From a virus: a DNA stretch of 64,000 bases. This document shows positions 1 to 64,000 of this stretch, piece after piece. Position 1 is the first letter of the stretch, and the number at the start of each line of letters is the position of its first letter. The DNA is taken from IMG/VR virus record IMGVR_UViG_3300045988_154248. One strand, written 5' to 3'. The position numbers and the translations under genes were made by a program. The notes beneath the pieces were generated by a model. That model searched no databases. It was not told the DNA's origin and worked only from the letters and a program-made list of their open reading frames with translations.

Positions 1-599
1 GAATAGCTTGATTGTTCAATCCCTACTAAATAATATTGGCTATCACGATTAATAAATATCGGTGATCCGCTTGATCCACTAAAGCATTCCATATCCACAA
101 GGAAACGTTCCAATCCATTAAATTTTGATTTTAGAGGTGTCGCAATAACGCCACTTCGAATAAGTGGAGTGATAAAATTATCAGACTGAAATGATAACGG
201 ATATCCAATCATTAACGCATATTCAATTGAAGATATTGGAAAATCTTCCGTTATAATATCTTCTTTTGTAATCCAAGATATTTTTAGCTTTCCTACATAT
301 TCTGGTGAATCGATTAGATCATTTATTCCAATTACTGCAACGTCATATTGTGGATGTAAATATGGTTGGATACGTATTTCATTGTTTAGAAGATTCACTT
401 GATCGTTTTGCTCAATAGGGACAGAAAACAAAGCGTTTTTCATATTCTCAAATATATGCCTATTCGAGACTAATGCATAATTTTCTCGATTATTTGCATG
501 GTATTTATAGAAAAATCCTGTACCAATTTTACATTCATCATTTTCTTTTAATACAGTAATTTTTGTTACAGTATGAATCAAATTCTCTTTTGTAAGCAT
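1..599 (-). CDS. trypsin-like (chymotrypsin-fold) serine protease; 3' end lies outside the window
   Basis: Manual minus-strand translation from ATG 599-597, with AAGGAG upstream: MLTKENLIHTV... It shows His (VSNRHI), Asp (YDVAVIG) and Ser (CFSGSSGSPIF) catalytic-triad contexts. Confidence 0.7.
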   Translation of the reverse strand, partial: MLTKENLIHTVTKITVLKENDECKIGTGFFYKYHANNRENYALVSNRHIFENMKNALFSVPIEQNDQVNLLNNEIRIQPYLHPQYDVAVIGINDLIDSPEYVGKLKISWITKEDIITEDFPISSIEYALMIGYPLSFQSDNFITPLIRSGVIATPLKSKFNGLERFLVDMECFSGSSGSPIFINRDSQYYLVGIEQSSY

Positions 600-627
600 A
601 TTTTACTTCTCCTTAATTAGAAAGCAG

Positions 628-969
628 GTGATTATTATCAATCAAACAGCAAACAAAACAGATCATCAGGAATCTATACAAACAATACACACAATAGAAT
701 TAACCACTAATGAGTATAATACAATCAAATATTTTTTTGAAAATATGGAGTCTTTATATAACTATGGACTGATTGATAAGGAAATTGTCCCATATAAAAT
801 TTTCTCCAATGCAAAAAATCATTTTATGAAAAAGCCAAAAATTACAATTACTAATTTAAAAATGACAAAAGCTTCAGATACTATTACTCATCTAGTTTGT
901 GGTGATCAAAGTGTTAAATCTGTTTATCAAATAGCTACTTCTCCGTCACAAGAGGATATTGTTCTCTAA
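628..969 (+). CDS. hypothetical protein, opposite strand to the two flanking protease genes
   Basis: A 113-codon open frame in very AT-rich DNA fills the 335-nt gap between the protease genes. It has a GTG start and no clear SD. Confidence 0.3.
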   Translation: MIIINQTANKTDHQESIQTIHTIELTTNEYNTIKYFFENMESLYNYGLIDKEIVPYKIFSNAKNHFMKKPKITITNLKMTKASDTITHLVCGDQSVKSVYQIATSPSQEDIVL

Positions 970-1669
970 TAAAATCAAGTATATAAAACGCATATACTTC
1001 CTGAGAAAGACCAAGACTTTCTTCATACTTCTTTTCAAATTCGTCTGTAGTAATTTTAAGAGAACGTATTTTAGCAGAATGATGTATGCCAAGTAGTTTG
1101 TATTTTTCATTAACTTTGATATAAACTGGGCATCCACTTAAACCTTCTTTGGTATTGGCATAAGTGAAGAATCCGTTTTGAAAGTTGAACTGAATAGATG
1201 ATGCAGTATTTCCTTTAATAATAAAAGGATACGCTAAGATTGTGTACCCTAATGCTGCTTGATAGCCAACGAGATAGACATCTTCCAAATCATTAAAACT
1301 TGATCTGTCATCATTTAAAATAATGTCTGATTCTTCTATAAAATGAAAAATTATATTGTATTTATTCAAGGCCTTGATTATTGTATTTGTTATATCGACA
1401 TAGGCGATATCAAGAGAAGGATGTTTTATAGGAGAGACAGTTATATTAAAAGTTATACCTGACATTTCTTCGTTTTCGTCTATAGTGGATATAACAAAAG
1501 ATATATTCATAATATTTTTGTCAAAACAATGACCGCAAGAACAAAGGAAATATGATTCTCCTTGAGATGTTGCTAATTTTATGATAAAACCAGTAAAAGA
1601 GTGTCTTGGTTCTTCAGTATTATCAGCAATAAATACTGTTGTATATTTCAAGTCATTTACACTAATCAT
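935..1669 (-). CDS. trypsin-like serine protease
   Basis: Triad contexts CGHCF (His), LDIAYVD (Asp) and GLSGCPVY (Ser). A GAGAGGAAAA SD lies before ATG 1669. Confidence 0.7.
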   Translation of the reverse strand: MISVNDLKYTTVFIADNTEEPRHSFTGFIIKLATSQGESYFLCSCGHCFDKNIMNISFVISTIDENEEMSGITFNITVSPIKHPSLDIAYVDITNTIIKALNKYNIIFHFIEESDIILNDDRSSFNDLEDVYLVGYQAALGYTILAYPFIIKGNTASSIQFNFQNGFFTYANTKEGLSGCPVYIKVNEKYKLLGIHHSAKIRSLKITTDEFEKKYEESLGLSQEVYAFYILDFIREQYPLVTEK

Positions 1670-1702
1670 ATCAATTTTCCTCTCTTATGTTTTATGGTTA
1701 TC

Positions 1703-2266
1703 TTAAAAATCATACCCACAATTCTTACAGTGAAATTGTTTGCCGATTTTCTCTGATGCAATGCCAAACATATTTGTAGACAGCATACGTTTGAATATAC
1801 CGATTTTCTCGATATTTGTAGATTGACACACTGGACAGTGAGGTTGGTTGGCAGATGTTGGATTTTGATAGTTGTTCTTTTCTCTATATTGTTTTAACCG
1901 CTCTTCTTCTTCATGACGTCTTTTGTTATATGCATTCTCATCAAATTGATTTTCCACATTAAGATCTTTTAGGTCATTAAGAATGCTTTCTTTGTCACAC
2001 CCGTGATGATTTAACAAATCTACCATTTCATACTTAGTTTGTATAAATGGAACGCGACAATATTTACAGTTAACTCTTCTACAATGACCAGCATAATTAA
2101 TTTCATGAACCCCACATCTCGGACAGATAAAACCTCTAGTAAAATCATTAATATTATTTTCTTCTAGATATTTTTTGATTGGTCGTCCACAATGAGGACA
2201 AGTTTCAGCATAGATGCTAACTTCTCTATCACAATCTGGGCAATATATCAAATTTTGAAATCCCAT
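1703..2266 (-). CDS. multi-zinc-ribbon protein with three CxxC...CxxC units
   Basis: The units are CPDC..CPHC, CPRC..CKYC and CPVC..CKNC. The start is placed at the internal ATG 2266, which has GGAGGA 7 nt upstream, rather than the track start at 2287. Confidence 0.65.
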   Translation of the reverse strand: MGFQNLIYCPDCDREVSIYAETCPHCGRPIKKYLEENNINDFTRGFICPRCGVHEINYAGHCRRVNCKYCRVPFIQTKYEMVDLLNHHGCDKESILNDLKDLNVENQFDENAYNKRRHEEEERLKQYREKNNYQNPTSANQPHCPVCQSTNIEKIGIFKRMLSTNMFGIASEKIGKQFHCKNCGYDF

Positions 2267-2542
2267 ATTACATCCTCCAATGCACATTAAATTAATTACA
2301 TTATATCATAATTATTATATAAATCCAACATTATACAATAATTTTATTCGCAGTTAAAAAATTTAGGTGATTTATTTGGTAGTTTTGGAGAATTAAACTT
2401 ACTGAGAAATAAATATGGAAAAAACGCAACATTTGATACATTAAGCAGTACACTACAACAGTCTTTTAACGAGTCTTTTAAAGTTGGGAAAAATGGAATT
2501 AGTGAATTTTCCACAGAGCAAATTAAAACTAAAGCATCTGTA

Positions 2543-5500
2543 ATGGGATTAAATGATGCGTTGACAAAACAAGCATTATCTCTTGCGAATGACGCTGGTT
2601 TATATCAAAAAGCTGCGGCAGGTAATCTTACATTTAGTAAGGCTATAGAATTAAATATAAATAATGCAAGCGATTTAGTTGATGCCTTGATGAGTAGTAA
2701 TTCTGAAGTCTTAAAAAAATATAAAGATAACGATATTGCTGATATGATAGCTAATTCAGGTGAAAAAGGCAGCGCGGCATATAATGAGTTTGTTAAAGAT
2801 CTCATCGATAAAAATCAAGATTTAGGGGACTCAATCGTTGAATTAGCACCCAAAGTAGAAACTACAAAATCCGCATTTTCTGGTTTATCAAACTATTTTA
2901 AAGGACTTTTTGCTACATTTACAAATCCGATTTTCCTTTTAACGACAGCCGTTACCGTAGGGGTTGCGGCATGGCAAGGCTATAACCAATCTGTCCAGGA
3001 ATCCATCCAGCACACGAAAGACTCAATAGCAGAAATAGAGGAACGTAATAAGTCTATTGACGACAATATCAGTAAAGCACAGGAACTAAGGGATTCCCTT
3101 GATTCCGGTACTCTTACAGAGCAAGAAGCTTATAACACGAAGAGTCAATTGCTTGATATCCAAAGTCAATTATCTGATTCTTATGGAGAACAGGCGGATG
3201 GAATTGATCTGGTAAATGGTAAGCTGGATGAGCAGATCGAGAAGATGCAGCAGCTCAAAGTTGAAAATGCGAAAAGCTGGCTGAATGATTCGGATAATGA
3301 GAAGAATTACGAAAAAGCTAAGAAGAAGATGACCAAAGATGATTATGAGTCATTCTTTGGAAATACACCTACTTTATCTTTACTTGGTAATGCACCAGAA
3401 AAAGCCGACTATACAAATTCAGACGTATATAAAGATGCACTGAAACGTTATCAAAATAGCAAATCCCAGATCGAAGAAATCCAGAAAGCAGCAGAAAAAG
3501 CCGGACTAAAACAGTATACAAGTACAAGCACAGGTCAGTTCCAGCTTGGTTTTGAAAATGAAACAGTAACAGGAGCAGATGAAAAATTAAACTCCTTCCT
3601 CGCTACTGTTAAAGAACTGAAACGGCAGTTTGATGATGAGGGTAAAAATACTGATTACTTTGATAATATCATCAGTTCCGCCGAAGATGCCGAATCTTCT
3701 TATAAGGATATTTTAGACAAGCATCAAGAAGTATATCAAGAGTATCTGAAAAACTCCATGCTTGCAGAGGGTTATGGTAATAATAAGCCAGCCACAGTAT
3801 ACCAGCAATATGCGGATGCTGTAGATAAATATAATGAAGCCCTGCAAAGTGGAGATACATCTAAGGTCGAAGCAGCGAAAACTGCATTAGATGGCGTAAA
3901 AGATTCCGTAGATAATATTGTCAGTAGAGATTCCGGAAAAAAATACAAGGAACTGTTTGATGAGATTGCAGATGGTATTGACACAGCATCCGAAAAAACT
4001 TATGAGTTCAAAGAACGCTTATCCGGTAAAGGTACAGATAAATTAAACAATACTGTGCTTTCTAAGCTCAAAGAGTTGAAGAATTACACAGATATTGACC
4101 TCAAGAGTATCAATCTTGATACAAGTGATGTTGTTGCTGGTAAAGATGCTCTACGCATGGCAGTAAACGAAGCAATGGATCTTGACATTGTTTCCGATGA
4201 TTCTGCTGAAAGTGTGGCAAAAGTTGTTGATCTCTTAACGGATATGGGTATGACGGCAACCGTATCCATGAATCAAGTGGATGATTCCTTCTCAGAAGTC
4301 AATACTACCATTCAGCAAGCACAAGCAAATCTGGAAACGCTCAAGACGATTATGTCTGAATCTGTTTCGGGAGCAGGTATTTCTGCCGATAATGTGAAAG
4401 CATTTAAAGAAATGTTCGGAGATGATGCTGCGCGTGCTTTGGAGAAAACCGCAGACGGTTACCATATCAATCGTGAAGAGCTTGCAAAATTACAGGCGCA
4501 ACAGTCAGAAATGAACAAAGCGGATTATCTTTCCGGTTTGGCAGATCAGCAGGAAGCTCTGAGACAAATCGAGGAGCAGATCGCCGATGCAATGGTAAAA
4601 GGTCAAGATGTCAGCGGCTTACAGGCACAGCGCGAAGGTATTTTGGATAATATTTCCTCTCTGGAGGATCTAGCATATCAGTATCAAACTGCTACTTCTG
4701 CTTATCAACAATGGCAGGATGCTATGTCCGGTGGTGAAGAAGGTAATATGTATGATTCCATCCAGGGTAACATGGAATCCATCAAAGATCTCTACGACAA
4801 AGGACTTGTGGGAGAAAACAAATTCCGAGAGTTTGTTGACCTTATGTCCAATAAGGATCTGACCAATGCCAGTGTGGATGAAATCGTTGCGGCTTATGAA
4901 GAATCCTATCCGAAGATGGAACGTTATTTTACAGAAGGACAGGAAGGATGTCAAGCATTCTTACAAGATATATCCAACCTTAATTCTGAATGGGCGCACA
5001 TGAATGAAGATGGTTCATGGGAGATTAATTTCGGAGTCGGAAACGATCAAGAGATTGCGGATGCATTAGGAATTGATGTGGAAGCTGTACAATCAGTACT
5101 AAGAAAACTGCATGATTTTGGCTTTGACATCGACCTCGATCAGCCGGTTAAATCTTTGGAACAACTAAAGACAGAAGCTCAATCAGCCAAAGAAGCTCTT
5201 GATGGAATGGGTGAAACTTCTCTTGATAGCATCAATTTGGACACAGATTCATTCAGTGAAATCACAGATGATATTGACAAGGTTAAGGAATATATTCAGC
5301 AGATCAATGATGCTGATTTGGAGCCAGAAGTTCGGACAGAGAGACTGGAGCAAGCCAATAATATTCTTGATTATCTGGTACAGAAACAGCAAGAGGCTGG
5401 ACATACAGATATTATCATTGATGCGGATGCAAGTTCTGTCGATCAAAAGATCTCTGATCTGAAGAGTCAACTGGAGCAATTCAGAAACGAAGACGGTACG

Positions 5501-8220
5501 ATTCCTGTTAATGCCGATACACAAGATGCTGTCAACAGTCTGCAATCTTTGTATGCTACGAAGCAAAATCTTGAAAATACACCAGCTATTCTACAGGTTG
5601 ATACTTCGCAGGTTGACGGAGAACTGGGCAATGCGATCGGAAAATTACAGGAATATCAGAATGCTGTAGAGATTCTGAATGCACAGAACACGATGAAAAC
5701 ACAGGGCATCGACATTGATACCACAGATGCACAGCAGAAAGTACAACAGTTGGCAGGACAGCTACAGAATCTTGATGCTGATACGACAGCAAAGTTAGGT
5801 CTTGACGATACTGATTTTCAGTCGAAACTTTCTAATATTGCTACTCATCCGATTGATGTAGGAATAGGGGTAAATCTTGATCCGAATGCTCTTGCCGACG
5901 TCTCTGCAAAGATTTCTGGAATTACGCCAGAATTACTTGTAAAAGCTGGTGTAAACGAAGAGGCGATTGTAAATTATACGCCGAAAGATAAGGACGCTAC
6001 GGTCAAATACAAAGTTGACCATAGTGCGATTGACAGTTATGATCCGGAAGACAAAAATGCTACGGTTACTTACGGTGTGGTTGTTTCTGGACTTGAAAAT
6101 CTACCAGGTAATAAAACAAGAAGTCTGACTTACAATATTAAGACTAATGGTACGGCTCCAAAAGTAAATGGTACGGCACATGCTATAGGAACAGCTCATG
6201 CGGCAGGTACTGCAAGCCGTAATTGGGGGCTTGCTCACAATGAACCACATGCGCTTGTAAATGAATTGAAACCAGAAGCAATCGTTCGGGATGGTAAGGC
6301 GTTTATCTTGAATGGCGGAGATCCTACTTTTGCAAATCTGAAGAAAGATGATGTTGTATTCAACGGTGATCAGACGGAGCAGTTGCTTGAACATGGTTAT
6401 GTTACCGGTTCTCATGCACAACTTGCAGGTGGTGGTTATTCTTTAGGTAGTGCGTTCTCTGGAGGATCGGGAAGATTTAATGTTGGAAGTTCTGGAACAA
6501 AAGCTGATTCTTCCACATGGGAAGACGAAAAGAAACAGAATAATACCAGCCCTAACTCATCTTCTGGTAGCAGTAGTCGTAAAAACAGTGGATCATCTTC
6601 TGGTGGTTCAACTCGATCACCTTCCGGTGGAAGTTCTGGTGGCTCTTCATCCTCTTCTGATGCAAAGTCAACAACAGAAGAAGTAGTTGATTTTATCAAA
6701 ATTATGCTCTCCCGTCTGTCCCGTATGACAGAGCTTGCAACTAATGCAATCGAACGTGCAGTAGGTCTTGCAAATAAACAAGCAGCCGCAGCAGATGCAA
6801 TCGGTAAAGCAACGAATGAAATGGTTCATAACCAACGTGCAGCAGATGCTTATTTGGCAAAAGCTAATAGCATTAGTTTGTCTGATGCTTATAAGAACCA
6901 GATCATGAATGGTAGTATTAATATAGATACCATCACAGATGAAGATCTGAAAAAGAAAATTAGTGACTTCCAAAGCTATTATGAATCTTACTTATCTGCA
7001 AGAGACAATGCGTTAAAGCTCGAAGATAAAATTACCGAACTCGCTGAAAAACGTCTGGAAATCATTGAAAAAGAATATGATGCGATCGTAGACATCAACG
7101 ATGCGATAAAAACCGTAGCCGATTCCAAAATTTCTCTCAACGATGCGCTGGGCGTGGCGATTGACAATCCAGACAATTATGCTAATCTGAATAATTCAAT
7201 CAAAGCACAGGAAGATACTTATAATCAGCTGACGAAAAAGCTTTCCGATTATCAGAAAGAGATGGAGTCTCAACTTTCCAGCGGCTTGATGCAAAAGGGT
7301 TCTGATGCCTATAATTCTGCGCTAAAAAATATTCAAGATTTTACAGCTAAGATTTATGATGCTTCTACCAGCCTTCTTGAACTACGGGATAAATTGGATC
7401 AGATTAAAATTGATACTATCCAGAATGTAATTGACGGAATCAAACGTAATTCGGATATTACGGAGAAATATATTTCTTACCTGCAATCTCAGAATCGTGA
7501 TGTGCCAGAGAATCTATACACTGACCGTATAGATAATAATAACGCTCAGGTACAGCAGAATCTAAAGCAGATGGAAATATACCGGAAGAAACAGGCGGTT
7601 CTTGATGTCAATTCTAAATCGTATCAAGATTATGCAGAAAAGATTCAAACGCTAAAAGAAAATACTTTGGAACTGATTACGGACAATGAATCTCTTCAAG
7701 ATAGTATCTATGAGCTACGATTTAAGCCACTTGACGATGCTATCCAGAAGTACAGTGACCTTGAAGATGAGCTGAAAAGTTTCCGTGACCTTCTGAATGA
7801 TGATGCATTCCTTGATAAGCAAGGACGTATCACGGAAGATGGATTGGCACAGATTGCTCTCTTACAACAGAGTATTGGTACGGCAAAACAAAAAATTGCA
7901 GATTATACCACGGGCCTGCAAAAACTAAAAGAGTCTTATGACAATGGGGTTATTTCCTTAACGGAATATAATGACAAGTCAAAAGATTACCGTGAAGGTA
8001 TTCAAGGTTCGATTGCAGATGTGAAATCATATCAGGACAGTCTGGTTGATCTGTATAAGAATGCTATGAGTACAGAGGTTGATTATCTAACCTCTATTGT
8101 AACGAAGAGACAAGAGGCGCTTCAAGCAAAAGCTGACTATTATTCCTATGATAAATCAATATCCAAAAAGAGCAATGATATTAATGTTATTAAAGCACAA
8201 ATCATGGCTTTAGAAGGGGT
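2543..8220 (+). CDS. tail tape measure protein, exon 1; frame is open upstream to 2342
   Basis: Very long coiled-coil-rich ORF with a TM segment (NPIFLLTTAVTVGVAAW), directly upstream of Dit and Tal. The exon ends at U8220, the group I 5' splice site. The track ORF reads 6 codons into the intron. Confidence 0.85.
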
Positions 8221-8561
8221 GAAATATTTGCTCCTATAAAATCTATTTAATTGCGGGAAGTCCCCATAAGGTTTAATTGGCTACAACGTAACCAGAAACG
8301 GTAGGCGTGAATGCGGTAGAGTTTTAAACTTACAGTCCATTATTAGATAGAAACCATAAAAATAATTAAACTAGGGATAACCGAGTGTGCAAGTCACTCA
8401 GACGCAGCGAACTTCCTAAGTCAGAAATGATATGGAAGACGTTCAGAGACTAACCCATATTGGGTGGCGCAATGCCTTAATGGAAGACTGCAAGCGATTG
8501 GCGGTCGAAAAAATATAGACTATTTGAATATTAAGTGATATTATAATTTTGAGGTGTGTTC

Positions 8562-8577
8562 TTTCCTATAATTAGTG
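8562..8577 (+). promoter_or_regulatory. promoter-like element containing TATAAT, copy 1 of a duplicated 16-mer
   Basis: tttcctataattagtg matches 8793-8808 at 15 of 16 positions. Confidence 0.35.
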
Positions 8578-8792
8578 ATGAACAGATAGAACACAGTGTA
8601 GATACAACCAAAGAGACTCTCGAACACACATATGAGAGAAGTAAGTAGAAGAAAAGACAACGAAATAGAACAATAAAGAAGATTGTGCAAGTTTGTAGAA
8701 GTTATACGAACCATCGTTCGCATGTTTGTGAATTTTGCGAATAGATTTTTCTCTTGGGATTGCATATAATAAAGTCAAGAAAACCGTAAAGT

Positions 8793-8808
8793 TTTCTTAT
8801 AATTAGTG
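8793..8808 (+). promoter_or_regulatory. candidate toxI-toxN promoter -10 region (TATAAT 8798-8803), copy 2 of the 16-mer
   Basis: tttcttataattagtg lies immediately 5' of the first antitoxin repeat. Confidence 0.45.
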
Positions 8809-8906
8809 GTTACGAAGCCATAAAATCGTATTAATAGATGTTACGAAGCATGTAAAAAATCGTATTAATAGATGTTACGAAGCATGTAAAAAATCGTATT
8901 AATAGC
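8809..8906 (+). ncRNA. toxI: type III antitoxin RNA array (ToxI/antiQ-like), about 2.9 tandem repeats
   Basis: Head-to-tail units at 8809-8839 (31 nt), 8840-8873 (34 nt) and 8874-8906 (33 nt) have the form gttacgaagcatgtaaaaaatcgtattaatagat. There are no spacers. A terminator and then toxN follow. Confidence 0.8.
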
Positions 8907-8930
8907 GGAGCTGGTTACAGCTCCTTTATT
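8907..8930 (+). terminator. intrinsic terminator between the antitoxin repeats and the toxin gene
   Basis: Hairpin ggagctg-gtta-cagctcc followed by tttatt. This is the position of the attenuating terminator in ToxIN loci. Confidence 0.7.
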
Positions 8931-8946
8931 ACTATTAGGAGAAAAT

Positions 8947-9507
8947 ATGAAGTGGATTAATGTAGACGAAAAGTATACAGATTATCTTAGAAGTCACGAA
9001 GGAAGAATTCCTATGACCAATTATGGCACAGATAAATACAAGCCATTTTTCGGTGTGCTGTTTGAAACAAATGGTTTGTATTATATTACACAGGTATCAC
9101 ATCCACGGGAAAAACATAAACGCTTGACACAACAAAAAGATTTTTACAAAATATTTGATCCAGATAATACAACAAGATTAATAGCGGTTGTTAATCTTAA
9201 TTACATGTTCCCAATTCCAAAAGAATGTACAAGTGCATTTGTTAAAAAGAATATAGGAACATATCGTACATTTAAATCAGAGAAAGCAAAAAGTCAATAT
9301 ATTAATTTGCTTGATAAAGAATTAAAAGTAATCAATAAAATGGATTTAGGAACAAAAGCATTGCAGTTGTATCATTTAAAATATACAGATCCTAACAGTA
9401 CCGTTTCAAAAAGATGTATTGATTTTAAGGATATGGAAAAATGGGCAAAGTTATATATTGAAACGTTAAATAATACAGAAACTACAGAACAACCCAAGGA
9501 GCAGTAA
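8947..9507 (+). CDS. toxN: type III toxin, ToxN/AbiQ-family endoribonuclease
   Basis: 186 aa, with SD AGGAG before ATG 8947. Recalled ToxN/AbiQ blocks match: MKWINVDEKYTDYLRSHEGRIP, KPFFGVLFETNGLYYITQVSHP, IAVVNLNYMFPIP. Size and repeat-terminator-toxin context also fit. Confidence 0.85.
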   Translation: MKWINVDEKYTDYLRSHEGRIPMTNYGTDKYKPFFGVLFETNGLYYITQVSHPREKHKRLTQQKDFYKIFDPDNTTRLIAVVNLNYMFPIPKECTSAFVKKNIGTYRTFKSEKAKSQYINLLDKELKVINKMDLGTKALQLYHLKYTDPNSTVSKRCIDFKDMEKWAKLYIETLNNTETTEQPKEQ

Positions 9508-9525
9508 ATCTACTGCTCTTTTCTT
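9499..9525 (+). terminator. intrinsic terminator overlapping the toxN stop
   Basis: Stem gagcagta/tactgctc, loop aatc, then ttttctt. Confidence 0.7.
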
Positions 9526-9650
9526 ATACCTCAAATCTTAATTACAATCCCTCAAATAAAATTCAAATAGAAGATATAGTCCCATGCCATACGAAAGTAT
9601 GGGGAGCAGTTATGCTCTTGTCCACGTAGCGAGTGGATGAAAAGAAAATG

Positions 9651-11142
9651 AAATAACCTCGATGCTCAATCTCAAGTTAAGAAATTGAAGCAACAGCTTT
9701 CAGAAGCAGAGCAAGATTTAGCCGATACTAAGCGTGACCATGCAAATGATATGCAGTCTCAAGGTTACGATAAGCTCAGTGAAGATCTGAAAACTTCTCT
9801 TGATGATACCGAGTACGAAATTAGTCATAATGCTGACAAACAGCTTGAGATCATCAATTCTATGCTTGACAAAGCCGTGTCCTCTTATCAAGAAGCATAT
9901 GGCAAAATCAACTCTATCATCAAAAATACTGGCTGGGTAGGTAGTACGGATTTTAACAATACCCAGTCTGATCTAAGCACAGAGACAGGTGTTAAGAATC
10001 AAAATTCCAACGCATCACAGTCTCAGTCCAGTGCAAATAAAAATCCATCCAGTACCGCATCTGGTACAAAAACTGATCCAATCAACAGTAATTCAAAAGC
10101 AAACAGTGATCTTGCGGATCAATTAGTTAAACCGGAAGATACAACGAATCGTAAGGTTGCGGAACTAAAGGTGTCTCCTACTTCTACTACACTGAAAGAG
10201 GGTAAATCCACAAGTATTACTGCTACAATCAGACCGAACGATGCAGCTAATAAGACTCTTGCTTGGAAATCAAGTAATGAATCCATTGCTACTGTATCCA
10301 ATGGTACGGTAAAAGCAAAGAAAGCAGGTTCCTGCACGATCACTGCTACTACTACTGACGGCAGCGGTTTATCTGCGAAAGTATCTGTTAAAGTCAATGC
10401 GAAACCAAAACCACCAAAGCCACAGCCGAAACCACAACCAGCAAAAACTGGTGGAGATGGAATTCCTCGTGTTGGCGATGTCGTAACGTTCACAGGATCT
10501 TATTATAATGATTCCTGGGGTATGGCTCCAAAAGGTAGTAGATTTTCCGGTCAGCCTGGTGCTGTTGTTATTGACTCTTACACGGCTAGGGAATATGGCG
10601 GAAATGGACGTACTACTGGTGATTTTAAGATCCATATCAAGAGTGCGCATGATCCTAATTATAGTGATCTTGGATGGGTGCGTCTTAGCCAGATTAGTGG
10701 TTATGAAAAGGGTACGGATCGTATTCATGGTGATCAGCTTGTATGGACAAATGAAAATAAAGACACCAAACATCATGGCGTTTCAGAATTAATCTATCGC
10801 AAGAAAGATGGTGCTGTCCTTACACCTGTTCAAGATGGAGATTCTATTCTACCAGCAGATTTTGTAAGTAATTTGATTAAATTAAGTGCAATTGATCCTA
10901 AAGAATTCGGTATGAATGTAAGTACTACGCCAAATCTGGTACAGACGAACATTCCTCAAAATATCAGCAATGTTGGAAATGTAACGGTAAAAAATCATTA
11001 TGATTCATTACTCACAGTTGAAGGTAATGTTGATAGGGATGCTCTGCCTGGATTACAGGAAATTCTTGAAAAGTCTTATCAGTATACAAGTAAACAGATC
11101 GTGAAAGATGCAAGAAAAGTTGGTATTAGACCATCAAGATGA
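9651..11142 (+). CDS. tail tape measure protein, exon 2
   Basis: The frame is open from 9652. Joining gt (8219-8220) to a (9651) gives GTA and continues ...ALEGV/NNLDAQSQVKKLKQQL. Exon 2 contains an Ig-like (Big_2-type) segment and a KPKPPKPQPKPQP linker. The two exons total 7170 nt, divisible by 3. Confidence 0.85.
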
Positions 11143-11217
11143 CAAGCTATGGGAGGGTACTGTCAAAGGTACTCTCCTATTTCTATAACTATAACAAAAT
11201 TTTTTGGAGGTGAGAAA

Positions 11218-12306
11218 ATGGCAAAAGAATTTAAAGATTTTACGTTTATGGGAAAGAAACTGAGTGATTTAAGTGTGAAATACGTATCTGTGGATTTTGA
11301 TGGTGATGCAGATGTGAATATGGCAATGGAGAGGGATATGGAGACTGGAGATGCAAATCGTTATAAAGTGGAGCCGAATTACTTTTACGATAAGTGGAAC
11401 GATACATTAGAATTCGAGCTTGATATTATTAAAGATCCATGCAAATTCACGAATCAAAATGATGCAGTAATTACAAAATCCGAACGTCGTGAAATCACGA
11501 GATGGCTAACTTCTTCTCACTTTCCAGAATGGTTAACTTTTTCGGGAACGGGCGATTCAGCAGATGATACAATTCGCTATTTTGGCTGGTTTAATAATAT
11601 CGAATCTTACTCCGTTAATGCTCAAACATTTGGATTAAAATTATATTTTAAATGCACAACGCCCTTTGGTTATACTGATAGTCTCGTAACAAGTGTATCA
11701 TGTACCACATATAAAAATATTTTAATTGCCAACAATAGTGACGAACTGAATAGTTATATCTATCCATCAATTGACATTATTCCAAAAGCAAATGGAGAAA
11801 TATATATCTGTAATATGTCTGATGCGACAATTAATCAGACGGGAACTCTCTCCTCTTCTAATACGAATTATCAGAGTCAACTGGTATCGCTGGTAAACAC
11901 ATATGCAAAATCAAACGCTTGTACCGTAGAATTCACGATTTCAGATTCTACAAAAGATATCGATTGGCATTGTAATAATACGCTCGCAAATTTTAAATTG
12001 GTTGATGTCTATGGTAACGAAACTTATCACACAGTATTTTACCGTACTGATTCCAAAGTATATTACATAATTGAAAATGGATTAATGCGGATGTCTGTAT
12101 CCAAAGATTTAAAAGTATATCTTGATTGTCAGAAACTTACTATTAACGATGAATTAGGGAGAATGGTAACTTACGATAAATTAGGTATTACTGATGTAGC
12201 TTATATGTATTGGCTGCAGCTTTTGAACGGGAACAATTCTCTTCTATTTTATGGTAATTGTGATTTTAAAGTTAAACATATTGAGTCTCGAAAGGTTGGT
12301 GGATAA
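11218..12306 (+). CDS. distal tail protein (Dit-like)
   Basis: Position between TMP and Tal. Start set at ATG 11218 after GGAGGTGAG. The N-terminus MAKEFKDFTFMGKKLSD is typical of siphovirus tail component proteins. Confidence 0.7.
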   Translation: MAKEFKDFTFMGKKLSDLSVKYVSVDFDGDADVNMAMERDMETGDANRYKVEPNYFYDKWNDTLEFELDIIKDPCKFTNQNDAVITKSERREITRWLTSSHFPEWLTFSGTGDSADDTIRYFGWFNNIESYSVNAQTFGLKLYFKCTTPFGYTDSLVTSVSCTTYKNILIANNSDELNSYIYPSIDIIPKANGEIYICNMSDATINQTGTLSSSNTNYQSQLVSLVNTYAKSNACTVEFTISDSTKDIDWHCNNTLANFKLVDVYGNETYHTVFYRTDSKVYYIIENGLMRMSVSKDLKVYLDCQKLTINDELGRMVTYDKLGITDVAYMYWLQLLNGNNSLLFYGNCDFKVKHIESRKVGG

Positions 12307-12308
12307 AC

Positions 12309-15300
12309 GTGAATATAATTTTTAATCGTTATAATGAGCCGATCCAGGGACATGTATATTTAGGAACACCAAATGGTAAAATTCTATGTGCTATTAATGG
12401 AATTGAAGAGAGTACGTTTAAGCTCACGTCAAAATTTAATAATACATTTGAATTGACGTTTGACTTGAATGAAAATATTCTTATTCAAGATGGAAAAGGT
12501 CTTTCTAAATTAGTTCATTCCAATGTATATGATCTTGTTGGATGGCTTATGCGTGTTTATGTCGAAAATGTTGGTTGGTTCATCATGGAACATCCGAAAA
12601 TTACTGACGATGGTATGAAGCAAATCAAAACAATCACATGTCAATCCGCAGAAATCGAGATGCAACAACACGATCTCAAGAATTTTAAAATCAACCAGGG
12701 AACAACAGATTCCTACGAGATGTTAGCAGATAATAATGTGGAGAAAATAGATGATGTAGAATTTGCTAAAGAACAAATCAAATTTCACAATCCTCAAAAT
12801 CCGCAACTTAGTTTGATTGATTTAGCCCTAAAAGCCGCTGGCATGAAAGGCTGGTCTGTTGGGGAAATTGATTCAACCCCAAAAACATATCGGACATATA
12901 AAGATGGAAAATATGTCGAAACTACTACTCTTCTATCTAACGAAATTGGTGCGTTTGATGTTGAGAGTCAGGACTTGTATTCTTTCTTTACACAAGATAT
13001 GGCTAAATATTTTCAGTGTGTATTTGTATTCGACTTTTTGCATATGAAAATAAGTGCTTATCATCCTGAGAATTATGGCAAGAGTACAAACGTAAATATT
13101 AATTTTCGAAACCTGCAACAATCTCAAGAAATAACAGTTGATGATAGCACTTTATTTACACGATATTATGTACAAGGTGCAGATGATCTTGGCATTACTT
13201 ATGTCAATTTTGGTTCAAATTATATTGAAAATATTGATTATTACTTAAACGAAAAATACTTCTCTCCTCTTTTAATTATTAAATATAAACTGTGGAAAGA
13301 AGACTATGAAGAAGCTCGTATATTATATATAGAAGCAACTCGTCAATATAATGAACAAATGAAAGTCGTAACAGAGCTATATGATCGCGTTCCATTGGAT
13401 GATTGTTCTACGGATTGGAGTACTTTTACAGATGATGAATTGAAAGAAGCTCAGGCTAATTACCAGGCACAACTTAAAGGATATGAACAATTTTACGTTG
13501 ATGACGATGGAAATTTCGATGAGAATGCATTAAAAAATTCTTCTGATGCTAATGACTATTATCAGATTAAAAATGTTATTCTTCCATCCATTCAGATTGA
13601 AATGGATAATCGTCAACTACCAACAGATGATGATAATGCCGATTATGTGGATTCTTACAAAACAAATTGGAAATTATATGGTTTGGATGAATTGAAAGTC
13701 AAATTGCAAGAATATAAAAACACTATCGAAACTTGTAAAAAAGGCGGATATGATCAACCATATACAGAGGATTCATCTCATACTAAAGATGTTCACGACA
13801 CAATGTACGCAAAATATCTTGATGCTCAAAACCAATTAGATTCAAATTATGTTGGAGGATGTCAAGAGGCATATGATCAGCGACAATCTGAAATTGATGC
13901 AGCAAACGAGATATTAAATAGTTATAACAAAACTCGTACAGATCTAGTAAAACAGATTTCAAAGGAAACCTGGAGTGGTGTTGTTGCTGCTGATAATTCG
14001 GGATATATTCTCGATGAGGCGGGGAATTATATAACGGATGAAGCCGGTAGAAGAATATATTGCGACACACAAAAGTTACAATTTACAGAGCGTGATCTTA
14101 CCGAGTTGTCAAAAGTGTATTATGACGGAGATTACTCAAATGAGAATATGTTTTTAACAGATTCAGACGACCAAGTATCTGCTATTGATGAGCAACTTAA
14201 GCTTCTAGATGCTGCTATTGACGATTTGTACATAGCATCTCATCCCCAATATCAGTTTACCACATCTCTTGATAATTTCTTAGCCTTGGCTGATTACGAA
14301 GATTATATAAAAAATATAAATCAGGGTGACTATCTATGGTTGACCGTAGATAATAAGGTAGTAAAACTTCGTGTAGTTGAAATACAATATAATCCGCTTA
14401 TAGCAGATAATAGTATTCAAATAACATTTTCTAATATGATACAAGGACGTAGTAGTAGAAATGACTTATCATACGTTCTAAACACACCATCAAATGCAAG
14501 TAAATCTTCCGCATCTGGTTCATCTAATAATTTCTTAAACAATGAAGGGATCACTCTTACAGCAGGCCTCATTCAAAAACTCATTTCCAATGGCGCATTT
14601 AAAAATGGCGTTTCTCAAATAATCAATAATGAATTTGCTGGTATGTTGGCTGGCGGTTCTATTTCGCTAGAAGAACTTAATGCAAAAATCATTAAAGTAA
14701 CCGATTTGTACGGTAAAAATGGATATTTCGAATACCTACAAGCAAAACTTATTACAGCAGGAAGAGTCGTTGCCGACAGTGCTGATTTTAAAGAATTATC
14801 TGCTCTTGCTGCTACCATCAAATCTGCTATCATTGGTGCTTCATCCACGGAGACAGGTATCGTAATTAATCTTACAACTGAAAATGCCACGATGAGCGAA
14901 GCGATGATCAAGGATCTTATTGCCAAATATATCACCGTTAATGAACTTAAAGCTGGCGACATCTATACAAATAAAATCAAGATTTTATCTGAAAATGGTA
15001 CGCTCAGAATTCAAGATAATACGTTCTCAATCTATGATGAAGATGGTAATGTAGTAGTTCAGCTTGGAGAAGATAAAAACGGAAATTACGGATTAATCAT
15101 ATCAGATTCCAAAGGATCTGTCTTGTTAGATTCACAAGGGCTGCACGAGGGTATTGTTCCTGATGATTTCATTAAAACGGATATGATTGCAGATGGTCAA
15201 ATTACAGAATCTAAGATTGACAAGACCACCATGCGTGACTGGACTATGCCTGACGGATCTAAAGTGTTTGATGTATCACATCTTTGGGACGGCGATGATA

Positions 15301-18125
15301 GTTTCGGAAAATCTTATAACACGATCAAATCAACCGTATCTGCGACATCTAAAGAACTTGGAGATTTATCGGACAAAGTAGATCAATTAGGAAATGGTTA
15401 TACTGTTGTTTTATCTAACGAAACCCAAAATATCCCATGTACATCTGACGGAATAACTGCGACTAGTTTTCTTATCGAAATTCCATTCTATGGTTATGAG
15501 GGAATTAAACAGGCAGTATGTACCGTGACTGTTGGTGAATTACCAGATGGAATTACTCTCGCGGAAAATACTGCTGCTACTTCTACTGCACCAGGTAAAA
15601 TCACCTTGAATGTAGCAAAAGGTAAAACACTTGGTAACAAATCTCTTCTAACAGGAACGATTGTTTTTACATGTATCGTTTCAGGAAAGAAAATTTCTAA
15701 AAAATTCACATGGATTAAATCTCTCGCTGGTAAAGATGGATCGCAAGGTATTCCAGCGCCTACATACTATACGTGGATTCGTTATGCAGATACTCCGACC
15801 AGTGGAATATCATCTGATCCAACCAATAAAACATATATTGGTATTGCGTATAATCAGACTTCTCAAACACCTAGTTCAAACTATTCTGATTATCAATGGT
15901 CAAAATTTCGCGGAGATGACGGTGCAAGTATAAAAGGCGATGACGGAAAAACGCTATATGTATGGATTAAATATGCAGATGACGCAAAAGGTACAAATAT
16001 GTCAGATGCTCCCGAAGGTAAAACTTACATGGGTATGGCATGGAATAAATCCACATCAAAAGAGAGTACTAATGCTGCGGATTATTCCTGGTCACTAATT
16101 AAAGGCGCAGACGGTAAAGATGGAAAAACCCCAGTAAAAGGCGTTGACTATTTCGATGGCGTGTCTTCCTATGTATGGATTAGATATGCAACGGACGCTA
16201 AAGGAACTGGGATGACAGCTATTCCATCCACAACAACGGGCTATATCGGAACAGCTACTACTACAACAGCTGTTGCTCCAACAAATGCTAGTGCGTATGT
16301 GTGGGCTAAATATATTGGAGAAAAAGGCGCTAAAGGTGATGGTGGTTATATTCATATTGCTTATGCTAACTCTGCTGATGGAAAGACAGGATTCGATACG
16401 ACAATCGGTACTGGGAAATCTTATATTGGACAGTATACGGATAACATCGAAGATGATAGCACGAATCCAAGCAAATATACATGGAGTTTGATCAAAGGTG
16501 CTGACGGAAAGACATTATATACATGGCTAAAATATGCTGACTCTCCTACTTCTGGTATGTCAGACAGTCCGGCTGGAAAGACGTACATGGGTATTGCTGT
16601 TAATAAAACATCTATAACTGAAAGCAGTAACTATTCTGATTATACTTGGTCGCTGATCAAAGGTACAGATGGAATTAGTGTTAAGGGCGATAAAGGTGAT
16701 ACGGTATATATCTGGGTTAAATATGCAGATGACGCAAAAGGTAATGGCATGTCTGAATATCCAGATGGCAAAAAATATATTGGTCTTGCCTATAACAAAA
16801 CCACCGCAACAGAAAGTAATAATGCTTCTGATTACATCTGGTCGTTAATTCAGGGTGAAGATGCTGTTCTTTATGAAATCGAACCATCTGTTGCAGTAAT
16901 CAAAAAATGCACTCTTGATGTATGTTCTATTACTGACGAATCTGGAAATCGAATTGTTGATGAACAAGGAAGATTTCTCTCTGCTTATTTCTTGACTGAT
17001 TCTCTTTCACCGAACAAAATCACATTTACGGCCTATAAACAAGTCGGAAGTAAAACTCGTGCCATATATGCATGTAGATTTATTATCCAGGAATCTTTAA
17101 ATGGATTATCTTGGTCAACAAAATACACGTCTTCCGAAGACGAAACGAGTGTGTCATACACTCCAAGCACCCTTAAATTACAACAAATTAAGTGTGTAAT
17201 GTATCGTGCTGGCGGCATAACTGAACAGTTAGATTCTCAGACTGTGCCTGTTATTCAAGATGCTGAAGGCTATGATTCTGTGATTCAGACATTTACGGAT
17301 ACTTTTGCATCTGTTGAGTTAAAAGTTGATAACAATACAAAAGCTATTACATTAAAAGCAGAGCAAAAAGATATAACTAATGCTATTAATAATTATGATA
17401 ACACAACAGTTAAGGACATTCGCAATCGCCAAACAGAACAAAAAGTCAATATCGACGGTATTTCAACAAAAGTATCTGATATTGAAACAACTATTAATGG
17501 ATCTGTCGATGGCACAAAAACAGGTCTTATAGAAAAGGTTACGCAAGTAACAACCAAGGCCGGAACAATTGAAGCTAATCTCAAAAATAATTATACCACA
17601 ACTGCAGGTATGAATACACAGATCAGCAACTCAATTGCTGCTAGTGCAGATAAGATTAAGGTCACTCTTGCTGATGGAAAGACGGAATCTACTCTCAAAG
17701 CCGCTTTAGGAGAAATTCAGAAGAGTGTAAAAGATAATGCAGGAAATATTTCAACAGTCACCCAAAAGGCTAATAGCATTGAAACTAAGGTTGCAAACCA
17801 AGGAAATGACATTGCGAATCTTAAAGTTGATGCAAAAGCCGTCGAGACGTTGGTTGGAAGTTCTGCTGGTACAACTGATGTTGTTCAAAAAGCAACAGAT
17901 TTTCGAAAGACGATTACAGATGCTGCCGGAAATGCAAATCTTGCTCTTAGCACCGCGAATTCAAATAAAAATATTATTTCAAACATGAAAGTTGGAGCTG
18001 CAAATACAATTCGCAATTCCAATGATCTTATTTACGATTTATATTTTATGGTTGCCAGTCTACGTGACGAAAGTGGTAATCGCATAGTAGCTGAAAATGG
18101 CGATTATTTAGTTGCATATTATTAA
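12309..18125 (+). CDS. tail-associated (Tal-like) minor structural / fibre protein, 1938 aa
   Basis: GTG start 3 nt after the Dit stop. It has a Tal-type N-terminus, a long coiled-coil region and six repeated WxKYAD modules separated by collagen-like G-x-x stretches. Confidence 0.8.
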   Translation: MNIIFNRYNEPIQGHVYLGTPNGKILCAINGIEESTFKLTSKFNNTFELTFDLNENILIQDGKGLSKLVHSNVYDLVGWLMRVYVENVGWFIMEHPKITDDGMKQIKTITCQSAEIEMQQHDLKNFKINQGTTDSYEMLADNNVEKIDDVEFAKEQIKFHNPQNPQLSLIDLALKAAGMKGWSVGEIDSTPKTYRTYKDGKYVETTTLLSNEIGAFDVESQDLYSFFTQDMAKYFQCVFVFDFLHMKISAYHPENYGKSTNVNINFRNLQQSQEITVDDSTLFTRYYVQGADDLGITYVNFGSNYIENIDYYLNEKYFSPLLIIKYKLWKEDYEEARILYIEATRQYNEQMKVVTELYDRVPLDDCSTDWSTFTDDELKEAQANYQAQLKGYEQFYVDDDGNFDENALKNSSDANDYYQIKNVILPSIQIEMDNRQLPTDDDNADYVDSYKTNWKLYGLDELKVKLQEYKNTIETCKKGGYDQPYTEDSSHTKDVHDTMYAKYLDAQNQLDSNYVGGCQEAYDQRQSEIDAANEILNSYNKTRTDLVKQISKETWSGVVAADNSGYILDEAGNYITDEAGRRIYCDTQKLQFTERDLTELSKVYYDGDYSNENMFLTDSDDQVSAIDEQLKLLDAAIDDLYIASHPQYQFTTSLDNFLALADYEDYIKNINQGDYLWLTVDNKVVKLRVVEIQYNPLIADNSIQITFSNMIQGRSSRNDLSYVLNTPSNASKSSASGSSNNFLNNEGITLTAGLIQKLISNGAFKNGVSQIINNEFAGMLAGGSISLEELNAKIIKVTDLYGKNGYFEYLQAKLITAGRVVADSADFKELSALAATIKSAIIGASSTETGIVINLTTENATMSEAMIKDLIAKYITVNELKAGDIYTNKIKILSENGTLRIQDNTFSIYDEDGNVVVQLGEDKNGNYGLIISDSKGSVLLDSQGLHEGIVPDDFIKTDMIADGQITESKIDKTTMRDWTMPDGSKVFDVSHLWDGDDSFGKSYNTIKSTVSATSKELGDLSDKVDQLGNGYTVVLSNETQNIPCTSDGITATSFLIEIPFYGYEGIKQAVCTVTVGELPDGITLAENTAATSTAPGKITLNVAKGKTLGNKSLLTGTIVFTCIVSGKKISKKFTWIKSLAGKDGSQGIPAPTYYTWIRYADTPTSGISSDPTNKTYIGIAYNQTSQTPSSNYSDYQWSKFRGDDGASIKGDDGKTLYVWIKYADDAKGTNMSDAPEGKTYMGMAWNKSTSKESTNAADYSWSLIKGADGKDGKTPVKGVDYFDGVSSYVWIRYATDAKGTGMTAIPSTTTGYIGTATTTTAVAPTNASAYVWAKYIGEKGAKGDGGYIHIAYANSADGKTGFDTTIGTGKSYIGQYTDNIEDDSTNPSKYTWSLIKGADGKTLYTWLKYADSPTSGMSDSPAGKTYMGIAVNKTSITESSNYSDYTWSLIKGTDGISVKGDKGDTVYIWVKYADDAKGNGMSEYPDGKKYIGLAYNKTTATESNNASDYIWSLIQGEDAVLYEIEPSVAVIKKCTLDVCSITDESGNRIVDEQGRFLSAYFLTDSLSPNKITFTAYKQVGSKTRAIYACRFIIQESLNGLSWSTKYTSSEDETSVSYTPSTLKLQQIKCVMYRAGGITEQLDSQTVPVIQDAEGYDSVIQTFTDTFASVELKVDNNTKAITLKAEQKDITNAINNYDNTTVKDIRNRQTEQKVNIDGISTKVSDIETTINGSVDGTKTGLIEKVTQVTTKAGTIEANLKNNYTTTAGMNTQISNSIAASADKIKVTLADGKTESTLKAALGEIQKSVKDNAGNISTVTQKANSIETKVANQGNDIANLKVDAKAVETLVGSSAGTTDVVQKATDFRKTITDAAGNANLALSTANSNKNIISNMKVGAANTIRNSNDLIYDLYFMVASLRDESGNRIVAENGDYLVAYY
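15750..16865 (+). repeat. six tandem 55-70-aa protein modules inside Tal
   Basis: The pattern (Y/V)xW(I/L)(K/R)YA(D)...GM(S)..P.GK.Y(I/M)G.A.N...ES.N..DY.WS(L)IKG.DG recurs six times in the translation. Confidence 0.6.
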
Positions 18126-18130
18126 TTTTA

Positions 18131-18162
18131 TTACTCCTCATTGATTTGAGGAGTAACTTTTA
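18131..18162 (+). terminator. intrinsic terminator after Tal
   Basis: ttactcctc-attgattt-gaggagtaa followed by cttttat. Confidence 0.6.
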
Positions 18163-18180
18163 TAAGGAGGTAATACACTT

Positions 18181-18666
18181 ATGGCAAGTGATAAAATGTT
18201 AGGTAGTTTTGATCAAAAATCTGCACCAGAAGATAATGATCTTTTGGTAGAATACGATGCTGCTGCATCGAAAGTTAAGAATGTGAAGTTCGGAGGTGTG
18301 TGGAACTGGATAGTTAAGAAATTGACATCCGCCGTAATTAATGAGTTACAAACATCAAGTAAGAATGTAGTGGGGGCTATTAATGAATTAAATAGTAAGA
18401 AAGCGATTTGCACCACTGGTTGGGAAAACGGTAATGCAAAATCTATTTTTGAAATATTTTCGCCAACTTCTCCAAATGGTATTTATAGTTATTATAATAT
18501 TAAAGATATTCCATTTTATCATTCTCCTACAGATGCCTATGTAACAATAATAAAAGGACATGAGTTAATTATTGCTTTTAATGAACAGAGTATTTTTATA
18601 ACAGGAAGTTCAAGAAATACATGGACAAAGGAATGGCATTCTATCAAGCTTGGTATCCTATCTTAA
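18181..18666 (+). CDS. shufflon expression locus: tail-fibre tip protein (constant residues 1-73 plus currently fused cassette A, 88 aa)
   Basis: This is the only ORF in the locus with AGGAGG plus ATG. Site F1 is in frame as L-N-S-K at codons 70-73. The stop TAA 18664-18666 lies inside site F2. The cassette ends ...RNTWTKEWHSIKLGILS. Confidence 0.8.
   Translation: MASDKMLGSFDQKSAPEDNDLLVEYDAAASKVKNVKFGGVWNWIVKKLTSAVINELQTSSKNVVGAINELNSKKAICTTGWENGNAKSIFEIFSPTSPNGIYSYYNIKDIPFYHSPTDAYVTIIKGHELIIAFNEQSIFITGSSRNTWTKEWHSIKLGILS
18388..18399 (+). repeat. shufflon crossover site F1 (TTAAATAGTAAG), forward orientation
   Basis: Exact 12-mer, in frame as Leu-Asn-Ser-Lys in the expressed gene. Confidence 0.8.
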
Positions 18667-18674
18667 ATAGTAAG
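18663..18674 (+). repeat. shufflon crossover site F2 (TTAAATAGTAAG), forward orientation
   Basis: Exact 12-mer. It supplies the stop of cassette A in one frame and the NSK entry of cassette B in another. Confidence 0.8.
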
Positions 18675-19397
18675 ACATTATTACATAATGCAGGTGGTCA
18701 TAACTCTATCTTCAGAGGTAAGAACTTAGGTACATCTTACACATCTGCGATGTCTAAGGCTATTCAGGCGGGTACATTTGATGACCTGTATGTAGGTGAT
18801 TACCTTACAATCAACGGTACTGTATATCGAATCGCTGGATTCAATCTTGGAAAACAGATTGGAGGCAACGCATCTATGGGTAACTGCATGTGCCTCGTTC
18901 CTGACTCTGCTCTGTATAGCGCACAGATGCACAATACGGATAGTGGTCAGTATACAGAAGGTTCTGCTGCAAATACAACAACCGGTGCATATGCAAATTC
19001 TGATATGAGAACCACCAACCTTGCACAGGCAACTCAGAAGATTGTGAACGACTTCGGTTCTACTCATGTAATGTCTTACAGAGATATCCTGCCGAACGCA
19101 ACCGCTAACGGACAGGCTTCTGGATGGGCTTGGTATGACTGTAAAGTTGAACTGATGTCTGAGGTTATGGTGTACGGAACAACTGTATGGGCTAATAGCG
19201 GATATGAAGTTGGATGTATCAACTCTCAGCTCCCACTGTTCGCTCTCGCTCCTGAATATATTCACCGTCGCTTCGTCTATTGGCTCCGTGGTGTTGGGAG
19301 TGCGACTTCCTTCGCTTCTGTGAGCAACGCCGGTTATGCGACCAACACCAACGCTTCTTTTTCTTATGGTGTTCGTCCGTTTTTCTTCGTTAATTAA
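18675..19397 (+). CDS. silent forward cassette B (240 aa), start-less C-terminal module
   Basis: It reads NSK/TLLHNAGGHNSIF...YWLRGVGSATSFASVSNAGYATNTNASFSYGVRPFFFVN from site F2. There is no SD before the in-frame ATGs at 18621 and 18633. The YWLR...GVRP C-terminal pattern differs from the small cassettes. Confidence 0.65.
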   Translation, partial: TLLHNAGGHNSIFRGKNLGTSYTSAMSKAIQAGTFDDLYVGDYLTINGTVYRIAGFNLGKQIGGNASMGNCMCLVPDSALYSAQMHNTDSGQYTEGSAANTTTGAYANSDMRTTNLAQATQKIVNDFGSTHVMSYRDILPNATANGQASGWAWYDCKVELMSEVMVYGTTVWANSGYEVGCINSQLPLFALAPEYIHRRFVYWLRGVGSATSFASVSNAGYATNTNASFSYGVRPFFFVN

Positions 19398-19536
19398 GAT
19401 TTTTACGTGCATAGAAACGGGAATAATAGCTATTGACTGCGGATTTAATTGGTTTATATTTTTCAAGTATTTGATGAGAGAATATGGGAATGTGGTAATA
19501 GAAATTGCCAAAATTTCCCAAGGAGGTAGGTTAATA

Positions 19537-20535
19537 TTGACAAAATTAGAAAATATTCTCGAGCAAATACTTGAAAAATTACAGGATAGCTTAACGCATG
19601 AACAGCTTTCGGAATTAGAAAGCACTATGGTTATTGCATTCCACGGAATCGAGGTACAAGAAGAACACACTCAGTTAGTAACATCAGAGCGTACATGGGA
19701 GAAGATTCTTCGGATGTATTGTGCCGCAAAGCGTGTTGAAAATTGCTCCGAAAGAACTATTAAAGGTTACAGTCGATGCATTATTCAGTTTTTCACGCAG
19801 ATCAACAAGAAAATAAATAACATAACTACGAATGATATTAGATATTATTTGGCATTTTTTCAAGAAACGCATCATACTTCTATTGTATATCTTGATAACA
19901 TACGTAGGTATCTTAATTCATTTTTTACATGGGCTGCGGATGAAGGATATATACAATCAAATCCTATGCGAAAACTCAAGAAAATGAGAGTACCTACTAA
20001 ACTTAAAAAAACATTTTCAGCAGCAGAGATGGAAGAACTTCGTTGCAGTGCAAACTCTCAGAGAGATATTGCAATTATGGAATTTTTATATTGTACTGCT
20101 ACTCGTATTGGAGAGGCAGTTAGCGTTAATCGCTCGGATATTGATTGGCAAAGAAAAGAATTAATTGTTTATGGAGAAAAGGGCAAGAAAGAACGTACTG
20201 TTTATTTGACAGATCGCTGCATTTATCATCTTAAAAAATATCTTGATGAAAGAAAAGATACAAATGAAGCTTTATTTGTATCCTCAAAATCTCCACATAA
20301 GCGACTTGGAGTTCAGGCAATTCAGTCTATGTTGGCAGCGTTAGGTAAAAAGACAAATATTCACGTACATGCTCATAAATTTCGAAGGACGTTACTTACG
20401 GATGCAGGAAAACGTGGTATGCCATTACAAGAGATTCAGGTCTATGCAGGACACGCCAAGCCAGATACAACGATGCAATATGTAATGGTTCAACAAGAAC
20501 GTGTTAAATCGAATTTTATGAAAAATATTGCATAA
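19537..20535 (+). CDS. tyrosine site-specific recombinase (XerC/D / phage-integrase family), candidate shufflon invertase
   Basis: TTG start 19537 lies 10 nt after AGGAGG. Catalytic contexts are ATRIGEA (Arg), HAHKFRRT (His-x-x-Arg) and AGHAKPDTTMQY (His...Tyr). The gene sits between the forward and inverted sites. Confidence 0.85.
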   Translation: MTKLENILEQILEKLQDSLTHEQLSELESTMVIAFHGIEVQEEHTQLVTSERTWEKILRMYCAAKRVENCSERTIKGYSRCIIQFFTQINKKINNITTNDIRYYLAFFQETHHTSIVYLDNIRRYLNSFFTWAADEGYIQSNPMRKLKKMRVPTKLKKTFSAAEMEELRCSANSQRDIAIMEFLYCTATRIGEAVSVNRSDIDWQRKELIVYGEKGKKERTVYLTDRCIYHLKKYLDERKDTNEALFVSSKSPHKRLGVQAIQSMLAALGKKTNIHVHAHKFRRTLLTDAGKRGMPLQEIQVYAGHAKPDTTMQYVMVQQERVKSNFMKNIA

Positions 20536-20689
20536 TTTTTATAAATAGTCTAATAAAAATACCCTTATTTTTTGATCGCCCATTGGACGGTCTATTTATC
20601 GTGTATGTATATATTGATATTTTGCAATTTTGTAGGTTGCATGTTTTTATTCTTGTATTTATATTAAATCCGCAGTCTATAGAATTATT

Positions 20690-20989
20690 TTAACCAAATA
20701 ATAATCCATTCACTTTGTAAAAGGACTCCAATTTGGAGTTTCCGTTAAAAGTAATTTTACCCAAATCTGTATTAATAGCAATACTTGACGTATCGGTATT
20801 TGACGCAGTGAAAGAAAGTAGTTTCATAGACCATTTTGTTCCATAATTGATAACAATCGAAAAATACACACCACTTCCAATATTACCGGAAATCAATAAT
20901 AAACCGATAGCGGTGTCCGATATATTATATTTGATCGTTGCTGTTTTGTCATTTATTGTCGTATTAACGTCTATTGGTTTGATTCTTGT
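20690..20989 (-). CDS. silent cassette R1 (99 aa), start-less
   Basis: The minus strand from site R1 reads NSK/TRIKPIDVNTTINDKTATIKYNISDTAIGLLLISGNIGSG...LLFG*. The frame is continuous from the site. Confidence 0.7.
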   Translation of the reverse strand, partial: TRIKPIDVNTTINDKTATIKYNISDTAIGLLLISGNIGSGVYFSIVINYGTKWSMKLLSFTASNTDTSSIAINTDLGKITFNGNSKLESFYKVNGLLFG

Positions 20990-21001
20990 CTTACTATTTT
21001 A
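20990..21001 (-). repeat. shufflon site R1, inverted (rc TAAAATAGTAAG)
   Basis: Core AAATAGTAA is present. It contains the stop codon of cassette R2. Confidence 0.75.
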
Positions 21002-21247
21002 TTGAGCTGTAAAATATTTCCATTCAGTCCAACTGTCAGTATTTCTTTTTCTTCTGATGGCAATCTTATCATGTCCAAAAGAAAATGCTAATTGAGCGGT
21101 GTAATTACCGGTACCTAAATTCTGTTGGATAACAAAACATGCGTTTGACCCAAGTCCACTTGGTAATCCTATTGGATTAATTTTTGTATCTAATATGGGG
21201 CATTTCGGCGGATTGTTTAGATCAGTGATATTGTTCACATATATTGC
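20999..21247 (-). CDS. silent cassette R2 (82 aa)
   Basis: NSK/AIYVNNITDLNNPPKCP...RNTDSWTEWKYFTAQ*. It shares the W-x-x-W tail motif with cassettes A, R6 and R8. Confidence 0.7.
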   Translation of the reverse strand, partial: AIYVNNITDLNNPPKCPILDTKINPIGLPSGLGSNACFVIQQNLGTGNYTAQLAFSFGHDKIAIRRKRNTDSWTEWKYFTAQ

Positions 21248-21259
21248 CTTACTATTTAA
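21248..21259 (-). repeat. shufflon site R2, inverted (rc TTAAATAGTAAG)
   Basis: Exact 12-mer. The TAG inside it ends cassette R3. Confidence 0.8.
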
Positions 21260-21557
21260 TTAACACTGCAGCAGAAAATCTATATAAAGTATTTTGTGTC
21301 GAACTTCCAATTGTTATTTGACCATCCAGCTCAATTGAACCAAACATACAATACGGATCAGTTGGCATACTTCCTACTTGAAATATGATCTGTGTTACAT
21401 TGATGGCATTAATATCATTTATCTTAGCTAAAACATACTGGATGCCTGTATTTTGTGCAGTCACATAACCTTCTACTATTAATACTTTTCCGTATGAAAC
21501 AGCAGATATATGCCCTTGGTTTGATCCATACAAAATGTCATAACTTTTAATTTCCGT
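21252..21557 (-). CDS. silent cassette R3 (101 aa)
   Basis: NSK/TEIKSYDILYGSNQGHISAVSYGK...FSAAVLIK*. Confidence 0.7.
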   Translation of the reverse strand, partial: TEIKSYDILYGSNQGHISAVSYGKVLIVEGYVTAQNTGIQYVLAKINDINAINVTQIIFQVGSMPTDPYCMFGSIELDGQITIGSSTQNTLYRFSAAVLIK

Positions 21558-21569
21558 TTTACTATTTTA
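21558..21569 (-). repeat. shufflon site R3, inverted (rc TAAAATAGTAAA)
   Basis: Core is present. The AAA codon keeps Lys. The TAA inside it ends cassette R4. Confidence 0.75.
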
Positions 21570-21827
21570 TCTATACGTATATACATAACAACAGAATGTA
21601 AAGTTAATGCTAGTATTCATAATGAGTTTATTGCCATTCAACGTTACAGAATTTATCCTTGAATTTTCTTTTATTGAATAAATATGTCCAGCCGATGCAT
21701 CATAAAATGTTGAAAATAAATATAAAGCACATCCATCATATGGATGAGAAAAAGATAGTAATCCACATGAAAGAGGAACTAATTCTATTTCTTTCACTCC
21801 GTTTTCGAAAGTCGTTCCGATAACAGT
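21567..21827 (-). CDS. silent cassette R4 (86 aa)
   Basis: NSK/TVIGTTFENGVKEIELVPLSCGL...CCYVYTYR*. Confidence 0.7.
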   Translation of the reverse strand, partial: TVIGTTFENGVKEIELVPLSCGLLSFSHPYDGCALYLFSTFYDASAGHIYSIKENSRINSVTLNGNKLIMNTSINFTFCCYVYTYR

Positions 21828-21839
21828 TTTACTATTTTA
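21828..21839 (-). repeat. shufflon site R4, inverted (rc TAAAATAGTAAA)
   Basis: Identical to R3. The TAA inside it ends cassette R5. Confidence 0.75.
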
Positions 21840-22145
21840 TTCTTCTTTCACGATTGCATTTTTTATGTTTTCATAATAGATAATGATAACAGCATTTGCA
21901 TACTGTGGAAAATTTGAAAACTTTACATTTTGTATAGAATCATTATCGTTACACTTTATTGTGACATCACCTGTTTTTAATGTATTATTTATTTTCCCAA
22001 TAGTACCTGTTAAAAATGTTGAACCTCCGAATAACGCGAATGGAGCATATGATATGTCGTTATTTCCTTCTTTATTTATAGAAATAGTTACCGACTTTAT
22101 ATTGGCTCCAGAAGTTCTATATATCAATAAATTATTAAAGACTTG
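21837..22145 (-). CDS. silent cassette R5 (102 aa)
   Basis: NSN/QVFNNLLIYRTSGANIKSVTISINKEGNND...NAIVKEE*. Confidence 0.7.
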   Translation of the reverse strand, partial: QVFNNLLIYRTSGANIKSVTISINKEGNNDISYAPFALFGGSTFLTGTIGKINNTLKTGDVTIKCNDNDSIQNVKFSNFPQYANAVIIIYYENIKNAIVKEE

Positions 22146-22157
22146 ATTACTATTTAA
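22146..22157 (-). repeat. shufflon site R5, inverted (rc TTAAATAGTAAT)
   Basis: Core is present, Lys codon replaced by Asn. The TAA inside it ends cassette R6. Confidence 0.75.
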
Positions 22158-22402
22158 TGCCAATTGCCCCACGTACCATCACTAAAATCATATATTCTTA
22201 TGCTAACATTCCATACAATAGAATATCTCACGGCATATTGTATTTTAATTCCGTCTTGCATAGATCCAATGCAAAATATAAAATACATATTAGCGTCTGG
22301 TTTGTTTAAAGCAGAAGAAAATGCAATAGCAGATTCTCCGATAGGTAAATCATTACAATCTTTATATTTTCCTTCGCCATAAATTTGTTGTAAACACAAT
22401 CT
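22154..22402 (-). CDS. silent cassette R6 (82 aa)
   Basis: NSK/RLCLQQIYGEGKYKDCNDLPIGE...IYDFSDGTWGNWH*. Confidence 0.7.
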   Translation of the reverse strand, partial: RLCLQQIYGEGKYKDCNDLPIGESAIAFSSALNKPDANMYFIFCIGSMQDGIKIQYAVRYSIVWNVSIRIYDFSDGTWGNWH

Positions 22403-22414
22403 CTTACTATTTAA
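22403..22414 (-). repeat. shufflon site R6, inverted (rc TTAAATAGTAAG)
   Basis: Exact 12-mer. The TAA inside it ends cassette R7. Confidence 0.8.
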
Positions 22415-22698
22415 CTTATAGTCACAAGATCAAGGCAGATTAAAAATGCTGCGCTCCATGGACCAAGTGTCACTTTTAATGTTGCCAAAGAAGCATCAAG
22501 TACGGGTGGTGCTGCAGATCCAGTTCCTTTTGATATTTCTGCCACTCCCGATATCCTTCCTGTTATGTATGCAGAGGTATTGCGGTTGTTATCAATTAGT
22601 AAAAACGAAGTCATATGACTGTTTACACCACCCCACTTTACGCTTACTGTTTTGGCAGAGTCATTACTATATATAATATAACTATTGGCATTGAACCG
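22411..22698 (-). CDS. silent cassette R7 (95 aa)
   Basis: NSK/RFNANSYIIYSNDSAKTVSVKWGGVNSHMTSFLLIDNN...LDLVTIS*. Confidence 0.7.
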   Translation of the reverse strand, partial: RFNANSYIIYSNDSAKTVSVKWGGVNSHMTSFLLIDNNRNTSAYITGRISGVAEISKGTGSAAPPVLDASLATLKVTLGPWSAAFLICLDLVTIS

Positions 22699-22710
22699 CT
22701 TACTATTTAA
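22699..22710 (-). repeat. shufflon site R7, inverted (rc TTAAATAGTAAG)
   Basis: Exact 12-mer. Confidence 0.8.
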
Positions 22711-22739
22711 TTAAAGTGAACGAAAATCTGGAAAATTCA

Positions 22740-23005
22740 TTATATTTTCTTCCAAGTACACCAATTGTTTATGTCTGTAATCATGGATCGATAGAAAATA
22801 TTCTCATGGTTTCCAGGTAGGATAATTTGTGTTACTCTACCAATAGATTCTGCAAAAATGAAAACAAAACAATTAGTACAATGTTGTTCTGTTGGCTCGT
22901 TCTTTACTCGTAGATTACCTGATAAATAATATACGTTCGAAGATGTTAAATTGTTAATCAATATCATGCAACGCAATTGCATTTTTCAAAATCTTTTGAA
23001 AACAT
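22740..23005 (-). pseudogene. cassette R8, out of frame with its entry site (frameshifted or decayed cassette)
   Basis: From site R8 the NSK frame reads MFSKDFEKCNCVA and then stops. The 80-codon ORF 22740-22982, which ends ...DINNWCTWKKI like cassettes A, R2 and R6, lies in a different frame. Confidence 0.6.
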
Positions 23006-23017
23006 CTTACTATTTTT
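23006..23017 (-). repeat. shufflon site R8, inverted (rc AAAAATAGTAAG)
   Basis: Core is present. The stop of cassette R9 lies 3 nt away. Confidence 0.75.
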
Positions 23018-23019
23018 AT

Positions 23020-23313
23020 TTATTGCATTGCAAAAAAGAATATCTTTGTTATTGTTTCATCATTAGTAATATGAGATGTAAAGTTCCACCCATTTCCATC
23101 GAGTGAAAAAATAATACCGGATATCTTAATTGATGATTGATCATAAACAATTTTTTGCACTATAGCAGAATAGCCTTTAAGGTGATTTTTCCAACTTCCG
23201 CAGATGTTAAAGATCCCGTTGTTTTGCCATCTTGTCTTAGATATAATCAAATTAATAAGTGATTCAATATCATTGCTTTCCTGTTGTGGAATATTTTTTG
23301 TTTTTGCTTGGAG
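23020..23313 (-). CDS. silent cassette R9 (97 aa)
   Basis: NSN/LQAKTKNIPQQESNDIESLINLIISKTRWQNNG...KIFFFAMQ*. The track ORF 23020-23421 reads through the site and is an artefact upstream of it. Confidence 0.7.
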   Translation of the reverse strand, partial: LQAKTKNIPQQESNDIESLINLIISKTRWQNNGIFNICGSWKNHLKGYSAIVQKIVYDQSSIKISGIIFSLDGNGWNFTSHITNDETITKIFFFAMQ

Positions 23314-23325
23314 ATTACTATTTAA
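23314..23325 (-). repeat. shufflon site R9, inverted (rc TTAAATAGTAAT)
   Basis: Core is present. The TAG inside it ends cassette R10. Confidence 0.75.
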
Positions 23326-23464
23326 CATCATATATGCCAATTTTTTGCGTTTCTTTATTAAATATAACCTGTATATTTCCTGCCTTTTCGGTATAAAAAA
23401 CAAAACCAAATTGATTATCATTCCAAGACTGTATAATGATTTTTTTTATATTAAAGAATGCCGT
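23318..23464 (-). CDS. silent cassette R10 (48 aa)
   Basis: NSK/TAFFNIKKIIIQSWNDNQFGFVFYTEKAGNIQVIFNKETQKIGIYDVK*. Below the ORF-track size cutoff; found by manual translation. Confidence 0.6.
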   Translation of the reverse strand, partial: TAFFNIKKIIIQSWNDNQFGFVFYTEKAGNIQVIFNKETQKIGIYDVK

Positions 23465-23476
23465 CTTACTATTTAA
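23465..23476 (-). repeat. shufflon site R10, inverted (rc TTAAATAGTAAG)
   Basis: Exact 12-mer. Confidence 0.8.
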
Positions 23477-23525
23477 TCCACCAGATGAAACTCTGCTTTC
23501 ATCCTATTTTTGTTCCTCAATTTTC

Positions 23526-23557
23526 CTTGAAAACACTGGGTTTTTTTGAAACCCGTG
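23526..23557 (-). terminator. minus-strand intrinsic terminator between sites R11 and R10
   Basis: The rc reads cacgggttt-caaaa-aaacccagtg followed by ttttc. Confidence 0.5.
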
Positions 23558-23592
23558 AAAGATAATATTGACCATTTTCAATCACTAAGGAG

Positions 23593-24504
23593 GTGATTAC
23601 TATTTATACTTTAATTCAAGAATCTGTTACTGGTCTAAATGGCGAAAAAGTAACTTGTGGACATCTCAGCTGTAATGAAAAAAGCACACTACGTTTAAAT
23701 GATGTTCTTCGGAATTCAGGAGATTATACATTCCAGATGAAAATCAAGGCGAAAGCTGCATCTACTGTTCAACTAAGTATTGGGACATTAACAGAAAACT
23801 TTTCAGTCACTACTTCTTTTCAACAATTTAATAGAGTATGCAAAAATATCAACACTGCTACACATAAATATATCGAAATCACATTTCCTTCAGGTGATTA
23901 TTGGTTCTACAATATGCAACTTGAAATGGGAAACCTCCCAACTGCTTGGTCTTTATGCTTAGACGATTTAAACGATGCAATTGGAGCGCAATCTACATGG
24001 ATCGAACAGACTACGCAAAAAATAAGTTTGTTTGCACAAAAAAATGATGTAAACGAAGCAAAGGCTGAAATGAGGGTCGAAGCAGATGGAATGATTTCAG
24101 AAGCTTTAAAATCTTATGTTACAAGTGATGATTTTGGAGACTATAAAACAGAAACAAAAACAAGATTTGAACAAACGGATAACCAGTTCGGATTTTATGT
24201 ACAAAAAGATACATATGACGGGCTGAACAGTACAGTCAATAATTTGAAATCGAATCAGGAAAATTATTTTCAATTTGATGCAAATGGTTTAAAAATAGGA
24301 AAGAAAAATAATCCATACCAGGTTGTTATAGATAATGAAAAATATCAGATGTTAGGAAATGGACAGCCACTTATGTACATTCAATATGGTGAGCTTAACA
24401 TTCCTGATGTTATTATTACCCATCAGCTTAGAATGTTAGGATATTCTTTTACTCTTGATTCAGCTGGAAATACGAATTGTCAGTTTGTCGGAACGGGAGG
24501 TTGA
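23593..24504 (+). CDS. tail fibre / baseplate protein with an N-terminal CBM-like domain
   Basis: GTG start after AAGGAGG. The motif YWFYNMQLEMGNLPTAWSLCLDD is typical of phage fibre carbohydrate-binding-like modules. A coiled-coil middle region follows. Confidence 0.65.
   Translation: MITIYTLIQESVTGLNGEKVTCGHLSCNEKSTLRLNDVLRNSGDYTFQMKIKAKAASTVQLSIGTLTENFSVTTSFQQFNRVCKNINTATHKYIEITFPSGDYWFYNMQLEMGNLPTAWSLCLDDLNDAIGAQSTWIEQTTQKISLFAQKNDVNEAKAEMRVEADGMISEALKSYVTSDDFGDYKTETKTRFEQTDNQFGFYVQKDTYDGLNSTVNNLKSNQENYFQFDANGLKIGKKNNPYQVVIDNEKYQMLGNGQPLMYIQYGELNIPDVIITHQLRMLGYSFTLDSAGNTNCQFVGTGG
23596..23607 (-). repeat. shufflon site R11, inverted (rc ATAAATAGTAAT), overlapping codons 2-5 of the next tail gene
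   Basis: It matches R5/R9 at 12 of 13 positions (gattactattta). The minus-strand reading gives only NSN/HLLSD*. Confidence 0.6.
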
Positions 24505-24507
24505 TAA

Positions 24508-26352
24508 ATGGGATCATTTTCTACAAACGCTTATGGTGAAGGTCGTTATTATACCTTTACATATTCTACAAGCCAGGATCAAGTCAAAAACACAACAACT
24601 TTAAACTGGACGTTATCGTGTGCAGGTGGTGTATCTTGGTATGCTGAAAGAACTTTAATTCTAACAATTGATGGAAGTAATGTCGTAAGCAAAACAGATC
24701 GTGTAGCTCGTTATGCAGGAAATATCGCGTCAGGTTCTAAAACATTTACACACGATGCAAATGGAAATAAATCTATTTCGGTAAAAATTCAAGCAGCTGT
24801 TGAGACTTCAAGTATCACATGTTCTGGTAGTTCCACTATTACTTTTCCACAGATTAAAAGGAAATCAACTTTTGGAACTGTAAGTGGAAATACAATTGGC
24901 GGTACAGTAACGATTAATATTAATAGAAACAATTCTTCATTTACACATTCTCTTTGGTATAAAGTTAAAGAAAATGGAAGTTGGGTTGAGGCGGTTAAAA
25001 ACGTAGCAACTTCTGGCTCCTTTACTCTTCCAATGTCTATTTGTTCGAGTATACCAAATGATAATAGTGTGTATATCGGCTTATGTATTCAGACATTTAA
25101 CGGAAGTACGGAGATAGGAAACTCCTACTCCTCTATTACTGCTTATGTTCCATTATCTGCTGCACCAACAGTATCATTTACATTAAGCGATAATAAAGGA
25201 TATTCTGGTACATATGGTGGATATGTACAAAACAACTCTGCATTACATATAGCCACTACAGCCACAGCAAATAATTCTGCGACTATCAAAACAATCACAG
25301 TTAAAGCCACCATTAGTGGAACTACGTATACATATTATGGAAGTAGTGTTAATATATCTCTTCCAACATCCGGTACTTGGACAATATCCGTTTCTGCTAC
25401 GGATAGCAGAGGAAAATCAACAACAGCGGCTTCTCAATCAATTACAGTTCTCGCATATAGCAATCCAACAATTACAGCTTTATCGGCAAGACGAACGGAT
25501 TCTTCTGGAAATGCAACATCAAACGGCTCATATTTACAAGTTATATTCTCAGCCACTGCAACAAGTCTGAATAGTAAAAACACAACAACGTTTCAGATAA
25601 AATATAAAAAGAAAAGCGTTTCTTCTTACACTTCCGCCACCCTATCTTCTTATCAAAATAAATATTCAGTTTCTGGTGGTTCATATATTTTCCAAGCAGA
25701 AACATCTTCTGGTTATGATATTCAATTAGTTGTCACAGATAAATTCAAAACAGTAATTTCTCAAACAACTGGTAATTCCGTTTCAAAGGTATTCTCTTTC
25801 TTTAAAAACGGATTAGGTATAGCTTTTGGAAAAGTTGCTGAAGCTGAGGCTATTGCCGAATTTGATTGGAAAATCAAAGCGAATAAAGGATTAACAGTCA
25901 GTGGAACCGATATTAATGTGTTAATTAATAATGCCGTACAGAAATTATATCCTGTAGGGCATATTTTAATGTCTACCAATTCTGCCAATCCATCTACTTA
26001 TTTAGGTTTTGGAACTTGGGTTGCATGGGGATCTGGACGAGTACCTGTCGGTGTCAATTCTTCTGACACTGATTTTAGTACAGTAGAGAAAACAGGTGGT
26101 GCAAAAACTGTTAATGTATCACACTATCATACTGAATCAATCGGAGCAGATTCTGGTTATATGTATTTGTCTGCTGGAGCGAACGGTGGTTTGTTTGGAT
26201 CAGGAGTAAGATCCAATGTTGGGAACATGAGCTGGAAAGGAACTGTCAATACTAGTGCTGTGCGTTTAAATAATACTAATACAGCTGGAAGTACGACATT
26301 AAATAACTTGCAGCCATACGTAACATGTTACATGTGGAAAAGGACTGCATAG
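24508..26352 (+). CDS. tail fibre / receptor-binding-type structural protein
   Basis: N-terminus (GRYYTFTYSTSQDQVKNTTTLNWTL) is like siphovirus DUF859-type proteins. The C-terminus (GTWVAWGSGRVPVG...LQPYVTCYMWKRTA) is like tail-collar fibre tips. Confidence 0.65.
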   Translation: MGSFSTNAYGEGRYYTFTYSTSQDQVKNTTTLNWTLSCAGGVSWYAERTLILTIDGSNVVSKTDRVARYAGNIASGSKTFTHDANGNKSISVKIQAAVETSSITCSGSSTITFPQIKRKSTFGTVSGNTIGGTVTININRNNSSFTHSLWYKVKENGSWVEAVKNVATSGSFTLPMSICSSIPNDNSVYIGLCIQTFNGSTEIGNSYSSITAYVPLSAAPTVSFTLSDNKGYSGTYGGYVQNNSALHIATTATANNSATIKTITVKATISGTTYTYYGSSVNISLPTSGTWTISVSATDSRGKSTTAASQSITVLAYSNPTITALSARRTDSSGNATSNGSYLQVIFSATATSLNSKNTTTFQIKYKKKSVSSYTSATLSSYQNKYSVSGGSYIFQAETSSGYDIQLVVTDKFKTVISQTTGNSVSKVFSFFKNGLGIAFGKVAEAEAIAEFDWKIKANKGLTVSGTDINVLINNAVQKLYPVGHILMSTNSANPSTYLGFGTWVAWGSGRVPVGVNSSDTDFSTVEKTGGAKTVNVSHYHTESIGADSGYMYLSAGANGGLFGSGVRSNVGNMSWKGTVNTSAVRLNNTNTAGSTTLNNLQPYVTCYMWKRTA

Positions 26353-26580
26353 TTATTGTGGTTTATTTAGATACCATTTCATTTCGTTCCAATAATACAT
26401 TAATTGGATTTGATATGATTGATCTTCGATTTCACATTTACATACAAAGCAAATATGAGAAATATATTTATTTTGTGAAATCAAATTCACTGGAATTGCT
26501 CCATAATCTTTGTAACGAAAATATAATGGGATAATCTTCCCGTTGGTATCAAACGATGCAATAACTGGTATAGAAATCAT
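26353..26580 (-). CDS. hypothetical protein (75 aa), opposite-strand moron-like gene
   Basis: Start set at ATG 26580 after AAGGAG. The track ORF extends further upstream without an SD. Confidence 0.45.
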   Translation of the reverse strand: MISIPVIASFDTNGKIIPLYFRYKDYGAIPVNLISQNKYISHICFVCKCEIEDQSYQIQLMYYWNEMKWYLNKPQ

Positions 26581-26711
26581 ATTATAACTCCTTTGTTTAT
26601 ATGTAAAATCAGATATTTGAAAATATTTTACTACCATTATAACAGAAAAGAATGTTAATGTCTCTATTATGATAACTTCAGTTATTGCATAACTTAATAA
26701 AAGGAGAACAT

Positions 26712-27656
26712 ATGAATACGCAAATTTTAAGATTGCCGAATGGCACAACAAAAAATATGTATGTATATCTTATTGGTGAAGATGAAAGTACAATTCAATT
26801 TATTGACCAAGACTATGCCGACATAAAACAATTTTTTGGAACAGAAATTATTGATTATATAGATATTGTTGACGAAGACAATAAACTTCTTGATTCTTTT
26901 AACATTTATCAAAAAGTATCTTCTATCATATGTACTACGGATGTAGTTACAGAATATGAGCCACGTTTGGTACAAGAAGCATATGATGAAACAGTAACAG
27001 ACAAAAATGAAGAAACGGATACAATTACAGAAACAGTTATTCATCATGATGCGATATATCAGGATGTAGCAAAATACAGAACTACAGATGTGATTATTGT
27101 AAAATTAGCAAAACCGTCTATTCGTGAAGAAGTTGAAAATATCAAATCTGTTGTTGGTATCGTAAATACCAATAGCATGAGCCTTGAAGAGTTTCGTGAT
27201 TATTATAAGGAACAAATCGGCAAACAATGTACTGCTGCTATTGAGAGTGGATTAGCTATCGAAACGAGTCTAGGAAAGCAACACTTTTCGTATACTATTG
27301 AAGATCAGAGTAATATGAAAGATCTTGTTATGACGGCTGAATTGACGGATTTTACTCTTCCACTTCCTTATCATGCAAATGGCGAACTTTGTGCTTTATA
27401 TCAACCTACGGACATTTTAAAAATTTATATGTCTTTAAGTGCTAATAAAACATATCATACAACATATTGCAATGTGTTAAACGCAATGATTAAAGATGCG
27501 AAAGATATTGAGTCTATTAAAAAGATTACATATGGTATGGAAATTACGGATGAGAAATATACAGATATTATCAAGACGGTGACTGATTCAAAAGACGCTC
27601 TGCTTGCAGCAGTTGAAAAGAAACTTGAGTCTCTCACTAAAACGGACGTTGCATGA
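26712..27656 (+). CDS. hypothetical late protein
   Basis: ATG 26712 after AAAGGAG. Located between the fibre genes and the lysis genes. Confidence 0.55.
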   Translation: MNTQILRLPNGTTKNMYVYLIGEDESTIQFIDQDYADIKQFFGTEIIDYIDIVDEDNKLLDSFNIYQKVSSIICTTDVVTEYEPRLVQEAYDETVTDKNEETDTITETVIHHDAIYQDVAKYRTTDVIIVKLAKPSIREEVENIKSVVGIVNTNSMSLEEFRDYYKEQIGKQCTAAIESGLAIETSLGKQHFSYTIEDQSNMKDLVMTAELTDFTLPLPYHANGELCALYQPTDILKIYMSLSANKTYHTTYCNVLNAMIKDAKDIESIKKITYGMEITDEKYTDIIKTVTDSKDALLAAVEKKLESLTKTDVA

Positions 27657-28129
27657 TGAGGAAATTAAATCGTATATTTTCTAAAATTCTATGTCATATC
27701 TTTATTTTTCTCCTTTCTGGAACAGTCTATTATGGAATGGAAATCTTATTTAAAAAATCTCATACATCACATTGGTCTATGTTCTTACTCGCAGGTTTTG
27801 CGGGTTTATTTTTTATTGATGGATTAAATGACTTATTTTCATTCGAAATGGATTACTTGCTGCAAATTTTAATCTGTACTATTGCTATCACGGCAGGTGA
27901 ATATGTAGTCGGTATTACTCTTAATCAGAATTATACTATATGGGATTACAGAAACATGCCATTTAACATTAGTGGACAAGTATGTCTGCCGTTTTGTTTT
28001 ATATGGATGTTTTTGTCTGCGATTTTTATTCCATTTTTAGACTGGGTAGAATGGGCAATCTTTGATCATAAACAATCTGAAAAACCTTATTATAAGATTT
28101 TCGGAAAAACAGTTTTTACATTTAAATAA
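27653..28129 (+). CDS. multi-pass membrane protein, holin-like candidate
   Basis: About four hydrophobic segments. The start overlaps the upstream stop (ATGA). It lies immediately upstream of the endolysin. Confidence 0.55.
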   Translation: MMRKLNRIFSKILCHIFIFLLSGTVYYGMEILFKKSHTSHWSMFLLAGFAGLFFIDGLNDLFSFEMDYLLQILICTIAITAGEYVVGITLNQNYTIWDYRNMPFNISGQVCLPFCFIWMFLSAIFIPFLDWVEWAIFDHKQSEKPYYKIFGKTVFTFK

Positions 28130-28149
28130 TTTGATGGGAGGTATCTATA

Positions 28150-29943
28150 TTGGCATCTCCCATTTTTTATGTTGGAGGTGATTTTGTGACAGAAAAAGAA
28201 TTCGTTGAAAAAATAGGTAAGCTTGCCGCCGAAGATATGAAGACAAGTGGAATTTTAGCATCAGTTACTACTGCCCAGGCTTGCTTGGAATCTGGATACG
28301 GAACAACAGAATTGGCAAAGAATGCAAATAATTTATTCGGAATGAAAACAAGTCTCTCTGGTAACACATGGACTTCTGCTTGGGATGGAAAGAGTAAATA
28401 TACGAAGAAAACAAATGAGCAAACCAAAGATGGGAAAGTTTATGTTGTAACTGCTGATTTTCGAAAGTATGCAGATATCCTGACTAGTATCAAAGACCAT
28501 TCCTATTATCTCAATGGAGCGATGAATGGAAAAGTAAAAAGATATGCGGGTTTATCTGGTTGCAAAGACTACAAAACAGCAACGCAGATCATAAAAAATG
28601 GTAGATATGCAACAGATGTTAAATATGTAGATAAAATTTGTAGTTTGATCGAACGATGGGATTTAACTCGTTTTGATAAACTCGGAAGGGAGAATTCGAA
28701 TATGAATATTATTGACGTTACAAATGCAAGCAGACCTTATGTCCCACAATGGGGAAATCAAAAACAATATATTGTAGTTCATTATCTTGGAGTAGCAGGG
28801 CAAAATAATAAAATTAATTCAGATGGATGTGGCGCGCATTACTATATTTATTGGGATGGTACGATTTATAAAGCAGCAGACCATAATGCTATCCTTTGGC
28901 AAGTAGGCACTGCAGGATACTATACTCAAAAACATCCATATGCAAGGAATAGTAACTGTATCGGAATCGAGATGTGTCCTAAGTGTGATGGATCTGGAAA
29001 ATATGCAGAAGATCCAACATGGTATTTTACAGAAGCAACGCAAAATGCTTGCGTACAATTAGTAAAATATTTGATGGGACAACTTGGTGTAGGTGCGGAT
29101 CATGTACTTAGACATTATGATGTTGTTAACAAATATTGTCCTGCTCCATATGTTACTAACAATAAATATAAAACTTCTTGGACATGGAGCGAATTTAAAG
29201 CAAAGCTAGGTTCTACTTCTACTCCTACTGTTGCACCGTCCACACCAGCACAAACAAAAACATATAAAGTTGGTATGTATAAGGTAAATTGTGATCTTCA
29301 TATCAGATCGGATGCAACTGTTAATTCAAAAGTTGTCAATACTATTCGAGATCGTGGCGAGTATACTATAACAGAGATTAAGAATAATTGTTGGGGTAAA
29401 CTAAAATCTGGAGCTGGCTGGATCAATGTTTCGGATGAATATTGTACGTATGTTGGTGTAGTAGCCACTGCAAATAAACCAGTGCCTAAACCAACCGTAA
29501 AGCCAGCTACACCTGTATACAAAGTAGGAAAATATAAAGTTAATTGTGATGCTTTAACAATTAGAAGCGATGCATCCAGCAAGGCAAGCGCAACTGGAAG
29601 CATTCGTGACAAAGGAACTTATAATATCACTGAAATCAAAAATACATACTGGGGTAAGCTAAAATCAGGTGCAGGTTGGATTTGCATTGACAAAGATTTT
29701 TGTACCTATGTCGGTGTTTTGGATAAGCATAGCACTGTTGTAAATAAAGAATTTCAAATTGCAGTTAAGGAAAATGGCATCAGAGTTCGTGCTTCTGCTG
29801 GTCTAAGCGCTAGAATTGCTATTGGTTCTTGCCCTATTGGAACATATACTATCACAGAAACAAAAACTGCTGATGGATATACATGGGGTAAATTGAAATC
29901 TGGTGCAGGATGGATAGCAATTGAATGCTGTGTTAGATTATAA
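28150..29943 (+). CDS. modular endolysin: glucosaminidase, amidase_2 and three SH3-like wall-binding repeats
   Basis: AQACLESGYG..NNLFG indicates a LytD-type glucosaminidase. IVVHYLG...CIGIEMC...HVLRHYDV..KYCP indicates an amidase. The unit YKV(G)..NCD..IRSDA..G.Y.ITEIKN..WGKLKSGAGWI occurs three times. An alternative GTG start at 28186 follows GGAGGTG. Confidence 0.85.
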   Translation: MASPIFYVGGDFVTEKEFVEKIGKLAAEDMKTSGILASVTTAQACLESGYGTTELAKNANNLFGMKTSLSGNTWTSAWDGKSKYTKKTNEQTKDGKVYVVTADFRKYADILTSIKDHSYYLNGAMNGKVKRYAGLSGCKDYKTATQIIKNGRYATDVKYVDKICSLIERWDLTRFDKLGRENSNMNIIDVTNASRPYVPQWGNQKQYIVVHYLGVAGQNNKINSDGCGAHYYIYWDGTIYKAADHNAILWQVGTAGYYTQKHPYARNSNCIGIEMCPKCDGSGKYAEDPTWYFTEATQNACVQLVKYLMGQLGVGADHVLRHYDVVNKYCPAPYVTNNKYKTSWTWSEFKAKLGSTSTPTVAPSTPAQTKTYKVGMYKVNCDLHIRSDATVNSKVVNTIRDRGEYTITEIKNNCWGKLKSGAGWINVSDEYCTYVGVVATANKPVPKPTVKPATPVYKVGKYKVNCDALTIRSDASSKASATGSIRDKGTYNITEIKNTYWGKLKSGAGWICIDKDFCTYVGVLDKHSTVVNKEFQIAVKENGIRVRASAGLSARIAIGSCPIGTYTITETKTADGYTWGKLKSGAGWIAIECCVRL

Positions 29944-30123
29944 TAAATACATGCGTGAAATAAGAAAAGCCACCCTCATCAGGCAGCCAGAAAAGAAATT
30001 TTTCTTTTTTCACCATCATATGAAACAACCGTTTCATCAGTGCAAAAATAGTATATCATATAAGATAAAATGATGCAATAATTTTATGGGGAATATCAAT
30101 TAATTTTGGTATTCCCCATTTTT

Positions 30124-31608
30124 TTACGCTTTTTTATTATTTTTCTGTATTTTTAGATACGTTTCAGGATATCTGTATTGTAGTATATTCATGGCTTTTA
30201 TCATATTTTTTTCTATTACGTGTACCATACCCTTTAATTCGCTATATGAAATATAATCGCTGTCAATTTGATCGACAATATATTTTATTTTATCGACCCA
30301 ATAATCCTCTATTGGTTTTTCTTTTGTTTTAATATACTTATAGCATTGTGGCATATAATAAAAATCATTTCTTCTGATGTCTTGACAAATTTGTTGCATG
30401 AAAGCATTAAATCCTCCTACAGTTAATCTTCTAACTTTGTCAGAATTCTTAAAATATAAGTCAATATAATATTCAATTTTAGGATAATACTTTTTATCTA
30501 ATTCAGAATACCTCTTTCCTTTAGGCGGTATATTCCTACTGCTACTATGTGCATAATTTTGGCTTATTATTTTTTGTTTTTCAACTTCATATTGACCGTT
30601 AATTATTTTACTTACATTACAAGGTAAAATATGATATTGTTTTGCAAGCTTGTTTATGCCGTTATCTTTTGTATACTCTGATCGAATTCTTTCGACTAAT
30701 TCCGAATCAATTTGTTTCGCCGTTTTGCATACAAAAATATCAGATATTTGTATATCTAAAAATAATAATATATGAATTGTTCTAAGTGGATTCGCTTTAT
30801 TTGAAAATATATCTTGCATTTTCTTAATCTGAGAATTCTTTTCTATACTATTCTCTAACAAGTATTGTTCAAAATCATTAATAAATGCTGACTTATGTTG
30901 TAGCCACGAAAGTTGATTTATATACCGTTTTTGAATTAATTTTTTATAGAATACATCAAACATCGTAATACCGTTTTTAAGACTCTGTTTTCTTACTACT
31001 AATTGATATAGGTATTTTGCGGTATTTATTTCACCGATGGTTCCCATATTATACGAATAATCATCATCAATACAATTTTCAGCTGCATGAAAATTAATTA
31101 TTCTTGAATTATTAACATTAATTGACGAATCTTTAAGTTTACATCCGTGAATTACACAAACATTAATTTCTGGAATTTGATGAAAAGCATTCCAATATGT
31201 TTCGTGATATTGCTCTCTATTTTCTTTTGCACATAATGGACAATATTTTAGAAATATTTTTTGATGTTTATGTTTTGGTCTTAATGGAAGATATTCTGTA
31301 AAACTCTTGTCATTTGATATGAACTTTCTCAACGCATCTTCTTTGTTTGATTTGTTTAAAAATAAAGACCAATAGAAAAACATAGTGTGATTATAATATA
31401 AATCATTAACTATATAATTTTTCGACATAAAGGAATACAATGTGTCACTCGGTTCATTCACATAAAATATTTCGATGTATTCATGCGGTTGTTTAAACAC
31501 GATTTCTTTAAAAGATTGATTATTCTGTACATTTATATCTTGTTTCAATCTTGAATACACGCTATAGAATAATTCATGTTCATATATTTTTGGAAAGTAA
31601 TTTATCAT
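30124..31608 (-). CDS. tniQ: TniQ/TnsD-family target-selection protein
   Basis: N-terminus FPKIYEHELFYSVYSRL is the TniQ signature. A zinc motif CPLCAKEN...CVIHGCKL is present. The start overlaps tnsC by 4 nt. Confidence 0.7.
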   Translation of the reverse strand: MINYFPKIYEHELFYSVYSRLKQDINVQNNQSFKEIVFKQPHEYIEIFYVNEPSDTLYSFMSKNYIVNDLYYNHTMFFYWSLFLNKSNKEDALRKFISNDKSFTEYLPLRPKHKHQKIFLKYCPLCAKENREQYHETYWNAFHQIPEINVCVIHGCKLKDSSINVNNSRIINFHAAENCIDDDYSYNMGTIGEINTAKYLYQLVVRKQSLKNGITMFDVFYKKLIQKRYINQLSWLQHKSAFINDFEQYLLENSIEKNSQIKKMQDIFSNKANPLRTIHILLFLDIQISDIFVCKTAKQIDSELVERIRSEYTKDNGINKLAKQYHILPCNVSKIINGQYEVEKQKIISQNYAHSSSRNIPPKGKRYSELDKKYYPKIEYYIDLYFKNSDKVRRLTVGGFNAFMQQICQDIRRNDFYYMPQCYKYIKTKEKPIEDYWVDKIKYIVDQIDSDYISYSELKGMVHVIEKNMIKAMNILQYRYPETYLKIQKNNKKA

Positions 31609-32810
31609 AATTCTACCTCTTCTACAGTAAAAGTATTTTTAATAAGAGTTAAAAGATTACAATTATTAGACTGCGAATGATCATACAAATTCGCAATACT
31701 AATTCCGTCTGGATGTTTAATTATTATATTTTCAACGGGTTTCTTCATGGACGATTTAATCTTTTTTTGTATTCTTTCTGGATGCATGGACGCCGTTTCA
31801 TTATATGATGCATTGAAAATATTAATGTTTAATTCTTCTGTGCCACTCATAATAGCTAGTTCTTGAGCCTTGTAGAATAGCGATACAACCGTTGACGTTA
31901 CTCCATTAGAATGTGAATATAACCAATTTATAAGCTTCTCAGATGGTTCTGTATACTGCTGTACATATTGAAAATGCAACAACTTATTACAGAAATGTAT
32001 AAAAGCATCATCGTAATCCGTTTGTAGATATCGCAATCCAATTGTCCTTCTCTCTAAATGAGGAGCGCTTTCGAACCAATGCAAACATTCCGGTGTTCCC
32101 ACCATACAGATACTAATTCCGCTGCTATTGATGATTTGTGTCAACGATCCAATAAGCTTTTCGCCATTTTTATTGTTGACAACATTCTGAATTTCGTCAA
32201 CAATTAATACGCCAACATGATTTAAACATATTTGACTAACAAAACCAATCAGTCTATCTATTGTATATCGTTGTGCTATTTGCAAATAATCTCCGTCTAG
32301 TGTAGCATCAAGAATACGAACAATTTCTAATAACAGACTTTTTACAGATGAGTCAAATGGGCATTGTACGAGTATAAATGGAGCAATTCTTTGGTACGGA
32401 TCAGTTGTTTCAATAAATTTGTTTCCAGAAATCAATGATATTGCTCTGGTAATAGCACTACTCTTCCCTATGCCAGAAACTCCAATGATTGTAAACGAAT
32501 CAGCACCACCTATAATACCATTATACGTTTGTATGGTGTTTGTTGTATTTTCGATTCTTTGCTGTTTTACCATCATATCATTTTCTTTTTTCTTAATCGA
32601 CCTGAGTAATGCCATATACAATTTATTATATACATCAACAGATAATTGTGATGGAATATAAATATCATATAATTCTGATAACGCCAGAAGACGAGTTGGC
32701 ATTGTTTCATTGGCAATGTTTATATTATAGTTTGGTAATATCTGCAATTGATTTATCAGCTTATCGCCACATAAAAAATCAGGCAATTGTGAAAGTAATT
32801 TACCGTTCAT
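31605..32810 (-). CDS. tnsC: TnsC/TniB-like AAA+ ATPase
   Basis: Walker A GVSGIGKS and Walker B VLIVDEIQN. Operon position lies between the transposase and tniQ. Confidence 0.75.
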   Translation of the reverse strand: MNGKLLSQLPDFLCGDKLINQLQILPNYNINIANETMPTRLLALSELYDIYIPSQLSVDVYNKLYMALLRSIKKKENDMMVKQQRIENTTNTIQTYNGIIGGADSFTIIGVSGIGKSSAITRAISLISGNKFIETTDPYQRIAPFILVQCPFDSSVKSLLLEIVRILDATLDGDYLQIAQRYTIDRLIGFVSQICLNHVGVLIVDEIQNVVNNKNGEKLIGSLTQIINSSGISICMVGTPECLHWFESAPHLERRTIGLRYLQTDYDDAFIHFCNKLLHFQYVQQYTEPSEKLINWLYSHSNGVTSTVVSLFYKAQELAIMSGTEELNINIFNASYNETASMHPERIQKKIKSSMKKPVENIIIKHPDGISIANLYDHSQSNNCNLLTLIKNTFTVEEVEL

Positions 32811-34540
32811 CTTTTAACTCCTCCCCTAGCAATCAATTCAATCTCATTCATCAGATCAATCTTCGCCTGTCGTGCATTGATTTGTTCAGAACGTAGTGTT
32901 GTTTTGCTCTGTTCTTTGATCTGTTCCACTTCATCCAATTTTCTATTCTTATATCTGCTTTCAACCAATTCAAAAGGAATAAACTCGCCCTTCTCTACTG
33001 TCCATACTACAGATACATCATCTGGATCGTAAGCAACCTTAACATCTCCACCTTGCAGGAATCTTTCGGCGCAATCATCCCGTTTATACCGCATCCCATT
33101 TACCACTAGACCACGCCTAGTGAATGTCCCAATGGTACGTGGGAGCAGATATAGGATTATTTTCGCGGTGTCATGCGGGAATGGAATTAAATTTGCGCCT
33201 GGTTGCTGTCTTCCCCATTCCCATATACTGGCTGCATATGGCTTTACTCCGTCTTCGATCATGGATTGTGTGTAAGGGAATCTTTCTATGAGCCGTTGGC
33301 TGTTGTAGTAGATAATACAACGCAGGATGATCTTTTCGAAATCAAACATTGTCAAACAGGCATCCAATCTGTAATCTCTTGCACCTCGTTCTTGGAAGTC
33401 TGGATCAATCACGCCTTTACCCTTAAGAAGAGGTTTATACATGGATTGAATGATGTCAAAGAATTTCTCTACTGCTCCTTTTAACTCTGGCCTGTAAGGT
33501 GGAAGATTTACCATAGTCACACCTGTTTCTGTAATCTGTGCAAAGGATTCTGAAGTATACTCGCGTCCCATATCTGTTACAAAGATAGCTGGCAACTCTT
33601 GCACGTTCCACTGGGATTTTTCTAGTGAGATGCCGAACTTTCTACACCATTCTGTTTTGTCTGTAAGGATATTTTGGAGCAGATGACATAAACTCTTTGT
33701 ATCGTTATTCCATGAGAGAACATAGCCATAACACATACTGCTGTAAGCATCAATACAAGTAGTTAGGATCGGGCGACCTTTTAAGGTTCCTGTCTCGTCT
33801 ATGAGGTAGATGTCACATACAGTTGAATCGAACATACCCGTCCCTATGTTGGTTGCAAACTCACGGATACCATCTCCTAGCAAGGGACGATTGTTCCGCT
33901 GATAATTTGACAGTCCATCTCTGGAAATATAATAAGTTTGGAGCTTCTTGGTTTTCCGGTAAAAGTATCGAAACTGATAAAAGGATGGATGATCGGATAG
34001 TAACTGTCCCATGCTGTCACAATACTTTTCTTTCAGCATCATCTCATATGCTGTAACAAGACTGTTTTGTCTGCGTGTATAGAAGAACTTATTCAATGCC
34101 CATCTCATGTTTTTCTCATCTTTAGTCAGTACCTTTTCTTTCGTATGAACTTTTGGTGCAAGTACAGTGACGGTCTGAAAGATTAGATACTGATACAGAT
34201 AGCGGCGGATGGTCTGCTTACTAATGTTATGCTCCTCTGAGATGGAAGAGATGATGTTTGCAGTTGCTGTACTGTCTCCTAAGTGGTACAGGATTGGTGC
34301 AATCAGAGTGTATCTCTCATGCGCAATGCGCATTTGATCAGATGTAAGCTCCTGTTCGGCTGGTGGAGTGATGTTAAGCGCGTCATATAAATGCTTCTCT
34401 GGCAATGGGGTATATTGCGTTCTGAGCGTCCAGAATGGCATTTTCGGATGGAGACAGTCAATTACAAGGGTCTGGTTATCTGATGTCTTTAAAATTCTGT
34501 AGAACGTGTTATTGATATAGGCTATTTCAGCTTTCTGCAT
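32807..34540 (-). CDS. tnsB: TnsB-like DDE (rve/Mu-type) transposase
   Basis: N-terminal HTH region. DDE contexts are STVCDIYLID, IFVTDMGREY and LKGAVEKFF. A Mu-transposase-like C-terminal region follows. Confidence 0.8.
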   Translation of the reverse strand: MQKAEIAYINNTFYRILKTSDNQTLVIDCLHPKMPFWTLRTQYTPLPEKHLYDALNITPPAEQELTSDQMRIAHERYTLIAPILYHLGDSTATANIISSISEEHNISKQTIRRYLYQYLIFQTVTVLAPKVHTKEKVLTKDEKNMRWALNKFFYTRRQNSLVTAYEMMLKEKYCDSMGQLLSDHPSFYQFRYFYRKTKKLQTYYISRDGLSNYQRNNRPLLGDGIREFATNIGTGMFDSTVCDIYLIDETGTLKGRPILTTCIDAYSSMCYGYVLSWNNDTKSLCHLLQNILTDKTEWCRKFGISLEKSQWNVQELPAIFVTDMGREYTSESFAQITETGVTMVNLPPYRPELKGAVEKFFDIIQSMYKPLLKGKGVIDPDFQERGARDYRLDACLTMFDFEKIILRCIIYYNSQRLIERFPYTQSMIEDGVKPYAASIWEWGRQQPGANLIPFPHDTAKIILYLLPRTIGTFTRRGLVVNGMRYKRDDCAERFLQGGDVKVAYDPDDVSVVWTVEKGEFIPFELVESRYKNRKLDEVEQIKEQSKTTLRSEQINARQAKIDLMNEIELIARGGVKR

Positions 34541-34871
34541 CTGTTACAATCCCCCAATCTTGAACGTGATGGGCAAGCCAGTAGGAATGTGATATGTCCA
34601 GAAGTTTAATTGTAAGTGGCTTGGGCTTGGTCAGATGACTTCGTTCTACGCACTCTCGGACATATTGTGTACCATCCTGTCGGGTGATAAGGAAGTCTGT
34701 GGTATAGTCTTCATCTTCGAGTGGCGCATTGCATTGGAAAGATTGAACAGATGGATCGGTTTCCAGTTTGTCTGCATAAACAGATTGGATGGTATTGTAG
34801 CATCGGCAGATCGTGTCACATTTAGAGAGAGACTTTTTCTCACAGCGTCCTTTGTAGTTTTTCTTGTACAT
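34527..34871 (-). CDS. tnsA: short TnsA-like endonuclease subunit
   Basis: SVYADKLETDPSVQSF...YTTDFLITRQDG...RECV fits the TnsA N-terminal catalytic-domain pattern. It overlaps the tnsB start by 14 nt. Confidence 0.6.
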   Translation of the reverse strand: MYKKNYKGRCEKKSLSKCDTICRCYNTIQSVYADKLETDPSVQSFQCNAPLEDEDYTTDFLITRQDGTQYVRECVERSHLTKPKPLTIKLLDISHSYWLAHHVQDWGIVTDAES

Positions 34872-34892
34872 AGTGTACCTCCTTTGATTTTA

Positions 34893-34990
34893 TGTGTCGA
34901 AAAAGTTACCCAAAAATGAATTATGTGTGTTTCGAAAAGTACCCAAAAATGCTTGTTTTTGGGCGTGTGTAAGAATAAGTACCCAAATCC
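34893..34990 (+). repeat. transposon right-end repeat array (candidate TnsB-binding sites)
   Basis: Three direct units have the form TGTGT-n-GAAAAGT(T)ACCCAAAAATG and start at 34893, 34924 and 34966. Two inverted partial copies lie at 34952-34968 and 34989-35009. Confidence 0.6.
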
Positions 34991-35005
34991 TGTTGTTTTT
35001 GGTAA

Positions 35006-35056
35006 AATCTGGGAAAGCACGAATCCAGTGTTTATGCGGGTTCCCAGATTTTTTAA
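35006..35056 (+). terminator. long-loop hairpin with a T-run at the transposon edge
   Basis: aatctgggaa ... ttcccagatt followed by tttttaat. Confidence 0.35.
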
Positions 35057-35622
35057 TATTTATCATTACACATCCCCAAAAATAGAGTAAAAAATATACT
35101 ATGTTTCAAGGCAACCTCCTTGAGCCTAAAAAGGGCAAAACTGTTGGTTCTGCCGCTGATATGACTATAGAATATTTAATAGATATTTTGACATATATTT
35201 TCGTGTAAACTTTTCCGACCGGAAGGTTTTGTCTATGTTTGGAAAGGGCTGATGAGAAATGGATATGGGATAGATACAAGCAGATGAAATCACAGTTTCA
35301 TCGGAAAATTTCAAAATTGCCAATCCCAAAAACCCAGTATTTAAGCCTTTTTATCTGTGCATAATTTGTTATTAACGTAAAAAAAGACCTCATAACCACA
35401 TTTCTATGGTTACAAGGTCTTCATTTTGTTATTTTTCAATTACTCCGGCTTGTGTCCGGGCTGATGATCGGGGTAAGGGACAGTTGGAAGCTGGTCGGTG
35501 ATCTGTTAGCGAACGGCTAGAGGATCAGTGACTTTGCCCTTTTGAGGATCAACTGGATTGCCCTGGGACATAGAGAAAACCTTGTATGGGGATATTATAA
35601 CCTTGGATTCTCTCCATGTCAA

Positions 35623-36288
35623 CTATCCTACCACTCTAACATCGGCATAATACATACCGGAATTAAGAGCTTCTGAATGGCTGTCAACATAAATATCAAC
35701 GCATCCACTTGGCACTCCACGATCTTCTACAGTGTAGATCTGACCGTTAATTTCTACTTTAGTTCCAAACGGTAAATCAGCCATGGCAACTGTTCTGCCA
35801 GCTACAGGATATGTACCAGATGCCGTTGGACTGCCAGCCCAGGAACCATTGCAGTTTGCACATCCGCAGTAATGAGTGATTCGATATGCACCAAGACTGT
35901 AGCAGGAATAAGAAGTTGTCTCTACGAATTCCGTCTCAATTGGTTCAGCCTGTTGAATAGGCTCTGAGATAAGCGGGGTATCAGAAAGATATTCATTTGA
36001 CATATAGAATACATTATCACCAATCTGTACTTTTGCCCAGTTGCCCTCTGTGATGTCAAGCACCTCTACTGATGCTCCATATGGAAGAGCGCCAATTTTC
36101 TGAGACTCAACAGAATCACCTGTTCGATAATTAAGACCGATGCTAGGTTCAACATATTTAGTCTCTGCATTAGCCAGTGTTGGAGTGAGTAATACGGTTA
36201 GTAGAGTTACAGTAGTTGTTAGTTTTTTCTTAAAATTATTCAATGGTTTAGACCTCCTGACTTTCGTATACTTGGACTTCTTTCGCAA
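35623..36288 (-). CDS. secreted SH3 + 3D-domain (RlpA-like fold) cell-wall protein
   Basis: Signal/TM segment LTVLLTPTLANA. The C-terminus YRITHYCGCANCNG...GRTVAMAD...INGQIYTVEDRG...VDIYV matches the 3D-domain pattern. Confidence 0.65.
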   Translation of the reverse strand: MRKKSKYTKVRRSKPLNNFKKKLTTTVTLLTVLLTPTLANAETKYVEPSIGLNYRTGDSVESQKIGALPYGASVEVLDITEGNWAKVQIGDNVFYMSNEYLSDTPLISEPIQQAEPIETEFVETTSYSCYSLGAYRITHYCGCANCNGSWAGSPTASGTYPVAGRTVAMADLPFGTKVEINGQIYTVEDRGVPSGCVDIYVDSHSEALNSGMYYADVRVVG

Positions 36289-36487
36289 GCTCTGCTGCTA
36301 GTTCACCTTCATAGGTAAAATCAATTGGCTGATTTAGAGCAAGGCTGAAGATACCCATAATGGATTTTGCATCAACAACATATCTTCCAGATACAAGTGT
36401 TGCATCTCCTGGATATTTGCTGACAGTTACGACAAACGCTTTTACTTTATCAACGTTGTCAAGAACGATTTGTTTTTGTAGTTTCAT
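36248..36487 (-). CDS. HPr-fold small protein (paralogue 1)
   Basis: Start set at ATG 36487 after AAGGAG. The motif VVDAKSIMGIFSLAL resembles the HPr Ser46 region. No His15-type motif is seen. Confidence 0.5.
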   Translation of the reverse strand: MKLQKQIVLDNVDKVKAFVVTVSKYPGDATLVSGRYVVDAKSIMGIFSLALNQPIDFTYEGELAAELAKEVQVYESQEV

Positions 36488-36510
36488 TGTTTTGTTCTCC
36501 TTTGCATAAT

Positions 36511-36711
36511 TTATATTTTGCAACAATACCCACATGAGGTATTGGTACATTCATACCATTCTTCCCATCCAGCTCCCATGTAATCATATTTTTGGAACTG
36601 AGGAAGCATAATTGATTCGCAGCGTGGACAAGTTAATATTCTCTCATCCACTGCTGCACATTGAGCATCCCATGCCCAATTTTCTTCTCTATATTGTAGA
36701 TCGTCGTCCAT
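36511..36711 (-). CDS. small Cys-rich protein
   Basis: ATG 36711 is coupled to the dut stop (TAATATG). CPRC...CTNTSCGYCC. Confidence 0.5.
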   Translation of the reverse strand: MDDDLQYREENWAWDAQCAAVDERILTCPRCESIMLPQFQKYDYMGAGWEEWYECTNTSCGYCCKI

Positions 36712-36712
36712 A

Positions 36713-37468
36713 TTAGTTTTTACCTGTACTTCCAAAACCACCACGACTTTTTCCACTTAGCTCTTTAACAGTTTCGAAATGAATTTCTGGCTGTTTTTTC
36801 ATAATACGGAATTGGCAGATACGATCATTTTTATGAATAACTGTATCTTCCATAGCAATTACTGGATATTTCCAACAGTCCTGTGGCCCACTGTAAGAGT
36901 TATCAACGATCCCAATCGAGTTACATTGCATAATCTTAAAATTCTTATATGTACTGCTTCTAGGTGCAATGTGCGCTTCATATCCATCAGGAAGTTTCAT
37001 TCCAACGCCAAGAGAAATAAGTCTAAATTCACCTTTTTTGAGATGTACGTCTTCTGCAGCTCTTAGGTCAATCCAATCACCATTTTGAATAGGTGCGATT
37101 GGTTCTATATCTGCAAAGTATTTAATTTTAATTGTTTCTGTATCCATAGTATTTTTCTCCTCTTCTTTTGTTTTCTTTAGGATTTTTTGATTCATCATAG
37201 TTTTTATGATACGATTAATTTTTCTATCAATCTCTTTTACGATCTTGTTATTACCATATTCTCTGTTGTAATAAGGAACGTAAAGCTGATTGTGGTCTGA
37301 GTCGAACACTTGATAGAATACGTCCTGTTCCTCAAGATCAATATATAGACGAAACTCAATCGTATTTTTATATACACTCCTTCGATAACAGCCAAAGGAG
37401 AATCCATTCTTTCTGAGCTTATTATTGGAGAGATCTGCTACCAATTGATAATTGTTTAAGTCAAGCAT
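36713..37468 (-). CDS. dut: dUTPase with a 107-aa in-frame N-terminal extension; internal SD+ATG at 37147
   Basis: The C-terminal 144 aa carry dUTPase motifs (IAPRSS, GIVDNSY, GGFGSTG). GAGGAG lies 9 nt before the internal ATG 37147. Confidence 0.8.
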   Translation of the reverse strand: MLDLNNYQLVADLSNNKLRKNGFSFGCYRRSVYKNTIEFRLYIDLEEQDVFYQVFDSDHNQLYVPYYNREYGNNKIVKEIDRKINRIIKTMMNQKILKKTKEEEKNTMDTETIKIKYFADIEPIAPIQNGDWIDLRAAEDVHLKKGEFRLISLGVGMKLPDGYEAHIAPRSSTYKNFKIMQCNSIGIVDNSYSGPQDCWKYPVIAMEDTVIHKNDRICQFRIMKKQPEIHFETVKELSGKSRGGFGSTGKN

Positions 37469-38139
37469 ATAGATACCTCCTTGCTTAGATACTTGAGAAA
37501 ATCATCCCATTGTTCCTCAGAATGGATAAATTCTTTACCTTTAAGCATCTTTTTACACATCAGTTTTTTAATTGTCTCAGACTTATATTGTTTCATTTTT
37601 TGCATACGCTCAAAGATGTAATTGGATGTAGCACGGGATATGATAAGAAATTTATCTTTTGGTACATCTTTTACAACCTGTTTATACTGTTCCAGATCCG
37701 ATTCTGGGATTTCATATTTTTGTTTTGGAAGATTTCTGGTTGAGAATGGAGAAATATCTGCTCCATGTGTAGACGCTTTAAGAAGTGTTGCAATGTAAGA
37801 AATGTCTCTTGGATGAAAATGAAATTCAATTTCTTCATCATTTTCCATGATATGTTTTACTGTTCCTTCGGACAATAGTTGAGGATAAAGTTCTTCGTAT
37901 GGGATTTTATCTTCAATTTGAAGTTTATCTAACGCAATTGCTCTAAGAATGTTATGACCTCTTCCAATTGATGGAATGTATGCAACAAGGTCATTTCTGC
38001 CATAATAATAGATTTGATTACCGTATTGACACTTAATATAAATATCATCCGTATCAAGATTTCCTTTATCGTCTCGTGGAAAATCATTTGTATCATGATC
38101 CAGATTAGCCATTAGACGATATGTTCCTTTGTATTTCAT
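37456..38139 (-). CDS. hypothetical protein
   Basis: 227-aa ORF, tightly packed on the same strand, overlapping the downstream start. Confidence 0.55.
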   Translation of the reverse strand: MKYKGTYRLMANLDHDTNDFPRDDKGNLDTDDIYIKCQYGNQIYYYGRNDLVAYIPSIGRGHNILRAIALDKLQIEDKIPYEELYPQLLSEGTVKHIMENDEEIEFHFHPRDISYIATLLKASTHGADISPFSTRNLPKQKYEIPESDLEQYKQVVKDVPKDKFLIISRATSNYIFERMQKMKQYKSETIKKLMCKKMLKGKEFIHSEEQWDDFLKYLSKEVSICLT

Positions 38140-38165
38140 TAGTGGACTTGGCGTAATATCACCTC

Positions 38166-38441
38166 CTAATATTCTTCGTACAGTGTTTCGCTGCTAACTG
38201 GAATTTTATTCTTTTCAGATTGTTTAACTGCTTTAAGAGCTTCTTTTCGATCAAAGAAAATCGTCTTGCCAATATTATCATAGCTGAAAAGATATGCTAT
38301 TTTAGTACGTTTTTCCATGCCACAGAACCATCTATTTTCTTCATCAATAGTACGAATTTTAAGCTCGTATACATCGTATAAGCCTAATGTTGGCATGATT
38401 CTGGCGTAGTATAAAATGTCGTTTTTATGTAGTTGTGTCAT
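38166..38441 (-). CDS. hypothetical protein
   Basis: 91-aa ORF whose start abuts the nrdG stop. Confidence 0.55.
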   Translation of the reverse strand: MTQLHKNDILYYARIMPTLGLYDVYELKIRTIDEENRWFCGMEKRTKIAYLFSYDNIGKTIFFDRKEALKAVKQSEKNKIPVSSETLYEEY

Positions 38442-38989
38442 TAGTTATCCTCATATAAAATAATTTTATTTTGAGCAAGAGTTTTTTGTACATCAATTAC
38501 TCTTTGGTTTGATGATCCACACCAATGTAAAGAGACATCACGTAGTTCTTTTTTGTACCGACCGTCAACAATGACATCACATAAAGAGATTAGTTTTCTT
38601 GTTTGTTTCAGACGTTTATCTCTTTCTGGATTAAAATCACCAGTTATAACAGGCCAGATTAATTGTTCAAATTTGTAGCCTGTGTATAACCATATCGTTT
38701 TATTCGGATATTGTTTTTTGATTTTTTGTGTAATATCTAATACAGTTTCAATATTAGATTCAAACATTGGATCTCCACCACTCCAAGTAATGCCACTAAT
38801 ATAGTCTTTTGATATTTGATCCATAACTTCTTGTTCTGCATCATTATTAAATTCAATGCCACCGTGTGGATTCCAGGTTTGAGGATTTTGGCATTCTGAA
38901 CAATGATGGCTACATCCAGATACCCACACAACAACTCTTAATCCGTCTCCATTATTTTGGTCTGGATATGTAATATTGTGATAATTCAT
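38441..38989 (-). CDS. nrdG: anaerobic ribonucleotide reductase activating protein (radical SAM)
   Basis: CSHHCSEC CxxxCxxC cluster, GGDP motif, adjacent to nrdD. Confidence 0.85.
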   Translation of the reverse strand: MNYHNITYPDQNNGDGLRVVVWVSGCSHHCSECQNPQTWNPHGGIEFNNDAEQEVMDQISKDYISGITWSGGDPMFESNIETVLDITQKIKKQYPNKTIWLYTGYKFEQLIWPVITGDFNPERDKRLKQTRKLISLCDVIVDGRYKKELRDVSLHWCGSSNQRVIDVQKTLAQNKIILYEDN

Positions 38990-39043
38990 ATTTCTCCTAA
39001 CAGGGCTGGAAATAATACATCCAGCCCATATAATATTTAATGA

Positions 39044-41206
39044 TTACATGCTTACCCTGTCCTTGATTTCTGCATTCTTTGCTTCGTTATAGCGAGTTTG
39101 ACCGTGAACTCTTGTAAATCCTAAGTACCCGTTCATTCTGTCAATCTTTGTGATCATCTTACTACCACATTTTGGACAAATATCCATTTCTACTTGCTGA
39201 TATCCGCAATCTTCGCAATAACACATTGCAAGATTTACGCCTTCGTAGAAACCTTTATCCATTGCTCTAAGCACAAGTGTCTTAATTGCTTGTTTGTTGT
39301 ATCCAAGATTATATCTGCAATATTGAATCTTGCCGCCATTAAATAGATTCCAGAATCTTCCTTCCTTATCTTGTTTTTCAATCGGATTCATATCTTCTGA
39401 TACATGGCAATGGAAACTATTGCTTACATATTCTTTGTCGGATACGTTTTCAATAATCCCATAAATTTTACGGAATTGCTCTACCTGCAAACCACAAAGT
39501 GACTCTGCGGGCGTACCGTAAATTGCATATAAAATATGGTCTTCTTCCTTGATTCTGTTTGTGTAATCATTGATATACTGCATGACCTCTAAGGCAAATT
39601 GCCCATCTTCTCTAATAGATTTTCCATTATAAAGCCTCTGAAGTTCATTCAGTGCAGTGATACCATAACTCATTGTCATTGGAGGAAGAATAGATTTAAT
39701 TTTATCATCTGGATTTAGATGTCCACCTAAAAAACCACCTTCACAGAAAGCAACCGGATTAACACTGGCATGAAGCTCTCCAATGTAATCATAGGTTCTT
39801 TTATGTAATCCACGAACAAGTTCAAGATAGTAATCTAATACTTCATAAAAATCTTTTGACTCTCTACGAGCTTTTGCAAGAATCATTGGAAGATGCAAGG
39901 AAACAACCCCAAGATTAAATCTTCCTTTAAAAATTGGTGTATCATTTTCATCTGCTGGATGCATACCACCACGTTCATACCATGGACTAAGAAAAGCCCT
40001 ACACCCCATAGGACTAACCACTTTTTTATATTTTTTATACATTTCTGCTACATATCCATCGCCAGTTAAAGATAACCAATCCGGATACATAGTTTTTGCG
40101 CTGCAATCAATTCCTGCATTAAACACATCTGCACTCGGATATTTATCCGATCCATCACCATGCAATTCTTTGTCATATAGAAATACGATTTTAGGGAACA
40201 ATACAGGACGTTTAAATCCTTTTTTACCCTGTCCGTCCTTATGTACATTAAGAAGCGTAATTGCAGCCATTTTGCCGAATTTAGACGTAGCAAGACCAAT
40301 AGTTATCGTAACGAATGGATAATCCCCTCGACTCGAAGAAACCGAGTTCAATTTATATTCAATTCCTTGCCAACCTTGTTCAAAGTCACGATGTACTTTA
40401 TTGGTTGCATATTTATCTGCTATATCATTGAGTAAATCATTATCGAATTCTGAATCTACACAAAAAGATATGTCTTTAAATTCATCAAAATATTTTCTAT
40501 ATGATTTTTCTGCATATGGTTCAAGAATCTTATCTGCTTCTGGAACGGTAAAACCACCATATTGTTGCGCTGCTGTTGATAAAATAATATCTCCCATAAC
40601 ATCAAAAGCCGTATCCAAATAGTTTGGCTCATTATACCAAATGTTACCCATTTCAAAACCGTTTTTCATAACATCCCCTACGTTAAAAAGGCAACAATTA
40701 ATCGTATCGAGTCGAGCAGACCTATCATGGATATAAATATATCCATCTTTTGCTGCTTGTTTTTCTGCATATGTTAAAAAGAATTTTTTATATAATTCAC
40801 TATTCAGCTCGTTGAAAATCAGGCTTCGCTTCGTTGCAACAAGGGCGCTGTCTGTGTTGGCATTGCTCTTGTCTCCGATGTAGCGGATGGACTGGCTACG
40901 CTCATATACTTTATCCATCATATGTACAAAATCTTTTTTGTAATTCCGATATTCTTTATACATTTTGGCTACTTTTGGGTAGTCTTCTTCCAATACAGCT
41001 TCGACGATATTATGCATATCATAAATTTCGATGCTTGTATCATCATCGTAGTTTTCTTCGATTTCTTCCCAAACATCATTCAGGATTTTTTCATAGTCTT
41101 GATTACTTAGTTCAACCATTGCTCTTCTTGCAGCTTTATTGCAAGCATCAATGATTTTTTGCTCTTGATATTCTTCAATTGTTCCATCTTTCTTTACTAC
41201 TCTCAT
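39044..41206 (-). CDS. nrdD: anaerobic ribonucleoside-triphosphate reductase
   Basis: 720 aa with an ATP-cone-like N-terminus, a C-terminal zinc ribbon (CEDCGY...CPKCGS) and the glycyl-radical motif RMNGYLG. Confidence 0.9.
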   Translation of the reverse strand: MRVVKKDGTIEEYQEQKIIDACNKAARRAMVELSNQDYEKILNDVWEEIEENYDDDTSIEIYDMHNIVEAVLEEDYPKVAKMYKEYRNYKKDFVHMMDKVYERSQSIRYIGDKSNANTDSALVATKRSLIFNELNSELYKKFFLTYAEKQAAKDGYIYIHDRSARLDTINCCLFNVGDVMKNGFEMGNIWYNEPNYLDTAFDVMGDIILSTAAQQYGGFTVPEADKILEPYAEKSYRKYFDEFKDISFCVDSEFDNDLLNDIADKYATNKVHRDFEQGWQGIEYKLNSVSSSRGDYPFVTITIGLATSKFGKMAAITLLNVHKDGQGKKGFKRPVLFPKIVFLYDKELHGDGSDKYPSADVFNAGIDCSAKTMYPDWLSLTGDGYVAEMYKKYKKVVSPMGCRAFLSPWYERGGMHPADENDTPIFKGRFNLGVVSLHLPMILAKARRESKDFYEVLDYYLELVRGLHKRTYDYIGELHASVNPVAFCEGGFLGGHLNPDDKIKSILPPMTMSYGITALNELQRLYNGKSIREDGQFALEVMQYINDYTNRIKEEDHILYAIYGTPAESLCGLQVEQFRKIYGIIENVSDKEYVSNSFHCHVSEDMNPIEKQDKEGRFWNLFNGGKIQYCRYNLGYNKQAIKTLVLRAMDKGFYEGVNLAMCYCEDCGYQQVEMDICPKCGSKMITKIDRMNGYLGFTRVHGQTRYNEAKNAEIKDRVSM

Positions 41207-41373
41207 TTCTCCACCTCCTCATGAATTTCTTCTTTCTTCCAAGTGTAATTGCAGCAGTTATTCATTTGCTCCAATTCTTCATCAGCACTCTTGGAAATTT
41301 TACACAACGACATTACAGTTGTGCAAAACCCAATCCCAAGAACTGCTCCAAGTACCACATAAAGTACACTCAT
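41203..41373 (-). CDS. small membrane protein (56 aa)
   Basis: Manual translation: AGGAGG plus ATG 41373 gives MSVLYVVLGAVLGIGFCTTVMSL... The stop overlaps the nrdD ATG (ATGA). Below the track size cutoff. Confidence 0.45.
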   Translation of the reverse strand: MSVLYVVLGAVLGIGFCTTVMSLCKISKSADEELEQMNNCCNYTWKKEEIHEEVEK

Positions 41374-41386
41374 TATTAGTTACCTC

Positions 41387-41584
41387 CTACCTTTTGATAT
41401 ATCCTTGACCACCATCTCTGCATTTAATACAGATATGGCTACAAGGCGATTCACTGTAATTTGATTGTCTTGTTACAGCTTCAATGATATATTCTCTGTC
41501 TTGTCCTTCGATTTCTACAGTAATAAAATCATCTCCCATTTGTTTTAGTGTACGGCATAGCTCGCCGCTTGTTCCAATATACAA
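41387..41584 (-). CDS. hypothetical protein
   Basis: 65-aa ORF in the gene train. Confidence 0.5.
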   Translation of the reverse strand: MYIGTSGELCRTLKQMGDDFITVEIEGQDREYIIEAVTRQSNYSESPCSHICIKCRDGGQGYIKR

Positions 41585-41602
41585 TGTCTAATTTTCTTCC
41601 TT

Positions 41603-42166
41603 TCATAATAGTAAATGTGCAATATCCGTCCAATTCATTAACCTCTTTCCAGCCCAATCTTTATTCCAACTATAAATATCCCCAAAACAATATTTTTCTT
41701 GAGCATTACTTGTTTCTAACATATGTACCGAATCATCAATAAGAATGCCATCGCTCATATCTATATGTGATTTATCTTTGTATTTTTTCATATTTACACC
41801 AATAAATTCTGGATAGAAAAGATACTGATTAATCCACTGTTCTTTTTGTTTTAAGTTTGGAGAATAACCCATGCTAACAATTTTTACCTGATATACTTTT
41901 CCAAGTTCATCAATAATTTCATGTGCATCTGGCATAAATTCCAGTTCATAAAAGAATCGTGGTGTGTTAAAGTATGTATTAATGTATTCCTTAGATGTAC
42001 AGGTCAATTCTTTAAAATCATATGAGTTAATCTCCCACCAATTAACATGATGGAATTTCTTATAATATTCAAAGTCTTCGTTGTATAGGGACACAATCGT
42101 TTTGATCGTGTCCACTAGCGTATTATCGAAGTCAATATAGATCGTTTTAATATCTGGTCTATACAT
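41603..42166 (-). CDS. 5'(3')-deoxyribonucleotidase (HAD family)
   Basis: DxDxT motif IYIDFDNTLVD. Size and C-terminal pattern are typical of the NT5C-like phage enzymes. Confidence 0.65.
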   Translation of the reverse strand: MYRPDIKTIYIDFDNTLVDTIKTIVSLYNEDFEYYKKFHHVNWWEINSYDFKELTCTSKEYINTYFNTPRFFYELEFMPDAHEIIDELGKVYQVKIVSMGYSPNLKQKEQWINQYLFYPEFIGVNMKKYKDKSHIDMSDGILIDDSVHMLETSNAQEKYCFGDIYSWNKDWAGKRLMNWTDIAHLLL

Positions 42167-42716
42167 TGTTTTTATTCAAATCCTTTCGAATAATGTTTAT
42201 CATTTTTTCTACAGAAGTTTCCAATGACCTGTCATTGAGAATACGATAATCAATTAGATTAGATTTTTCAAAATTGCTGAACGAATCATTTTCTGCAGCA
42301 TAGTTCTGTTTCCATGAATCATAGTCACCACGTTTCTTTGCACGTTCTTCTGCAGTTGTATATGGGGTTGTAATATAGATAGATACTAGACGGACATCTA
42401 TATCTCTTGTTTTGAGTTTAAGTGTATATAATCCGACTGGATCAATGATATAGAAATTAGAATTTAAGATTTGCTCTTTTGTTGCAAAACTGCAATATCC
42501 AACTCGATCTGTATATGCCACCATGTTTGGTTTATATTTTTCAACGTCATCAGGTGAAATAAAAATATGATCTGAATTATCAACTGTTTCGCCTGGTCGT
42601 ATAGATCTGGTTGTATAAGATTTAAGAACCGTCATATTTAATTTCTTAGCAGCTTCTTTGGCAATAGAGGATTTGCCAGAAGAAGTTCTGCCAAGGATAC
42701 AATATAGTGTGTGCAA
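42159..42716 (-). CDS. P-loop nucleoside-monophosphate kinase (guanylate-kinase-like)
   Basis: Walker A GRTSSGKSS and SYTTRSIRPGE, a Gmk-type motif. Confidence 0.6.
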   Translation of the reverse strand: MHTLYCILGRTSSGKSSIAKEAAKKLNMTVLKSYTTRSIRPGETVDNSDHIFISPDDVEKYKPNMVAYTDRVGYCSFATKEQILNSNFYIIDPVGLYTLKLKTRDIDVRLVSIYITTPYTTAEERAKKRGDYDSWKQNYAAENDSFSNFEKSNLIDYRILNDRSLETSVEKMINIIRKDLNKNNV

Positions 42717-42722
42717 AAGGAA

Positions 42723-43343
42723 TCACTCCTCTCCATGTAAACTGTAGAAGTATTCGTTATATAAATCATATCTTTTCTGAATATTTAGCCAATCCATTTC
42801 TTTGTTGTTCTCTCTGAGCCATTTCTGAAAACGGGAAAAGAATCCACACTGTGTAAATTCAGGGCATCCTGCTCTATAAATACAATTTGGAACAAGAATA
42901 TTTGATTCGAGTGGATGATTTTTATGTAATTCAATCTTAAAATCTTCCGCCAATTCTTTTGCTTCATCAGTTGCTGCTCCACATAATCTTTTTCTCCAAG
43001 AATCAATAACATTTTGCATATTTGCATATCCATCAAAATTAACAGGCGCATCTTGTGGTTTTCCTGATCTTGGAATATCATCTTTTAATCTATCATCTCG
43101 TTGAGTACTAATAAATTTTTCAAACTTATGTCTGCTCCATTCTGTACTAACCCAGTATGGAATTTTTTTCCACGACCAATCAAATTCAAGTAATCTAATT
43201 GGCGAATGTTCAGACACAAGTAGTTTACTCATCCATTTTTCTGTGGCATCTTTGTCAGTAAACTCTTTGTTATCTGTAGTTCTGCAATGATTTTTCACTC
43301 GTTTCCAGTCATCATTAATCCAATTAAAAATTGTTATTCCCAT
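42723..43343 (-). CDS. ThyX-like (flavin-dependent thymidylate synthase family) protein, divergent
   Basis: SEHSPIRLLEF and SRHKFEKFISTQRDD resemble ThyX GH-S-E and RHR...S-QR motifs. Start set at ATG 43343 after GGGAGG. Confidence 0.45.
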   Translation of the reverse strand: MGITIFNWINDDWKRVKNHCRTTDNKEFTDKDATEKWMSKLLVSEHSPIRLLEFDWSWKKIPYWVSTEWSRHKFEKFISTQRDDRLKDDIPRSGKPQDAPVNFDGYANMQNVIDSWRKRLCGAATDEAKELAEDFKIELHKNHPLESNILVPNCIYRAGCPEFTQCGFFSRFQKWLRENNKEMDWLNIQKRYDLYNEYFYSLHGEE

Positions 43344-43345
43344 TT

Positions 43346-43600
43346 TTATACCTCCCATAATGTCATATCATTTTTAAAATTATCAAGAACTTTTTCATCA
43401 TCTGTTAAAATCTCCACATACGCAGGTGCGTCAATCGCAACGCTTAGTACACCCATCAGAGATTTAGCATCAAGAACAAGTCTTCCGTGAATATAATTGA
43501 TATCCCAATCTTTATATTCTCCACATTTAGCTACGAATAAACTTGCATTGTTTACTGTTTTAAGACAGATTTTAATTTTGCGATCATTCATATTTTTCAC
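43346..43600 (-). CDS. HPr-fold small protein (paralogue 2)
   Basis: VLDAKSLMGVLSVAI resembles the HPr Ser46 region. It is similar to the protein at 36248-36487. Confidence 0.5.
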   Translation of the reverse strand: MKNMNDRKIKICLKTVNNASLFVAKCGEYKDWDINYIHGRLVLDAKSLMGVLSVAIDAPAYVEILTDDEKVLDNFKNDMTLWEV

Positions 43601-43608
43601 CTTCTTTC

Positions 43609-45642
43609 TTAGCTGATGTATTCTAGGAATTCATCTTCACTCATAATTTTTACACCAAGGCTCTTTGCTTTCGTATTTTTACTTGACGTAGAATTAACAT
43701 CATTATTGATCAATGCAGTAACCTTCTTCGAAATCGATCCAGATACTTTTCCACCTAGAGATTCAATCTTCTCTTTGAGTGCATCTCGATTCTCGAAATG
43801 TTTCAAACTACCGGTAACAACAAATGTTTGTCCCGTCAAATCTTGTCCGCTACTTGTTTTGAGAGATACTTTCTTTGGCGTTTCGAATGTAAATTCTTTA
43901 CCAAGTTCCCACACGTTACTACATTCTCTATTGAAATATTCATCAAGTGAATTAATAATAGAATCTCCAATGCCAGGAATATGAGAAAAGAATTTTGCAC
44001 CTGGATGCGTCATATCTCGTACAAAACTTTCGAATTGATAATCTTCCGCCTCGGCAATAACTTTACTTGCTGTTTTGCCAACAAGAGGAATTGATAATGC
44101 ATATAAAAATCTATCCAGTGTGGTATTTCTGCTCTTTTCAATTGAATCAAATAGTTTGGAAACTGATTTCGAACCGAAACCATCAAGATTTTTCATTTGT
44201 TTTTCGTACTTGGTGAGATAATAGATGTCTTGGATAGAATTTAACCATCCTAGAGAAATGAATTTTTGAATTGTCGCTTCAGATAAACCATCAATATTCA
44301 GTGTGTTTCTACTAACTGCATGAGTTAGTTTGCCAAGTAATTTGCCCTTACATTCAGGGTTTGTACACCATAGAACTTCTGAATCGTTTTCTTTAATGAT
44401 TTTAGTTGGTTCGCCGCATACTGGACATTTATCAGGAATATGAATAAAAGATTTTTCCATATCCTTTTCAAATCCATCTGAAATGAACTCTTCTGCCCAA
44501 CGCAATTGGGGAATTATAAGATTGGCTTTAAATACGCCAATTCTTTGTCCTCTGAATGGACGAGGCATTAGTTCTCGCATGACAGAAATATTATGTAAAG
44601 AAGCTCTCTCTACAGTACTCCCTTCAGTTTCCACAGGTTCAAATACTGCAGTCGGTGTTAGAATACCCGTCTTACCCATTGTGAATTCGATATCTTTCAA
44701 TGTAGTTTCTACGGAATCGTTTTTTACTTTAAATGCGATACCATTCCTGTTGTGGTGTTCTGTACTACCAAGAGACTTACCGTATTCTACATCTTCAAAT
44801 TTAAATACAACCCCATCTTGTGGAAGGTGCTTTTCTGCAGCAAGACTAATAAAATTATCAATTTTACATTGTAGCTCTTCATTTTGATAATACTTTAAAC
44901 CTAATACTTCACACGGAACAATACTAAACCCTAGCTTCCCTGCTTCAAGTAATCTGAAATAAAAACTATCATGTGCTTCATAATCGTTATTGCTAATTGC
45001 TAGAATAGGATCAACTTCTTCTACCACTTCCCAGGCATACCAACTTAGTTTTCTGTCTTTGACGACCGATGTATCCAAACTTGAAAGTGTTCCTGCAGTA
45101 AGATTACGGCTATTTTTATATTCTCCATTTTTATTGATCTCTTCAAAGTCATCAAGCTTGATTAAAGCTTCACCATCGATAACATATTTGCCCTTTTTAT
45201 TAATACGTAGTGGAACATTCATAAACTGTTTTACATGCTGTAAAATATCATTTCCTTCTGTACCATTGCCACGAGATTCCGCCCCGATTAATTCACCATC
45301 TTGGTAAATCAATCTACAACTAATACCATCAAGTTTAATAGAAGCTACAATATCGTGTCCTGCTGCAAATTTTTTGATTTCTTCTACAGAGTGGCATTTG
45401 TCAAGACTTAACATAGGAGTCTCATGTTTTACTTTGATAAGTGATTTTAGTACTGCTCCACCAACTCTATTGACTGGGCTGTTCGGAAATACTGTATTTG
45501 CTTCTTCTTCCAATTGCTTTAATTCAAGTAACTTTGAATCAAATTCGGCGTCACTCATAAGTGTTGTTCCTGATCCATAATAAGAATCTGATGCCCTATT
45601 CAGATCATGAATCAGTTCTTTCATTCGTTTGATCTTATCCAT
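43609..45642 (-). CDS. ligA: NAD-dependent DNA ligase
   Basis: Adenylation motif SIKLDGIS, Zn finger CPVCGE...CTNPEC, HhH region and C-terminal BRCT (TFVVTGSL). Confidence 0.9.
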   Translation of the reverse strand: MDKIKRMKELIHDLNRASDSYYGSGTTLMSDAEFDSKLLELKQLEEEANTVFPNSPVNRVGGAVLKSLIKVKHETPMLSLDKCHSVEEIKKFAAGHDIVASIKLDGISCRLIYQDGELIGAESRGNGTEGNDILQHVKQFMNVPLRINKKGKYVIDGEALIKLDDFEEINKNGEYKNSRNLTAGTLSSLDTSVVKDRKLSWYAWEVVEEVDPILAISNNDYEAHDSFYFRLLEAGKLGFSIVPCEVLGLKYYQNEELQCKIDNFISLAAEKHLPQDGVVFKFEDVEYGKSLGSTEHHNRNGIAFKVKNDSVETTLKDIEFTMGKTGILTPTAVFEPVETEGSTVERASLHNISVMRELMPRPFRGQRIGVFKANLIIPQLRWAEEFISDGFEKDMEKSFIHIPDKCPVCGEPTKIIKENDSEVLWCTNPECKGKLLGKLTHAVSRNTLNIDGLSEATIQKFISLGWLNSIQDIYYLTKYEKQMKNLDGFGSKSVSKLFDSIEKSRNTTLDRFLYALSIPLVGKTASKVIAEAEDYQFESFVRDMTHPGAKFFSHIPGIGDSIINSLDEYFNRECSNVWELGKEFTFETPKKVSLKTSSGQDLTGQTFVVTGSLKHFENRDALKEKIESLGGKVSGSISKKVTALINNDVNSTSSKNTKAKSLGVKIMSEDEFLEYIS

Positions 45643-45844
45643 TTACCGATTTCTCCCCACACATTTCTTTTAAATATTCAAGCAATTCATTGTCTTCCAG
45701 ATAATAAATATCAATATGTTTACATCCATCCAGCCATTTTTTAAAACCATCCCAAAATTGACCAATTCTCCAATCTGGTCTATATGTCATGTGTAATCTT
45801 GTTACTTCATTATAAAAATTATATAATCTATTTGGATCTCTCAT
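45635..45844 (-). CDS. hypothetical protein
   Basis: 69-aa ORF overlapping the ligA start. Confidence 0.5.
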   Translation of the reverse strand: MRDPNRLYNFYNEVTRLHMTYRPDWRIGQFWDGFKKWLDGCKHIDIYYLEDNELLEYLKEMCGEKSVNG

Positions 45845-45861
45845 ATTTTCTTTCCTCTCGA

Positions 45862-46179
45862 CTATTCTGTGATTTCTACAAATGTATTTGTTTCTGGTTC
45901 ATACTTATATGGAAGACCATTTGGCGCAAAATATGGTGATGGTGTTGTTGAAGCTCGACCATATCCAATTGATCCGTTCCAAAAATACACGATTTTTGTT
46001 GTACTATCATAATATAAATATCCACCAATGTTAATTAAATTATCGGTTCCAAGAGATTTTACTGTTACAGTATCGTTCGTTTTTACATTTGCTTGTGCTG
46101 ATTCTACTCTACATCCTGAAAATGATAGTAAAATACTGACACACAAAAATATTAGTAATTTGTTTTTCATAGATTTCAC
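45862..46179 (-). CDS. putative lipoprotein
   Basis: Signal peptide with a lipobox-like LSFSGC. Confidence 0.5.
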   Translation of the reverse strand: MKSMKNKLLIFLCVSILLSFSGCRVESAQANVKTNDTVTVKSLGTDNLINIGGYLYYDSTTKIVYFWNGSIGYGRASTTPSPYFAPNGLPYKYEPETNTFVEITE

Positions 46180-46460
46180 CCATTTTCAAAACTGCTTTTT
46201 AACACACTTTTTTTAATTAATTCATAAACAATATCAAGATAATCTCTTTTATCGCTATATCTGCAATTGACATTTTTATGGATTCTTGGATCGTCCTTTA
46301 TCCAATCATTTTCCCCAAAGTATACATTACTCACAAAAAGCATCTTAGACCCTCGTGCTACACAAAGATAATAACACTCTGTATCTCTTGGCATTCCTTT
46401 ACATTTTTTAAATCCGAATTTTTCAAATTCTTTTGCTGGTACTGTCGGAATTAGCATCAT
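46176..46460 (-). CDS. hypothetical protein
   Basis: 94-aa ORF with a 4-nt overlap to the downstream gene. Confidence 0.5.
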   Translation of the reverse strand: MMLIPTVPAKEFEKFGFKKCKGMPRDTECYYLCVARGSKMLFVSNVYFGENDWIKDDPRIHKNVNCRYSDKRDYLDIVYELIKKSVLKSSFENG

Positions 46461-46893
46461 CTATTACCTTTCTTGTAAATTTATATTCTTCACCAAATTG
46501 ATCAGTTGATTTATAATTCCATCGTCCTAAATTAAACAACTGCTCTTTGTACCCATAACGTTTAAGCCATTTTTTATTAATTCTCTTCTTATGATGTTTT
46601 CTTGCTTGGATTTTCTTGACATACAAAATATTAACTTGATCTGGCGTCTTAGAAAGATCAGCGCTAAGAATTGCTGGATTGATCTTTGATATATTTGCTG
46701 AAAACGAAAGAGTTCTTTCATCTTTTGTAATGATTGGTTTATACCTTATATAATCATGACATTGTTCGACTGTATTTCGTGTTATATTGATCTCTTGTAT
46801 GTCATCAAAGAAACCTATTTTTTTCTTTGATTTTGGGTCTACTATGGTAATCCCACCACATACACGCTCATTCATGCAATAATTAATATTCAT
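46423..46893 (-). CDS. hypothetical protein
   Basis: Start set at ATG 46893 after GGAGAG. Confidence 0.5.
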   Translation of the reverse strand: MNINYCMNERVCGGITIVDPKSKKKIGFFDDIQEINITRNTVEQCHDYIRYKPIITKDERTLSFSANISKINPAILSADLSKTPDQVNILYVKKIQARKHHKKRINKKWLKRYGYKEQLFNLGRWNYKSTDQFGEEYKFTRKVIDDANSDSTSKRI

Positions 46894-47098
46894 TATTCTC
46901 TCCGTCATCTTCTGGTGGAGCAAGCTCCAAACCTAAGATTTGTCCTACTTCATATGCAGCATACGATGTGCCACAAGATTCTCCATCAAAGAAACAATCA
47001 TAATAATTTCCTTCTGAACGCTGTGGTGTAAATCCACATGCATATGGATCATAGTTTTTATTGACCCATTCTTTTAATTTTTCAATAATTTCTTCCAT
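46883..47098 (-). CDS. hypothetical protein
   Basis: 71-aa acidic ORF. Confidence 0.5.
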   Translation of the reverse strand: MEEIIEKLKEWVNKNYDPYACGFTPQRSEGNYYDCFFDGESCGTSYAAYEVGQILGLELAPPEDDGENNEY

Positions 47099-47166
47099 AG
47101 TCGATTCCTCAGTGTATTACCTTATTTTGATTATAATAGTAAAGATAAATGAAACCAAAAATTCAT

Positions 47167-47496
47167 CTAGTCATTACTTAATTTACTTCCTCTCATAATC
47201 CTATAGTATTTTGGCTCATTGTTTGAGTTCCATTGTGTTACATATGGATCTATACACAAATATGCAATCGTGTCAAATTCATCTTTTGTGATTTCTTTGA
47301 AATTATCTTTCTCAATAAATGATGCAAGCATCTTTGATTTTAATTCGAGTGTTGAAAATCCTAAGTACAATCCATATTTTGTTACAATAAAATGCTCTCC
47401 ATCAAACCTCTCGACTTTAAATACTTCTGCTTCCCCATCTTCTCTGTTGAGTTCTCTTTCAAAATATCTTCCTACGTAATTTTCAAAATTTTTCAT
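47167..47496 (-). CDS. hypothetical protein
   Basis: 109-aa ORF. Confidence 0.5.
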   Translation of the reverse strand: MKNFENYVGRYFERELNREDGEAEVFKVERFDGEHFIVTKYGLYLGFSTLELKSKMLASFIEKDNFKEITKDEFDTIAYLCIDPYVTQWNSNNEPKYYRIMRGSKLSND

Positions 47497-47509
47497 CGTT
47501 TTATCTCCT

Positions 47510-48508
47510 TTACTTGTTCTCCATCATTTTTCTGAATTCATAATATTTTTTTGTGTATTCATAAGAATCCTTAAAAATATTTGTTACAGCTTTATATAAT
47601 TTTGGTTCATACTTTTGGATTATTTCTAATTCATTCTCAAAATCTCTGCCATAAGGACAGCCACAGCAACCAGTGCGTTTTAAACCATATTCCAAGTAAC
47701 AATCACTATGAATAATTCCATATGCTTTCTCATAATCTTCTTTATCTGAATTTTTATACCAGAACAAAGGTCTATAATTGTCAATGTCGTTATTATCATC
47801 AAAGCATGATTTGTATGCTGTTGATCTAGCACCACCTTCAGCTTTCCTGATACCTATAATCTGTAAGTCAAATAATTTGCCATCTATTCCATACTTTACA
47901 ATGTTATGCGCAACATTTTTCTTTGCATATTTACAACACTTGTTTGAAATATTAAACGTTGGAGGATTTGCAATCATAAATTCTTTCAACCATTTGTTTC
48001 TTGTAATATTGAAACAACTGTCGTTACCTTTGCTGCAACACCACCATTCCAAGGCAGACTTACATTTTGGATATTTCTTATATAATGTGTCAAAATCTTC
48101 ATCTTCCCATTGAAAATTATGTTTTTGTAATCTTTGGATAAATTCACTGACTTGTTTTGATAAAAACGGTTGTCCATATTCCTTGCAGGACGTTGGAATA
48201 GGTTTTATAGCCCTATAAGAATGAAACGTAATATCATATTTTTCTTCAAGATATTTTAAATGTTCTTTTGTGGCTTGATATTCTAATCCAGTATCAAACC
48301 ATACATAATCTACTTTATTGTCTTTGTCACATCTCCAAACGATATCTAACATCACATCACTGTCTGAACCGCCTGAAATTGAACAAATGATTTTCTCATA
48401 CTTATCATTGTTGATAATTGCCCATGCACGAATCAAATTATCACAAATCGTTTGATTTACAGGACAACCATTTAATAGTTCCTCAATTGTATTAGCTTTC
48501 TGTACCAA
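47510..48508 (-). CDS. PAPS-reductase-family (PP-loop ATPase) protein
   Basis: PP-loop SISGGSDSDVM, C-terminal Cys cluster (CCGCPYG), TTG start after GAGGAAAG. Confidence 0.65.
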   Translation of the reverse strand: MVQKANTIEELLNGCPVNQTICDNLIRAWAIINNDKYEKIICSISGGSDSDVMLDIVWRCDKDNKVDYVWFDTGLEYQATKEHLKYLEEKYDITFHSYRAIKPIPTSCKEYGQPFLSKQVSEFIQRLQKHNFQWEDEDFDTLYKKYPKCKSALEWWCCSKGNDSCFNITRNKWLKEFMIANPPTFNISNKCCKYAKKNVAHNIVKYGIDGKLFDLQIIGIRKAEGGARSTAYKSCFDDNNDIDNYRPLFWYKNSDKEDYEKAYGIIHSDCYLEYGLKRTGCCGCPYGRDFENELEIIQKYEPKLYKAVTNIFKDSYEYTKKYYEFRKMMENK

Positions 48509-48714
48509 TATGTACTTTCCTCACTGAAAAATATTTCATTTCAATGAGGTAAAGCCATACTCTTTAAAAATGAGTCTTGTTCATTTTTTCGTGGGTGTCT
48601 TTTTACGCCACTACCACATCACTTTTTCGATTTATATTAACCAATGATCCGTCTTTTATAAATCATCGTGACAACCTTCGCTGCACAAAGGTATTAAATA
48701 CATATGGTGAAAAG

Positions 48715-49071
48715 CTAACCAATTGGTAGTACAGCTTCGCAAAATCTTTCTATGTTGTTTATTTCACAATTTACCATCTTGTGATTTGGATTATCATTAT
48801 TATAATCTCTCATAAACATATCGAGCCAGAAATCAAAATACTCATCATCTGCACTTGAATCCATTACTGCATATCTATCAACTGTTTTATAATTACCTTT
48901 TTCTGTAAGATAAGATAAATTGACTTTATATACCGGCAATGTAATTTTTGTTTTCAAGAAATTCTTTGGATGTATATTTCTTAGTTTTTCTTTTAAATCT
49001 GAATCATAAATTTCAAATACGTCAATTCCTGTCCTTAGAGAACAGTTTTTAAAAAACTCACTCGGATGCAC
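48715..49071 (-). CDS. hypothetical protein
   Basis: 118-aa ORF, GTG start after AAAGGTGGTG. Confidence 0.5.
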   Translation of the reverse strand: MHPSEFFKNCSLRTGIDVFEIYDSDLKEKLRNIHPKNFLKTKITLPVYKVNLSYLTEKGNYKTVDRYAVMDSSADDEYFDFWLDMFMRDYNNDNPNHKMVNCEINNIERFCEAVLPIG

Positions 49072-49327
49072 TACTTTTCACCACCTTTCAAACTGAATGA
49101 AAAATTAATTTCATAATTAGAAGCACGTTCATTTCCGTACTTCATGAGAGCATCCTTATCCCTGACTACGTGAGGGTTGCGGTTTGTTCCAGAGTATTAT
49201 ATTCTGAATTCACAGGTTCAACTCATACACCCATCGGTTGACTGAAATATTGCTAACAGTCTTCACCTTTACCTTTTCACCATCTCAGACTTTCAGTTCC
49301 TTTCACCGCATTTATCTTTTTATTATT

Positions 49328-49513
49328 TTATTTCCAATTAAAATACGGAGTATATCTTCCACAGAAAAGATTGCAGCATCTTTCCTTATATACAAACTTA
49401 TTATTCTCTAACACACATTCTCTAACCATAGATTTTCCGCACATCGGACATTTCTTTGTGATTTTACTATTTTTATTGCCAATCTTTACTTCATATCCAA
49501 GTAATTCATGCAT
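49328..49513 (-). CDS. small zinc-ribbon protein
   Basis: CPMC...CCNLFC. Confidence 0.45.
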   Translation of the reverse strand: MHELLGYEVKIGNKNSKITKKCPMCGKSMVRECVLENNKFVYKERCCNLFCGRYTPYFNWK

Positions 49514-49535
49514 AAATTAATTACCCCCATGACAT

Positions 49536-50276
49536 TTATTCTCTTATCTCAAATAATTTTTCCACTGCTTTTACACGCTTGTTATTATCAATTGTTCTTT
49601 TTACTTCTTGTTCCCAAATACAATCCCATCCTGAAGGTGCTTTATGTTCACTAACCAGAACAATATTCTTTTCGCTCATTTTTTCCGCCCAATTCCAAAA
49701 TCTATCATAATCAAAGTTTTTGCTTGTACCATATTGTTTTACTCCGCAATATGGAATATCACAGTAGAATAAACAGTCAATTCTATCAGAATATAACTCT
49801 TCATAATCTCCGCATTGGAACAGAATATCTTTTAATCGTGGAATCTGTTCTAATAGGTTTCTTCTTGCTTCATCATAATAATTTCTTTCAGTTCCAGCTT
49901 TTGTACATACAACGCCTGAATATCCACCATCAAAGAATCGTCCGTTATAGCTCGCAAGAAATCCAACTGCTCCAATATACCAGCCAGGATATGTATTTAA
50001 GTCTTTGTTGAAGCATTCTCTTACTTTTGAGTAATGTTCTTTTGTAATAAAATCTGGAAGACTTTGAATCCGATTTAGATTCTTGAATATTTCTATAAGA
50101 TATTTATGATTATCGGATGCAATTTTTGTATCACATTGAATCTTATCAATGATATTGCATCCACCACAGAACGGCTCTATATATGTTTTTATATCATAAT
50201 CTTTTATTCTCTGCTGAATAATCGGAATTATATATTTCGATATTCGAGACTTTGATCCCATGTATTTCATTAACAA
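49536..50276 (-). CDS. dam: Dam-type N6-adenine DNA methyltransferase
   Basis: YMGSKSR N-terminus, FCGG SAM motif and catalytic DIPY. Confidence 0.8.
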   Translation of the reverse strand: MLMKYMGSKSRISKYIIPIIQQRIKDYDIKTYIEPFCGGCNIIDKIQCDTKIASDNHKYLIEIFKNLNRIQSLPDFITKEHYSKVRECFNKDLNTYPGWYIGAVGFLASYNGRFFDGGYSGVVCTKAGTERNYYDEARRNLLEQIPRLKDILFQCGDYEELYSDRIDCLFYCDIPYCGVKQYGTSKNFDYDRFWNWAEKMSEKNIVLVSEHKAPSGWDCIWEQEVKRTIDNNKRVKAVEKLFEIRE

Positions 50277-50339
50277 CTATTAAGAGCAAAGAATTCTTTA
50301 ATGTACGTACAAATCTCATACTCCTTTCGTTAAGTTTGT

Positions 50340-50696
50340 TTATTCAATTAACATGTTTTCCAATTTGTGAATTTCTTCTGTAAGTGAATTAATTCTTTTA
50401 TTAAGCAGTGCGTTAAATCCTTTTATAGCTTCTTTTTCTGTGTCTGCAAAATATCTTGCGTAAAGTGACACACCATTTTTCTTTAAGTCTTTGCCATTAA
50501 CTTTGTATTCATAAAAATATTTATCATTTTTAATTCTTCCTCTTACCGGCTTACACATAAGATTCAAAGCTCTCTCATCTTCTTTATAGGCGAAAGCCCA
50601 AATATCCTTGTTAATTGGTATATTATTAGCATCTTCAACCACACCTTCAAATGGGATGTGGATGTAATATTGATATATTCTTACTGCATAATACAT
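50340..50696 (-). CDS. hypothetical protein
   Basis: 118-aa ORF. Confidence 0.5.
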   Translation of the reverse strand: MYYAVRIYQYYIHIPFEGVVEDANNIPINKDIWAFAYKEDERALNLMCKPVRGRIKNDKYFYEYKVNGKDLKKNGVSLYARYFADTEKEAIKGFNALLNKRINSLTEEIHKLENMLIE

Positions 50697-50717
50697 TTTG
50701 TAGTTCTCCTTTTAAGG

Positions 50718-51482
50718 TTATGTTGCACTCATCATTAATTGTTGATTTACATATTCTGCGATTCTTTTTTGACCAACTTTAAAAATGTCTTCATCTTTTT
50801 CAATACAAATATAATTCCTATTTGTATTCATAGCCGCAATCGCTGTTGTCATGCTTCCTGCACATGAATCCAAAATAAGATCACCAGGATTACTATATGT
50901 TTTGATTAATTCTTCAATCAGAGCAACTGGTTTTTGAGTGCTATGATATGCCGATTTTTGAGTATCTTTTGCAAAAGTCCATATAGATTTTGGGTATCTT
51001 TTAGTAGAATCATAATCAGTCCAACCACTCTCACCATAATTTGTAGTATCTTTGGCATTGACATGATGAGATGCTTTACTAACTTTTCTCTCGTGTCCAT
51101 CTGTCATTTGTGGATTATATGTTGGAGGTTTCTTATAGAAAATACAGATATCTTCATGAGAACGAAGAGGCATTTTCTTCGCATTTAGGAATCCGGTAGG
51201 TTGTGTTTTCTCCCAGATTAGATTATATTTCCAGAGTTTTCGGTTGCTATGCATCAAATCTGCTGTAAACATTCCGTTCGCAAATAGAATAATTGCACCA
51301 CGATCTTTGATAATTCTTTCGTACTGCTCCCATAATGGTTCAAATGGAATAACTGTATCCCATTTATTCCTAGCAGTCTGACCGAAAGGAAGATCCGTAA
51401 TGATGCAATCAATTGACCCATCATCAATTTTTTTCATACATTTAAGACAATCTTCGTTGTATAGTGTGTTTACTTTTAACAT
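50718..51482 (-). CDS. N6/N4 DNA methyltransferase (beta class, ParB-less)
   Basis: DCIITDLPF catalytic motif comes first, followed by STQKPVALIEELIKTYSNPGDLILDSCAGSMTT, the SAM-binding motif. Confidence 0.8.
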   Translation of the reverse strand: MLKVNTLYNEDCLKCMKKIDDGSIDCIITDLPFGQTARNKWDTVIPFEPLWEQYERIIKDRGAIILFANGMFTADLMHSNRKLWKYNLIWEKTQPTGFLNAKKMPLRSHEDICIFYKKPPTYNPQMTDGHERKVSKASHHVNAKDTTNYGESGWTDYDSTKRYPKSIWTFAKDTQKSAYHSTQKPVALIEELIKTYSNPGDLILDSCAGSMTTAIAAMNTNRNYICIEKDEDIFKVGQKRIAEYVNQQLMMSAT

Positions 51483-51623
51483 TTATTATTTGGAGCAAAT
51501 CATGATTTATGCTGCAGCAAATCTCATACTCCTTGTTTTATTTAATATAATGAAAACTAGATGTTTGTAACCATCTAATACCTTATTCTCTTGTCCAATT
51601 GGAAATTTTTGAGCTGAAACGCT

Positions 51624-51851
51624 CTAAGAATTTATTTTGTTTTTATCTTTTACAGGCAAAAGCCATTTTAATCCTGAAAAAGGAATGTGATACAATTTAC
51701 CTTTTTCTTCGTTGTATAAATCAATATTATCAGAATTATAATTTAATAATATTCCAACAATATTTTCTTCACATCCTTTATAGACTTCGAAAGTAACTTT
51801 ATACGTCTTGTTTAAGGCGTTTGAGAAGCAATTATATTTTTGAAATTTCAT
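51624..51851 (-). CDS. hypothetical protein
   Basis: 75-aa ORF. Confidence 0.45.
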   Translation of the reverse strand: MKFQKYNCFSNALNKTYKVTFEVYKGCEENIVGILLNYNSDNIDLYNEEKGKLYHIPFSGLKWLLPVKDKNKINS

Positions 51852-51856
51852 TCGTG

Positions 51857-52072
51857 CTATATTTCCTCTTTATTTAAATCCAAGTTTTTTAATGCTATAA
51901 AATCAATCTCTTTATGTGGCCAAGCTTTAATTAGTTTTTCATTAACATGTTTGCAGCTATCACATTTCCATTTCCATACAAGATCTTTCTCTGGATGTCC
52001 AAAACTGACATAAATATCTTTATATTCTTTACCACAATGATCACACTTTAAATATGTAATAATCTGACTCAC
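51857..52072 (-). CDS. small zinc-ribbon protein
   Basis: CDHC...CDSC. Confidence 0.5.
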   Translation of the reverse strand: MSQIITYLKCDHCGKEYKDIYVSFGHPEKDLVWKWKCDSCKHVNEKLIKAWPHKEIDFIALKNLDLNKEEI

Positions 52073-52076
52073 ACGC

Positions 52077-52310
52077 TTATTCCCCTTTTGCTTTAGTCAT
52101 ATTATGAATCATTTCTAATGCACTTCTAGAATCTTCACCAATATCATTTTGATAAGCAGCATTCTCAATTAATGTTTCAACACATTGTTTTGTAACATAG
52201 ACAAGATTATAATTATTAATCCTACGCACTGTATCTACGTCTTTATCTCCGCATGGCATCGTATAACCAATCAGACGAGATAATACTTCGCAAATAACTT
52301 CTTTATCCAT
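52077..52310 (-). CDS. hypothetical protein
   Basis: 77-aa ORF. Confidence 0.5.
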   Translation of the reverse strand: MDKEVICEVLSRLIGYTMPCGDKDVDTVRRINNYNLVYVTKQCVETLIENAAYQNDIGEDSRSALEMIHNMTKAKGE

Positions 52311-52707
52311 TTATTTCTCCTACAAACATATTTTTATCTCCCAAATGAAGATCTTTACAATCAACAAAATTTTTAGAAGGATCGATCAATCCTGCCAGTG
52401 TATACTGCTCCCAAACCTTTTCCATAGTTTTATATACGATATCGAAGAATACCGGATTACAAATAATACGTTCTTTTCTCTGTATTCTTCTTTTCTTACC
52501 ACATCGCTTAAGAGGAAAACCAAGCCTTTTTAATGTATTATTGTTAAAAATATATAAGAGCTGATCATCCGAAAACTCTTCGCTGTCATATAATTTTCTC
52601 ATCATTTCATTTTGATAAAAGTATCGTTTGATATAATCATGTTTTGATAGATTATCACGCGGCAAGATTCTAAGCTTATTAAATTCTTTCATATAATTTT
52701 CGTCCAT
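52303..52707 (-). CDS. hypothetical protein
   Basis: 134-aa ORF. Confidence 0.5.
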   Translation of the reverse strand: MDENYMKEFNKLRILPRDNLSKHDYIKRYFYQNEMMRKLYDSEEFSDDQLLYIFNNNTLKRLGFPLKRCGKKRRIQRKERIICNPVFFDIVYKTMEKVWEQYTLAGLIDPSKNFVDCKDLHLGDKNMFVGEING

Positions 52708-52713
52708 ATTTCA

Positions 52714-52929
52714 TCACTCCAAATATTCTCTATTCAATCCCGCATCTACCATGATATTCTCTAACGTTTTGTCATCAAAATCATATGCATTTGGATATTG
52801 ATATTGCGCAATACGCCAAACAAGAGAATGGATGACTTCCATAAGCTCGGTTTTACAATCATCAAATCCTTCTACGTATCCAATGTCTTTCCCGTTCATG
52901 TAAGACATTGTTTCATTGCTATCTATCAT
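52714..52929 (-). CDS. hypothetical protein
   Basis: 71-aa ORF. Confidence 0.5.
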   Translation of the reverse strand: MIDSNETMSYMNGKDIGYVEGFDDCKTELMEVIHSLVWRIAQYQYPNAYDFDDKTLENIMVDAGLNREYLE

Positions 52930-53349
52930 TTATAACAATTCCTCCATCTGTTCATCAGAAATCTCTTTATATTCTACTTCATATCCTAGATATTTCAGGA
53001 GATCAATCCAATCATCATAATCAATTCTATGCCCTTCTCTAATGTAATCTTTATAACGAAGAACTGCATAACCATCTACTGTTATAAGTTTAATTTTGTT
53101 GAACGATGTGTATTTTGTTAAATAACTATATTTTAAAAAATATTCTTGTCCAAAAGAATCTTCAACAAAAATTATTGCTGGCGTAGAATTACAATCTACT
53201 TTAAAGTTATAAACCATTTCACCTAATGTTCTATCTTTGTTTCTTTTGTAAATTTTTATACTGTCTAAATCGATATCATGATTGATTGGAACTGTATACT
53301 TATCAATAAAACATGTTATATACGGTATTTTATAATGCATAATTCTCAC
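52930..53349 (-). CDS. hypothetical protein
   Basis: 139-aa ORF abutting its neighbours. Confidence 0.5.
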   Translation of the reverse strand: MRIMHYKIPYITCFIDKYTVPINHDIDLDSIKIYKRNKDRTLGEMVYNFKVDCNSTPAIIFVEDSFGQEYFLKYSYLTKYTSFNKIKLITVDGYAVLRYKDYIREGHRIDYDDWIDLLKYLGYEVEYKEISDEQMEELL

Positions 53350-53621
53350 CTCATTTCTACCTCGCCAAATTGCATTGTATTATCACAAAAAGTTTTCATT
53401 CCACAATATGTTCCGCACAAACCATTTGACTGAACGCCTGTTAATCCGTCACAAGAAAGTCCAATTATGTTTACTAATTCGTCAATTGTATCTTCATTCA
53501 TAAACAAATATGGTTTATATCCGTTCTCAAGTTTATAAATGTGAATCTTTTCATTTAGTTTCATAAAATCTAATTTTTTAGTTGTAATTGTAAATCTATC
53601 AGGTTTCATAGTTTTACTCAC
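53346..53621 (-). CDS. hypothetical protein
   Basis: 91-aa ORF. Confidence 0.5.
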   Translation of the reverse strand: MSKTMKPDRFTITTKKLDFMKLNEKIHIYKLENGYKPYLFMNEDTIDELVNIIGLSCDGLTGVQSNGLCGTYCGMKTFCDNTMQFGEVEMR

Positions 53622-53769
53622 CTCGTTTCTTTCTTTCGATTGCGCGTTGCTCCTTTAATAATTTACAGCTTCCACAATTGCTTCTGTTTTTGCAAAACCA
53701 ACAATTATCATTGTCTAATGTCCACCACCAAGGAGGTTGCGGTCGTTGTTTCCTTTTTACTTTACCCAT
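53614..53769 (-). CDS. small basic Cys-rich protein (51 aa)
   Basis: Manual translation: GGAG plus ATG 53769 gives MGKVKRKQRPQPPWWWTLDNDNCWFCKNRSNCGSCK... Below the track size cutoff. Confidence 0.45.
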   Translation of the reverse strand: MGKVKRKQRPQPPWWWTLDNDNCWFCKNRSNCGSCKLLKEQRAIERKKRGE

Positions 53770-53777
53770 TTATTCTC

Positions 53778-54059
53778 CTATAAAAAATAAACGAATGATA
53801 CCAAATAATGCAAAACTTGATCAGTTACATATGATATTTTTTGATATCTCGCCTTTAGCGGATCAATAATACAGTGTGTCAAAAAAACAACTCCAAGCTG
53901 CCAGGTTAATCCAAAGGCAAGGTAAAATGGTAAACAATACAACGCACAATGTACGAATAAATGATACCAATTACTTCCTTTAGTCTTTGCAATAAAGTCA
54001 CTTTGTAAAACATAATCACCAACCAAATGACAAAACACTAATAAAATTAATTTATTCAT
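53778..54059 (-). CDS. DUF3307-like membrane protein
   Basis: LVGDYVLQSDFIA plus three hydrophobic segments. Confidence 0.55.
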   Translation of the reverse strand: MNKLILLVFCHLVGDYVLQSDFIAKTKGSNWYHLFVHCALYCLPFYLAFGLTWQLGVVFLTHCIIDPLKARYQKISYVTDQVLHYLVSFVYFL

Positions 54060-54104
54060 ATATATTTATTTTCCTTAAATTCTCTAAATGAAAGAGTGAA
54101 TTCA

Positions 54105-54392
54105 TTATTCTTTCTCTAAATATTCTTTCGCTACTGTATTCCAGTCAATTGTATAATTTTGACAATCTCTCCATCCTTCACGACCTACACTACAATCTGT
54201 ATATCCACCTTTAATATGCTCTACATATTTGCATAGATTACAATAATCATTCTGTTTTAATACTTCTTTTAACATCCGGATAGAAATATTATATTCGCAA
54301 CTTTGACACAAATTATCATCAAGTGAGTATGAATGTCCTCGTATTATACAATTTATACATGGGCTATGTATATTCTCTAAATTAATTTTCAT
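54105..54392 (-). CDS. Cys-rich hypothetical protein
   Basis: 95-aa ORF with several CxxC pairs. Confidence 0.5.
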   Translation of the reverse strand: MKINLENIHSPCINCIIRGHSYSLDDNLCQSCEYNISIRMLKEVLKQNDYCNLCKYVEHIKGGYTDCSVGREGWRDCQNYTIDWNTVAKEYLEKE

Positions 54393-54570
54393 TCATCTAT
54401 TCTCCCATTAATTTATAAAATGTGCATCTACTTGTCAGCATTGAAGCTATTACCATCCCATGAATTATAGCTTGTTTGCATTCTTGATTATCTTTGAACA
54501 CTGTTGCATCAATCATCTATCATATTCTTCCGTCATCCCTATGTATAAGCAAGCCAATGAGTAAGGTAAA

Positions 54571-54771
54571 TTATCCATCACTTAATTTCCTTCCACATAC
54601 AGGACAATAATTAATTTTAATATTGCATGTATAATAATCATCGTCACATTTATGCCAGATACAATAGATATTATTTATGTTGTCATATGTAATACAATTG
54701 ATAAACCCTTCTCTGTTAATTGGATGAGTTGCATTCAATTCTAATTCAAGCCCATCTCAAAATTCACACAT
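54571..54771 (-). pseudogene. paralogue of 56900-57079 with an in-frame TGA at codon 5
   Basis: Manual translation: MCEF(TGA)DGLELELNATHPINREGF...INYCPVCGRKLSDG*. The intact paralogue reads MCRYCNY...INYCPWCGRKLTKE. The TGA (54757-54759) replaces the second Cys of the first CxxC. Confidence 0.45.
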
Positions 54772-54890
54772 TTATTTTTAATCCTTTCTGTTGATGGCTG
54801 TTCTACCCTTGAGATGCTGCTATTAGGCTCACATAGTAGATAACTATTTAAACTACACTGTTATACCATCACTCAATTGAAATCGACATT

Positions 54891-55475
54891 TCATGCTCGT
54901 ATTACTCTACAAATACGCTCATATTTGGCGTAAATTTTTCCGTTTTGTTCGTTAGAATACTTTTTTACCAACTCTTTCATTTTCTCGTTAATGTCTTCCT
55001 TATTTACGTCAATTTCATAAGCATATATACATGTTTCGTCATCATATACTTCTTTCATAACTCGAATAAGGTCTACGATTTCAGTCTCTATTTCTTTTTT
55101 CTCATGGTCTTTCTTCCACTGTTTAAGGATTTCAATAACTTGTTCAGGTTTATCTTTTCGGAAATCTTGACACGTTATCTTCCCTTTTACTTTACCAATA
55201 GGACATCCATTAAGGCATTTATGTTCGCAACAAATTTCGCCTAAAATCTTAGTTGCTTCCGCTGCTGTCAATTCGTCTAATAGTTCGAATTCTGATTCAA
55301 AACCAATTCTCCAAACATGTTCATCGCCACAATCTACGTTAAAACCGTCTTGGTAACAAGTAAGACCATCTGTAGAAGGTCTATTAGTAATAATACCAAT
55401 TTTTCCTTCTGCGCCATAACAACCAGTAGTTGCTCTGACAATTTTAATTTTATCTCCAACTTTATATTTCATCAT
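54891..55475 (-). CDS. hypothetical protein
   Basis: 194-aa ORF. Confidence 0.55.
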   Translation of the reverse strand: MMKYKVGDKIKIVRATTGCYGAEGKIGIITNRPSTDGLTCYQDGFNVDCGDEHVWRIGFESEFELLDELTAAEATKILGEICCEHKCLNGCPIGKVKGKITCQDFRKDKPEQVIEILKQWKKDHEKKEIETEIVDLIRVMKEVYDDETCIYAYEIDVNKEDINEKMKELVKKYSNEQNGKIYAKYERICRVIRA

Positions 55476-55492
55476 TCTTTTTCCTTCCTTTA

Positions 55493-55936
55493 TTATCTTT
55501 GCGTTTTTTCATTTTCATCTTCCAACAGTTCAGGATTGTCAAATATGTTGCCTACAGTATGGAAACCATCTAAATCCGCCCAATATCCCAAGTCTTTTCC
55601 GAGAAACTTAATATTGTTCCACTTAATTGCGAAGCATCCGTTTTCATACACAACTGTTCCCTTATACCATCCAACCTGAACAATATCTCCCTCAAAGATT
55701 TTCTTTCCGATCTTGTCGGTCAGCCCTGTGTACTGGCAAACTGTATTCGGGTCAACATTATAAAAACCAATGCCTTCAATGTCCCATTCGTCACAAGCCA
55801 TTCCATTATACTCGGCAATCACCAAATCACCGACAAAAACGTGCCTAGGTTTTTGATAACCATCGTCAAACAAATATCCATCTACCCATTCACCATTATC
55901 GACACGTTTCCCTCTAAAAAGTATTTCTCTATTCAT
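55493..55936 (-). CDS. YopX-family protein
   Basis: The N-terminus ILFRGKRVDNGEWVDGYLF and the C-terminal GNIFDNPELL are typical of YopX domains. Confidence 0.7.
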   Translation of the reverse strand: MNREILFRGKRVDNGEWVDGYLFDDGYQKPRHVFVGDLVIAEYNGMACDEWDIEGIGFYNVDPNTVCQYTGLTDKIGKKIFEGDIVQVGWYKGTVVYENGCFAIKWNNIKFLGKDLGYWADLDGFHTVGNIFDNPELLEDENEKTQR

Positions 55937-56043
55937 AATCTTCTACTGTCTCCATTTTTTTCAGATCCTCAATAAATCAAGATTCATTAATTATCTTTCA
56001 TGAATTTCTCTAGATTTAAACACATACACTTAATTAAGATACT

Positions 56044-56505
56044 TTATGCTTCCATATAATTAAATTTGACAATATCCATAGAATCATCCATCCCTTTTTG
56101 ACTAAGCAGATCGAGAAGATTAGTTCCAAAATGATCATCTTGAATGAAAATCTGTTTTACACCATATCTGGAACACATTTCTATAATAATATCTGCTGCA
56201 GCGTCTGTTTTAGAACACCATTTTGAATATACGATTTCAGCTTGCGGTGCAGACACTGCAATTTGAATATTATTTTTATTTATATTAACATAAAGTGTAT
56301 TATCCATATTTGTGCCAAGCTTTTTACGATTTTCAATGCGTTTCAATCTTTCGCGCTCTTTTGGCGAAATTTCATCATCAATAATTATATCTTCTAAATC
56401 TAATAAACATTGTTTAAACCATCTAGAATCATCTCCCGCTGCTGGATTATATGTTTGCAATTTCTGAATAATCTCTAATGCTTTATTTTCTAATTCTTTA
56501 TTCAT
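56044..56505 (-). CDS. hypothetical protein
   Basis: 153-aa ORF. Confidence 0.55.
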   Translation of the reverse strand: MNKELENKALEIIQKLQTYNPAAGDDSRWFKQCLLDLEDIIIDDEISPKERERLKRIENRKKLGTNMDNTLYVNINKNNIQIAVSAPQAEIVYSKWCSKTDAAADIIIEMCSRYGVKQIFIQDDHFGTNLLDLLSQKGMDDSMDIVKFNYMEA

Positions 56506-56698
56506 CTTTTAGTTTCTTCCTTTCAATTTTTCTATAATATGTGGGTATGGATTTTCACCATACATAGCTACTCACACCCTTCTGCCTAATCAGACCCAGT
56601 ATCATCAGCTATTTCACTGTTTCAGATACCGACGGAATTGAACCGTTAGAGCAACCTATCTGTCATTAGCGTCTACATATTCCGCCACCACACATTAT

Positions 56699-56890
56699 TT
56701 ATTTTAATTCATAACATGAACAAAATATTCTTGGTAAATACTCGACAAACCAATCTTCTATAACTTTATCTTTCGCTTTACATATATAGTGGTCTGGTGT
56801 ATACATGTCCTTGGGTGTTACAAACATATTATATTTACAGTATTTACATCGTCGATGTCTTTTTCTATAGTCAATAATTTTCTTTTTCAT
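56699..56890 (-). CDS. small Cys-containing protein
   Basis: 63-aa ORF, CKYC...CKA. Confidence 0.45.
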   Translation of the reverse strand: MKKKIIDYRKRHRRCKYCKYNMFVTPKDMYTPDHYICKAKDKVIEDWFVEYLPRIFCSCYELK

Positions 56891-56899
56891 AACGATATC

Positions 56900-57079
56900 T
56901 CATTCTTTCGTCAGTTTTCTTCCGCACCATGGGCAATAGTTGATATATTTTTTATCATGAAAAAAATCATCATCATAACTATCCCATGTCATCGTTTCGA
57001 TATCCAAATAATATTCATTAGTCAGTGGATCGATAAAAATTCGATTATCATCAGATTCATAGTTACAATATCTGCACAT
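56900..57079 (-). CDS. small zinc-ribbon protein (59 aa)
   Basis: Manual translation: MCRYCNYESDDNRIF...INYCPWCGRKLTKE*. Below the track size cutoff. Confidence 0.5.
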   Translation of the reverse strand: MCRYCNYESDDNRIFIDPLTNEYYLDIETMTWDSYDDDFFHDKKYINYCPWCGRKLTKE

Positions 57080-57094
57080 TACATAATCACTTCC

Positions 57095-57868
57095 TTATAA
57101 TAGTCTAATAATTTGTTCATATAAGCAAATATCTTTGTCATTAATAGCTTTATTAATATGCATATGCCCAAACAAATGTCTTTTATATTTTGTCGTAACT
57201 TTTATATCTTCTAGATAATTTGTAAGGACATCTGGTTCATATAAATTATTACCACTCATAAGATATAATTCTGACGTCGAAGGACTGTGGGTGATAATAA
57301 AATCGACCATATTGTTATTCTCTTTTAATACATTGATTCCATGCTGCATTTCCTCATCAGTTGGCAATTCCTCTTCCCACCAAGATAAATCCTTAACACG
57401 ATACATATATTTACCTTGTTTATCAAGTTTCTTTGCTTTTTCCTGCCAATTAGAATCATTGTAATCAAGAATGCCATCTTGAATATCATGGCTGCTTGCC
57501 CCACCAAAAGCGAAGAACTTTGTTTCATCAATTGTAAATACTTCTCCTCGTATAAGATGTAATACATGGGTTCTTATCTCATGTACTTTGCCACCATGCC
57601 ATTCTTTTATAGGATAAGTTGAAAGTCTTTTGTGATTTTCATGATTCCCATCTACAAATACTGTTGTAAACGGTTTTTTGTTAAGCCAATCTAACCAGTA
57701 CTTTTCTTGTTTACTTTCCTTATCTCTATTCCAAACAAGACCGAAATCTCCAAGAATAATAACTACATTTTCATCTTTGTTATTAAAAAAATCCTTTTGT
57801 TCGTAGAAACTATTTTTACTTAACCTGGTAGGATCTCCATGTATATCACCAGTCACATATACTGCCAT
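57095..57868 (-). CDS. calcineurin-like metallophosphoesterase
   Basis: GDIHGD, GDFGL, GNHEN and GHMH motifs. Confidence 0.8.
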   Translation of the reverse strand: MAVYVTGDIHGDPTRLSKNSFYEQKDFFNNKDENVVIILGDFGLVWNRDKESKQEKYWLDWLNKKPFTTVFVDGNHENHKRLSTYPIKEWHGGKVHEIRTHVLHLIRGEVFTIDETKFFAFGGASSHDIQDGILDYNDSNWQEKAKKLDKQGKYMYRVKDLSWWEEELPTDEEMQHGINVLKENNNMVDFIITHSPSTSELYLMSGNNLYEPDVLTNYLEDIKVTTKYKRHLFGHMHINKAINDKDICLYEQIIRLL

Positions 57869-57905
57869 AGCTCATCAGCCTTCCATCTTTTATCATCCTG
57901 ACAAA

Positions 57906-58364
57906 TTATTCTTTATCTTCTCTTGCTCTCCATGCTTCCAGAACTGTCAATAATCTTTGTCCTTTTTTAGTTAACCAGCATCCACCAATACTACTCCCAT
58001 GTGTTGTAAAATCTTTGTCATCAAGAATATACATCATGAATTGTAACAGACCATATTGAATGTCGTTATTATAATCAAGCAAAAGATCATTTTTGTATCT
58101 ATCAATAACCTCCTGATAATCAATTTTTGATATTACAAATTCGTTTCGTATATTTAGATATCTTCTTATCGTCTCATATGTAAATTCTGGATTTCCACAT
58201 CCGCATAGACCCAATTCTTCGTGCATGTAAAAATCTAGCAGTGGATCGATAAGACTTTCTTCGTACCATTCTTTTCTATATCCCTTTATGACATCGTTGT
58301 TATATGCGATATTAGATTCTGGATAATTGTCTACAATGTATTCCGCTATTTCACTTAACTTCAT
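57906..58364 (-). CDS. hypothetical protein
   Basis: 152-aa ORF. Confidence 0.55.
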   Translation of the reverse strand: MKLSEIAEYIVDNYPESNIAYNNDVIKGYRKEWYEESLIDPLLDFYMHEELGLCGCGNPEFTYETIRRYLNIRNEFVISKIDYQEVIDRYKNDLLLDYNNDIQYGLLQFMMYILDDKDFTTHGSSIGGCWLTKKGQRLLTVLEAWRAREDKE

Positions 58365-58376
58365 ATTTTTATTCTC

Positions 58377-58613
58377 CTACCACGCAATTTTATATTCTGT
58401 TTCGTTATACTGTGTTGAAGATGTAATTTTGTATCCTAGTTCTTTCAGGTAAGCAATTGTGGCTGATGAAATGTTAGTTTCATCAATCCAACAACTGTAC
58501 TCACCCTTACGCATTGCTGACTCGATTTCAGGCATAATAGACGCTAATTCAGCATCTATTTGCTCTTTGTATGCTTTGTTCGAGATATTTCTTGCTTCTT
58601 GTGCTGTAAACAT
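58377..58613 (-). CDS. hypothetical protein
   Basis: 78-aa ORF. Confidence 0.5.
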   Translation of the reverse strand: MFTAQEARNISNKAYKEQIDAELASIMPEIESAMRKGEYSCWIDETNISSATIAYLKELGYKITSSTQYNETEYKIAW

Positions 58614-58621
58614 ATATTCTC

Positions 58622-59119
58622 CTATTTAAATAAATTCTTTAAGTAATATTCAAAGTATCCTCTGATAAATAATCCAGAATATTTATTGTCTGGCATAAAG
58701 AAGATTGGAATATTGTACTTAAACCATATAGAATGCAGCGAAGCCCAAAATGATTTCTTATTATATTGAGTATCATAATTCCCAGATGCAATATCGGCAT
58801 AAGAACCATTTTCAATCAACAGTACTTTATTCTCTGGTGCCAAACATAGTTCCTTCTCAAATCTATCTCTGCCATTTGTCAAATTACCACTAATTTCTTC
58901 CAGACTGCCCTTGCGCTCCACGACAATCTTTTTATCAAAGTATAATGGTCTTGGAATAGAAAGCTTTTCATTCTGTTCGAGCATAAAACTATAATCACCA
59001 TATGCCAGTGCTTTCTTTTTATATTTGATGTCTTTTCTATCGAAATAATCAGTGATGTGAGAGAACGATTTTTCCCTCGTATCGATCAGAATAACGATGG
59101 AGGAGATTAGTTCCTCCAT
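58622..59119 (-). CDS. ERCC4-type (XPF/Mus81-like) nuclease
   Basis: IDTREK...YGDYSF...VVERKGSLEE matches the ERCC4 catalytic signature. Confidence 0.7.
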   Translation of the reverse strand: MEELISSIVILIDTREKSFSHITDYFDRKDIKYKKKALAYGDYSFMLEQNEKLSIPRPLYFDKKIVVERKGSLEEISGNLTNGRDRFEKELCLAPENKVLLIENGSYADIASGNYDTQYNKKSFWASLHSIWFKYNIPIFFMPDNKYSGLFIRGYFEYYLKNLFK

Positions 59120-59144
59120 CTCTTTATCTGTATATTTGTAATTG

Positions 59145-62100
59145 CTAAATATCTTGAACCACCTCCTCTACATTATTTTTTACTGTGAATTTTCCAAGCC
59201 AAAATTCGAATTTATCCGGAACTTCCTTATATATTTTCTTTCCTGTTTTGGGATCGACCTCGCCCGTTGGTTCTTTTTTATTTTTCTTTTCCAGGGAAAT
59301 TATGTATAGAATTGAACCAAGTTCGAATGGATTACGACTATATTGACTTGTCCACATTTTGACTGTTCGTGTTTTACCGCTATAGATTTCAAATAACTTA
59401 ACATTCACAATAGATTTTTTGATGTCTAATTCAGAAACATAATATAAACGTCTATTCACTTCTGGATCTGAACCACTCACAATTCCAATAATTTCCCTCT
59501 GATTGTCAAGTCTTTCTTTTAAAGTTACTTTTTTGTATGGTATTTTAGAAATTAATTCACATAAGACTTTTTCAGAATCAAGTTTATTAAACTGTTTTGC
59601 TGTCTCATTTCCATATTGAGCAAGTATAACAAATGAGATATTATTTTTCTCTGCCTTATCCTTTGAAATTTGTTTTGCACCTTTTAACAAATCATATAAT
59701 TTTGCAGTCTCAAGCAATGTATTCACATCACCATACTTCTTAAAATAATTAATTCTAATAAGTTTATTGACTATAGTTTTATTGATTGAATTTAGAAACA
59801 GCACATCAAGTACATCAGTAAATGTTTTATATTCCGATGTTCCCAATTCATAAAGAGTGTTAACGACTCCTTCACCAAACCCTTTTACACTTGATAAATT
59901 AGGATATATAATCATATTCTTTTCGTTGATTGTAACTTTTCTATTGTCTGCTCCAAATTCATAATCTCCTAGTTTATATCCCCAAAATTTAATTGCTTCT
60001 TTCACAAGAGCATCAATTTTATCTTTTTTATTCTTCTCTTGATAATGATTAATTGCTACTTCATAAAAAATCTTAGTATGATGAGCTTTAAACCATGCTT
60101 GATAAGCAGAATCACCACCCATGCTATAAGCATGAGGAGAGTTGAAGGCGTACAGGCCAGAAGACTCGATTACATTCCAAACATTATTAAAATTATCTGT
60201 TTTACCAATCTCTTTTTCCCAACCTTTAATTAATCGCTCTTGTAATTCTTTTAACATTTCAGGATGCAGCCTATATTTTTTCTTTGAAATATTTTTAATA
60301 ACACCATATGTTTCTGTCATCTTTAATTGTAAGAAGGATAGTACTTTCATAATTGATTCCTGATAAAGCATGAAATGAGCTGTATCAGACAACAAATCAT
60401 CAATCTTTTTTTCTCCAGTTGTATATGGTTCACGATTTAAAAAAGTACTAAGTAGTGAAGCAAAGCCTGGTCGAATTGCTGCAATAAAACTACTTAATTC
60501 TGCAAGGTTCTGCGGTTTATATTTTTTTACTCGATTGGTAGTAGCTTCTTTTTCGCATTGATTTATACAACACGTAATGCCATTTGCATAAATGTCCCAT
60601 GTCTTTTCATCTCCATCAATCATATGTCTCAGTTCTTCAAACGTAGGAACTTCCTTGCCAATACTATGAAAAAATTTATACGTAAGATATACACTATCTA
60701 CAATAAGAAAATCTTCTTTTACATACCCAAATTCATCAAGATAACCACCTTCAATAGCAGCGCATATAGTTCTTTTCCCAGTCGATTCTGAAACAGCACT
60801 AATTAACCCTACTTCTCTTCGAATGTCTCCGTCAAAAATGAAATGTCCACAAGCATGTACTTTTAAATTGATTGTGATTCCCTGATATTCATTGCTTTGT
60901 TTAAATAAGTCTAAATACTCTTCTGGAATATAATCTTCAACATGAATATCTTCTTTTTCGTCATCATCCGCATATTTCAATGCTTTATTATATTCATCCA
61001 GATATTTAGAGATTTGATTTGCATCTTCTGGGCGTACATCATTTGCTCCCGCATATAACTGCCATGCAGCTTTTTCTTTTAATTTTTCTATCGCCATTAA
61101 TGGATAACATCCATGCTCACCGAGTAATTTTCTCGCTGCTCTTACAAAAGGCTCTTGTGTGGCAACGTTCATGTCAATATCAGGCATTTGTCCTGCAAGA
61201 ACACGTTCTTTCGTTAAAAATCGTTCCGGATAAATTGGAATGTCGGCGTTAAAACGGTCTACAGTAGTAAGTCCCAACAGTTTGTTTGTAATAAATGATG
61301 CAGCACTACCTCTTGAGGTAGTAGTTAAAATTCCTCCTTCGTTATTAACTGCATCATCTATAATTGATTTGCTCGTCAAAAAGTAATCGACTACGCCAGC
61401 TTCCATAACCTGTTTTGCTTCATAACGAATGCCATCAGCTTTTTCTTTAGACTTATCCTTTTCTTTTGCATAAGCCCTATTTAAAATATCTTTATAAATT
61501 TTGCATTTTTCTTTATAGGTTTTATCTTTATAAACACTTGGTATTTTAAATTTTCTATCTAAAACAATTACTTCGCATTCTGATACAAAAACATTGGTGT
61601 TCATAATCGCTCTAAATATTTCCTCTTTATTTAGAACTCCCTGTTCTATAAACCTTTTTATAACCGTCTGAGTATCTGGATAATCAAGATACCATCCCTT
61701 TTCGTCTGGATAATTGATGTTCTTATATTTTAGAATCTGATCACGTTTAATAGAATTTTCTTCTTTAACATAATGACTATCAAGGCCACAGATGATCTGA
61801 ATATTATGTTCTTTTGCAATTTTCAATATTCTTTTATTGAGTTCTTTTTGCTTATCGGTATTGTGATATTGAACTTCAAGAAAAAAATTATCTCCAAAAT
61901 ACTTATGGACTTTCAGCCAAACTTCTTCAGCATCTTCATAATTCCACCCTGCTAAACATGCAGATGTAACAATTACGTTGTCTTTTGGGATATTAAATAA
62001 TAGTTCTAAATCAATGCGCGGTTTATAATAATATCCATCAATGTTTGCCATAGATAAAACAAAATTAATATCACGACGCCCCTCTGCATTTTTTGCTGCT

Positions 62101-62471
62101 ATGATCATATGACAATTTGCTCGGTCTTTTTCTTTTCTATCTTTTACCCAGTAAACTTCCGAAGAATGAATATATTTAAGATGTTCTTTTTCAGCAACTT
62201 TATATACTTGAAATTGATTCCCCTGTGATCCATGCTCTCCTGAGTATAAACACTTTGCACCAAATTCATGTATTCTTTCCGCATATGTTTCTATAGATTC
62301 CGCACAGTCCGGTGTTGATGTGTTACTAAAATCTTTGTGACAATGATAGTTCTCTAAATATAAATTCTTTTCATATTCTTCTGGTGAATAAGGGAATTCA
62401 AATGTCAATGTAGGAATAATTTTTTTTATCAACTCAATATTAGAAATTTTAATCCACCTCCGAAAGTACAT
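59145..62471 (-). CDS. dnaE: DNA polymerase III alpha subunit-like replicase (PHP + DnaE core)
   Basis: 1108 aa with a PHP N-terminus (NYHCHKDFS) and a polymerase core with MPDIDMN. The start is uncertain because it overlaps the recJ-like 3' end by 23 nt. Confidence 0.8.
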   Translation of the reverse strand: MYFRRWIKISNIELIKKIIPTLTFEFPYSPEEYEKNLYLENYHCHKDFSNTSTPDCAESIETYAERIHEFGAKCLYSGEHGSQGNQFQVYKVAEKEHLKYIHSSEVYWVKDRKEKDRANCHMIIAAKNAEGRRDINFVLSMANIDGYYYKPRIDLELLFNIPKDNVIVTSACLAGWNYEDAEEVWLKVHKYFGDNFFLEVQYHNTDKQKELNKRILKIAKEHNIQIICGLDSHYVKEENSIKRDQILKYKNINYPDEKGWYLDYPDTQTVIKRFIEQGVLNKEEIFRAIMNTNVFVSECEVIVLDRKFKIPSVYKDKTYKEKCKIYKDILNRAYAKEKDKSKEKADGIRYEAKQVMEAGVVDYFLTSKSIIDDAVNNEGGILTTTSRGSAASFITNKLLGLTTVDRFNADIPIYPERFLTKERVLAGQMPDIDMNVATQEPFVRAARKLLGEHGCYPLMAIEKLKEKAAWQLYAGANDVRPEDANQISKYLDEYNKALKYADDDEKEDIHVEDYIPEEYLDLFKQSNEYQGITINLKVHACGHFIFDGDIRREVGLISAVSESTGKRTICAAIEGGYLDEFGYVKEDFLIVDSVYLTYKFFHSIGKEVPTFEELRHMIDGDEKTWDIYANGITCCINQCEKEATTNRVKKYKPQNLAELSSFIAAIRPGFASLLSTFLNREPYTTGEKKIDDLLSDTAHFMLYQESIMKVLSFLQLKMTETYGVIKNISKKKYRLHPEMLKELQERLIKGWEKEIGKTDNFNNVWNVIESSGLYAFNSPHAYSMGGDSAYQAWFKAHHTKIFYEVAINHYQEKNKKDKIDALVKEAIKFWGYKLGDYEFGADNRKVTINEKNMIIYPNLSSVKGFGEGVVNTLYELGTSEYKTFTDVLDVLFLNSINKTIVNKLIRINYFKKYGDVNTLLETAKLYDLLKGAKQISKDKAEKNNISFVILAQYGNETAKQFNKLDSEKVLCELISKIPYKKVTLKERLDNQREIIGIVSGSDPEVNRRLYYVSELDIKKSIVNVKLFEIYSGKTRTVKMWTSQYSRNPFELGSILYIISLEKKNKKEPTGEVDPKTGKKIYKEVPDKFEFWLGKFTVKNNVEEVVQDI

Positions 62472-63993
62472 CGCATACTGCTTTTAGTACAAATTTTCTA
62501 CCTAAAAATCCACTATCCAGACTACATACGGCTTCGAATTCATCATTCATAGTGCTATGATCCTCCATATCATCAAATGAACCGTCGAAGTTCCATTTGA
62601 TAATCTGCAAGTAATCATTCGGTTTTAGAACTAAATGCTTATAATCACTCATCTGACCAATTTCGTAATCACAAATATTATCCATATAAGCTCTTACTGG
62701 TTTAAAATTTGTGCCAGAAATACGATCAATCTTTTTGATATTCTCTACTAATCGTCTGGTAATATCTTCGACATCAATTTGAATATCAATGTCAATTGTT
62801 GGTTCTTTAAACTCTGGAAGGTTTGTCTCGACATAAGACAAGAAATTGTTAAGATCTGATTTTTTGATTTGAATACCCGATGCAAGTTCATGCCCATCGG
62901 CTTTTGCATAACCACTATCATTGCAGATTTTTCGGAAATCATCAACACCTACGGCTCTCATAGAACCTGTATATTTTGATCCGACATCTTTCAACACTAA
63001 GATCGGCTTTTGATACTTTTCTAGTAGCTTATTTCCTAATAAACCAGCAATACCATATTGTGTATCAATATATACAGTGATTACCTTTTGATCCTTTTGT
63101 TTCTCACATTGTTCATAAACATTCGGTAGTAAACGCTCCACTTCTTGATTTTGTTCTTCCTTACATTTCTTTAATGCTTTTACATAGGCAAGCACTTGTT
63201 TGTTATTATCTTCTAGAAATGCATTCATAGCAGTTTCATTTTCACCCATACGGTTCGCCGCATTTACAATTGGAGCAACACTAAATGCAATTGCCGTACT
63301 GTTGAATTCAAATCCGCCGACAATCTTCTTAACTGCTGGATTATAAATCTTCTCAAGTCCTTTCGATACAATATAACGGTTTTCCATAACTGTCATATCC
63401 ATCATATCTCCAACTAGACCACATGCCGCAAGATCTACCAATTCATCTGCATAATCTGTAAGAAATTGTTTATCCAAATATTTACAAAATTTCCATACAA
63501 CTCCTGCTCCAGATAATTGTGGGTTGCAATAATCTCTTTGAGAAGAAATAAGAATTATATATTTATCATATGGAATTTCCCGTTTAATTGCATGATGATC
63601 TAAAATAAGCACATCGATTCCTGCTTCTGACAATTCTTTATACTGAATTTCGTCTTCGTCTAAACTATCTACAATAATCAATAAATCTAAAGATGCAAAC
63701 TGCTGTAAATTTTGTCCTTTTAATCCATGCTGTTTACCATTATCAATATATGTAAAAATGTCGTCTGTGAAATGTCTCAAATATCGCGTCATAATCGTTC
63801 CTGAAGTGATTCCATCAGTATCTGTATCAAACAAAATACCAATGTTTTCGTTTTCTTCAATTGCCCGATTAATACGTATGTATGCTTCATCAATTCTATA
63901 TAAAGAATCTAGTGGAAGCAAATCTTCTTCTGTTGGATTTAAAAAATGTTCCGCATCTTGAATTCCTCTTTTTTGAAGAATCGTATTAAACAC
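62449..63993 (-). CDS. DHH-family RecJ-like exonuclease
   Basis: DTDTDGITSG (DHH motif I/II), LILDHH, and a DHHA1-like GHELASG. Confidence 0.75.
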   Translation of the reverse strand: MFNTILQKRGIQDAEHFLNPTEEDLLPLDSLYRIDEAYIRINRAIEENENIGILFDTDTDGITSGTIMTRYLRHFTDDIFTYIDNGKQHGLKGQNLQQFASLDLLIIVDSLDEDEIQYKELSEAGIDVLILDHHAIKREIPYDKYIILISSQRDYCNPQLSGAGVVWKFCKYLDKQFLTDYADELVDLAACGLVGDMMDMTVMENRYIVSKGLEKIYNPAVKKIVGGFEFNSTAIAFSVAPIVNAANRMGENETAMNAFLEDNNKQVLAYVKALKKCKEEQNQEVERLLPNVYEQCEKQKDQKVITVYIDTQYGIAGLLGNKLLEKYQKPILVLKDVGSKYTGSMRAVGVDDFRKICNDSGYAKADGHELASGIQIKKSDLNNFLSYVETNLPEFKEPTIDIDIQIDVEDITRRLVENIKKIDRISGTNFKPVRAYMDNICDYEIGQMSDYKHLVLKPNDYLQIIKWNFDGSFDDMEDHSTMNDEFEAVCSLDSGFLGRKFVLKAVCDVLSEVD

Positions 63994-64000
63994 TTCATCC

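Follow-up and report, generated by a model that had tools for sequence, protein, structure and literature searches.

Split tape measure gene and its junction

The window, a stretch of viral DNA of 64,000 nucleotides, contains a tape measure protein (TMP) gene interrupted by a 1430-nt insert with the features of a group I intron.

2543-8220, + strand: TMP exon 1; 1892 codons plus 2 nt, with the 3' end ...GAA GGG GT
8221-9650, + strand: predicted group I intron, 1430 nt; a ribozyme of ~400 nt plus a 1031-nt cargo in the P8 loop, with omega-G at 9650
9651-11142, + strand: TMP exon 2; starts A AAT AAC CTC; 497 codons before the stop, with the split V codon counted

The exon-1 ORF extends over 2543-8239 and stops at a TAA (8237-8239) directly after P1, and the exon-2 frame, which differs from that of exon 1, opens at 9652; these coordinates agree with an earlier sequence-only reading of this DNA. 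As that reading had proposed, ligation of 8220 to 9651 restored the frame, giving a 7170-nt ORF of 2389 aa whose only stop is terminal, with the junction peptide ...IMALEGVNNLDAQSQVKKL... More than 40 uninterrupted TMP homologues aligned over the junction without a gap, reading ALEGVNN(L/A/S). The exon-1 end is also the terminus of many database proteins, and gene callers annotated TMP as two ORFs in all relatives. No Shine-Dalgarno-preceded start was found near 9652, the first candidate being a TTG at 9685, 11 codons in. Intron-less DNA was read directly in contig L067. This contig resembles an inverted assembly. The gap-free homologues, together with the covarying helices described below, place the junction far beyond chance and suggest that 8220 is spliced to 9651.

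Structure and conservation of the ribozyme

The structural elements were assigned as follows (all + strand; the names P7.1, P7.1a and P7.2 are our own labels).

8215-8235: P1; exon end AGGGGU (8215-8220) with internal guide GCUCCU (8230-8235), U8220.G8230 wobble at the splice site
8225-8229: P10 5' strand UAUUU, pairing with exon-2 AAAUA (9651-9655)
8242-8246: P3 5' strand, pairing with 8515-8519
8252-8442: P4-P6 domain, from the RF00028 match and covariation analysis
8252-8257 with 8403-8406 plus 8381-8382: P4; hairpin 8383-8399 interrupts the 3' strand
8261-8264/8374-8377: P5
8270-8278/8364-8372: P5a
8407-8408/8441-8442: P6
8412-8416/8434-8438: P6a
8446-8452: P7 5' strand; G8446, bulged A8447, GACUA 8448-8452; partner 9577-9582
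8453-8506: three peripheral hairpins between P7 and P3' (covariation helices 12-14)
8453-8465: P7.1
8466-8476: P7.1a
8486-8506: P7.2, with the invariant loop AAGCGAUUG
8515-8519: P3 3' strand, pairing with 8242-8246
8520-8529: P8 5' strand CUAUUUGAAU; partner 9561-9570; closes the cargo loop
9561-9570: P8 3' strand
9571-9576: J8/7, AAGAUA
9577-9582: P7 3' strand, UAGUCC
9587-9602: P9, with a GAAA loop
9604-9617: P9.1
9620-9638: P9.2, with the invariant loop GUAGCGA

Our comparison of the full structure (P1, P10, P3-P9) among 13 related introns showed that the 94-pair structure was 95.5% paired, versus 37-42% in slid controls, and that 39 of the 94 pairs carried compensatory double changes, versus 4-13 in the slid controls, a level reached by 0 of 500 shuffles. 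RNAalifold independently recovered P1, P4, P6, P7, P8 and P9-P9.2. All six P1 pairs form in the window, and four of them showed double changes across the relatives. P8 forms all ten pairs, five with double changes, and 100% of its cells were paired in the alignment. Compensations were also seen in P3 (C-G to U-A and A-U to G-C), in P7 (G-C to A-U in 5 sequences) and in P9-P9.2 (10 doubly changed pairs in helices 16-18). Exon 2 and the guide covary, as in L005 (AUCAUU/AAUGAU) and L004 (CAUUAUUU/AAAUGAUG). The core strings are AATTGCGGGAAG at 8249, CGCAG at 8403, AACTTCCTAAGTC at 8410, GTTCAGAGACTAA at 8441 and AAGATATAGTC at 9571; the four other than CGCAG each occur once in the 64-kb window.

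The sequence-only reading had named the intron and its exact splice sites, and covariation and intron-less homologues bear this out. Its P1 (with the U.G pair) and P10 strands proved exact, the former covarying and the latter with a guide that tracks exon-2 changes. The intron-final G, the quoted core strings, the candidate P3' strand, the directly readable P8 stem and the extra hairpins between P7 and P3' were likewise all recovered. In the Rfam search that it had recommended, RF00028 gave two half-matches flanking the cargo, of 19.7 and 27.6 bits, below the gathering score of 50 bits, so that the window missed the curated threshold because the 1031-nt cargo divides the core. The profiles matched L014, a compact intron that itself passes Rfam with 82.2 bits. 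Assignment to group I is thus supported by covariation, intron-less homologues and homology to compact relatives that pass Rfam.

A toxIN cassette in the P8 loop

The remarkable part of the intron is its P8-loop cargo, which from its sequence appears to be a complete type III toxin-antitoxin module, with a ToxI-like array, a terminator hairpin and ToxN (all + strand).

8530-8794: cargo leader, also present at 89-92% in relatives with a different gene (L020, L001)
8748-8770: promoter-like box TTTCTCTTGGGATTGCATATAAT in the leader
8795-8905: ToxI-like antitoxin RNA array, 34-nt unit x 2.9; degenerate copy at ~8795-8821, perfect copies at 8822-8855 and 8856-8889, 16-nt partial copy at 8890-8905
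8907-8930: terminator-like hairpin GGAGCUGguuaCAGCUCC, then UUUAUU, between the array and toxN (terminator scan)
8947-9507: toxN, 186 aa; RBS AGGAG at 8937-8941
9499-9525: conserved hairpin GAGCAGUAaaucUACUGCUC, then UUUUCUU; 3' boundary of the cassette; includes the toxN stop (9505-9507)

The sequence-only reading had overlooked both the 186-aa ORF at 8947-9507 and the 34-nt tandem repeats at 8795-8905. The toxN product matched Pfam ToxN_toxin over its full length (5.8e-43), PADLOC AbiQ (5.5e-21) and the PDB ToxN entries 4ATO (3.5e-8), 2XD0 and 7D8O, with similarity to characterised ToxN proteins only at the 26-30% level. Its aligned residues S-H-P differ from T-S-P of 2XD0 at two positions, which we take to be catalytic. 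Homologous arrays lie upstream of ToxN in L017 and in the free-standing toxIN loci L064-L066, the latter also having an equivalent of the 8907-8930 hairpin; the number of copies varies (2.9 versus 1.9), and the array had no Rfam ToxI match. At the 3' boundary, unrelated cargo ORFs share the same ...EQ* C-terminal tail; the terminator scan did not flag this hairpin.

TATAAT at 8765-8770 aligns with the putative -10 element of the TGTGTATAAT promoters of L064-L066. Independent expression of the cassette is nevertheless uncertain, because our consensus scan of the cassette gave no sigma-70 promoter. Transcription of exon 2 would require read-through of both hairpins (8907-8930 and 9499-9525), and if ToxN processed the array within the pre-mRNA, it would cleave the intron in the P8 loop. 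The window's intron copy has no homing endonuclease, which leaves its present mobility unexplained.

Distribution and exchange of the cargo

Relatives carry a nearly identical intron at the identical TMP codon with other cassettes: TenpN, CptN, PemK/MazF, PBECR4, NYN, DUF3990 or a homing endonuclease, and in some an endonuclease and a toxin together. The 30 complete introns at this site held PBECR4 (8), TenpN-family (7), NYN (6), ToxN (2), CptN (1), PemK (1), other cargo (2) or an endonuclease only (4), classes that overlap since one NYN and one TenpN intron additionally have an endonuclease. L003 has a 95-97% identical core and a PBECR4 cargo; L020 has the leader (89%) and the trailer (100%) in common and a TenpN-like gene. 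Sister introns have HNH+NUMOD4 or zinc-finger nuclease-like ORFs at the same P8 position, and L072 is a compound intron with endonuclease and toxIN. The toxIN cassette recurs in L017, within a second intron at a different TMP site (68% over 703 nt), and a homologous one is free-standing in the related phage contigs L064-L066; at least three insertion sites are found in the TMP genes of this phage group.

The intron-less alleles P0001 and P0004 were 95-100% identical except in ~100 aa around the site, where identity fell to 47-68%, a drop that we read as the signature of co-conversion. Intron copies 99.5-100% identical were found in the same context in at least eight assemblies that came independently from different studies. 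The collection has 270 blocks in which the exact ToxN protein is indexed; contigs carrying it reach the 0.2-1 Mb class, and it lay between TMP exons in all 8 places among the matches listed. We found no nucleotide similarity to INPHARED phages for this lineage and no recognisable antitoxin for the PBECR4, NYN and DUF3990 cargos; PADLOC defence or defence-candidate models matched ToxN, NYN and DUF3990.

Proposed mechanism and alternative explanations

Building on the demonstrated intron architecture, exact junction, cassette anatomy, cargo swapping and exon mosaic, we propose a splicing group I TMP intron with an exchangeable toxIN cassette that spreads at the DNA level and serves as a weapon or in addiction; we put the probability of this whole explanation at roughly 85%, with splicing in cells, toxin activity and biological role being what we infer. 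The tail operon transcript would run through the intron, and the core (P3-P9 and the three extra hairpins between P7 and P3') would fold as the 10-bp P8 stem unites halves 1031 nt apart. Guanosine-initiated splicing would then join 8220 to 9651, so that the 2389-aa TMP is made. The P8 loop would act as a self-contained same-strand cassette of promoter-like box, about three 34-nt ToxI-type repeats, leaky-terminator-like hairpin, RBS and ToxN endoribonuclease. As in the characterised ToxIN/AbiQ systems, ToxN may cut the repeat RNA into units by which it is bound and silenced, and may be freed when the ToxI supply ends. The intron would offer a phenotypically silent landing pad within an essential gene, and its cassette is exchangeable, since in related phages an almost identical intron at this codon holds other RNase-type toxins or a homing endonuclease. 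The element would move between phage genomes as DNA together with flanking exon sequence, and its cassette may be an abortive-infection/exclusion weapon or an addiction module benefiting phage or lysogen.

The intron could instead be real but its cassette purely selfish: addiction would then penalise any loss of the intron, of the cassette or of a prophage, whether plasmid-like or integrated, with no defensive or competitive benefit. Toxin-antitoxin modules are classic stabilisers, and their stabilisation of prophages has been discussed (PMC12283969). Toxins of several such types dominate the cargo set, contigs of 0.2-1 Mb are compatible with prophages, and a copy lacking a homing endonuclease makes another retention mechanism plausible. 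However, ToxI acts in trans in mixed infection and would not discriminate intron-plus from intron-minus genomes, several cargos (PBECR4, NYN, DUF3990) have no recognisable antitoxin, and ToxN, NYN and DUF3990 match the PADLOC models; we regard this account as possible, though unlikely. An anti-defence role, in which the phage ToxI-like RNA neutralises host ToxN abortive infection and toxN is a captured passenger, seems to us distinctly improbable. Pectobacterium phage phiTE reportedly evades ToxIN through gain or expansion of ToxI-like repeats, the 2.9 versus 1.9 copies among otherwise identical introns would be expected of a dosage-sensitive decoy, and related phage contigs contain free-standing cassettes; but an intact, full-length toxN recurs unchanged in hundreds of assemblies, and most of the sister cassettes are toxins that lack repeats, to which a decoy role does not generalise.

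The two-ORF annotation of all relatives and the unmet Rfam threshold would fit a non-splicing moron or degenerate intron remnant, with TMP made as two separately translated polypeptides. This is very hard to reconcile with an exon 2 lacking a Shine-Dalgarno-preceded start (first candidate TTG 9685), a conserved catalytic core with compensatory changes in every helix, a guide that follows exon-2 changes and intron-less homologues colinear to the residue. That the insert is an assembly chimera or contaminating insertion in one contig is barely conceivable, given the independent assemblies and the 270 blocks with the exact ToxN.

Comparison with known systems

In phage group I introns such as T4 td/I-TevI and SPO1 I-HmuI, a peripheral loop contains the ORF for a homing endonuclease. 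The intron in the window resembles them in its compact ribozyme, extra P7.1/P7.2-type hairpins, same-strand ORF looped from a peripheral stem, upstream exon frame stopping just within the intron and exon co-conversion around the site, but its cargo is an RNase toxin and RNA antitoxin with their own terminators and a promoter-like box, and no DNA endonuclease.

That TMP genes can contain group I introns is already established. Such introns occur at three sites (IVS1-3) in Bacillus cereus-group prophages (Tourasse & Kolsto 2008, PMC2504315), and in Cluster J mycobacteriophages introns are reported in capsid as well as tail genes (PMC3706429). The unfamiliarity of tail-gene introns, for which the sequence-only reading had singled out the locus, is therefore a weak reason for interest. 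As in the B. cereus group, a Firmicutes siphophage-type TMP is interrupted at alternative sites, here at least three; the window phage is of a different lineage and its cargo is a toxin-antitoxin module. No group I intron carrying type III toxin-antitoxin cassettes was described in the PMC open-access and bioRxiv literature that we searched.

ToxIN and AbiQ-antiQ are type III toxin-antitoxin abortive-infection systems (PMC3401426, PMC5772629, PMC5086642). The cassette shares with them a full-length ToxN_toxin domain, about three tandem 34-nt upstream repeats, an intervening terminator and a single-operon layout, but lies in a ribozyme loop of a phage structural gene, whereas those systems are borne on bacterial plasmids or chromosomes; its array lacks an Rfam ToxI match, and its toxN is similar only at the 26-30% level. 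IStrons are group I introns fused to an IS200/605-type element (PMC4227781). They too use a ribozyme to render a non-homing-endonuclease module harmless to the host gene, and occur in Clostridia. Their cargo is a transposase/TnpB at the intron 3' end that provides mobility, whereas the window's lies in the P8 loop and codes for toxins, with no mobility function. Finally, the intron-encoded nuclease gp210 of phiPA3 is reported by Birkholz et al. (2024) to act in interference competition against phiKZ. Both cases suggest intron cargo as a possible weapon against co-infecting phages; gp210 is a DNA homing endonuclease that cuts a rival gene, whereas the candidate weapons here are antitoxin-restrained RNases.

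Interruption of the tape measure gene

The sequence-only reading had ended exon 1 of the tape measure protein (TMP) gene at AGGGGT (8215-8220), paired with GCTCCT (8230-8235), and both strings lie at those positions, as do TATTT (8225-8229), AAATA (9651-9655), G 9650, and the TAA stop codon (8237-8239). Its four long core strings were located at 8249, 8410, 8441, and 9571, each occurring once in the 64-kb window, and its CGCAG was found at 8403. The exon-1 ORF extends from 2543 to 8239 and differs in frame from exon 2, which opens at 9652; ligation of 8220 to 9651, which joins TTAGAAGGGGT to AAATAACCTCGATG, yields the predicted 7170 nt with a single terminal stop, encoding a 2389-aa protein.

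A search with residues 1501-2389 of the spliced TMP against a collection of 5.8 billion proteins returned 113 matching proteins in three classes: proteins continuous over the junction (P0001 with 84% identity, P0004 with 89%, and many with approximately 55%), exon-1 proteins that stop 1-3 residues beyond the junction, and exon-2 proteins of approximately 495 aa whose start lies 11 codons inside that exon. More than 40 of the continuous homologues read ALEGVNN(L/A/S) without a gap, which equals the predicted ligated peptide; the exact splice junction is shown at the sequence level. TMP is one gene, interrupted, because continuous homologues exist, the DNA of the intron-less close relative L067 is uninterrupted at the insertion site, and exon 2 has no start signals of its own (neither a ribosome-binding site nor a start codon was found for it before TTG 9685). 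A search of viral contigs for an empty site, with the ligated-exon sequence as the query, gave just two chance matches of 18 nt, both within an unrelated gene.

Other explanations of the interruption were considered and rejected. An intein reading failed because in-frame continuity is absent, and a frameshift reading because the gap measures 1.43 kb. An assembly artefact was rejected on the recurrence of the arrangement: the exact ToxN protein that the intron encodes occurs in 270 indexed blocks of the collection and lay between TMP exons in all eight places inspected, within introns 99.5-100% identical to that of the window.

Group I ribozyme core and covariation

The Rfam check that had been suggested for the group I intron (RF00028) came out negative as posed: the window held no matches at the gathering threshold (50 bits), and a whole-window Rfam scan at an E-value of 0.01 or less gave no match. 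A focused permissive scan recovered RF00028 in two halves, 8211-8543 scoring 19.7 bits and 9494-9603 scoring 27.6 bits, separated by approximately 1 kb of foreign sequence, and in a test of J8/7 and J3/4-P4, AAUUGCGGG and AAGAUAUAGUC aligned with the RF00028 consensus. Compact homologues exceeded the Rfam threshold on the contigs L014 (82.2 and 66.9 bits) and L013 (51.8 bits), and our family profiles matched the 82.2-bit, Rfam-certified intron of L014. The sub-threshold score of the window intron is best explained by the 1031-nt P8 insertion, which splits the model, and not by absence of a ribozyme.

Metagenomic and viral contigs supplied related introns; profiles located the two halves of each core, 5' and 3', and 13 distinct mini-introns (cargo removed) were aligned. 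Unaided, RNAalifold returned P1, P4, P6, P7, P8, and three 3' hairpins, with compensatory changes in 29 of 77 pairs. When the full structure was written out, with the P3/P7 pseudoknot and P10 in it, and its pairs were counted, 95.5% of the cells were paired, against 37-42% with the 3' partners slid by 1-3 columns. Two-sided changes occurred in 39 of 94 pairs; slid partners gave 4-13 and shuffles 16.9±2.7, and the observed count was reached in 0 of 500 shuffles. Each core helix, P3, P4, P5, P6a, P7, and P8 among them, showed at least one compensatory change.

The splice-site pairings put forward from the sequence stood up to this comparison. In P1 (6 bp, with the U8220.G8230 wobble) four of the six pairs were double-changed across relatives, and P10 (8225-8229/9651-9655), which adjoins the omega-G at 9650, covaries with exon-2 codon changes in the related loci L005 and L004. 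In the window the guide and exon 2 pair as UAUUU/AAAUA; for L005 the pairing is AUCAUU/AAUGAU and for L004 CAUUAUUU/AAAUGAUG, and the internal guide tracks the exon sequence across relatives. The extra hairpins noted between P7 and P3' proved to be three (8453-8506), with covariation, and we presume subgroup IA (phage-type) in the Michel-Westhof classification. The intron architecture is shown, and the sequence predicts that the pre-mRNA self-splices to give full-length TMP.

Two further RNA elements were noted. In window-type introns, a 5-bp hairpin (8383-8399) whose loop UGCAAGU is conserved is inserted into the 3' strand of P4, where a peripheral element is unusual; the shorter endonuclease-type sister introns lack it. 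On L013, an unrelated viral contig, an Rfam RAGATH-18 sRNA match (6714-6774; 54.5 bits, above threshold) lies approximately 1.5 kb downstream of a group I intron.

A toxIN cassette in the P8 loop

The sequence-only reading was right about the intron and missed its cargo. That cargo occupies a loop of 1031 nt, closed by the P8 stem (8520-8529/9561-9570), and its features are listed below.

8530-8794: cargo leader
8795-8905, same strand as toxN: tandem array; one degenerate copy is followed by two perfect copies of 34 nt and then by 16 nt of a partial copy
8907-8924, followed by TTTATT: terminator-like hairpin, 7 bp, GC-rich (pattern match only)
8947-9507: toxN ORF, 186 aa, preceded by an AGGAG ribosome-binding site

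The array amounts to 2.9 copies of a 34-nt repeat, two of them 100% identical, immediately upstream of toxN, and the putative terminator is positioned between the repeats and the toxin gene, as in ToxIN/AbiQ type III loci. The toxN product matched Pfam PF13958 (5.8e-43; 147 bits, cutoff 25) over model positions 1-159 of 159, PADLOC AbiQ (5.5e-21), and the PDB ToxN structures 4ATO, 2XD0, and 7D8O. In the alignment with 2XD0, the lysine at K33 is retained and T52-S53-P54-K55 is aligned to S-H-P-R; we take these positions of 2XD0 to have catalytic roles. The anatomy of the cassette is directly observed, and it has the arrangement by which type III toxin-antitoxin (ToxIN/AbiQ) loci are defined.

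No DNA endonuclease of the LAGLIDADG, GIY-YIG, HNH, His-Cys box, or PD-(D/E)xK type was found in the window intron, where ToxN is the only substantial same-strand ORF; sister introns carry HNH+NUMOD4 or zinc-finger nuclease-like ORFs. A sigma-70 consensus scan gave nothing convincing for the cassette (4 sites vs 6.9 expected by chance), and the shared 23-nt leader box occurs once in the window and is therefore not a recurrent phage promoter there. The 265-nt leader is 89-92% conserved in relatives with different cargo; small ORFs lie on its minus strand at 8541-8765 (74 aa) and 8572-8778 (68 aa), and positions 8707-8720 form a terminator-like hairpin.

A related cassette lies in another intron at a different TMP site, on L017, where ToxN is 58% identical, the DNA is 68% identical over 703 nt, and the array consists of 31-nt repeats sharing the motif AAAAYCGTATTAATAGAGGTTA with the window. 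Three other large viral contigs (L064-L066) bear a free-standing related cassette, with no intron core within 3 kb. Repeats homologous to the window array accompany ToxN in L017 and in L064-L066.

Cassette exchange and census of cargo

Exchange of cassettes between near-identical introns was directly observed. The core of the related intron L003 is 95-97% identical to that of the window, and its cargo is PBECR4; the loop of L020 matches the window over its first 283 nt (89%) and last 74 nt (100%) and encodes a TenpN-like protein. Elsewhere the cargo is a CptN toxin (L041; NCBIfam 165 bits, cutoff 90), an NYN nuclease (PADLOC HEC-09; L005, L016, and L063), or DUF3990 (PADLOC PDC-M13; L002). Otherwise unrelated cargo ORFs share an ...EQ* ending, and the TenpN of L097 and the ToxN of the window both end in TTEQPKEQ. 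This common ending arises because all of these ORFs run into the same conserved hairpin (9499-9518, then UUUUCUU), which contains the stop codon, and this places the 3' boundary of recombination within the reading frame.

A census anchored on exon 2 covered 59 human-gut and viral metagenome loci, of which 20 were intron-less and 30 had a complete intron at the window's TMP codon. The cargo was mostly RNase-type toxins, with all three recognised type III families present.

Intron cargo in the census (classes overlap slightly, because one NYN and one TenpN intron also bear an endonuclease)
PBECR4: 8 introns
TenpN-family: 7 introns, two above the curated cutoff
NYN: 6 introns
Homing endonuclease only: 4 introns
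ToxN: 2 introns
Other: 2 introns
CptN: 1 intron
PemK/MazF: 1 intron

Neither TRF nor self-BLAST detected tandem-repeat antitoxins upstream of the PBECR4, NYN, DUF3990, and TenpN-like cargos, and the CptN locus L041 showed only TCAAATTAT-delimited units. In both the PBECR4 (L003:8128-8557) and the PemK-like (L024:5620-6312) cassettes, a box of the TGTGTATAAT type is followed by the same leader segment, AAATCTGGTGTGATGCRGCGAAATGCGACYGCT; this segment may be a regulatory or antitoxin RNA that the two have in common.

At the same TMP site, the intron of L127 carries cargo of a type unrelated to RNase toxins: ORFs at approximately 385 and 673 within the intron encode an 86-aa protein and a 179-aa retropepsin-like aspartyl protease with a SEC-C motif.

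Mobility and compound introns

The intron-less P0001 and P0004 are 95-100% identical to the window TMP, but only 47-68% identical in the approximately 100 residues around the insertion site. This exon mosaic is observed directly, and its pattern would be expected from exon co-conversion during gain or loss at the DNA level. The ToxI copy number also varies, at 2.9 or 1.9 (a difference of one 34-nt unit) among L070-L077 compared with window 8822-8889, although these introns are in other respects 99.5-100% identical, which suggests ongoing slippage or tuning of antitoxin dosage.

On the contig L072 we found a compound intron (1706-4706). It opens with a 5' core of the endonuclease type and an ORF of 499 aa; an incomplete J8/7-P9 segment comes next, and the sequence after it is 100% identical to window 8508-9650, toxIN included. 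Analogous introns occur on L024 (3732-7064), L096, and L105. The compound introns have a 5' core and an ORF of homing-endonuclease type, a duplicated partial J8/7-P7'-P9 segment, a second P3'-P8 segment, a toxin cassette (toxIN, PemK-like, NYN, or TenpN), and a 3' core, and they hold two candidate P7 3' strands. They are plausible recombination intermediates, and offer the toxin cassettes a plausible route to hitch-hike on homing.

The TMP genes of this phage group have at least three alternative intron sites. L002 contains two introns at once (4542-6001 and 7873-9187), and the introns at site B carry ToxN in L017 and CptN in L041.

Phage context

Genes in the window code for tail proteins, a DNA polymerase, NrdD, an endolysin, transposase-like proteins, and an NAD-dependent ligase. 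Among 50,697 GenBank phages, searches by megablast, blastn, and tblastn for relatives of the region or of TMP gave two short chance matches and no relative, and ToxN had one weak match, in Clostridioides phage pCD1602_4. A scan of bacterial genomes returned only distant TMP relatives (35-42%) in Lachnospiraceae.

Two adjoining minus-strand genes (31605-34540) match the PHROG transposase and DNA-transposition-protein families, which could bear on lifestyle: the phage may be transposable or temperate, or a mobile element may have inserted. Some TMP exon-1 fragments of relatives (L005:6001-8199 and P0054) have precomputed matches to Pfam Tubulin (PF00091), odd for a TMP, that may be spurious coiled-coil matches.

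Interpretation and comparison with known systems

Type III toxin-antitoxin systems are normally viewed as bacterial anti-phage defences, and phage group I introns as selfish elements that carry nothing but a homing endonuclease. In a common human-gut phage lineage, a complete toxIN module sits in the ribozyme loop of an essential tail gene, and the same slot in relatives holds TenpN, CptN, MazF-like, PBECR4, NYN, or DUF3990. We propose, at slightly less than even odds (a probability of roughly 0.45), that the window intron belongs to a previously undescribed class of group I introns in the TMP genes of gut phages, and that in this class the P8 loop is a slot that takes cassettes of endoribonuclease toxins (of all three type III toxin-antitoxin families, MazF-like, PBECR4, and NYN). 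Recombination at the leader and the terminator hairpin that the cassettes share would exchange them, and homing endonucleases that occasionally reside alongside would spread them. If this is true, co-option of the ribozyme has provided a safe harbour and a vehicle for phage weapons or immunity genes; expression of the toxins may be linked to late transcription and to splicing, and processing of the intron-borne ToxI array by ToxN possibly feeds back on the TMP mRNA.

In characterised ToxIN systems, the toxin cuts the ToxI array into units that inhibit the toxin (PMC5772629, PMC3401426). By analogy, ToxN of the window would cut its array into inhibitory 34-nt units, and the cassette might act in exclusion or abortive infection, or as an addiction module. 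There are difficulties: transcription of exon 2 must read through two terminator-like hairpins, ToxN processing of the ToxI array would cut the intron within L8, and the window's copy of the intron is without an endonuclease.

Group I introns in TMP genes are already documented (PMC2504315), and the intron itself is therefore not new in kind; the interest lies in the pattern of cargo, not in intron location. In the literature library searched, no report was found of group I introns with ToxN, AbiQ, type III toxin-antitoxin, PBECR, or NYN cargo, or more generally with toxin-antitoxin or RNase-toxin cargo, an absence that is not proof. According to a 2025 survey of type III systems in viruses, such systems were unreported in phages before its own tenpN survey, bar one Clostridium prophage; it nowhere mentions introns (PMC12283969). 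If the cassettes are functional, self-splicing introns would be a route to acquire, exchange, and safely house toxin and immunity genes, and a new compartment of the phage accessory genome that standard annotation renders as "two TMP genes plus a hypothetical protein". IStrons are group I introns able to carry other modules (PMC4227781); the window intron resembles them in being a group I intron with an additional module, which in this case is toxIN.

Follow-up and report, generated by a model that had tools for sequence, protein, structure and literature searches.

A probable ToxIN-family type III toxin-antitoxin module in the P8 loop of a group I intron interrupting a phage tape-measure gene

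Group I introns of bacteria and phages are usually viewed as vehicles for homing endonucleases, or else as ribozymes without cargo. In phages, introns with a homing endonuclease in a peripheral loop include the T4 td intron with I-TevI and those of SPO1, Twort and Bacillus phage 0305phi8-36. The virus record IMGVR_UViG_3300045988_154248 of IMG/VR, a stretch of 64,000 nt (hereafter the window), raises the question of whether such a loop can carry a different kind of gene. The first-pass annotation placed a complete type III toxin-antitoxin (TA) module of the ToxIN/AbiQ kind at 8530-9560, within the P8 loop of an intron where a homing endonuclease would be expected. When the P8 arms, repeats, terminators and open reading frame (ORF) were re-located on the sequence, all of their coordinates were confirmed (Table 1). 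We consider it probable that an intact ToxIN-family type III TA lies in the P8 terminal loop of a group I intron interrupting the tape-measure gene of a gut phage.

The window encodes replication genes (PolIII alpha, NrdD and ligase) and a tyrosine recombinase, and the genes 3′ of tape-measure exon 1 encode the tail domains DUF6558 and Big_2. A megablast search of GenBank phages with positions 1-25000 of the window returned zero matches, and the sole match in a distant search of the same phages was a 40-80-nt common intron motif. Thus, the phage has no sequenced isolate relative among GenBank phages.

Table 1. Positions of the features of the interrupted tape-measure gene, its intron and the P8 cargo, numbered from the first nucleotide of the window
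Feature	Position	Strand	Basis or remark
Tape-measure gene exon 1	2543-8220	+	ORF listing; ends after GT, bases 1-2 of a Val codon
P1 and P10 strands	8216-8234	+	read from sequence; site B covariation
Group I intron, 1430 nt, subgroup IA-like, P7.1/P7.2 between P7 and P3′	8221-9650	+	Rfam half matches, covariation, collinear junction
5′ catalytic core	8242-8519	+	per-helix covariation counts, RNAalifold local helices, P5-extension motif
P3	8242-8246 with 8515-8519	+	P3′ is ATAGA
P4	8252-8257	+	covariation
P5 with extension	8262-8376	+	motif common to the Serratia phage Yaphecito intron
P6	8408-8441	+	covariation
P7 5′ strand, GACUA	8448-8452	+	covariation
P7.1/P7.2	8453-8506	+	covariation
P8 5′ arm	8520-8529	+	perfect 10-bp complement of 9561-9570
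Leader of P8 cargo	8530-8764	+	about 90-94% identity with contigs L141, L155 and L188, which carry other payloads
Conserved TATAAT, likely -10 of cassette promoter	8765-8770	+	conservation in related loci
5′ hairpin of cassette transcript, 8 bp	8777-8798	+	-6.2 kcal/mol, z -4.4
ToxI antitoxin array, three units	8804-8902	+	Tandem Repeats Finder; family-wide repeat; pseudoknot covariation
Terminator 1, separating antitoxin from toxin; its U tract is interrupted	8907-8934	+	terminator scan, folding energy
toxN, 186 aa	8947-9507	+	RBS AGGAG at 8937-8941; Pfam, PADLOC, PDB and fold matches
Terminator 2, 11-bp stem (9496-9521) then U tract	9496-9529	+	-14.2 kcal/mol, z -5.2
3′ core	9561-9650	+	Rfam 25.8 bits on model positions 206-253; covariation counts
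P7′, UAGUC	9577-9581	+	within 3′ core
P9 with GAAA loop	9587-9602	+	within 3′ core
P9.1	9621-9637	+	within 3′ core
Tape-measure gene exon 2	9651-11142	+	first base completes the Val codon; frame analysis; homologue alignment; Big_2 domain

Gene callers annotate two ORFs of 1963 aa and 482 aa and place toxN between them, which would suit an ordinary intergenic TA flanked by two separate tail genes. Conceptual joining of 8220 to 9651, however, restores a tape-measure ORF of 2389 aa without an internal stop, and its alignment with the uninterrupted homologues P0121, P0122, P0159, P0162 and P0179 is gap-free over the ...ALEG-V-NN... junction. The exon sequence GGGGT (8216-8220) pairs with the guide GCUCC (8230-8234) to form P1, with U8220-G8230 at the 5′ splice site; P10 is formed between UAUUU (8225-8229) and AAAUA at the start of exon 2 (9651-9655), and the terminal nucleotide of the intron is G9650. 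Introns at a second insertion site (site B) have the P1 exon/guide sequences CTTGGT/GCTAAG, AGTGGT/GCCACT and GTGGT/GCCAC and the P10 sequences TGAAA/TTTCA, and both helices co-vary with the exon sequence. RNAalifold, applied to an alignment from which the cargo had been deleted, recovered the local helices and mis-paired P1, P3, P4 and P7, which were drawn by hand and then tested by pair counting. Across four diverged introns, the hand-drawn core of 96 pairs has 94% of its cells paired, compared with 32-38% when slid; 33 pairs are changed on both sides, and none of 500 shuffles came as high.

The Rfam search gave zero matches on the intact region with its 1-kb insert or on the whole window, as would also be expected of two separate tail genes. 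Searched separately, in contrast, the halves of the intron matched RF00028 at 19.4 bits (E 0.0076) for the 5′ half and 25.8 bits (E 3.2e-5) for the 3′ half, each below the gathering threshold of 50 bits, and the silence of Rfam on the intact intron is thus attributable to the 1-kb P8 insert. The J8/7-P7′ segment (AAGATATAGTC, 9571-9581) agrees with the Rfam consensus at AAGAUAUAGUC, and the P5-extension motif recurs in the Rfam-positive intron of Serratia phage Yaphecito, which has a short P8 and scores 58.8 bits. Moreover, relatives have putative endonuclease ORFs between these flanks, which further argues against separate tail genes and leaves that reading barely conceivable. As far as comparative sequence analysis goes, the tape-measure gene is split at 8220/9651 by a group I intron with a standard core, guide and terminal G, and the earlier intron call is upheld.

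The two arms of P8 (8520-8529, CTATTTGAAT; 9561-9570, ATTCAAATAG) are exact reverse complements. A 10-bp inverted repeat alone is not significant within 1.4 kb of AT-rich DNA, but this one gains weight because P3′ lies directly 5′ and J8/7-P7′ directly 3′ of the arms. The arms read CTATCTGTTA/TAACAGATAG in the relative L027, in which four pairs are altered on both sides in a compensatory manner, and CTGTTTATT/AATAAACAG in the A-type relatives. The loop (8530-9560) begins its cassette with a TATAAT element and a 5′ hairpin; three ToxI units and a partial terminator (terminator 1) come next, and then a ribosome-binding site (RBS), toxN and a strong terminator (terminator 2). In the ORF listing, toxN is the only plus-strand ORF of at least 40 aa within 8221-9650, and this intron has no LAGLIDADG, GIY-YIG, HNH or His-Cys box ORF, as had been reported, and no PD-(D/E)XK endonuclease ORF either. 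Two minus-strand ORFs of the leader (74 and 68 aa) were rejected as genes since they are not conserved as proteins in relatives: one carries stops there, and the other changes faster in protein than in DNA. The expectation of a homing endonuclease in P8 is borne out by relatives interrupted at the same codon: the A-type contigs L204, L180 and L208, and also L005, carry in P8 a putative endonuclease ORF of 427-499 aa with a zinc finger and a PD-(D/E)XK/Vsr-like FDFYLP...IE(Y/F/L)DG...H motif, whose library match is weak (PADLOC HEAT_CxxC_PD-DEXK at 0.0017).

The cargo ORF had been assigned to ToxN/AbiQ from sequence blocks alone. In a profile search, it matched Pfam PF13958 (ToxN_toxin) with an E value of 5.8e-43 over profile positions 1-159 of 159 as well as PADLOC AbiQ (5.5e-21), and its sequence matches in PDB were 4ATO (best, E 3.5e-8), 2XD0 and 7D8O. 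The predicted fold agrees: with the AlphaFold model (pLDDT 87) as a query, the top four Foldseek matches were the ToxN/AbiQ structures 2XD0, 4ATO, 7D8O and 4GLK (TM 0.70-0.81). Profile, structure-sequence match and predicted fold together support the assignment of the ORF to the ToxN/AbiQ family. Compared with the active site of Pectobacterium ToxN (ToxN Pa), the alignment is clean only in part: K32 and S51, neither of which varies among the aligned family members, match K33 and T52, whereas H52 is placed opposite S53, R54 opposite K55 and Y29 at a gap.

Large insertions are tolerated by P8 loops, and near relatives of the cargo reside on bacterial chromosomes; the module could therefore be an inert passenger, namely a chromosomal ToxIN captured by accident in a tolerant loop and now decaying or silent. 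The dN/dS of toxN between intron-borne copies, however, is 0.07-0.33, indicating purifying selection, and these copies have no frameshifts. Four diverged phage lineages have kept the repeats, the RBS and both terminators. A ToxN protein identical to this one occurs in 270 blocks of the sequence collection, and at all six places inspected it lies between the two tape-measure ORFs. Given this conservation, an inert passenger is highly improbable.

The antitoxin had been described as 2.9 repeats of a 34-nt unit. Tandem Repeats Finder agrees, reporting 8809-8905 with a period of 34 and 2.9 copies, of which 8822-8905 match at 100%; the register of the predicted RNA fold divides the array into three complete units (8804-8834, 8835-8868 and 8869-8902). 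Arrays of 33-35-nt units in 2-3.4 copies are located 35-80 nt before the ATG in approximately 70 of 80 homologous ToxN loci, and the unit is very similar across these loci, including the chromosomal ToxIN of Lachnospiraceae and relatives. Over 37 units, the predicted pseudoknot is 100% paired in helix B, where each of the four pairs shows changes on both sides, and 91% paired in helix A, compared with 12-57% in slid controls. These comparisons support placing the repeats in a ToxI family whose members lie 5′ of about 70 ToxN homologues. The ToxI units and ToxN are thus parts of a single conserved family and are both constrained.

The TATAAT element noted in the loop is present twice, at 8765-8770 and 8798-8803. 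The copy adjoining the repeats was rejected as a promoter because it is not conserved in L010, L041 or L029. The upstream copy and the TTTTCTC preceding it are conserved in intron-borne ToxIN, chromosomal ToxIN and non-ToxN cassettes, which makes it the more likely functional -10; it was not flagged by the consensus promoter scan, and a clear -35 was not seen. The 5′ hairpin has compensatory variants in L014 (GAAATC/GATTTC) and L100. Terminator 1, whose stem (8907-8924; -13.7 kcal/mol, z -4.0) is followed by TTTATTACTA, is conserved as a hairpin in L010, L041 and L059. The stem of terminator 2 includes the toxN stop codon and is followed by UUUUCUUAU. This terminator is common to cassettes with different payloads: homology resumes there in L141, L100, L010 and L029, and the payload ORFs running into it all end with ...EQ and the stop codon. 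Two same-strand terminators in an essential late gene should lower the expression of exon 2 and the downstream tail genes unless they are read through.

How does this module compare with characterized type III systems? The repeat numbers quoted in the first-pass annotation, 5.5 repeats of 36 nt for ToxI and 2.8 of 35 nt for antiQ, agree with the review PMC5086642, and the B. thuringiensis ToxI repeats listed there (34 nt, 2.9 copies) have the very numbers seen here. The ToxIN systems of B. thuringiensis pAW63 (4ATO) and P. atrosepticum (2XD0) have the same order of promoter (a likely one in the phage module), repeats, terminator and toxN, and the phage ToxN model adopts the same predicted fold (TM 0.72-0.81), whereas the proteins are only ~20% identical (19-23% in Foldseek structural alignments) and the repeat sequence differs. 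Both are stand-alone plasmid loci, in contrast to the phage ToxIN in the P8 loop of an intron in a structural gene, and unlike them the phage module has a promoter/leader and a terminator 2 in common with unrelated toxin payloads. Lactococcus lactis AbiQ/antiQ (4GLK), a type III abortive-infection endoribonuclease system with 2.8 repeats of 35 nt (Foldseek TM 0.70-0.78), is also plasmid-borne in a bacterium and lacks an intron context. In the chromosomal ToxIN of Lachnospiraceae and related Bacillota (L039 and L059 among others), ToxN is 52-73% identical, and the 33-35-nt ToxI unit and the architecture of likely promoter/5′ hairpin and terminator 1 are the same, but these loci are stand-alone and intergenic without a surrounding intron core.

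A survey of homologous introns showed that ToxIN is one of many payloads at the P8 slot. The same intron occupies the same tape-measure codon in many gut-phage contigs, with the interruption at residue 1893/1894 in alleles that are 32-97% identical, and its P8 cargos include ToxIN, a PBECR4 nuclease (L100), PemK/MazF, NYN, GNAT, DUF3990, a 172-aa protein (L141), unknown proteins and the putative homing endonuclease. Near-isogenic contigs differ exactly by the payload between the common promoter/leader and the common terminator 2, and homology with L141 is broken at 8803/8804 and 9496/9497. The exchangeable payload therefore extends from the first repeat through the end of toxN. We looked for tandem repeats 5′ of the non-ToxN cargos, including PBECR4, PemK, NYN and DUF3990, and found none. 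In a neighbour-joining tree without support values, the intron-borne ToxNs are in three separate places, which speaks against ToxIN having entered the intron only once and makes exchange or repeated capture more likely; the L027 module is nearest to the chromosomal ToxIN of the Eubacterium genome L059. A group-I-like element was also seen 5′ of ToxIN in L014 and L041, with no Rfam match to this element and no 3′ core after toxN.

In close tape-measure relatives, the intron site is occupied by some version of the intron in every match listed, where matches of at least 85% identity span one exon only. Such occupancy is consistent with an addiction module for the intron or the phage genome, whose toxin outlives the antitoxin RNA, so that cells or recombinant genomes losing the intron are penalized and an intron lacking an endonuclease is kept. 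A precedent is B. thuringiensis ToxIN, which promotes plasmid retention according to the title of PMC4615649. A TA, however, acts in trans per infected cell and has no means of telling genomes with the intron from co-replicating ones without it; the ready replacement of the payload, as in L141, argues against strong addiction; and a homing endonuclease that targets the empty site cannot attack a site once it is occupied. An addiction role is therefore unlikely.

For the probable TA in the P8 loop, characterized ToxIN/AbiQ systems suggest the following scheme. The cassette would be transcribed from its own promoter by host RNA polymerase, and most transcripts would end at terminator 1, leaving antitoxin RNA in excess over the toxin. 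ToxN would process the precursor into ~34-nt units, probably by cleavage within the invariant A tract, and each unit would fold as a pseudoknot that binds and blocks ToxN. Upon transcription shut-off or altered RNA turnover, for example by an infecting phage, labile ToxI would be lost, and the freed ToxN would degrade RNA and arrest the cell. The intron would provide a safe harbour: the essential tape-measure gene could tolerate the 1-kb cassette because splicing would strip the whole of it from the mRNA, and the conserved intron halves could serve as recombination arms for payload swapping. The most likely role of the module is in phage-phage conflict, i.e. exclusion of or competition with other phages. 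The carrier phage may be spared its own toxin, since additional ToxI would come from transcripts that read through late in infection and from the intron once excised. Protection of a lysogen by ToxIN is uncertain, because the tyrosine recombinase may have a role other than lysogeny and the window contains replication genes.

The selected element might instead be the ToxI array, acting as an anti-defence decoy that absorbs host ToxN, with toxN kept only as a processing enzyme. The phage would then escape abortive infection by host ToxIN, as Pectobacterium phage phiTE reportedly does, and such a decoy could coexist with the main explanation. The similarity of the ToxI unit across loci that include chromosomal ToxIN makes cross-neutralization conceivable, and late in infection the repeats would be present on the tape-measure pre-mRNA as well as on the excised intron. 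On the other hand, toxN is intact and under purifying selection in all intron lineages, and in sister phages the slot holds PBECR4, PemK, NYN and DUF3990 without a tandem-repeat RNA, which points to a toxin-centred rather than an antitoxin-centred function. ToxI-ToxN pairs are also selective according to the title of PDB entry 4ATO. A decoy function is possible but doubtful.

With conflict between phages as the preferred role, the intron can be set beside other carriers of mobile cargo. The endonuclease-bearing phage introns named at the outset and those of L204, L180 and L208 are likewise IA-type introns that interrupt an essential phage gene and have an ORF in one of their peripheral loops, whereas the present cargo is an operon of an RNA antitoxin and an RNase toxin with its own likely promoter, two terminators and no obvious mobility function. 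The Clostridioides difficile IStron, in which a group I intron is joined to an IS element, shows that the cargo of a bacterial group I intron need not be a homing endonuclease, but it carries at its 3′ end a transposase for its own mobility instead of a TA operon in P8. Phages and their satellites such as P2/P4 have hotspots of exchangeable defence genes. As in those hotspots, conserved flanks surround rapidly exchanged conflict genes in near-identical genomes; the hotspots, however, lie between genes, and the P8 slot is a ribozyme loop inside a coding gene, in which every payload observed to date is an RNase- or translation-type toxin.

The odds are about even for the broader proposal that the P8 loop is a dedicated expression slot in an essential phage gene, equipped with a promoter/leader and a terminator of its own, where gut phages exchange RNase- and translation-toxin cassettes, making it a ribozyme-borne hotspot of conflict genes. 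In the open-access literature, we found no description of a group I intron with a ToxN or other type III TA cargo, in line with the earlier remark that the arrangement matched nothing described. What is new here is a widespread gut-phage intron in which TA and toxin genes are swapped between near-identical phages. Standard annotation is blind to such cargo, since the tape-measure gene is called as two genes and the intron escapes Rfam. The arrangement raises the questions of how the terminators are bypassed in a late gene, whether the excised intron is a source of antitoxin and whether the toxin cuts its carrier intron. If the proposal is true, the RNAs of intron and cargo would interact, with late pre-mRNA and excised intron supplying antitoxin, and cleavage by ToxN in loop L8 would give a two-piece ribozyme joined by P8. 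The non-ToxN cassettes would be candidates for new RNA-antitoxin systems, and those of L100 (PBECR4) and L141 (172 aa), which have a noncoding stretch of 130-200 nt, a terminator and a toxin but lack tandem repeats, would be new type III-like ones. Phage conflict genes would thus have a new site, within a coding gene and harmless through splicing, and the ribozyme halves, as recombination arms, suggest a route by which defence-type cassettes may move.

Two reading frames, an ORF of 1898 aa that stops at 8239 and one that is open from 9652 on, constitute one tape-measure-type gene (exons 2543-8220 and 9651-11142), and the genes downstream encode phage-tail domains. When 8220 is joined to 9651, the sequence reads ...IMALEG-V-NNLDAQ... 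in a 2389-aa product, and the alignment over this junction (site A) is gap-free with five homologues that are uninterrupted there. The uninterrupted proteins P0121, P0122, P0159, P0162 and P0179 are only 685-736 aa long and start in the middle of the tape-measure sequence; their genes are probably interrupted elsewhere, perhaps at a second insertion point, site B (after ...DYQxW), where the contigs L010, L027 and L029 carry their introns.

The base pairing at the splice sites fits the exons. In P1, exon GGGGU pairs with the guide GCUCC (8230-8234) to place a U-G pair at the splice site, while in P10 the adjacent UAUUU (8225-8229) pairs with AAAUA at the start of exon 2, and the last base of the intron is G9650. 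The guides of the three site B introns differ, and each fits its own exon (P1, CTTGGT/GCTAAG, AGTGGT/GCCACT and GTGGT/GCCAC; P10, TGAAA/TTTCA). For the core, four diverged introns were aligned with GAAA in place of their cargo, and P1-P9.1 were drawn manually, P7 being treated as a pseudoknot. This structure pairs 94% of cells versus 32-38% when the partner is slid, and 33 of the 96 core pairs are changed on both sides, which none of 500 shuffles reached. The arms of P8 are exact complements over the 10 bp proposed by the first-pass annotation, and compensatory changes affect four of its pairs. As in subgroup IA phage introns, P7.1/P7.2 occupy the interval from P7 to P3′. Rfam returned nothing for the intact sequence, and RF00028 matched both halves (5′ half, 19.4 bits, E 0.0076; 3′ half, 25.8 bits, E 3.2e-5). 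A P5-extension motif is common to this intron and that of Serratia phage Yaphecito, the latter of which scores above the Rfam threshold. The Yaphecito intron (L002:2412-2721; 58.8 bits) is unannotated and splits RpoBC. The match in Staphylococcus phage PALS_2 (L001:2501-2578), which takes in the 3′ terminus of PALS2_248 and the space between it and PALS2_247, is likely an intron; the motif common to both phages and the window intron is GGCTACAACGTAACC.GAAACGGTA.GCGTGAATGC.

The cassette in the P8 loop of this intron was annotated as a canonical type III toxin-antitoxin module, and the order of its parts and its repeat figures are those of characterized ToxIN systems. The 186-aa ORF matched the entire Pfam ToxN_toxin profile (PF13958; E 5.8e-43) and PADLOC AbiQ (5.5e-21), and a sequence search retrieved the solved ToxN proteins 4ATO, 2XD0 and 7D8O. 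The best four PDB structure matches to its AlphaFold model (pLDDT 87) were ToxN of Pectobacterium, Bacillus thuringiensis and E. coli as well as AbiQ (TM 0.70-0.81). K32 and S51 are invariant among 20 homologues and correspond in the alignment to K33 and T52 of Pectobacterium ToxN, and dN/dS is 0.07-0.33 between pairs of intron-borne toxN copies. An identical protein occurs in 270 blocks of a metagenome collection, and all six places fetched lie between the same two tape-measure ORFs. The ORF listing of the intron (8221-9650) contained no further plus-strand ORF of at least 40 aa.

Features of the toxin-antitoxin cassette and its P8 boundaries
Feature	Position	Strand	Details
P8, 5′ arm	8520-8529		CTATTTGAAT
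TATAAT	8765-8770	+	TTTTCTC before, 8-bp hairpin after
5′ hairpin	8777-8798	+	8 bp; after the TATAAT
Repeat array	8809-8905		34-nt unit, 2.9 copies (Tandem Repeats Finder)
Full units in RNA-fold register	8804-8834, 8835-8868, 8869-8902		three units
Terminator 1	8907-8924	+	intrinsic-terminator-like hairpin, U-rich tail; -13.7 kcal/mol
toxN	8947-9507	+	186 aa; AGGAG upstream
Terminator 2	9496-9521	+	hairpin with stop codon inside, UUUUCUUAU after; -14.2 kcal/mol, stronger than terminator 1
P8, 3′ arm	9561-9570		ATTCAAATAG

The repeats, the ORF and both terminators were recovered where the annotation had them. The array has the layout and figures of B. thuringiensis ToxIN (34 nt × 2.9); those of Pectobacterium and antiQ are 36 × 5.5 and 35 × 2.8 (PMC5086642). 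Of 80 ToxN homologues in IMG/VR and GTDB genomes whose 260-nt upstream regions we collected, about 70 carry a repeat array (unit, 33-35 nt; copies, 2-3.4) located 35-80 nt before the ATG; one array has 6.1 copies. The window unit fits the family consensus, GGTTACGAAGCCTACCAAAATCGTATTAATAGA. Among 37 units, all cells of a 4-bp helix, ACGA/UCGU, are paired (100%), each of its pairs shows compensatory changes, and the hairpin enclosing its 5′ strand is paired in 91% (slid controls, 12-57%). Therefore, the repeat unit is a conserved pseudoknotted RNA. In the L027 and L059 arrays, the helix sequences vary between units of one array, yet remain complementary. The tabulated TATAAT, TTTTCTC and 8-bp hairpin are kept in intron-borne and chromosomal ToxIN loci; a TATAAT adjoining the repeats is not conserved. 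The IMG/VR contigs L020 (2257-2340) and L022 contain a skipping-rope RNA (RF02924, 64.5 bits), some 1.7 kb upstream of a stand-alone ToxIN.

The main addition to the first-pass annotation is that the same intron carries other cargo. A search by the core pattern and the exact P8 arm retrieved dozens of IMG/VR contigs. Blastx places the interruption of the tape-measure gene at residue 1893/1894, as in the window, in nearly all of them; the identity of their alleles to that of the window is 32-97%. Their P8 loops contain ToxN (L108, the same contig as L029, and L131, the same contig as L027), PBECR4 nuclease (12 loci), PemK/MazF toxin, NYN nuclease (PADLOC HEC-09, 7e-18), a small ORF with a GNAT acetyltransferase, DUF3990, or proteins of 172 and 167 aa of no family. 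Others encode 427-499-aa ORFs with zinc-finger repeats and a C-terminal FDFYLP...IE(Y/F/L)DG...H motif, which from their sequences we read as putative PD-(D/E)XK-type homing endonucleases.

In contigs with exons 90-99% identical to those of the window, only the payload differs. Homology to L141 and L155 extends up to 8803 and resumes from 9497, leaving precisely the repeats, terminator 1 and toxN as the segment exchanged; homology resumes from 9488 in L100, and in L201 it extends up to 8532 and resumes from 9518. Since the stop codon lies inside terminator 2, even unrelated payload proteins all finish with ...EQ. In the L141 and L100 cassettes, a putative promoter and the 5′ hairpin are followed by 130-200 nt of noncoding sequence, a terminator, an RBS and the toxin, and tandem repeats were not found in them. 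These terminator-ended stretches (L100:1640-1860, L141:9810-9950) precede the PBECR4 and 172-aa ORFs at the position of ToxI and are candidate non-repeat RNA antitoxins. The leader from the P8 arm to the putative cassette promoter (8530-8764) is 90-94% conserved in phages with other payloads. It includes a promoter-like site at 8516-8544 and, at 8707-8720, a small hairpin; an antisense ORF in it was rejected as a gene, not being conserved as a protein. Intron-borne ToxNs fall in three places of a neighbor-joining tree, and the whole L027 module, repeats and terminator included, is closest to a stand-alone chromosomal ToxIN of a Eubacterium genome. The majority of ToxN homologues have no surrounding intron.

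Several relatives are tandem hybrids (L005:7703-10704; also L117, L126 and L148). In these, the first intron is of A-type and has a zinc-finger/PD-(D/E)XK-like ORF of 499 aa in P8 as well as its own P7′ and P9. This P9 is followed by AAAAAATAACTGC and then by the window-type intron from P3′ on, which carries a toxin cassette: ToxIN in L005 and a PemK-like 132-aa ORF in L148. There is a duplication of the first 7 nt of exon 2 (AAATAAC). In L014 (3100-3600) and L041 (3150-3650), a group-I-like element about 400 nt upstream of ToxIN comprises a 5′ end ...T/GAATATGCCC, TGCTGGGAA, CTACAACG...CGTGAATG and GAGTC...GACTC, directly after a PhageMin_Tail tape-measure ORF in L014. It had no Rfam match, and no intron 3′ core was found 3′ of toxN; the element may be an intron that has degenerated, or the cargo may occupy another position.

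The phage also encodes PolIII alpha, NrdD, NAD-dependent ligase, endolysin and a tyrosine recombinase. The recombinase (19336-20535) is preceded by a tail-fibre-like ORF of 1938 aa. Sister contigs vary in the short ORFs (159-313 aa) that separate the two, and L004 has the recombinase in inverted orientation. This region (12309-20535) may be an invertible host-range region rather than an integration module. On the minus strand at 30124-34540, TniQ and an rve/Mu-transposase-C protein adjoin the endolysin as a Tn7- or Mu-like transposition module.

The toxin-antitoxin system is an ordinary ToxIN member, the intron is an ordinary IA-type phage intron, and introns in tape-measure genes are already known. 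What sets their combination apart is cargo other than a homing endonuclease, which is exchangeable and carries terminators and a probable promoter of its own. Searches of open-access papers for a group I intron together with ToxN, type III TA, AbiQ, abortive infection, toxin or cargo gave no description of this arrangement.

With the parts identified and intact, we infer their working from studied ToxIN/AbiQ systems. The cassette would be transcribed from its own promoter, with terminator 1 restricting toxin expression; ToxN would cleave the precursor RNA of the repeats, probably within the invariant A tract, and the processed pseudoknots would keep it inactive until the labile RNA is no longer replenished and ToxN is released. 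The intron would render the insertion harmless to the late, essential tape-measure gene, which contains two same-strand terminators, and its conserved halves may serve as recombination arms; ToxN cutting in L8 would split the intron in two. Since the ToxI array is part of the tape-measure pre-mRNA and the excised intron, late transcription should raise the antitoxin level during the cycle of the carrier phage itself. That near-identical phages exchange such varied toxins at a single slot speaks for a part in conflict with other phages or with host defences rather than for a housekeeping function.

Follow-up and report, generated by a model that had tools for sequence, protein, structure and literature searches.

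A probable multiple-inversion shufflon with a nested second tier in the tail module of a human-gut phage

The window, a stretch of 64,000 nt of phage DNA, carries in its tail module a short gene (ORF 18181-18666, + strand), here called the expressed gene, which has the gene for a 1938-aa tail protein on one side and those for two more tail proteins on the other, just downstream of a Dit homologue. Its neighbours encode the Dit-like protein (DUF6558), the 1938-aa protein and a DUF859 protein with a Gp10_C domain. A terminator-like hairpin is found between the expressed gene and the upstream 1938-aa tail gene. Behind a ribosome-binding site (AAGGAGG, 18164-18170), codons 1-69 of the ORF form a constant N-terminal segment (18164-18387 with the ribosome-binding site), and codons 70-73 coincide with a 12-bp site, S1 (18388-18399, + strand), at which TTAAATAGTAAG is read as L-N-S-K. 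All relatives diverge exactly here. An earlier sequence-only reading of this DNA had placed its first forward site in this frame, in a gene with a ribosome-binding site and a start at 18181, and was confirmed on this point.

S1 contains one of 14 copies of the 9-mer AAATAGTAA in the 64,000 nt, a count that none of 100 dinucleotide shuffles of the window reached (mean 2.04, maximum 6). Thirteen copies are clustered at 18390-23605: two on the + strand, with 12-mers at 18388 and 18663, and eleven on the - strand, at 20990, 21248, 21558, 21828, 22146, 22403, 22699, 23006, 23314, 23465 and 23596; this recount reproduced exactly the positions and orientations reported earlier. The fourteenth copy, at 49464, stands alone and is compatible with chance. 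According to the site logo, conservation is limited to about 12-13 bp, A-T-[T/A]-AAATAGTAA-[G/T/A/C]-[A/C], and the flanks are not conserved. Because bases -3 to -1 stay with the upstream element while bases from +9 move with the cassette when relatives are compared, the crossover lies inside the 9-mer. A tyrosine recombinase core flanked by two binding arms would ordinarily be longer than this conserved stretch, and accessory factors or recognition of non-conserved arms must therefore be assumed.

The 12-bp site ATTAAATAGTAA is open in one frame (L-N-S-K/N), and its other frames give the stop codon of the preceding cassette. This economy had been claimed for most cases, and 8 of the 10 minus-strand cassettes do have their stop codon inside the next site; by position and frame, the second forward site, S2 (18663-18674, + strand), supplies the TAA stop of the first cassette. 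The thirteenth copy, S13 (23596-23607, - strand), opens only 8 codons in frame and overlaps the next tail gene (23593-24504, 303 aa) at its GTG start and ribosome-binding site. No recombination was seen at S13, its flanks being unchanged in all relatives that reach it. Contig L001 is without S13, and its downstream gene is only 71% identical.

Twelve cassettes open with the common site, most of them 85-105 codons long, the exceptions having 243 codons, 51 codons or a frameshift. In the N-S-K/N frame the + strand sites open 91 and 243 aa and the - strand sites, in order, 102, 85, 104, 89, 105, 85, 98, 16, 100, 51 and 8 aa. The earlier statement that the inverted copies open into ORFs of 48-102 codons thus holds for most but fails at 23006 (16 codons) and 23596 (8 codons), and the accompanying observation, that all distances from site to stop are divisible by 3, holds by construction only. 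Likewise, the predicted in-frame tips were borne out, but one of the proposed cassettes is frameshifted and the last site is no working cassette site. The cassettes have no promoter, start codon or ribosome-binding site of their own, in keeping with their earlier description as start-less ORFs, and several lack Met altogether. Those to the left of a recombinase gene face forward and those to its right face backward.

In the forward group, W1 (18391-18666, + strand, 91 aa) is the tip now joined to the constant segment; it is silent on the minus strand in contig L011 and is preceded by other upstream sequences in database proteins P0006-P0012. W2 (18666-19397, + strand, 243 aa) is a long tip domain, silent in the window arrangement but joined to the constant segment as a 313-aa gene in L011; as a domain it is widespread in other gut phage contigs, in proteins of 310 aa (3985 clusters). 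The minus-strand cassettes begin with W3 (20690-21001, 102 aa; site S3, 20990-21001), joined to the constant segment in L007, L008 and 18 database protein clusters, and W4 (20999-21259, 85 aa; S4, 21248-21259), delimited by translation and relatives. W5 (21252-21569, 104 aa; S5, 21558-21569) is in expression position in L013, W6 (21567-21839, 89 aa; S6, 21828-21839) in L042 and L044, and W9 (22411-22710, 98 aa; S9, 22699-22710) in L034, while W7 (21837-22157, 105 aa; S7, 22146-22157) directly follows the constant segment in L002, L004, L009, L038 and L046. Translation and database fusions define W8 (22154-22414, 85 aa; S8, 22403-22414) and W11 (23020-23325, 100 aa; S11, 23314-23325). W10 (22740-23017; S10, 23006-23017) runs for 16 codons in frame and continues, past a GAAAAAT run, as an 80-codon ORF in the -1 frame (22740-22982), a frameshift conserved as 16 aa in all five relatives that carry this cassette. 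W12 (23318-23476, 51 aa), found joined to the constant segment in database protein P0081, has the site S12 (23465-23476), which forms the right-hand boundary of the shuffled region: in relatives, sequence is constant to the right of S12 and variable to its left. A tip motif ...W-x-x-W that the sequence-only reading had assigned to its cassette A is in fact W-x-x-x-W.

Between the forward and inverted sites, where a XerC/D-type enzyme had been proposed, lies a gene for an Xer-like tyrosine recombinase of 332 aa (19537-20535, + strand; PF00589, 8.7e-31; PF13495, 2e-11), the presumed invertase, with a probable TTG start and a SAM-like N-terminal domain. The NCBIfam XerA, XerC and XerD models match it below their cut-offs. 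A lambda-type integrase was ruled out, the enzyme being short and Xer-like with no sign of an arm-binding domain in domain searches. The identical protein is present in 310 blocks of public assemblies. A predicted stem-loop in the recombinase leader (19458-19579, + strand; repeat pair I12), with a perfect 16-bp stem around the ribosome-binding site and TTG start, has a computed minimum free energy of -40.8 kcal/mol (z-score -6.5) and might play a regulatory role.

The recombinase gene is itself flanked by an inverted repeat of 20 nt, 95% complementary (pair I5), with a left arm at 19430-19449 (- strand; core ATTAAATCCGCA, 19438-19449) and a right arm at 20663-20682 (+ strand; core ATTAAATCCGCA, 20663-20674). 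The ATTAAATCCGCA sites match the cassette sites in their first 7 bp but not in their last 5. Their outer flanks swap among W2, W3, n7, n9, n12, n25 and n30, and their inner flanks remain with the recombinase gene. Because all inverted pairs of cassette sites span the recombinase gene, each such inversion must flip this gene too. It points forward, along the tail operon, in 23 of 24 distinct contigs, and L044, an exact block inversion of L010 and L013, also has it forward. In L025 and L029, whose recombinases are 56-59% identical to that of the window, the gene again lies between outward-facing inverted sites nested within an inward-facing pair. These sequence comparisons show that the recombinase module is flipped independently. 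Neither the second repeat pair nor the central position of the recombinase gene, where every cassette inversion flips it, had been remarked upon in the earlier reading.

Comparison of about 35 distinct related contigs revealed nearly as many arrangements. Contigs with 98-100% identical recombinases have cassettes in common that differ in order and orientation, every junction between contigs falls at the 9-mer, and the order of forward cassettes, recombinase and reverse cassettes is kept throughout. In L002, window positions 16062-18398 are joined directly to 22158->21829 (W7), followed by W4 and W6. L011 contains the same 12 cassettes as the window at 98.9-100% identity in another order, at least eight inversions away. 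Over 8,494 nt of flank on the upstream side, L059 has one mismatch to the window, but in its array W9, W4, W11-W10 and W8-W6 have been inverted and permuted, the breakpoints lying at the sites; L056 and L058, with 100% identical flanks, are arranged as in the window. These differences between assemblies, the closest pair of which comes from different samples, suggest that switching takes place within one phage population.

The constant segment is 98.5-100% identical across 14 contigs regardless of what follows it, and is invariant among 112 database proteins with different tails. In the best 120 of 333 database homologues, at least 30 cassette families follow it in frame. Its observed partners are W1, W2, W3, W4, W5, W6, W7, W8, W11 and W12, together with many cassettes not present in the window; these fusions and the rearranged contigs strongly support the prediction that inversion between 18388 and any inverted site would add a new in-frame tip. 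A full-length cassette occupies the expression site in 31 of 31 contigs, whereas 11.6% of 241 silent cassettes are short. Within cassettes, amino-acid changes are concentrated at few positions, with pN/pS of about 1 or higher; a pooled value of about 1 fits relaxed constraint and diversifying selection equally well.

With this anatomy, exact breakpoints, in-frame fusions and rearrangement between near-identical genomes observed, the locus is very probably a multiple-inversion shufflon in the tail module of a ~205-kb siphovirus-like human-gut phage, its nested second tier included. In the proposed mechanism, the Xer-like recombinase from the central gene would recombine the forward site with an inverted site, inverting all DNA between them and bringing another cassette into frame with the constant segment, such that the virion would carry one of many alternative tips. 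Inversion between the two ATTAAATCCGCA sites would then turn the recombinase gene back, leaving it almost always parallel to the tail operon. One recombinase may catalyse both kinds of inversion, with the two site classes kept apart by their differing crossover halves. A point that counts against this mechanism is that directly repeated sites persist side by side in long arrays without obvious deletion; cassette number per genome does range from 5 to 16, and some deletion or gain must therefore occur.

The array might instead be static, a set of small paralogues with an N-terminal L-N-S-K motif in common, contig differences reflecting ordinary homologous or microhomology recombination or assembly errors at repeats, and the recombinase serving elsewhere as an integrase or dimer-resolution enzyme. 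The conserved DNA is indeed short, at about 12 bp, short repeats can confuse short-read assemblers, and dimer resolution is the function of the Xer enzymes that the recombinase resembles; moreover, in the diverged contig L055 the same constant-plus-cassette gene occurs next to a 30% identical integrase, with one site and no array. However, a 12-bp repeat is far below read length and cannot produce systematic misassembly, and assemblies produced independently by different pipelines repeatedly show the same alternative junctions. Static paralogues would also have to accommodate breakpoints that all fall inside the 9-mer, arrangements that all follow the orientation rule which inversions across the recombinase predict, cassettes devoid of translation starts, the 30 or more families in frame behind one segment, and the co-occurrence of site, junction motif and recombinase in relatives with 56-60% identical recombinases. 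Such an explanation is highly improbable. An integron-like process, in which cassettes move chiefly by excision of circles and re-integration, possibly between co-infecting phages, with inversion secondary, is unlikely, if considerably less so. Cassette content differs greatly between loci with identical recombinase proteins (between 5 and 16 sites in each, with at least 44 types of full-length cassette overall), directly repeated site arrays are a substrate for excision, the best NCBIfam model for the recombinase is labelled site-specific tyrosine recombinase/integron integrase, and W1, at about 90% identity, also occurs in a lineage with a constant segment of only about 45% identity. Deletion or homologous recombination in the flanks can also change content, however, and neither a circular cassette nor an empty site was observed among the contigs compared. 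Inversions fully explain the window, L011 and L059 as one cassette set permuted and inverted, and the block inversion of L044 relative to L010 and L013 keeps the internal order mirrored, as inversion predicts.

Under the shufflon reading, the variable protein may be a tail fibre, as gene context and weak fold matches suggest, and a receptor-binding protein whose tips would set host range; the 69-residue constant N-terminus probably anchors it to the tail tip. In siphoviruses of Gram-positive hosts, receptor-binding proteins are usually encoded near this position among the tail genes, and small lactococcal-type receptor-binding proteins have the same general layout as this protein of 160-175 aa, in which a helix at the N-terminus leads into a beta domain of ~90 aa. 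The constant segment and W1 have no Pfam, PHROGs or PDB sequence match. A structure prediction and fold search, proposed as a check in the sequence-only reading, gave for the constant segment plus W1 an AF2 model of moderate confidence (pLDDT 65), with a long helix at residues 37-72 and then a beta domain at pLDDT 70-86; the named top matches are nearly all tail fibres or baseplate proteins, the best including a phage phi812 baseplate chain, but all are weak (E-values 2.6e-3 to 0.08). Together with the hairpin that parts the gene from the upstream tail gene, these shortcomings leave some room for genuine inversion acting on a tail accessory or decoration protein, an anti-defence decoy, or another virion or non-virion protein, varied for a purpose other than host range. 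Given the gene's place downstream of the Dit homologue, its layout and the fact that published analogues target receptor-binding proteins (PMC6109161, PMC13596623), a role of this kind seems improbable.

Tyrosine-recombinase shufflons acting on phage receptor-binding proteins have already been described, first as Rin in 2018 (PMC6109161) and then in a BV01-like Phocaeicola phage in 2026 (PMC13596623). Rin, from Bifidobacterium and Eggerthella prophages, uses an Xer-like tyrosine invertase (PMC6109161, PMC8778435), and the earlier attribution of phage fibre switches to serine invertases is thus outdated. The constant segment at 18164-18387 is the counterpart of Rc in that system; Rin has 5 cassettes and 11-bp sites (PMC6109161, PMC8778435), whereas the window has about 12 cassettes and 12-bp sites. 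The shufflon described here is of a kind known in phages but is unusually large and has its recombinase gene nested inside the shuffled region with flip sites of its own.

Within the 64,000-nt window, the 9-mer AAATAGTAA occurs 14 times, against a mean of 2.04 and a maximum of 6 in dinucleotide-preserving shuffles. Thirteen of these copies span 18390-23605, two on the plus strand and eleven on the minus strand, in exact agreement with the positions and orientations claimed by the sequence-only reading; the fourteenth, at 49464, is solitary and at chance level. Alignment of the window copies showed that approximately 12-13 bases are kept and that the flanks are dissimilar. In a logo built from 134 distinct contexts from relatives, which reads A-T-[T/A]-AAATAGTAA-[G/T/A/C]-[A/C], conservation is confined to positions -3 to +10 and there is no dyad partner arm. 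The cassette site sequence is ATTAAATAGTAA.

The first site copy is in frame, as had been claimed, and supplies L-N-S-K at codons 70-73 of the ORF at 18181-18666, which is preceded by the ribosome-binding site AAGGAGG. Codons 1-69 of this expressed gene are referred to here as the constant segment, and the place directly behind them as the expression site. In the same N-S-K/N frame, the plus-strand sites open into ORFs of 91 and 243 aa, and the minus-strand sites into ORFs of 102, 85, 104, 89, 105, 85, 98, 16, 100, 51 and 8 aa. None of the window cassettes, which are denoted W1-W12, has an initial Met and several are without any Met, while 8 of the 10 minus-strand cassettes have their stop codon inside the next site.

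Two of the minus-strand copies did not behave as had been claimed. The site at 23006 was described as opening a normal cassette ORF, but the cassette concerned, W10 (22740-23017, minus strand), is frameshifted at a GAAAAAT run, so that only 16 codons follow the site and the other 80 are in the -1 frame. The frameshift is found in all five relatives that carry this cassette, and W10 is inherited as a pseudo-cassette or else becomes readable only through -1 slippage. The copy at 23596 is followed by an open frame of only 8 codons and coincides in part with the ribosome-binding site and GTG start of the gene at 23593-24504, which leaves 12 working sites in the window. This copy (23596-23607) is a perfect 9-mer that serves as a breakpoint in no relative, and the related contig L001, whose version of the 303-aa tail gene shares only 71% identity, lacks it. 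The copy may be a relic, or recombination there may be lethal.

Relatives of the locus were collected by several routes. An exact search of IMG/VR with the end of the constant segment returned 3 contigs of 109-209 kb, and an exact look-up of the recombinase protein returned 310 blocks of public assemblies; 10 of these contigs, 201-212 kb in length and derived from human-gut metagenomes, were analysed. A metagenome contig scan provided 14 further relatives and a look-up of the 161-aa protein of the window another 6. The locus is also present on a 468-kb contig of NCBI assembly GCA_008680665.1, and samples with the strain of the window include ERZ27262019, ERZ28660819, SRR32878043, ERR12816396 and SRR22582286.

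The inter-site segments of these relatives are 91-100% identical to those of the window, differing in order and orientation, and all breakpoints fall at the 9-mer. With C for the constant segment, REC for the recombinase gene and arrows for cassette orientation, the window reads C >W1 >W2 [REC+] <W3 <W4 <W5 <W6 <W7 <W8 <W9 <W10 <W11 <W12, while contig L011 reads C >W2 [REC+] <W3 <W5 <W7 <W8 <W10 <W11 <W12 <W6 <W1 <W4 <W9. L011 thus contains the same 12 cassettes as the window, with REC DNA that is 100% identical, and is separated from it by at least 8 inversions. Other arrangements begin C >W7 >W4 >W6 (L002) or C >W3 [REC+] <W2 (L007), and the balance of forward to reverse sites ranges as far as 15/2 in L006 and 1/15 in L008. 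Complete loci have from 5 to 16 working sites, and genomes that share one recombinase can differ greatly in the cassettes that they carry. Neither cassette circles nor empty sites, of the kind associated with an integron-like cassette system, were seen in the assemblies. Two contigs (L056 and L058) have the arrangement of the window and an 8.2-kb flank that is 100% identical. In a third, L059, the flank has 1 mismatch over 8,494 nt, but W9, W4, W11-W10 and W8-W6 have changed both order and orientation, which indicates that rearrangement is much faster than point substitution.

The junctions also locate the exchange. The three bases to the left of the 9-mer stay with the upstream element, being always ATT behind the constant segment, while the bases to its right move with the cassette, and exchange must therefore occur inside the 9-mer. 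All of the approximately 35 arrangements obey the same order of forward cassettes, REC and reverse cassettes, an invariant that would follow if forward sites recombined with reverse sites by inversion and no other reaction took place. The claim that this locus is a shufflon was thus borne out in comparisons between assemblies, which revealed alternative arrangements, breakpoints that coincide exactly with the sites and a variety of cassettes joined to the constant segment. The same comparisons suggest that switching may take place within one population.

The recombinase gene lies between the two site orientations, as the sequence-only reading had placed it, and occupies 19537-20535. From a probable TTG start it encodes a 332-aa tyrosine recombinase with matches to PF00589 (8.7e-31) and to the SAM-like N-terminal domain PF13495 (2e-11), which together span residues about 63-321; the N-terminal 60 or so residues are without a domain match. 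The best NCBIfam models are XerA, XerC and XerD, all scoring under the family cut-offs, and domain searches of the protein found nothing resembling an arm-type DNA-binding domain. This PF00589 protein, which is not a serine recombinase, is the sole recombinase in the locus.

Because each inverted pair of cassette sites straddles REC, every cassette inversion must flip the gene. Nevertheless, REC is parallel to the tail operon in 23 of 24 distinct contigs, while cassette W3 lies to its left in about a third of the distinct contigs and to its right in the rest. The kept orientation is accounted for by a second pair of inverted repeats around REC, missed by the earlier note, at 19430-19449 and 20663-20682, with ATTAAATCCGCA as their perfect 12-bp core. 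The sequence on the inner side of the ATTAAATCCGCA sites remains with REC in relatives, whereas the outer flanks swap among W2, W3, n7, n9, n12, n25 and n30 (n-numbers denote cassettes other than W1-W12). Furthermore, L044 (>W9 >n7 [REC+] <W3 <n5 <n2) mirrors L010 and L013 (>n2 >n5 >W3 [REC+] <n7 <W9) exactly, with REC still forward, a relationship that needs one cassette-site inversion and one inversion at the second site pair.

The two site classes have ATTAAAT in common and differ in the next five bases, which are AGTAA in the cassette sites and CCGCA in the REC-flanking sites. Tyrosine recombinases require identical overlap regions for strand exchange, and the simplest reading of the difference is therefore that one enzyme would act on two mutually incompatible site classes. 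In the relatives L025 and L029, where the recombinase is 56-59% identical and there are only 4-5 sites, REC likewise lies between outward-facing inverted sites that are nested inside an inward-facing pair, and so the ability of REC to invert by itself seems to be conserved.

Why the forward orientation of REC dominates could be explained by selection against convergent transcription in the late operon, or by orientation-dependent expression of REC, with forward as the resting state. The sole contig with REC backward is L004, in which an IS256-family transposase has inserted at window position 20618-20625, adjoining REC. Insertions of this family (Transposase_mut) are found at two different places in relatives, L004 11251-12492 and L010 18356-19597, the former with an apparent 8-bp target duplication corresponding to window 20618-20625. 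At 19458-19579, a 16-bp perfect inverted repeat closes a stem-loop around the ribosome-binding site and TTG start of REC, with a minimum free energy of -40.8 kcal/mol and a z-score of -6.5; the predicted structure fits low expression and may attenuate translation of the invertase. A promoter scan was uninformative, with 36 matches against 30 expected, and a -35/-10 pair among its matches, across the left REC-flanking site at 19433-19460, is given no weight here.

Two variants of the REC region were observed in relatives. In a lineage found in several samples, with only 6 sites, REC is cut to its last 118-126 codons (L036, with the constant segment forward at about 3780-4280, and L047-L050, for example L047 10559-10915); from its sequence, this lineage appears to be a naturally frozen shufflon. 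In L012 and L043, the cassette site adjacent to REC opens a frame of 374 codons that runs through ATTAAATCCGCA into the REC ORF. Placed behind the constant segment, this frame would encode a fusion of the tail-protein N-terminus to the recombinase, which is probably incidental.

The expressed repertoire was also examined in database homologues of the 161-aa protein. Among the best 120 of 333 homologues, 112 contain the constant segment, followed by tails of at least 30 families that include W1, W3, W4, W5, W6, W7, W8, W11 and W12; W2 is expressed in L011, as a 313-aa gene. Other homologues have W1 behind unrelated upstream sequence, which is W1 at a silent position given a spurious start by the gene caller. 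A diverged lineage of the constant segment (MAKFTDYTEK...) retains the junction GAINELNSK and the W1 cassette. In 31 of 31 contigs the cassette at the expression site is full-length, while short or defective forms make up 11.6% of 241 silent cassettes (P about 0.02).

Across the relatives there are at least 44 full-length cassette types, which fall into 29 groups unconnected by phmmer at E < 1e-3; a W-x-x-W motif is present near the C-terminus of 14 of the 44. Alleles of the same cassette have a pooled pN/pS of approximately 1.05, several cassettes exceed 2, and the changes are focused at few positions. These clustered changes and ratios fit diversifying selection on contact loops or, alternatively, relaxed constraint. 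Purifying selection on silent cassettes was considered as an argument for coding and dropped in view of the pooled ratio; the cassettes are regarded as coding because their ORFs remain open and their fusions to the constant segment are in frame. The W2 domain (243 aa, 18666-19397) is found in 3985 clusters, some of them tagged PF19789, mostly as the C-terminal part of fixed 310-aa proteins in gut phage contigs of 30-60 kb. Those proteins have a different N-terminus, ending ...LPAAINELY..., and on sequence grounds W2 appears to be a common head domain that was captured by the shufflon.

The nature of the variable protein was approached through its fold and its genomic context. In an AF2 model of the constant segment fused to W1, which has moderate confidence (pLDDT 65), residues 37-72 form a long helix and a beta domain (pLDDT 70-86) comes after it. 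Foldseek with this model gave no match at E <= 0.001. The best PDB fold match, a weak one, was a baseplate chain of Staphylococcus phage phi812 (E 0.045, probability 0.98), and the best named viral matches, also weak, were Stf of Salmonella phage FSL SP-126, an S74-domain fibre and a tail-fibre-repeat protein, so that the model hints at a fibre-like fold. Pfam and PHROGs searches assigned no family to the constant segment, W1 or W2, and no solved structure was matched in sequence by a profile built on the constant segment and cassette.

The genes around the locus encode an Ig-domain major-tail-like protein (9685-11142), a Dit-like DUF6558 protein (11149-12306), a 1938-aa tail protein (12309-18125), a 303-aa tail protein (23593-24504) and a DUF859 protein with a Gp10_C domain (24508-26352), with the shufflon between the 1938-aa and 303-aa tail proteins; together they make up a siphovirus-type tail module. 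The 1938-aa protein contains approximately 6 tandem copies of a unit of about 55 aa (...YxWIKYADxxxG...MSDxPxGKxYMGxAxNK...), and its counterpart ranges from 1807 to 2334 aa in close relatives. Considered as a receptor-binding protein, the variable product thus has a clear tail-module context, weak fibre and baseplate fold matches and zero sequence families. We conclude that it is a small modular tail-tip protein made up of a conserved adaptor, a short neck motif and an exchangeable head, and receptor binding is its most likely function.

A tyrosine-recombinase shufflon acting on a phage receptor-binding protein has already been published, and the present locus is not a new class. The Rin shufflon was described in the Bifidobacterium prophages Bb423phi1 and Bl157phi1 (Mavrich et al., 2018; PMC6109161) and later in Eggerthella lenta prophages (PMC8778435). 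It combines an armless, Xer-like tyrosine invertase with a gene segment for a constant N-terminus, 5 variable cassettes and 11-bp asymmetric rix sites, and its inversions were observed between prophage and virion DNA (PMC6109161). Compared by domains, layout and sites, the present locus falls within the functional definition of a Rin-type shufflon: both have a phage-encoded, short Xer-like tyrosine recombinase at the locus that is without an arm-binding domain, a constant N-terminal segment with start-less C-terminal cassettes, each behind a short asymmetric in-frame repeat (approximately 11 bp in Rin), direct and inverted sites together, and inversions between related genomes exactly at the sites. 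However, the Rin site TTCCCTAACCC is unrelated to ATTAAATAGTAA, and Rin has 5 cassettes, against 12 in the window, a maximum of 16 in any one genome and at least 44 types among all relatives. The rin gene lies at the edge of its array, whereas REC is central, turns over with each cassette inversion and is bracketed by inverted sites of a second class. Finally, Rin resides in prophages of approximately 40 kb in high-GC Actinobacteria hosts, in contrast to the low-GC phage of about 205 kb studied here.

The sequence-only reading had drawn a parallel to R64 Rci/sfx/pilV and to Gin, Cin and Min, and the logic does match. Like the present locus, the R64/IncI shufflon combines a tyrosine recombinase with multiple inversions, asymmetric sites in which one arm and the spacer are conserved, a constant N-terminus with alternative C-termini (of an adhesin in R64) and convergent cassettes (PMC9881135). 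It differs in its target, the conjugative-pilus tip adhesin PilV of a plasmid rather than a phage tail-module gene, and in having 7 sfx sites and 4 segments, with rci outside the shufflon and a longer conserved part of sfx (approximately 19 of 31 bp). The recombinase described here scores best with Xer models and may lie outside the Rci subfamily. In Mu Gin, P1 Cin, e14 Pin and p15B Min, a phage tail-fibre C-terminus is likewise swapped by DNA inversion, and Min is a true multi-site shufflon (PMC6109161). Those systems use a serine recombinase, a Fis-dependent enhancer and 26-bp dyad-symmetric sites, in contrast to the PF00589 enzyme of this locus, and they have 2 sites (Gin, Cin) or 6 (Min) and an invertase gene outside the invertible DNA.

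A gut phage counterpart is the tail-fibre shufflon of BV01-like Phocaeicola vulgatus phage, with 10-bp directional motifs, TGGGAGAACT, for which several configurations were found in metagenomic reads (PMC13596623, a 2026 preprint). It too is a multi-cassette, recombinase-adjacent shufflon, overlapping the distal end of a tail-fibre gene, but has 3 cassettes in 1.7 kb, six isoforms, a different motif and a Bacteroidota host of a temperate phage; its recombinase flanks the shufflon, whereas the one here is nested. The vsa locus of Mycoplasma pulmonis and vpma of M. agalactiae also have one expressed 5' end, many silent 5'-truncated cassettes, a Xer-like tyrosine recombinase encoded at the locus and short conserved sites at the cassette 5' ends (PMC2268961). 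They differ in serving antigenic variation of cellular surface lipoproteins, and their recombinase is not between two opposed arrays. Salmonella Hin/hix, in which a serine recombinase inverts a single segment, resembles the present locus in that the invertase gene is inside the inverted segment; however, it switches a promoter rather than coding sequence and has no second site class to restore recombinase orientation. No description of the nested recombinase arrangement was found in the open-access literature.

Taken as a whole, the locus might be a two-tier, self-righting shufflon in which one recombinase works on two orthogonal site classes and cassettes pass between phages within the bounds of their sites, a reading that we offer tentatively and judge rather unlikely to be correct in full. 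One Xer-like recombinase would act on both classes through the shared binding half ATTAAAT, with the differing crossover halves AGTAA and CCGCA keeping them apart. Inversions at cassette sites would shuffle up to 16 tips and unavoidably flip REC; inversion at the second class would reset REC to the late-operon orientation, possibly coupling expression of REC to its own orientation. Shuffling would then proceed in bursts that end once REC has been righted, and cassettes would be exchanged between phages as site-bounded units.

If this reading is true, a prevalent gut phage can draw on at least 44 receptor-binding tips as an open, integron-like pan-repertoire. Infection by phages is limited chiefly by host range, which is also the main target of phage-therapy engineering, and the 12-16 interchangeable tips per genome and the pool of dozens are several times larger than in any published phage shufflon. 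The phage is widespread in the gut, the identical recombinase being present in 310 blocks of public assemblies. The tips form a natural library of small domains (approximately 90 aa) on a common 69-aa adaptor, and the compact 12-bp recombination site doubles as linker codons and stop signal. A site pair that is possibly orthogonal for one recombinase would be useful for synthetic DNA shuffling tools. The shufflon also explains why the region may break or vary in metagenome assemblies.

Relatives were also sought among cultured phages and bacterial genomes. Megablast of 17000-24600 against 50,697 GenBank phage records returned nothing, so that this set holds no cultured relative, and no close relative of the ~205-kb phage was found among GenBank phages or GTDB representative genomes. 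The closest recombinases of cultured phages are 28-32% identical and belong to phages of C. scindens, C. perfringens and Terrisporobacter; in GTDB representative genomes there were only distant matches, of 28-38% identity, in Verrucomicrobia MAGs. A repeated 11-mer in L032, where the recombinase is 34% identical, resembled another site family but reads as a collagen-like Gly-X-Y coding repeat and was discarded. L055 (MT836842.1), considered as a candidate distant shufflon, has only one site.

Several other features of the window were observed. Within the phage structural region, 8809-9507 contains a type III toxin-antitoxin pair, in which 2.9 tandem copies of a 34-nt repeat (8809-8905), resembling a ToxI-type antitoxin RNA array, stand ahead of a ToxN-family toxin gene (8947-9507; PF13958, 5.8e-43); this toxin gene is also present in the relatives L009 and L011. 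Directly downstream of the endolysin, at 30124-34540 on the minus strand, lies a Tn7/Mu-like transposition module that consists of a TnsB-like protein (rve and Mu-transpos_C), TniB (AAA_22) and TniQ, and that is found at the same place in all related contigs of approximately 205 kb. The region 36713-41206 on the minus strand encodes the anaerobic ribonucleotide reductase NrdD, its radical-SAM activase and a dUTPase/dCTP-deaminase-like protein, nucleotide-metabolism genes that fit a large phage of an anaerobic host.
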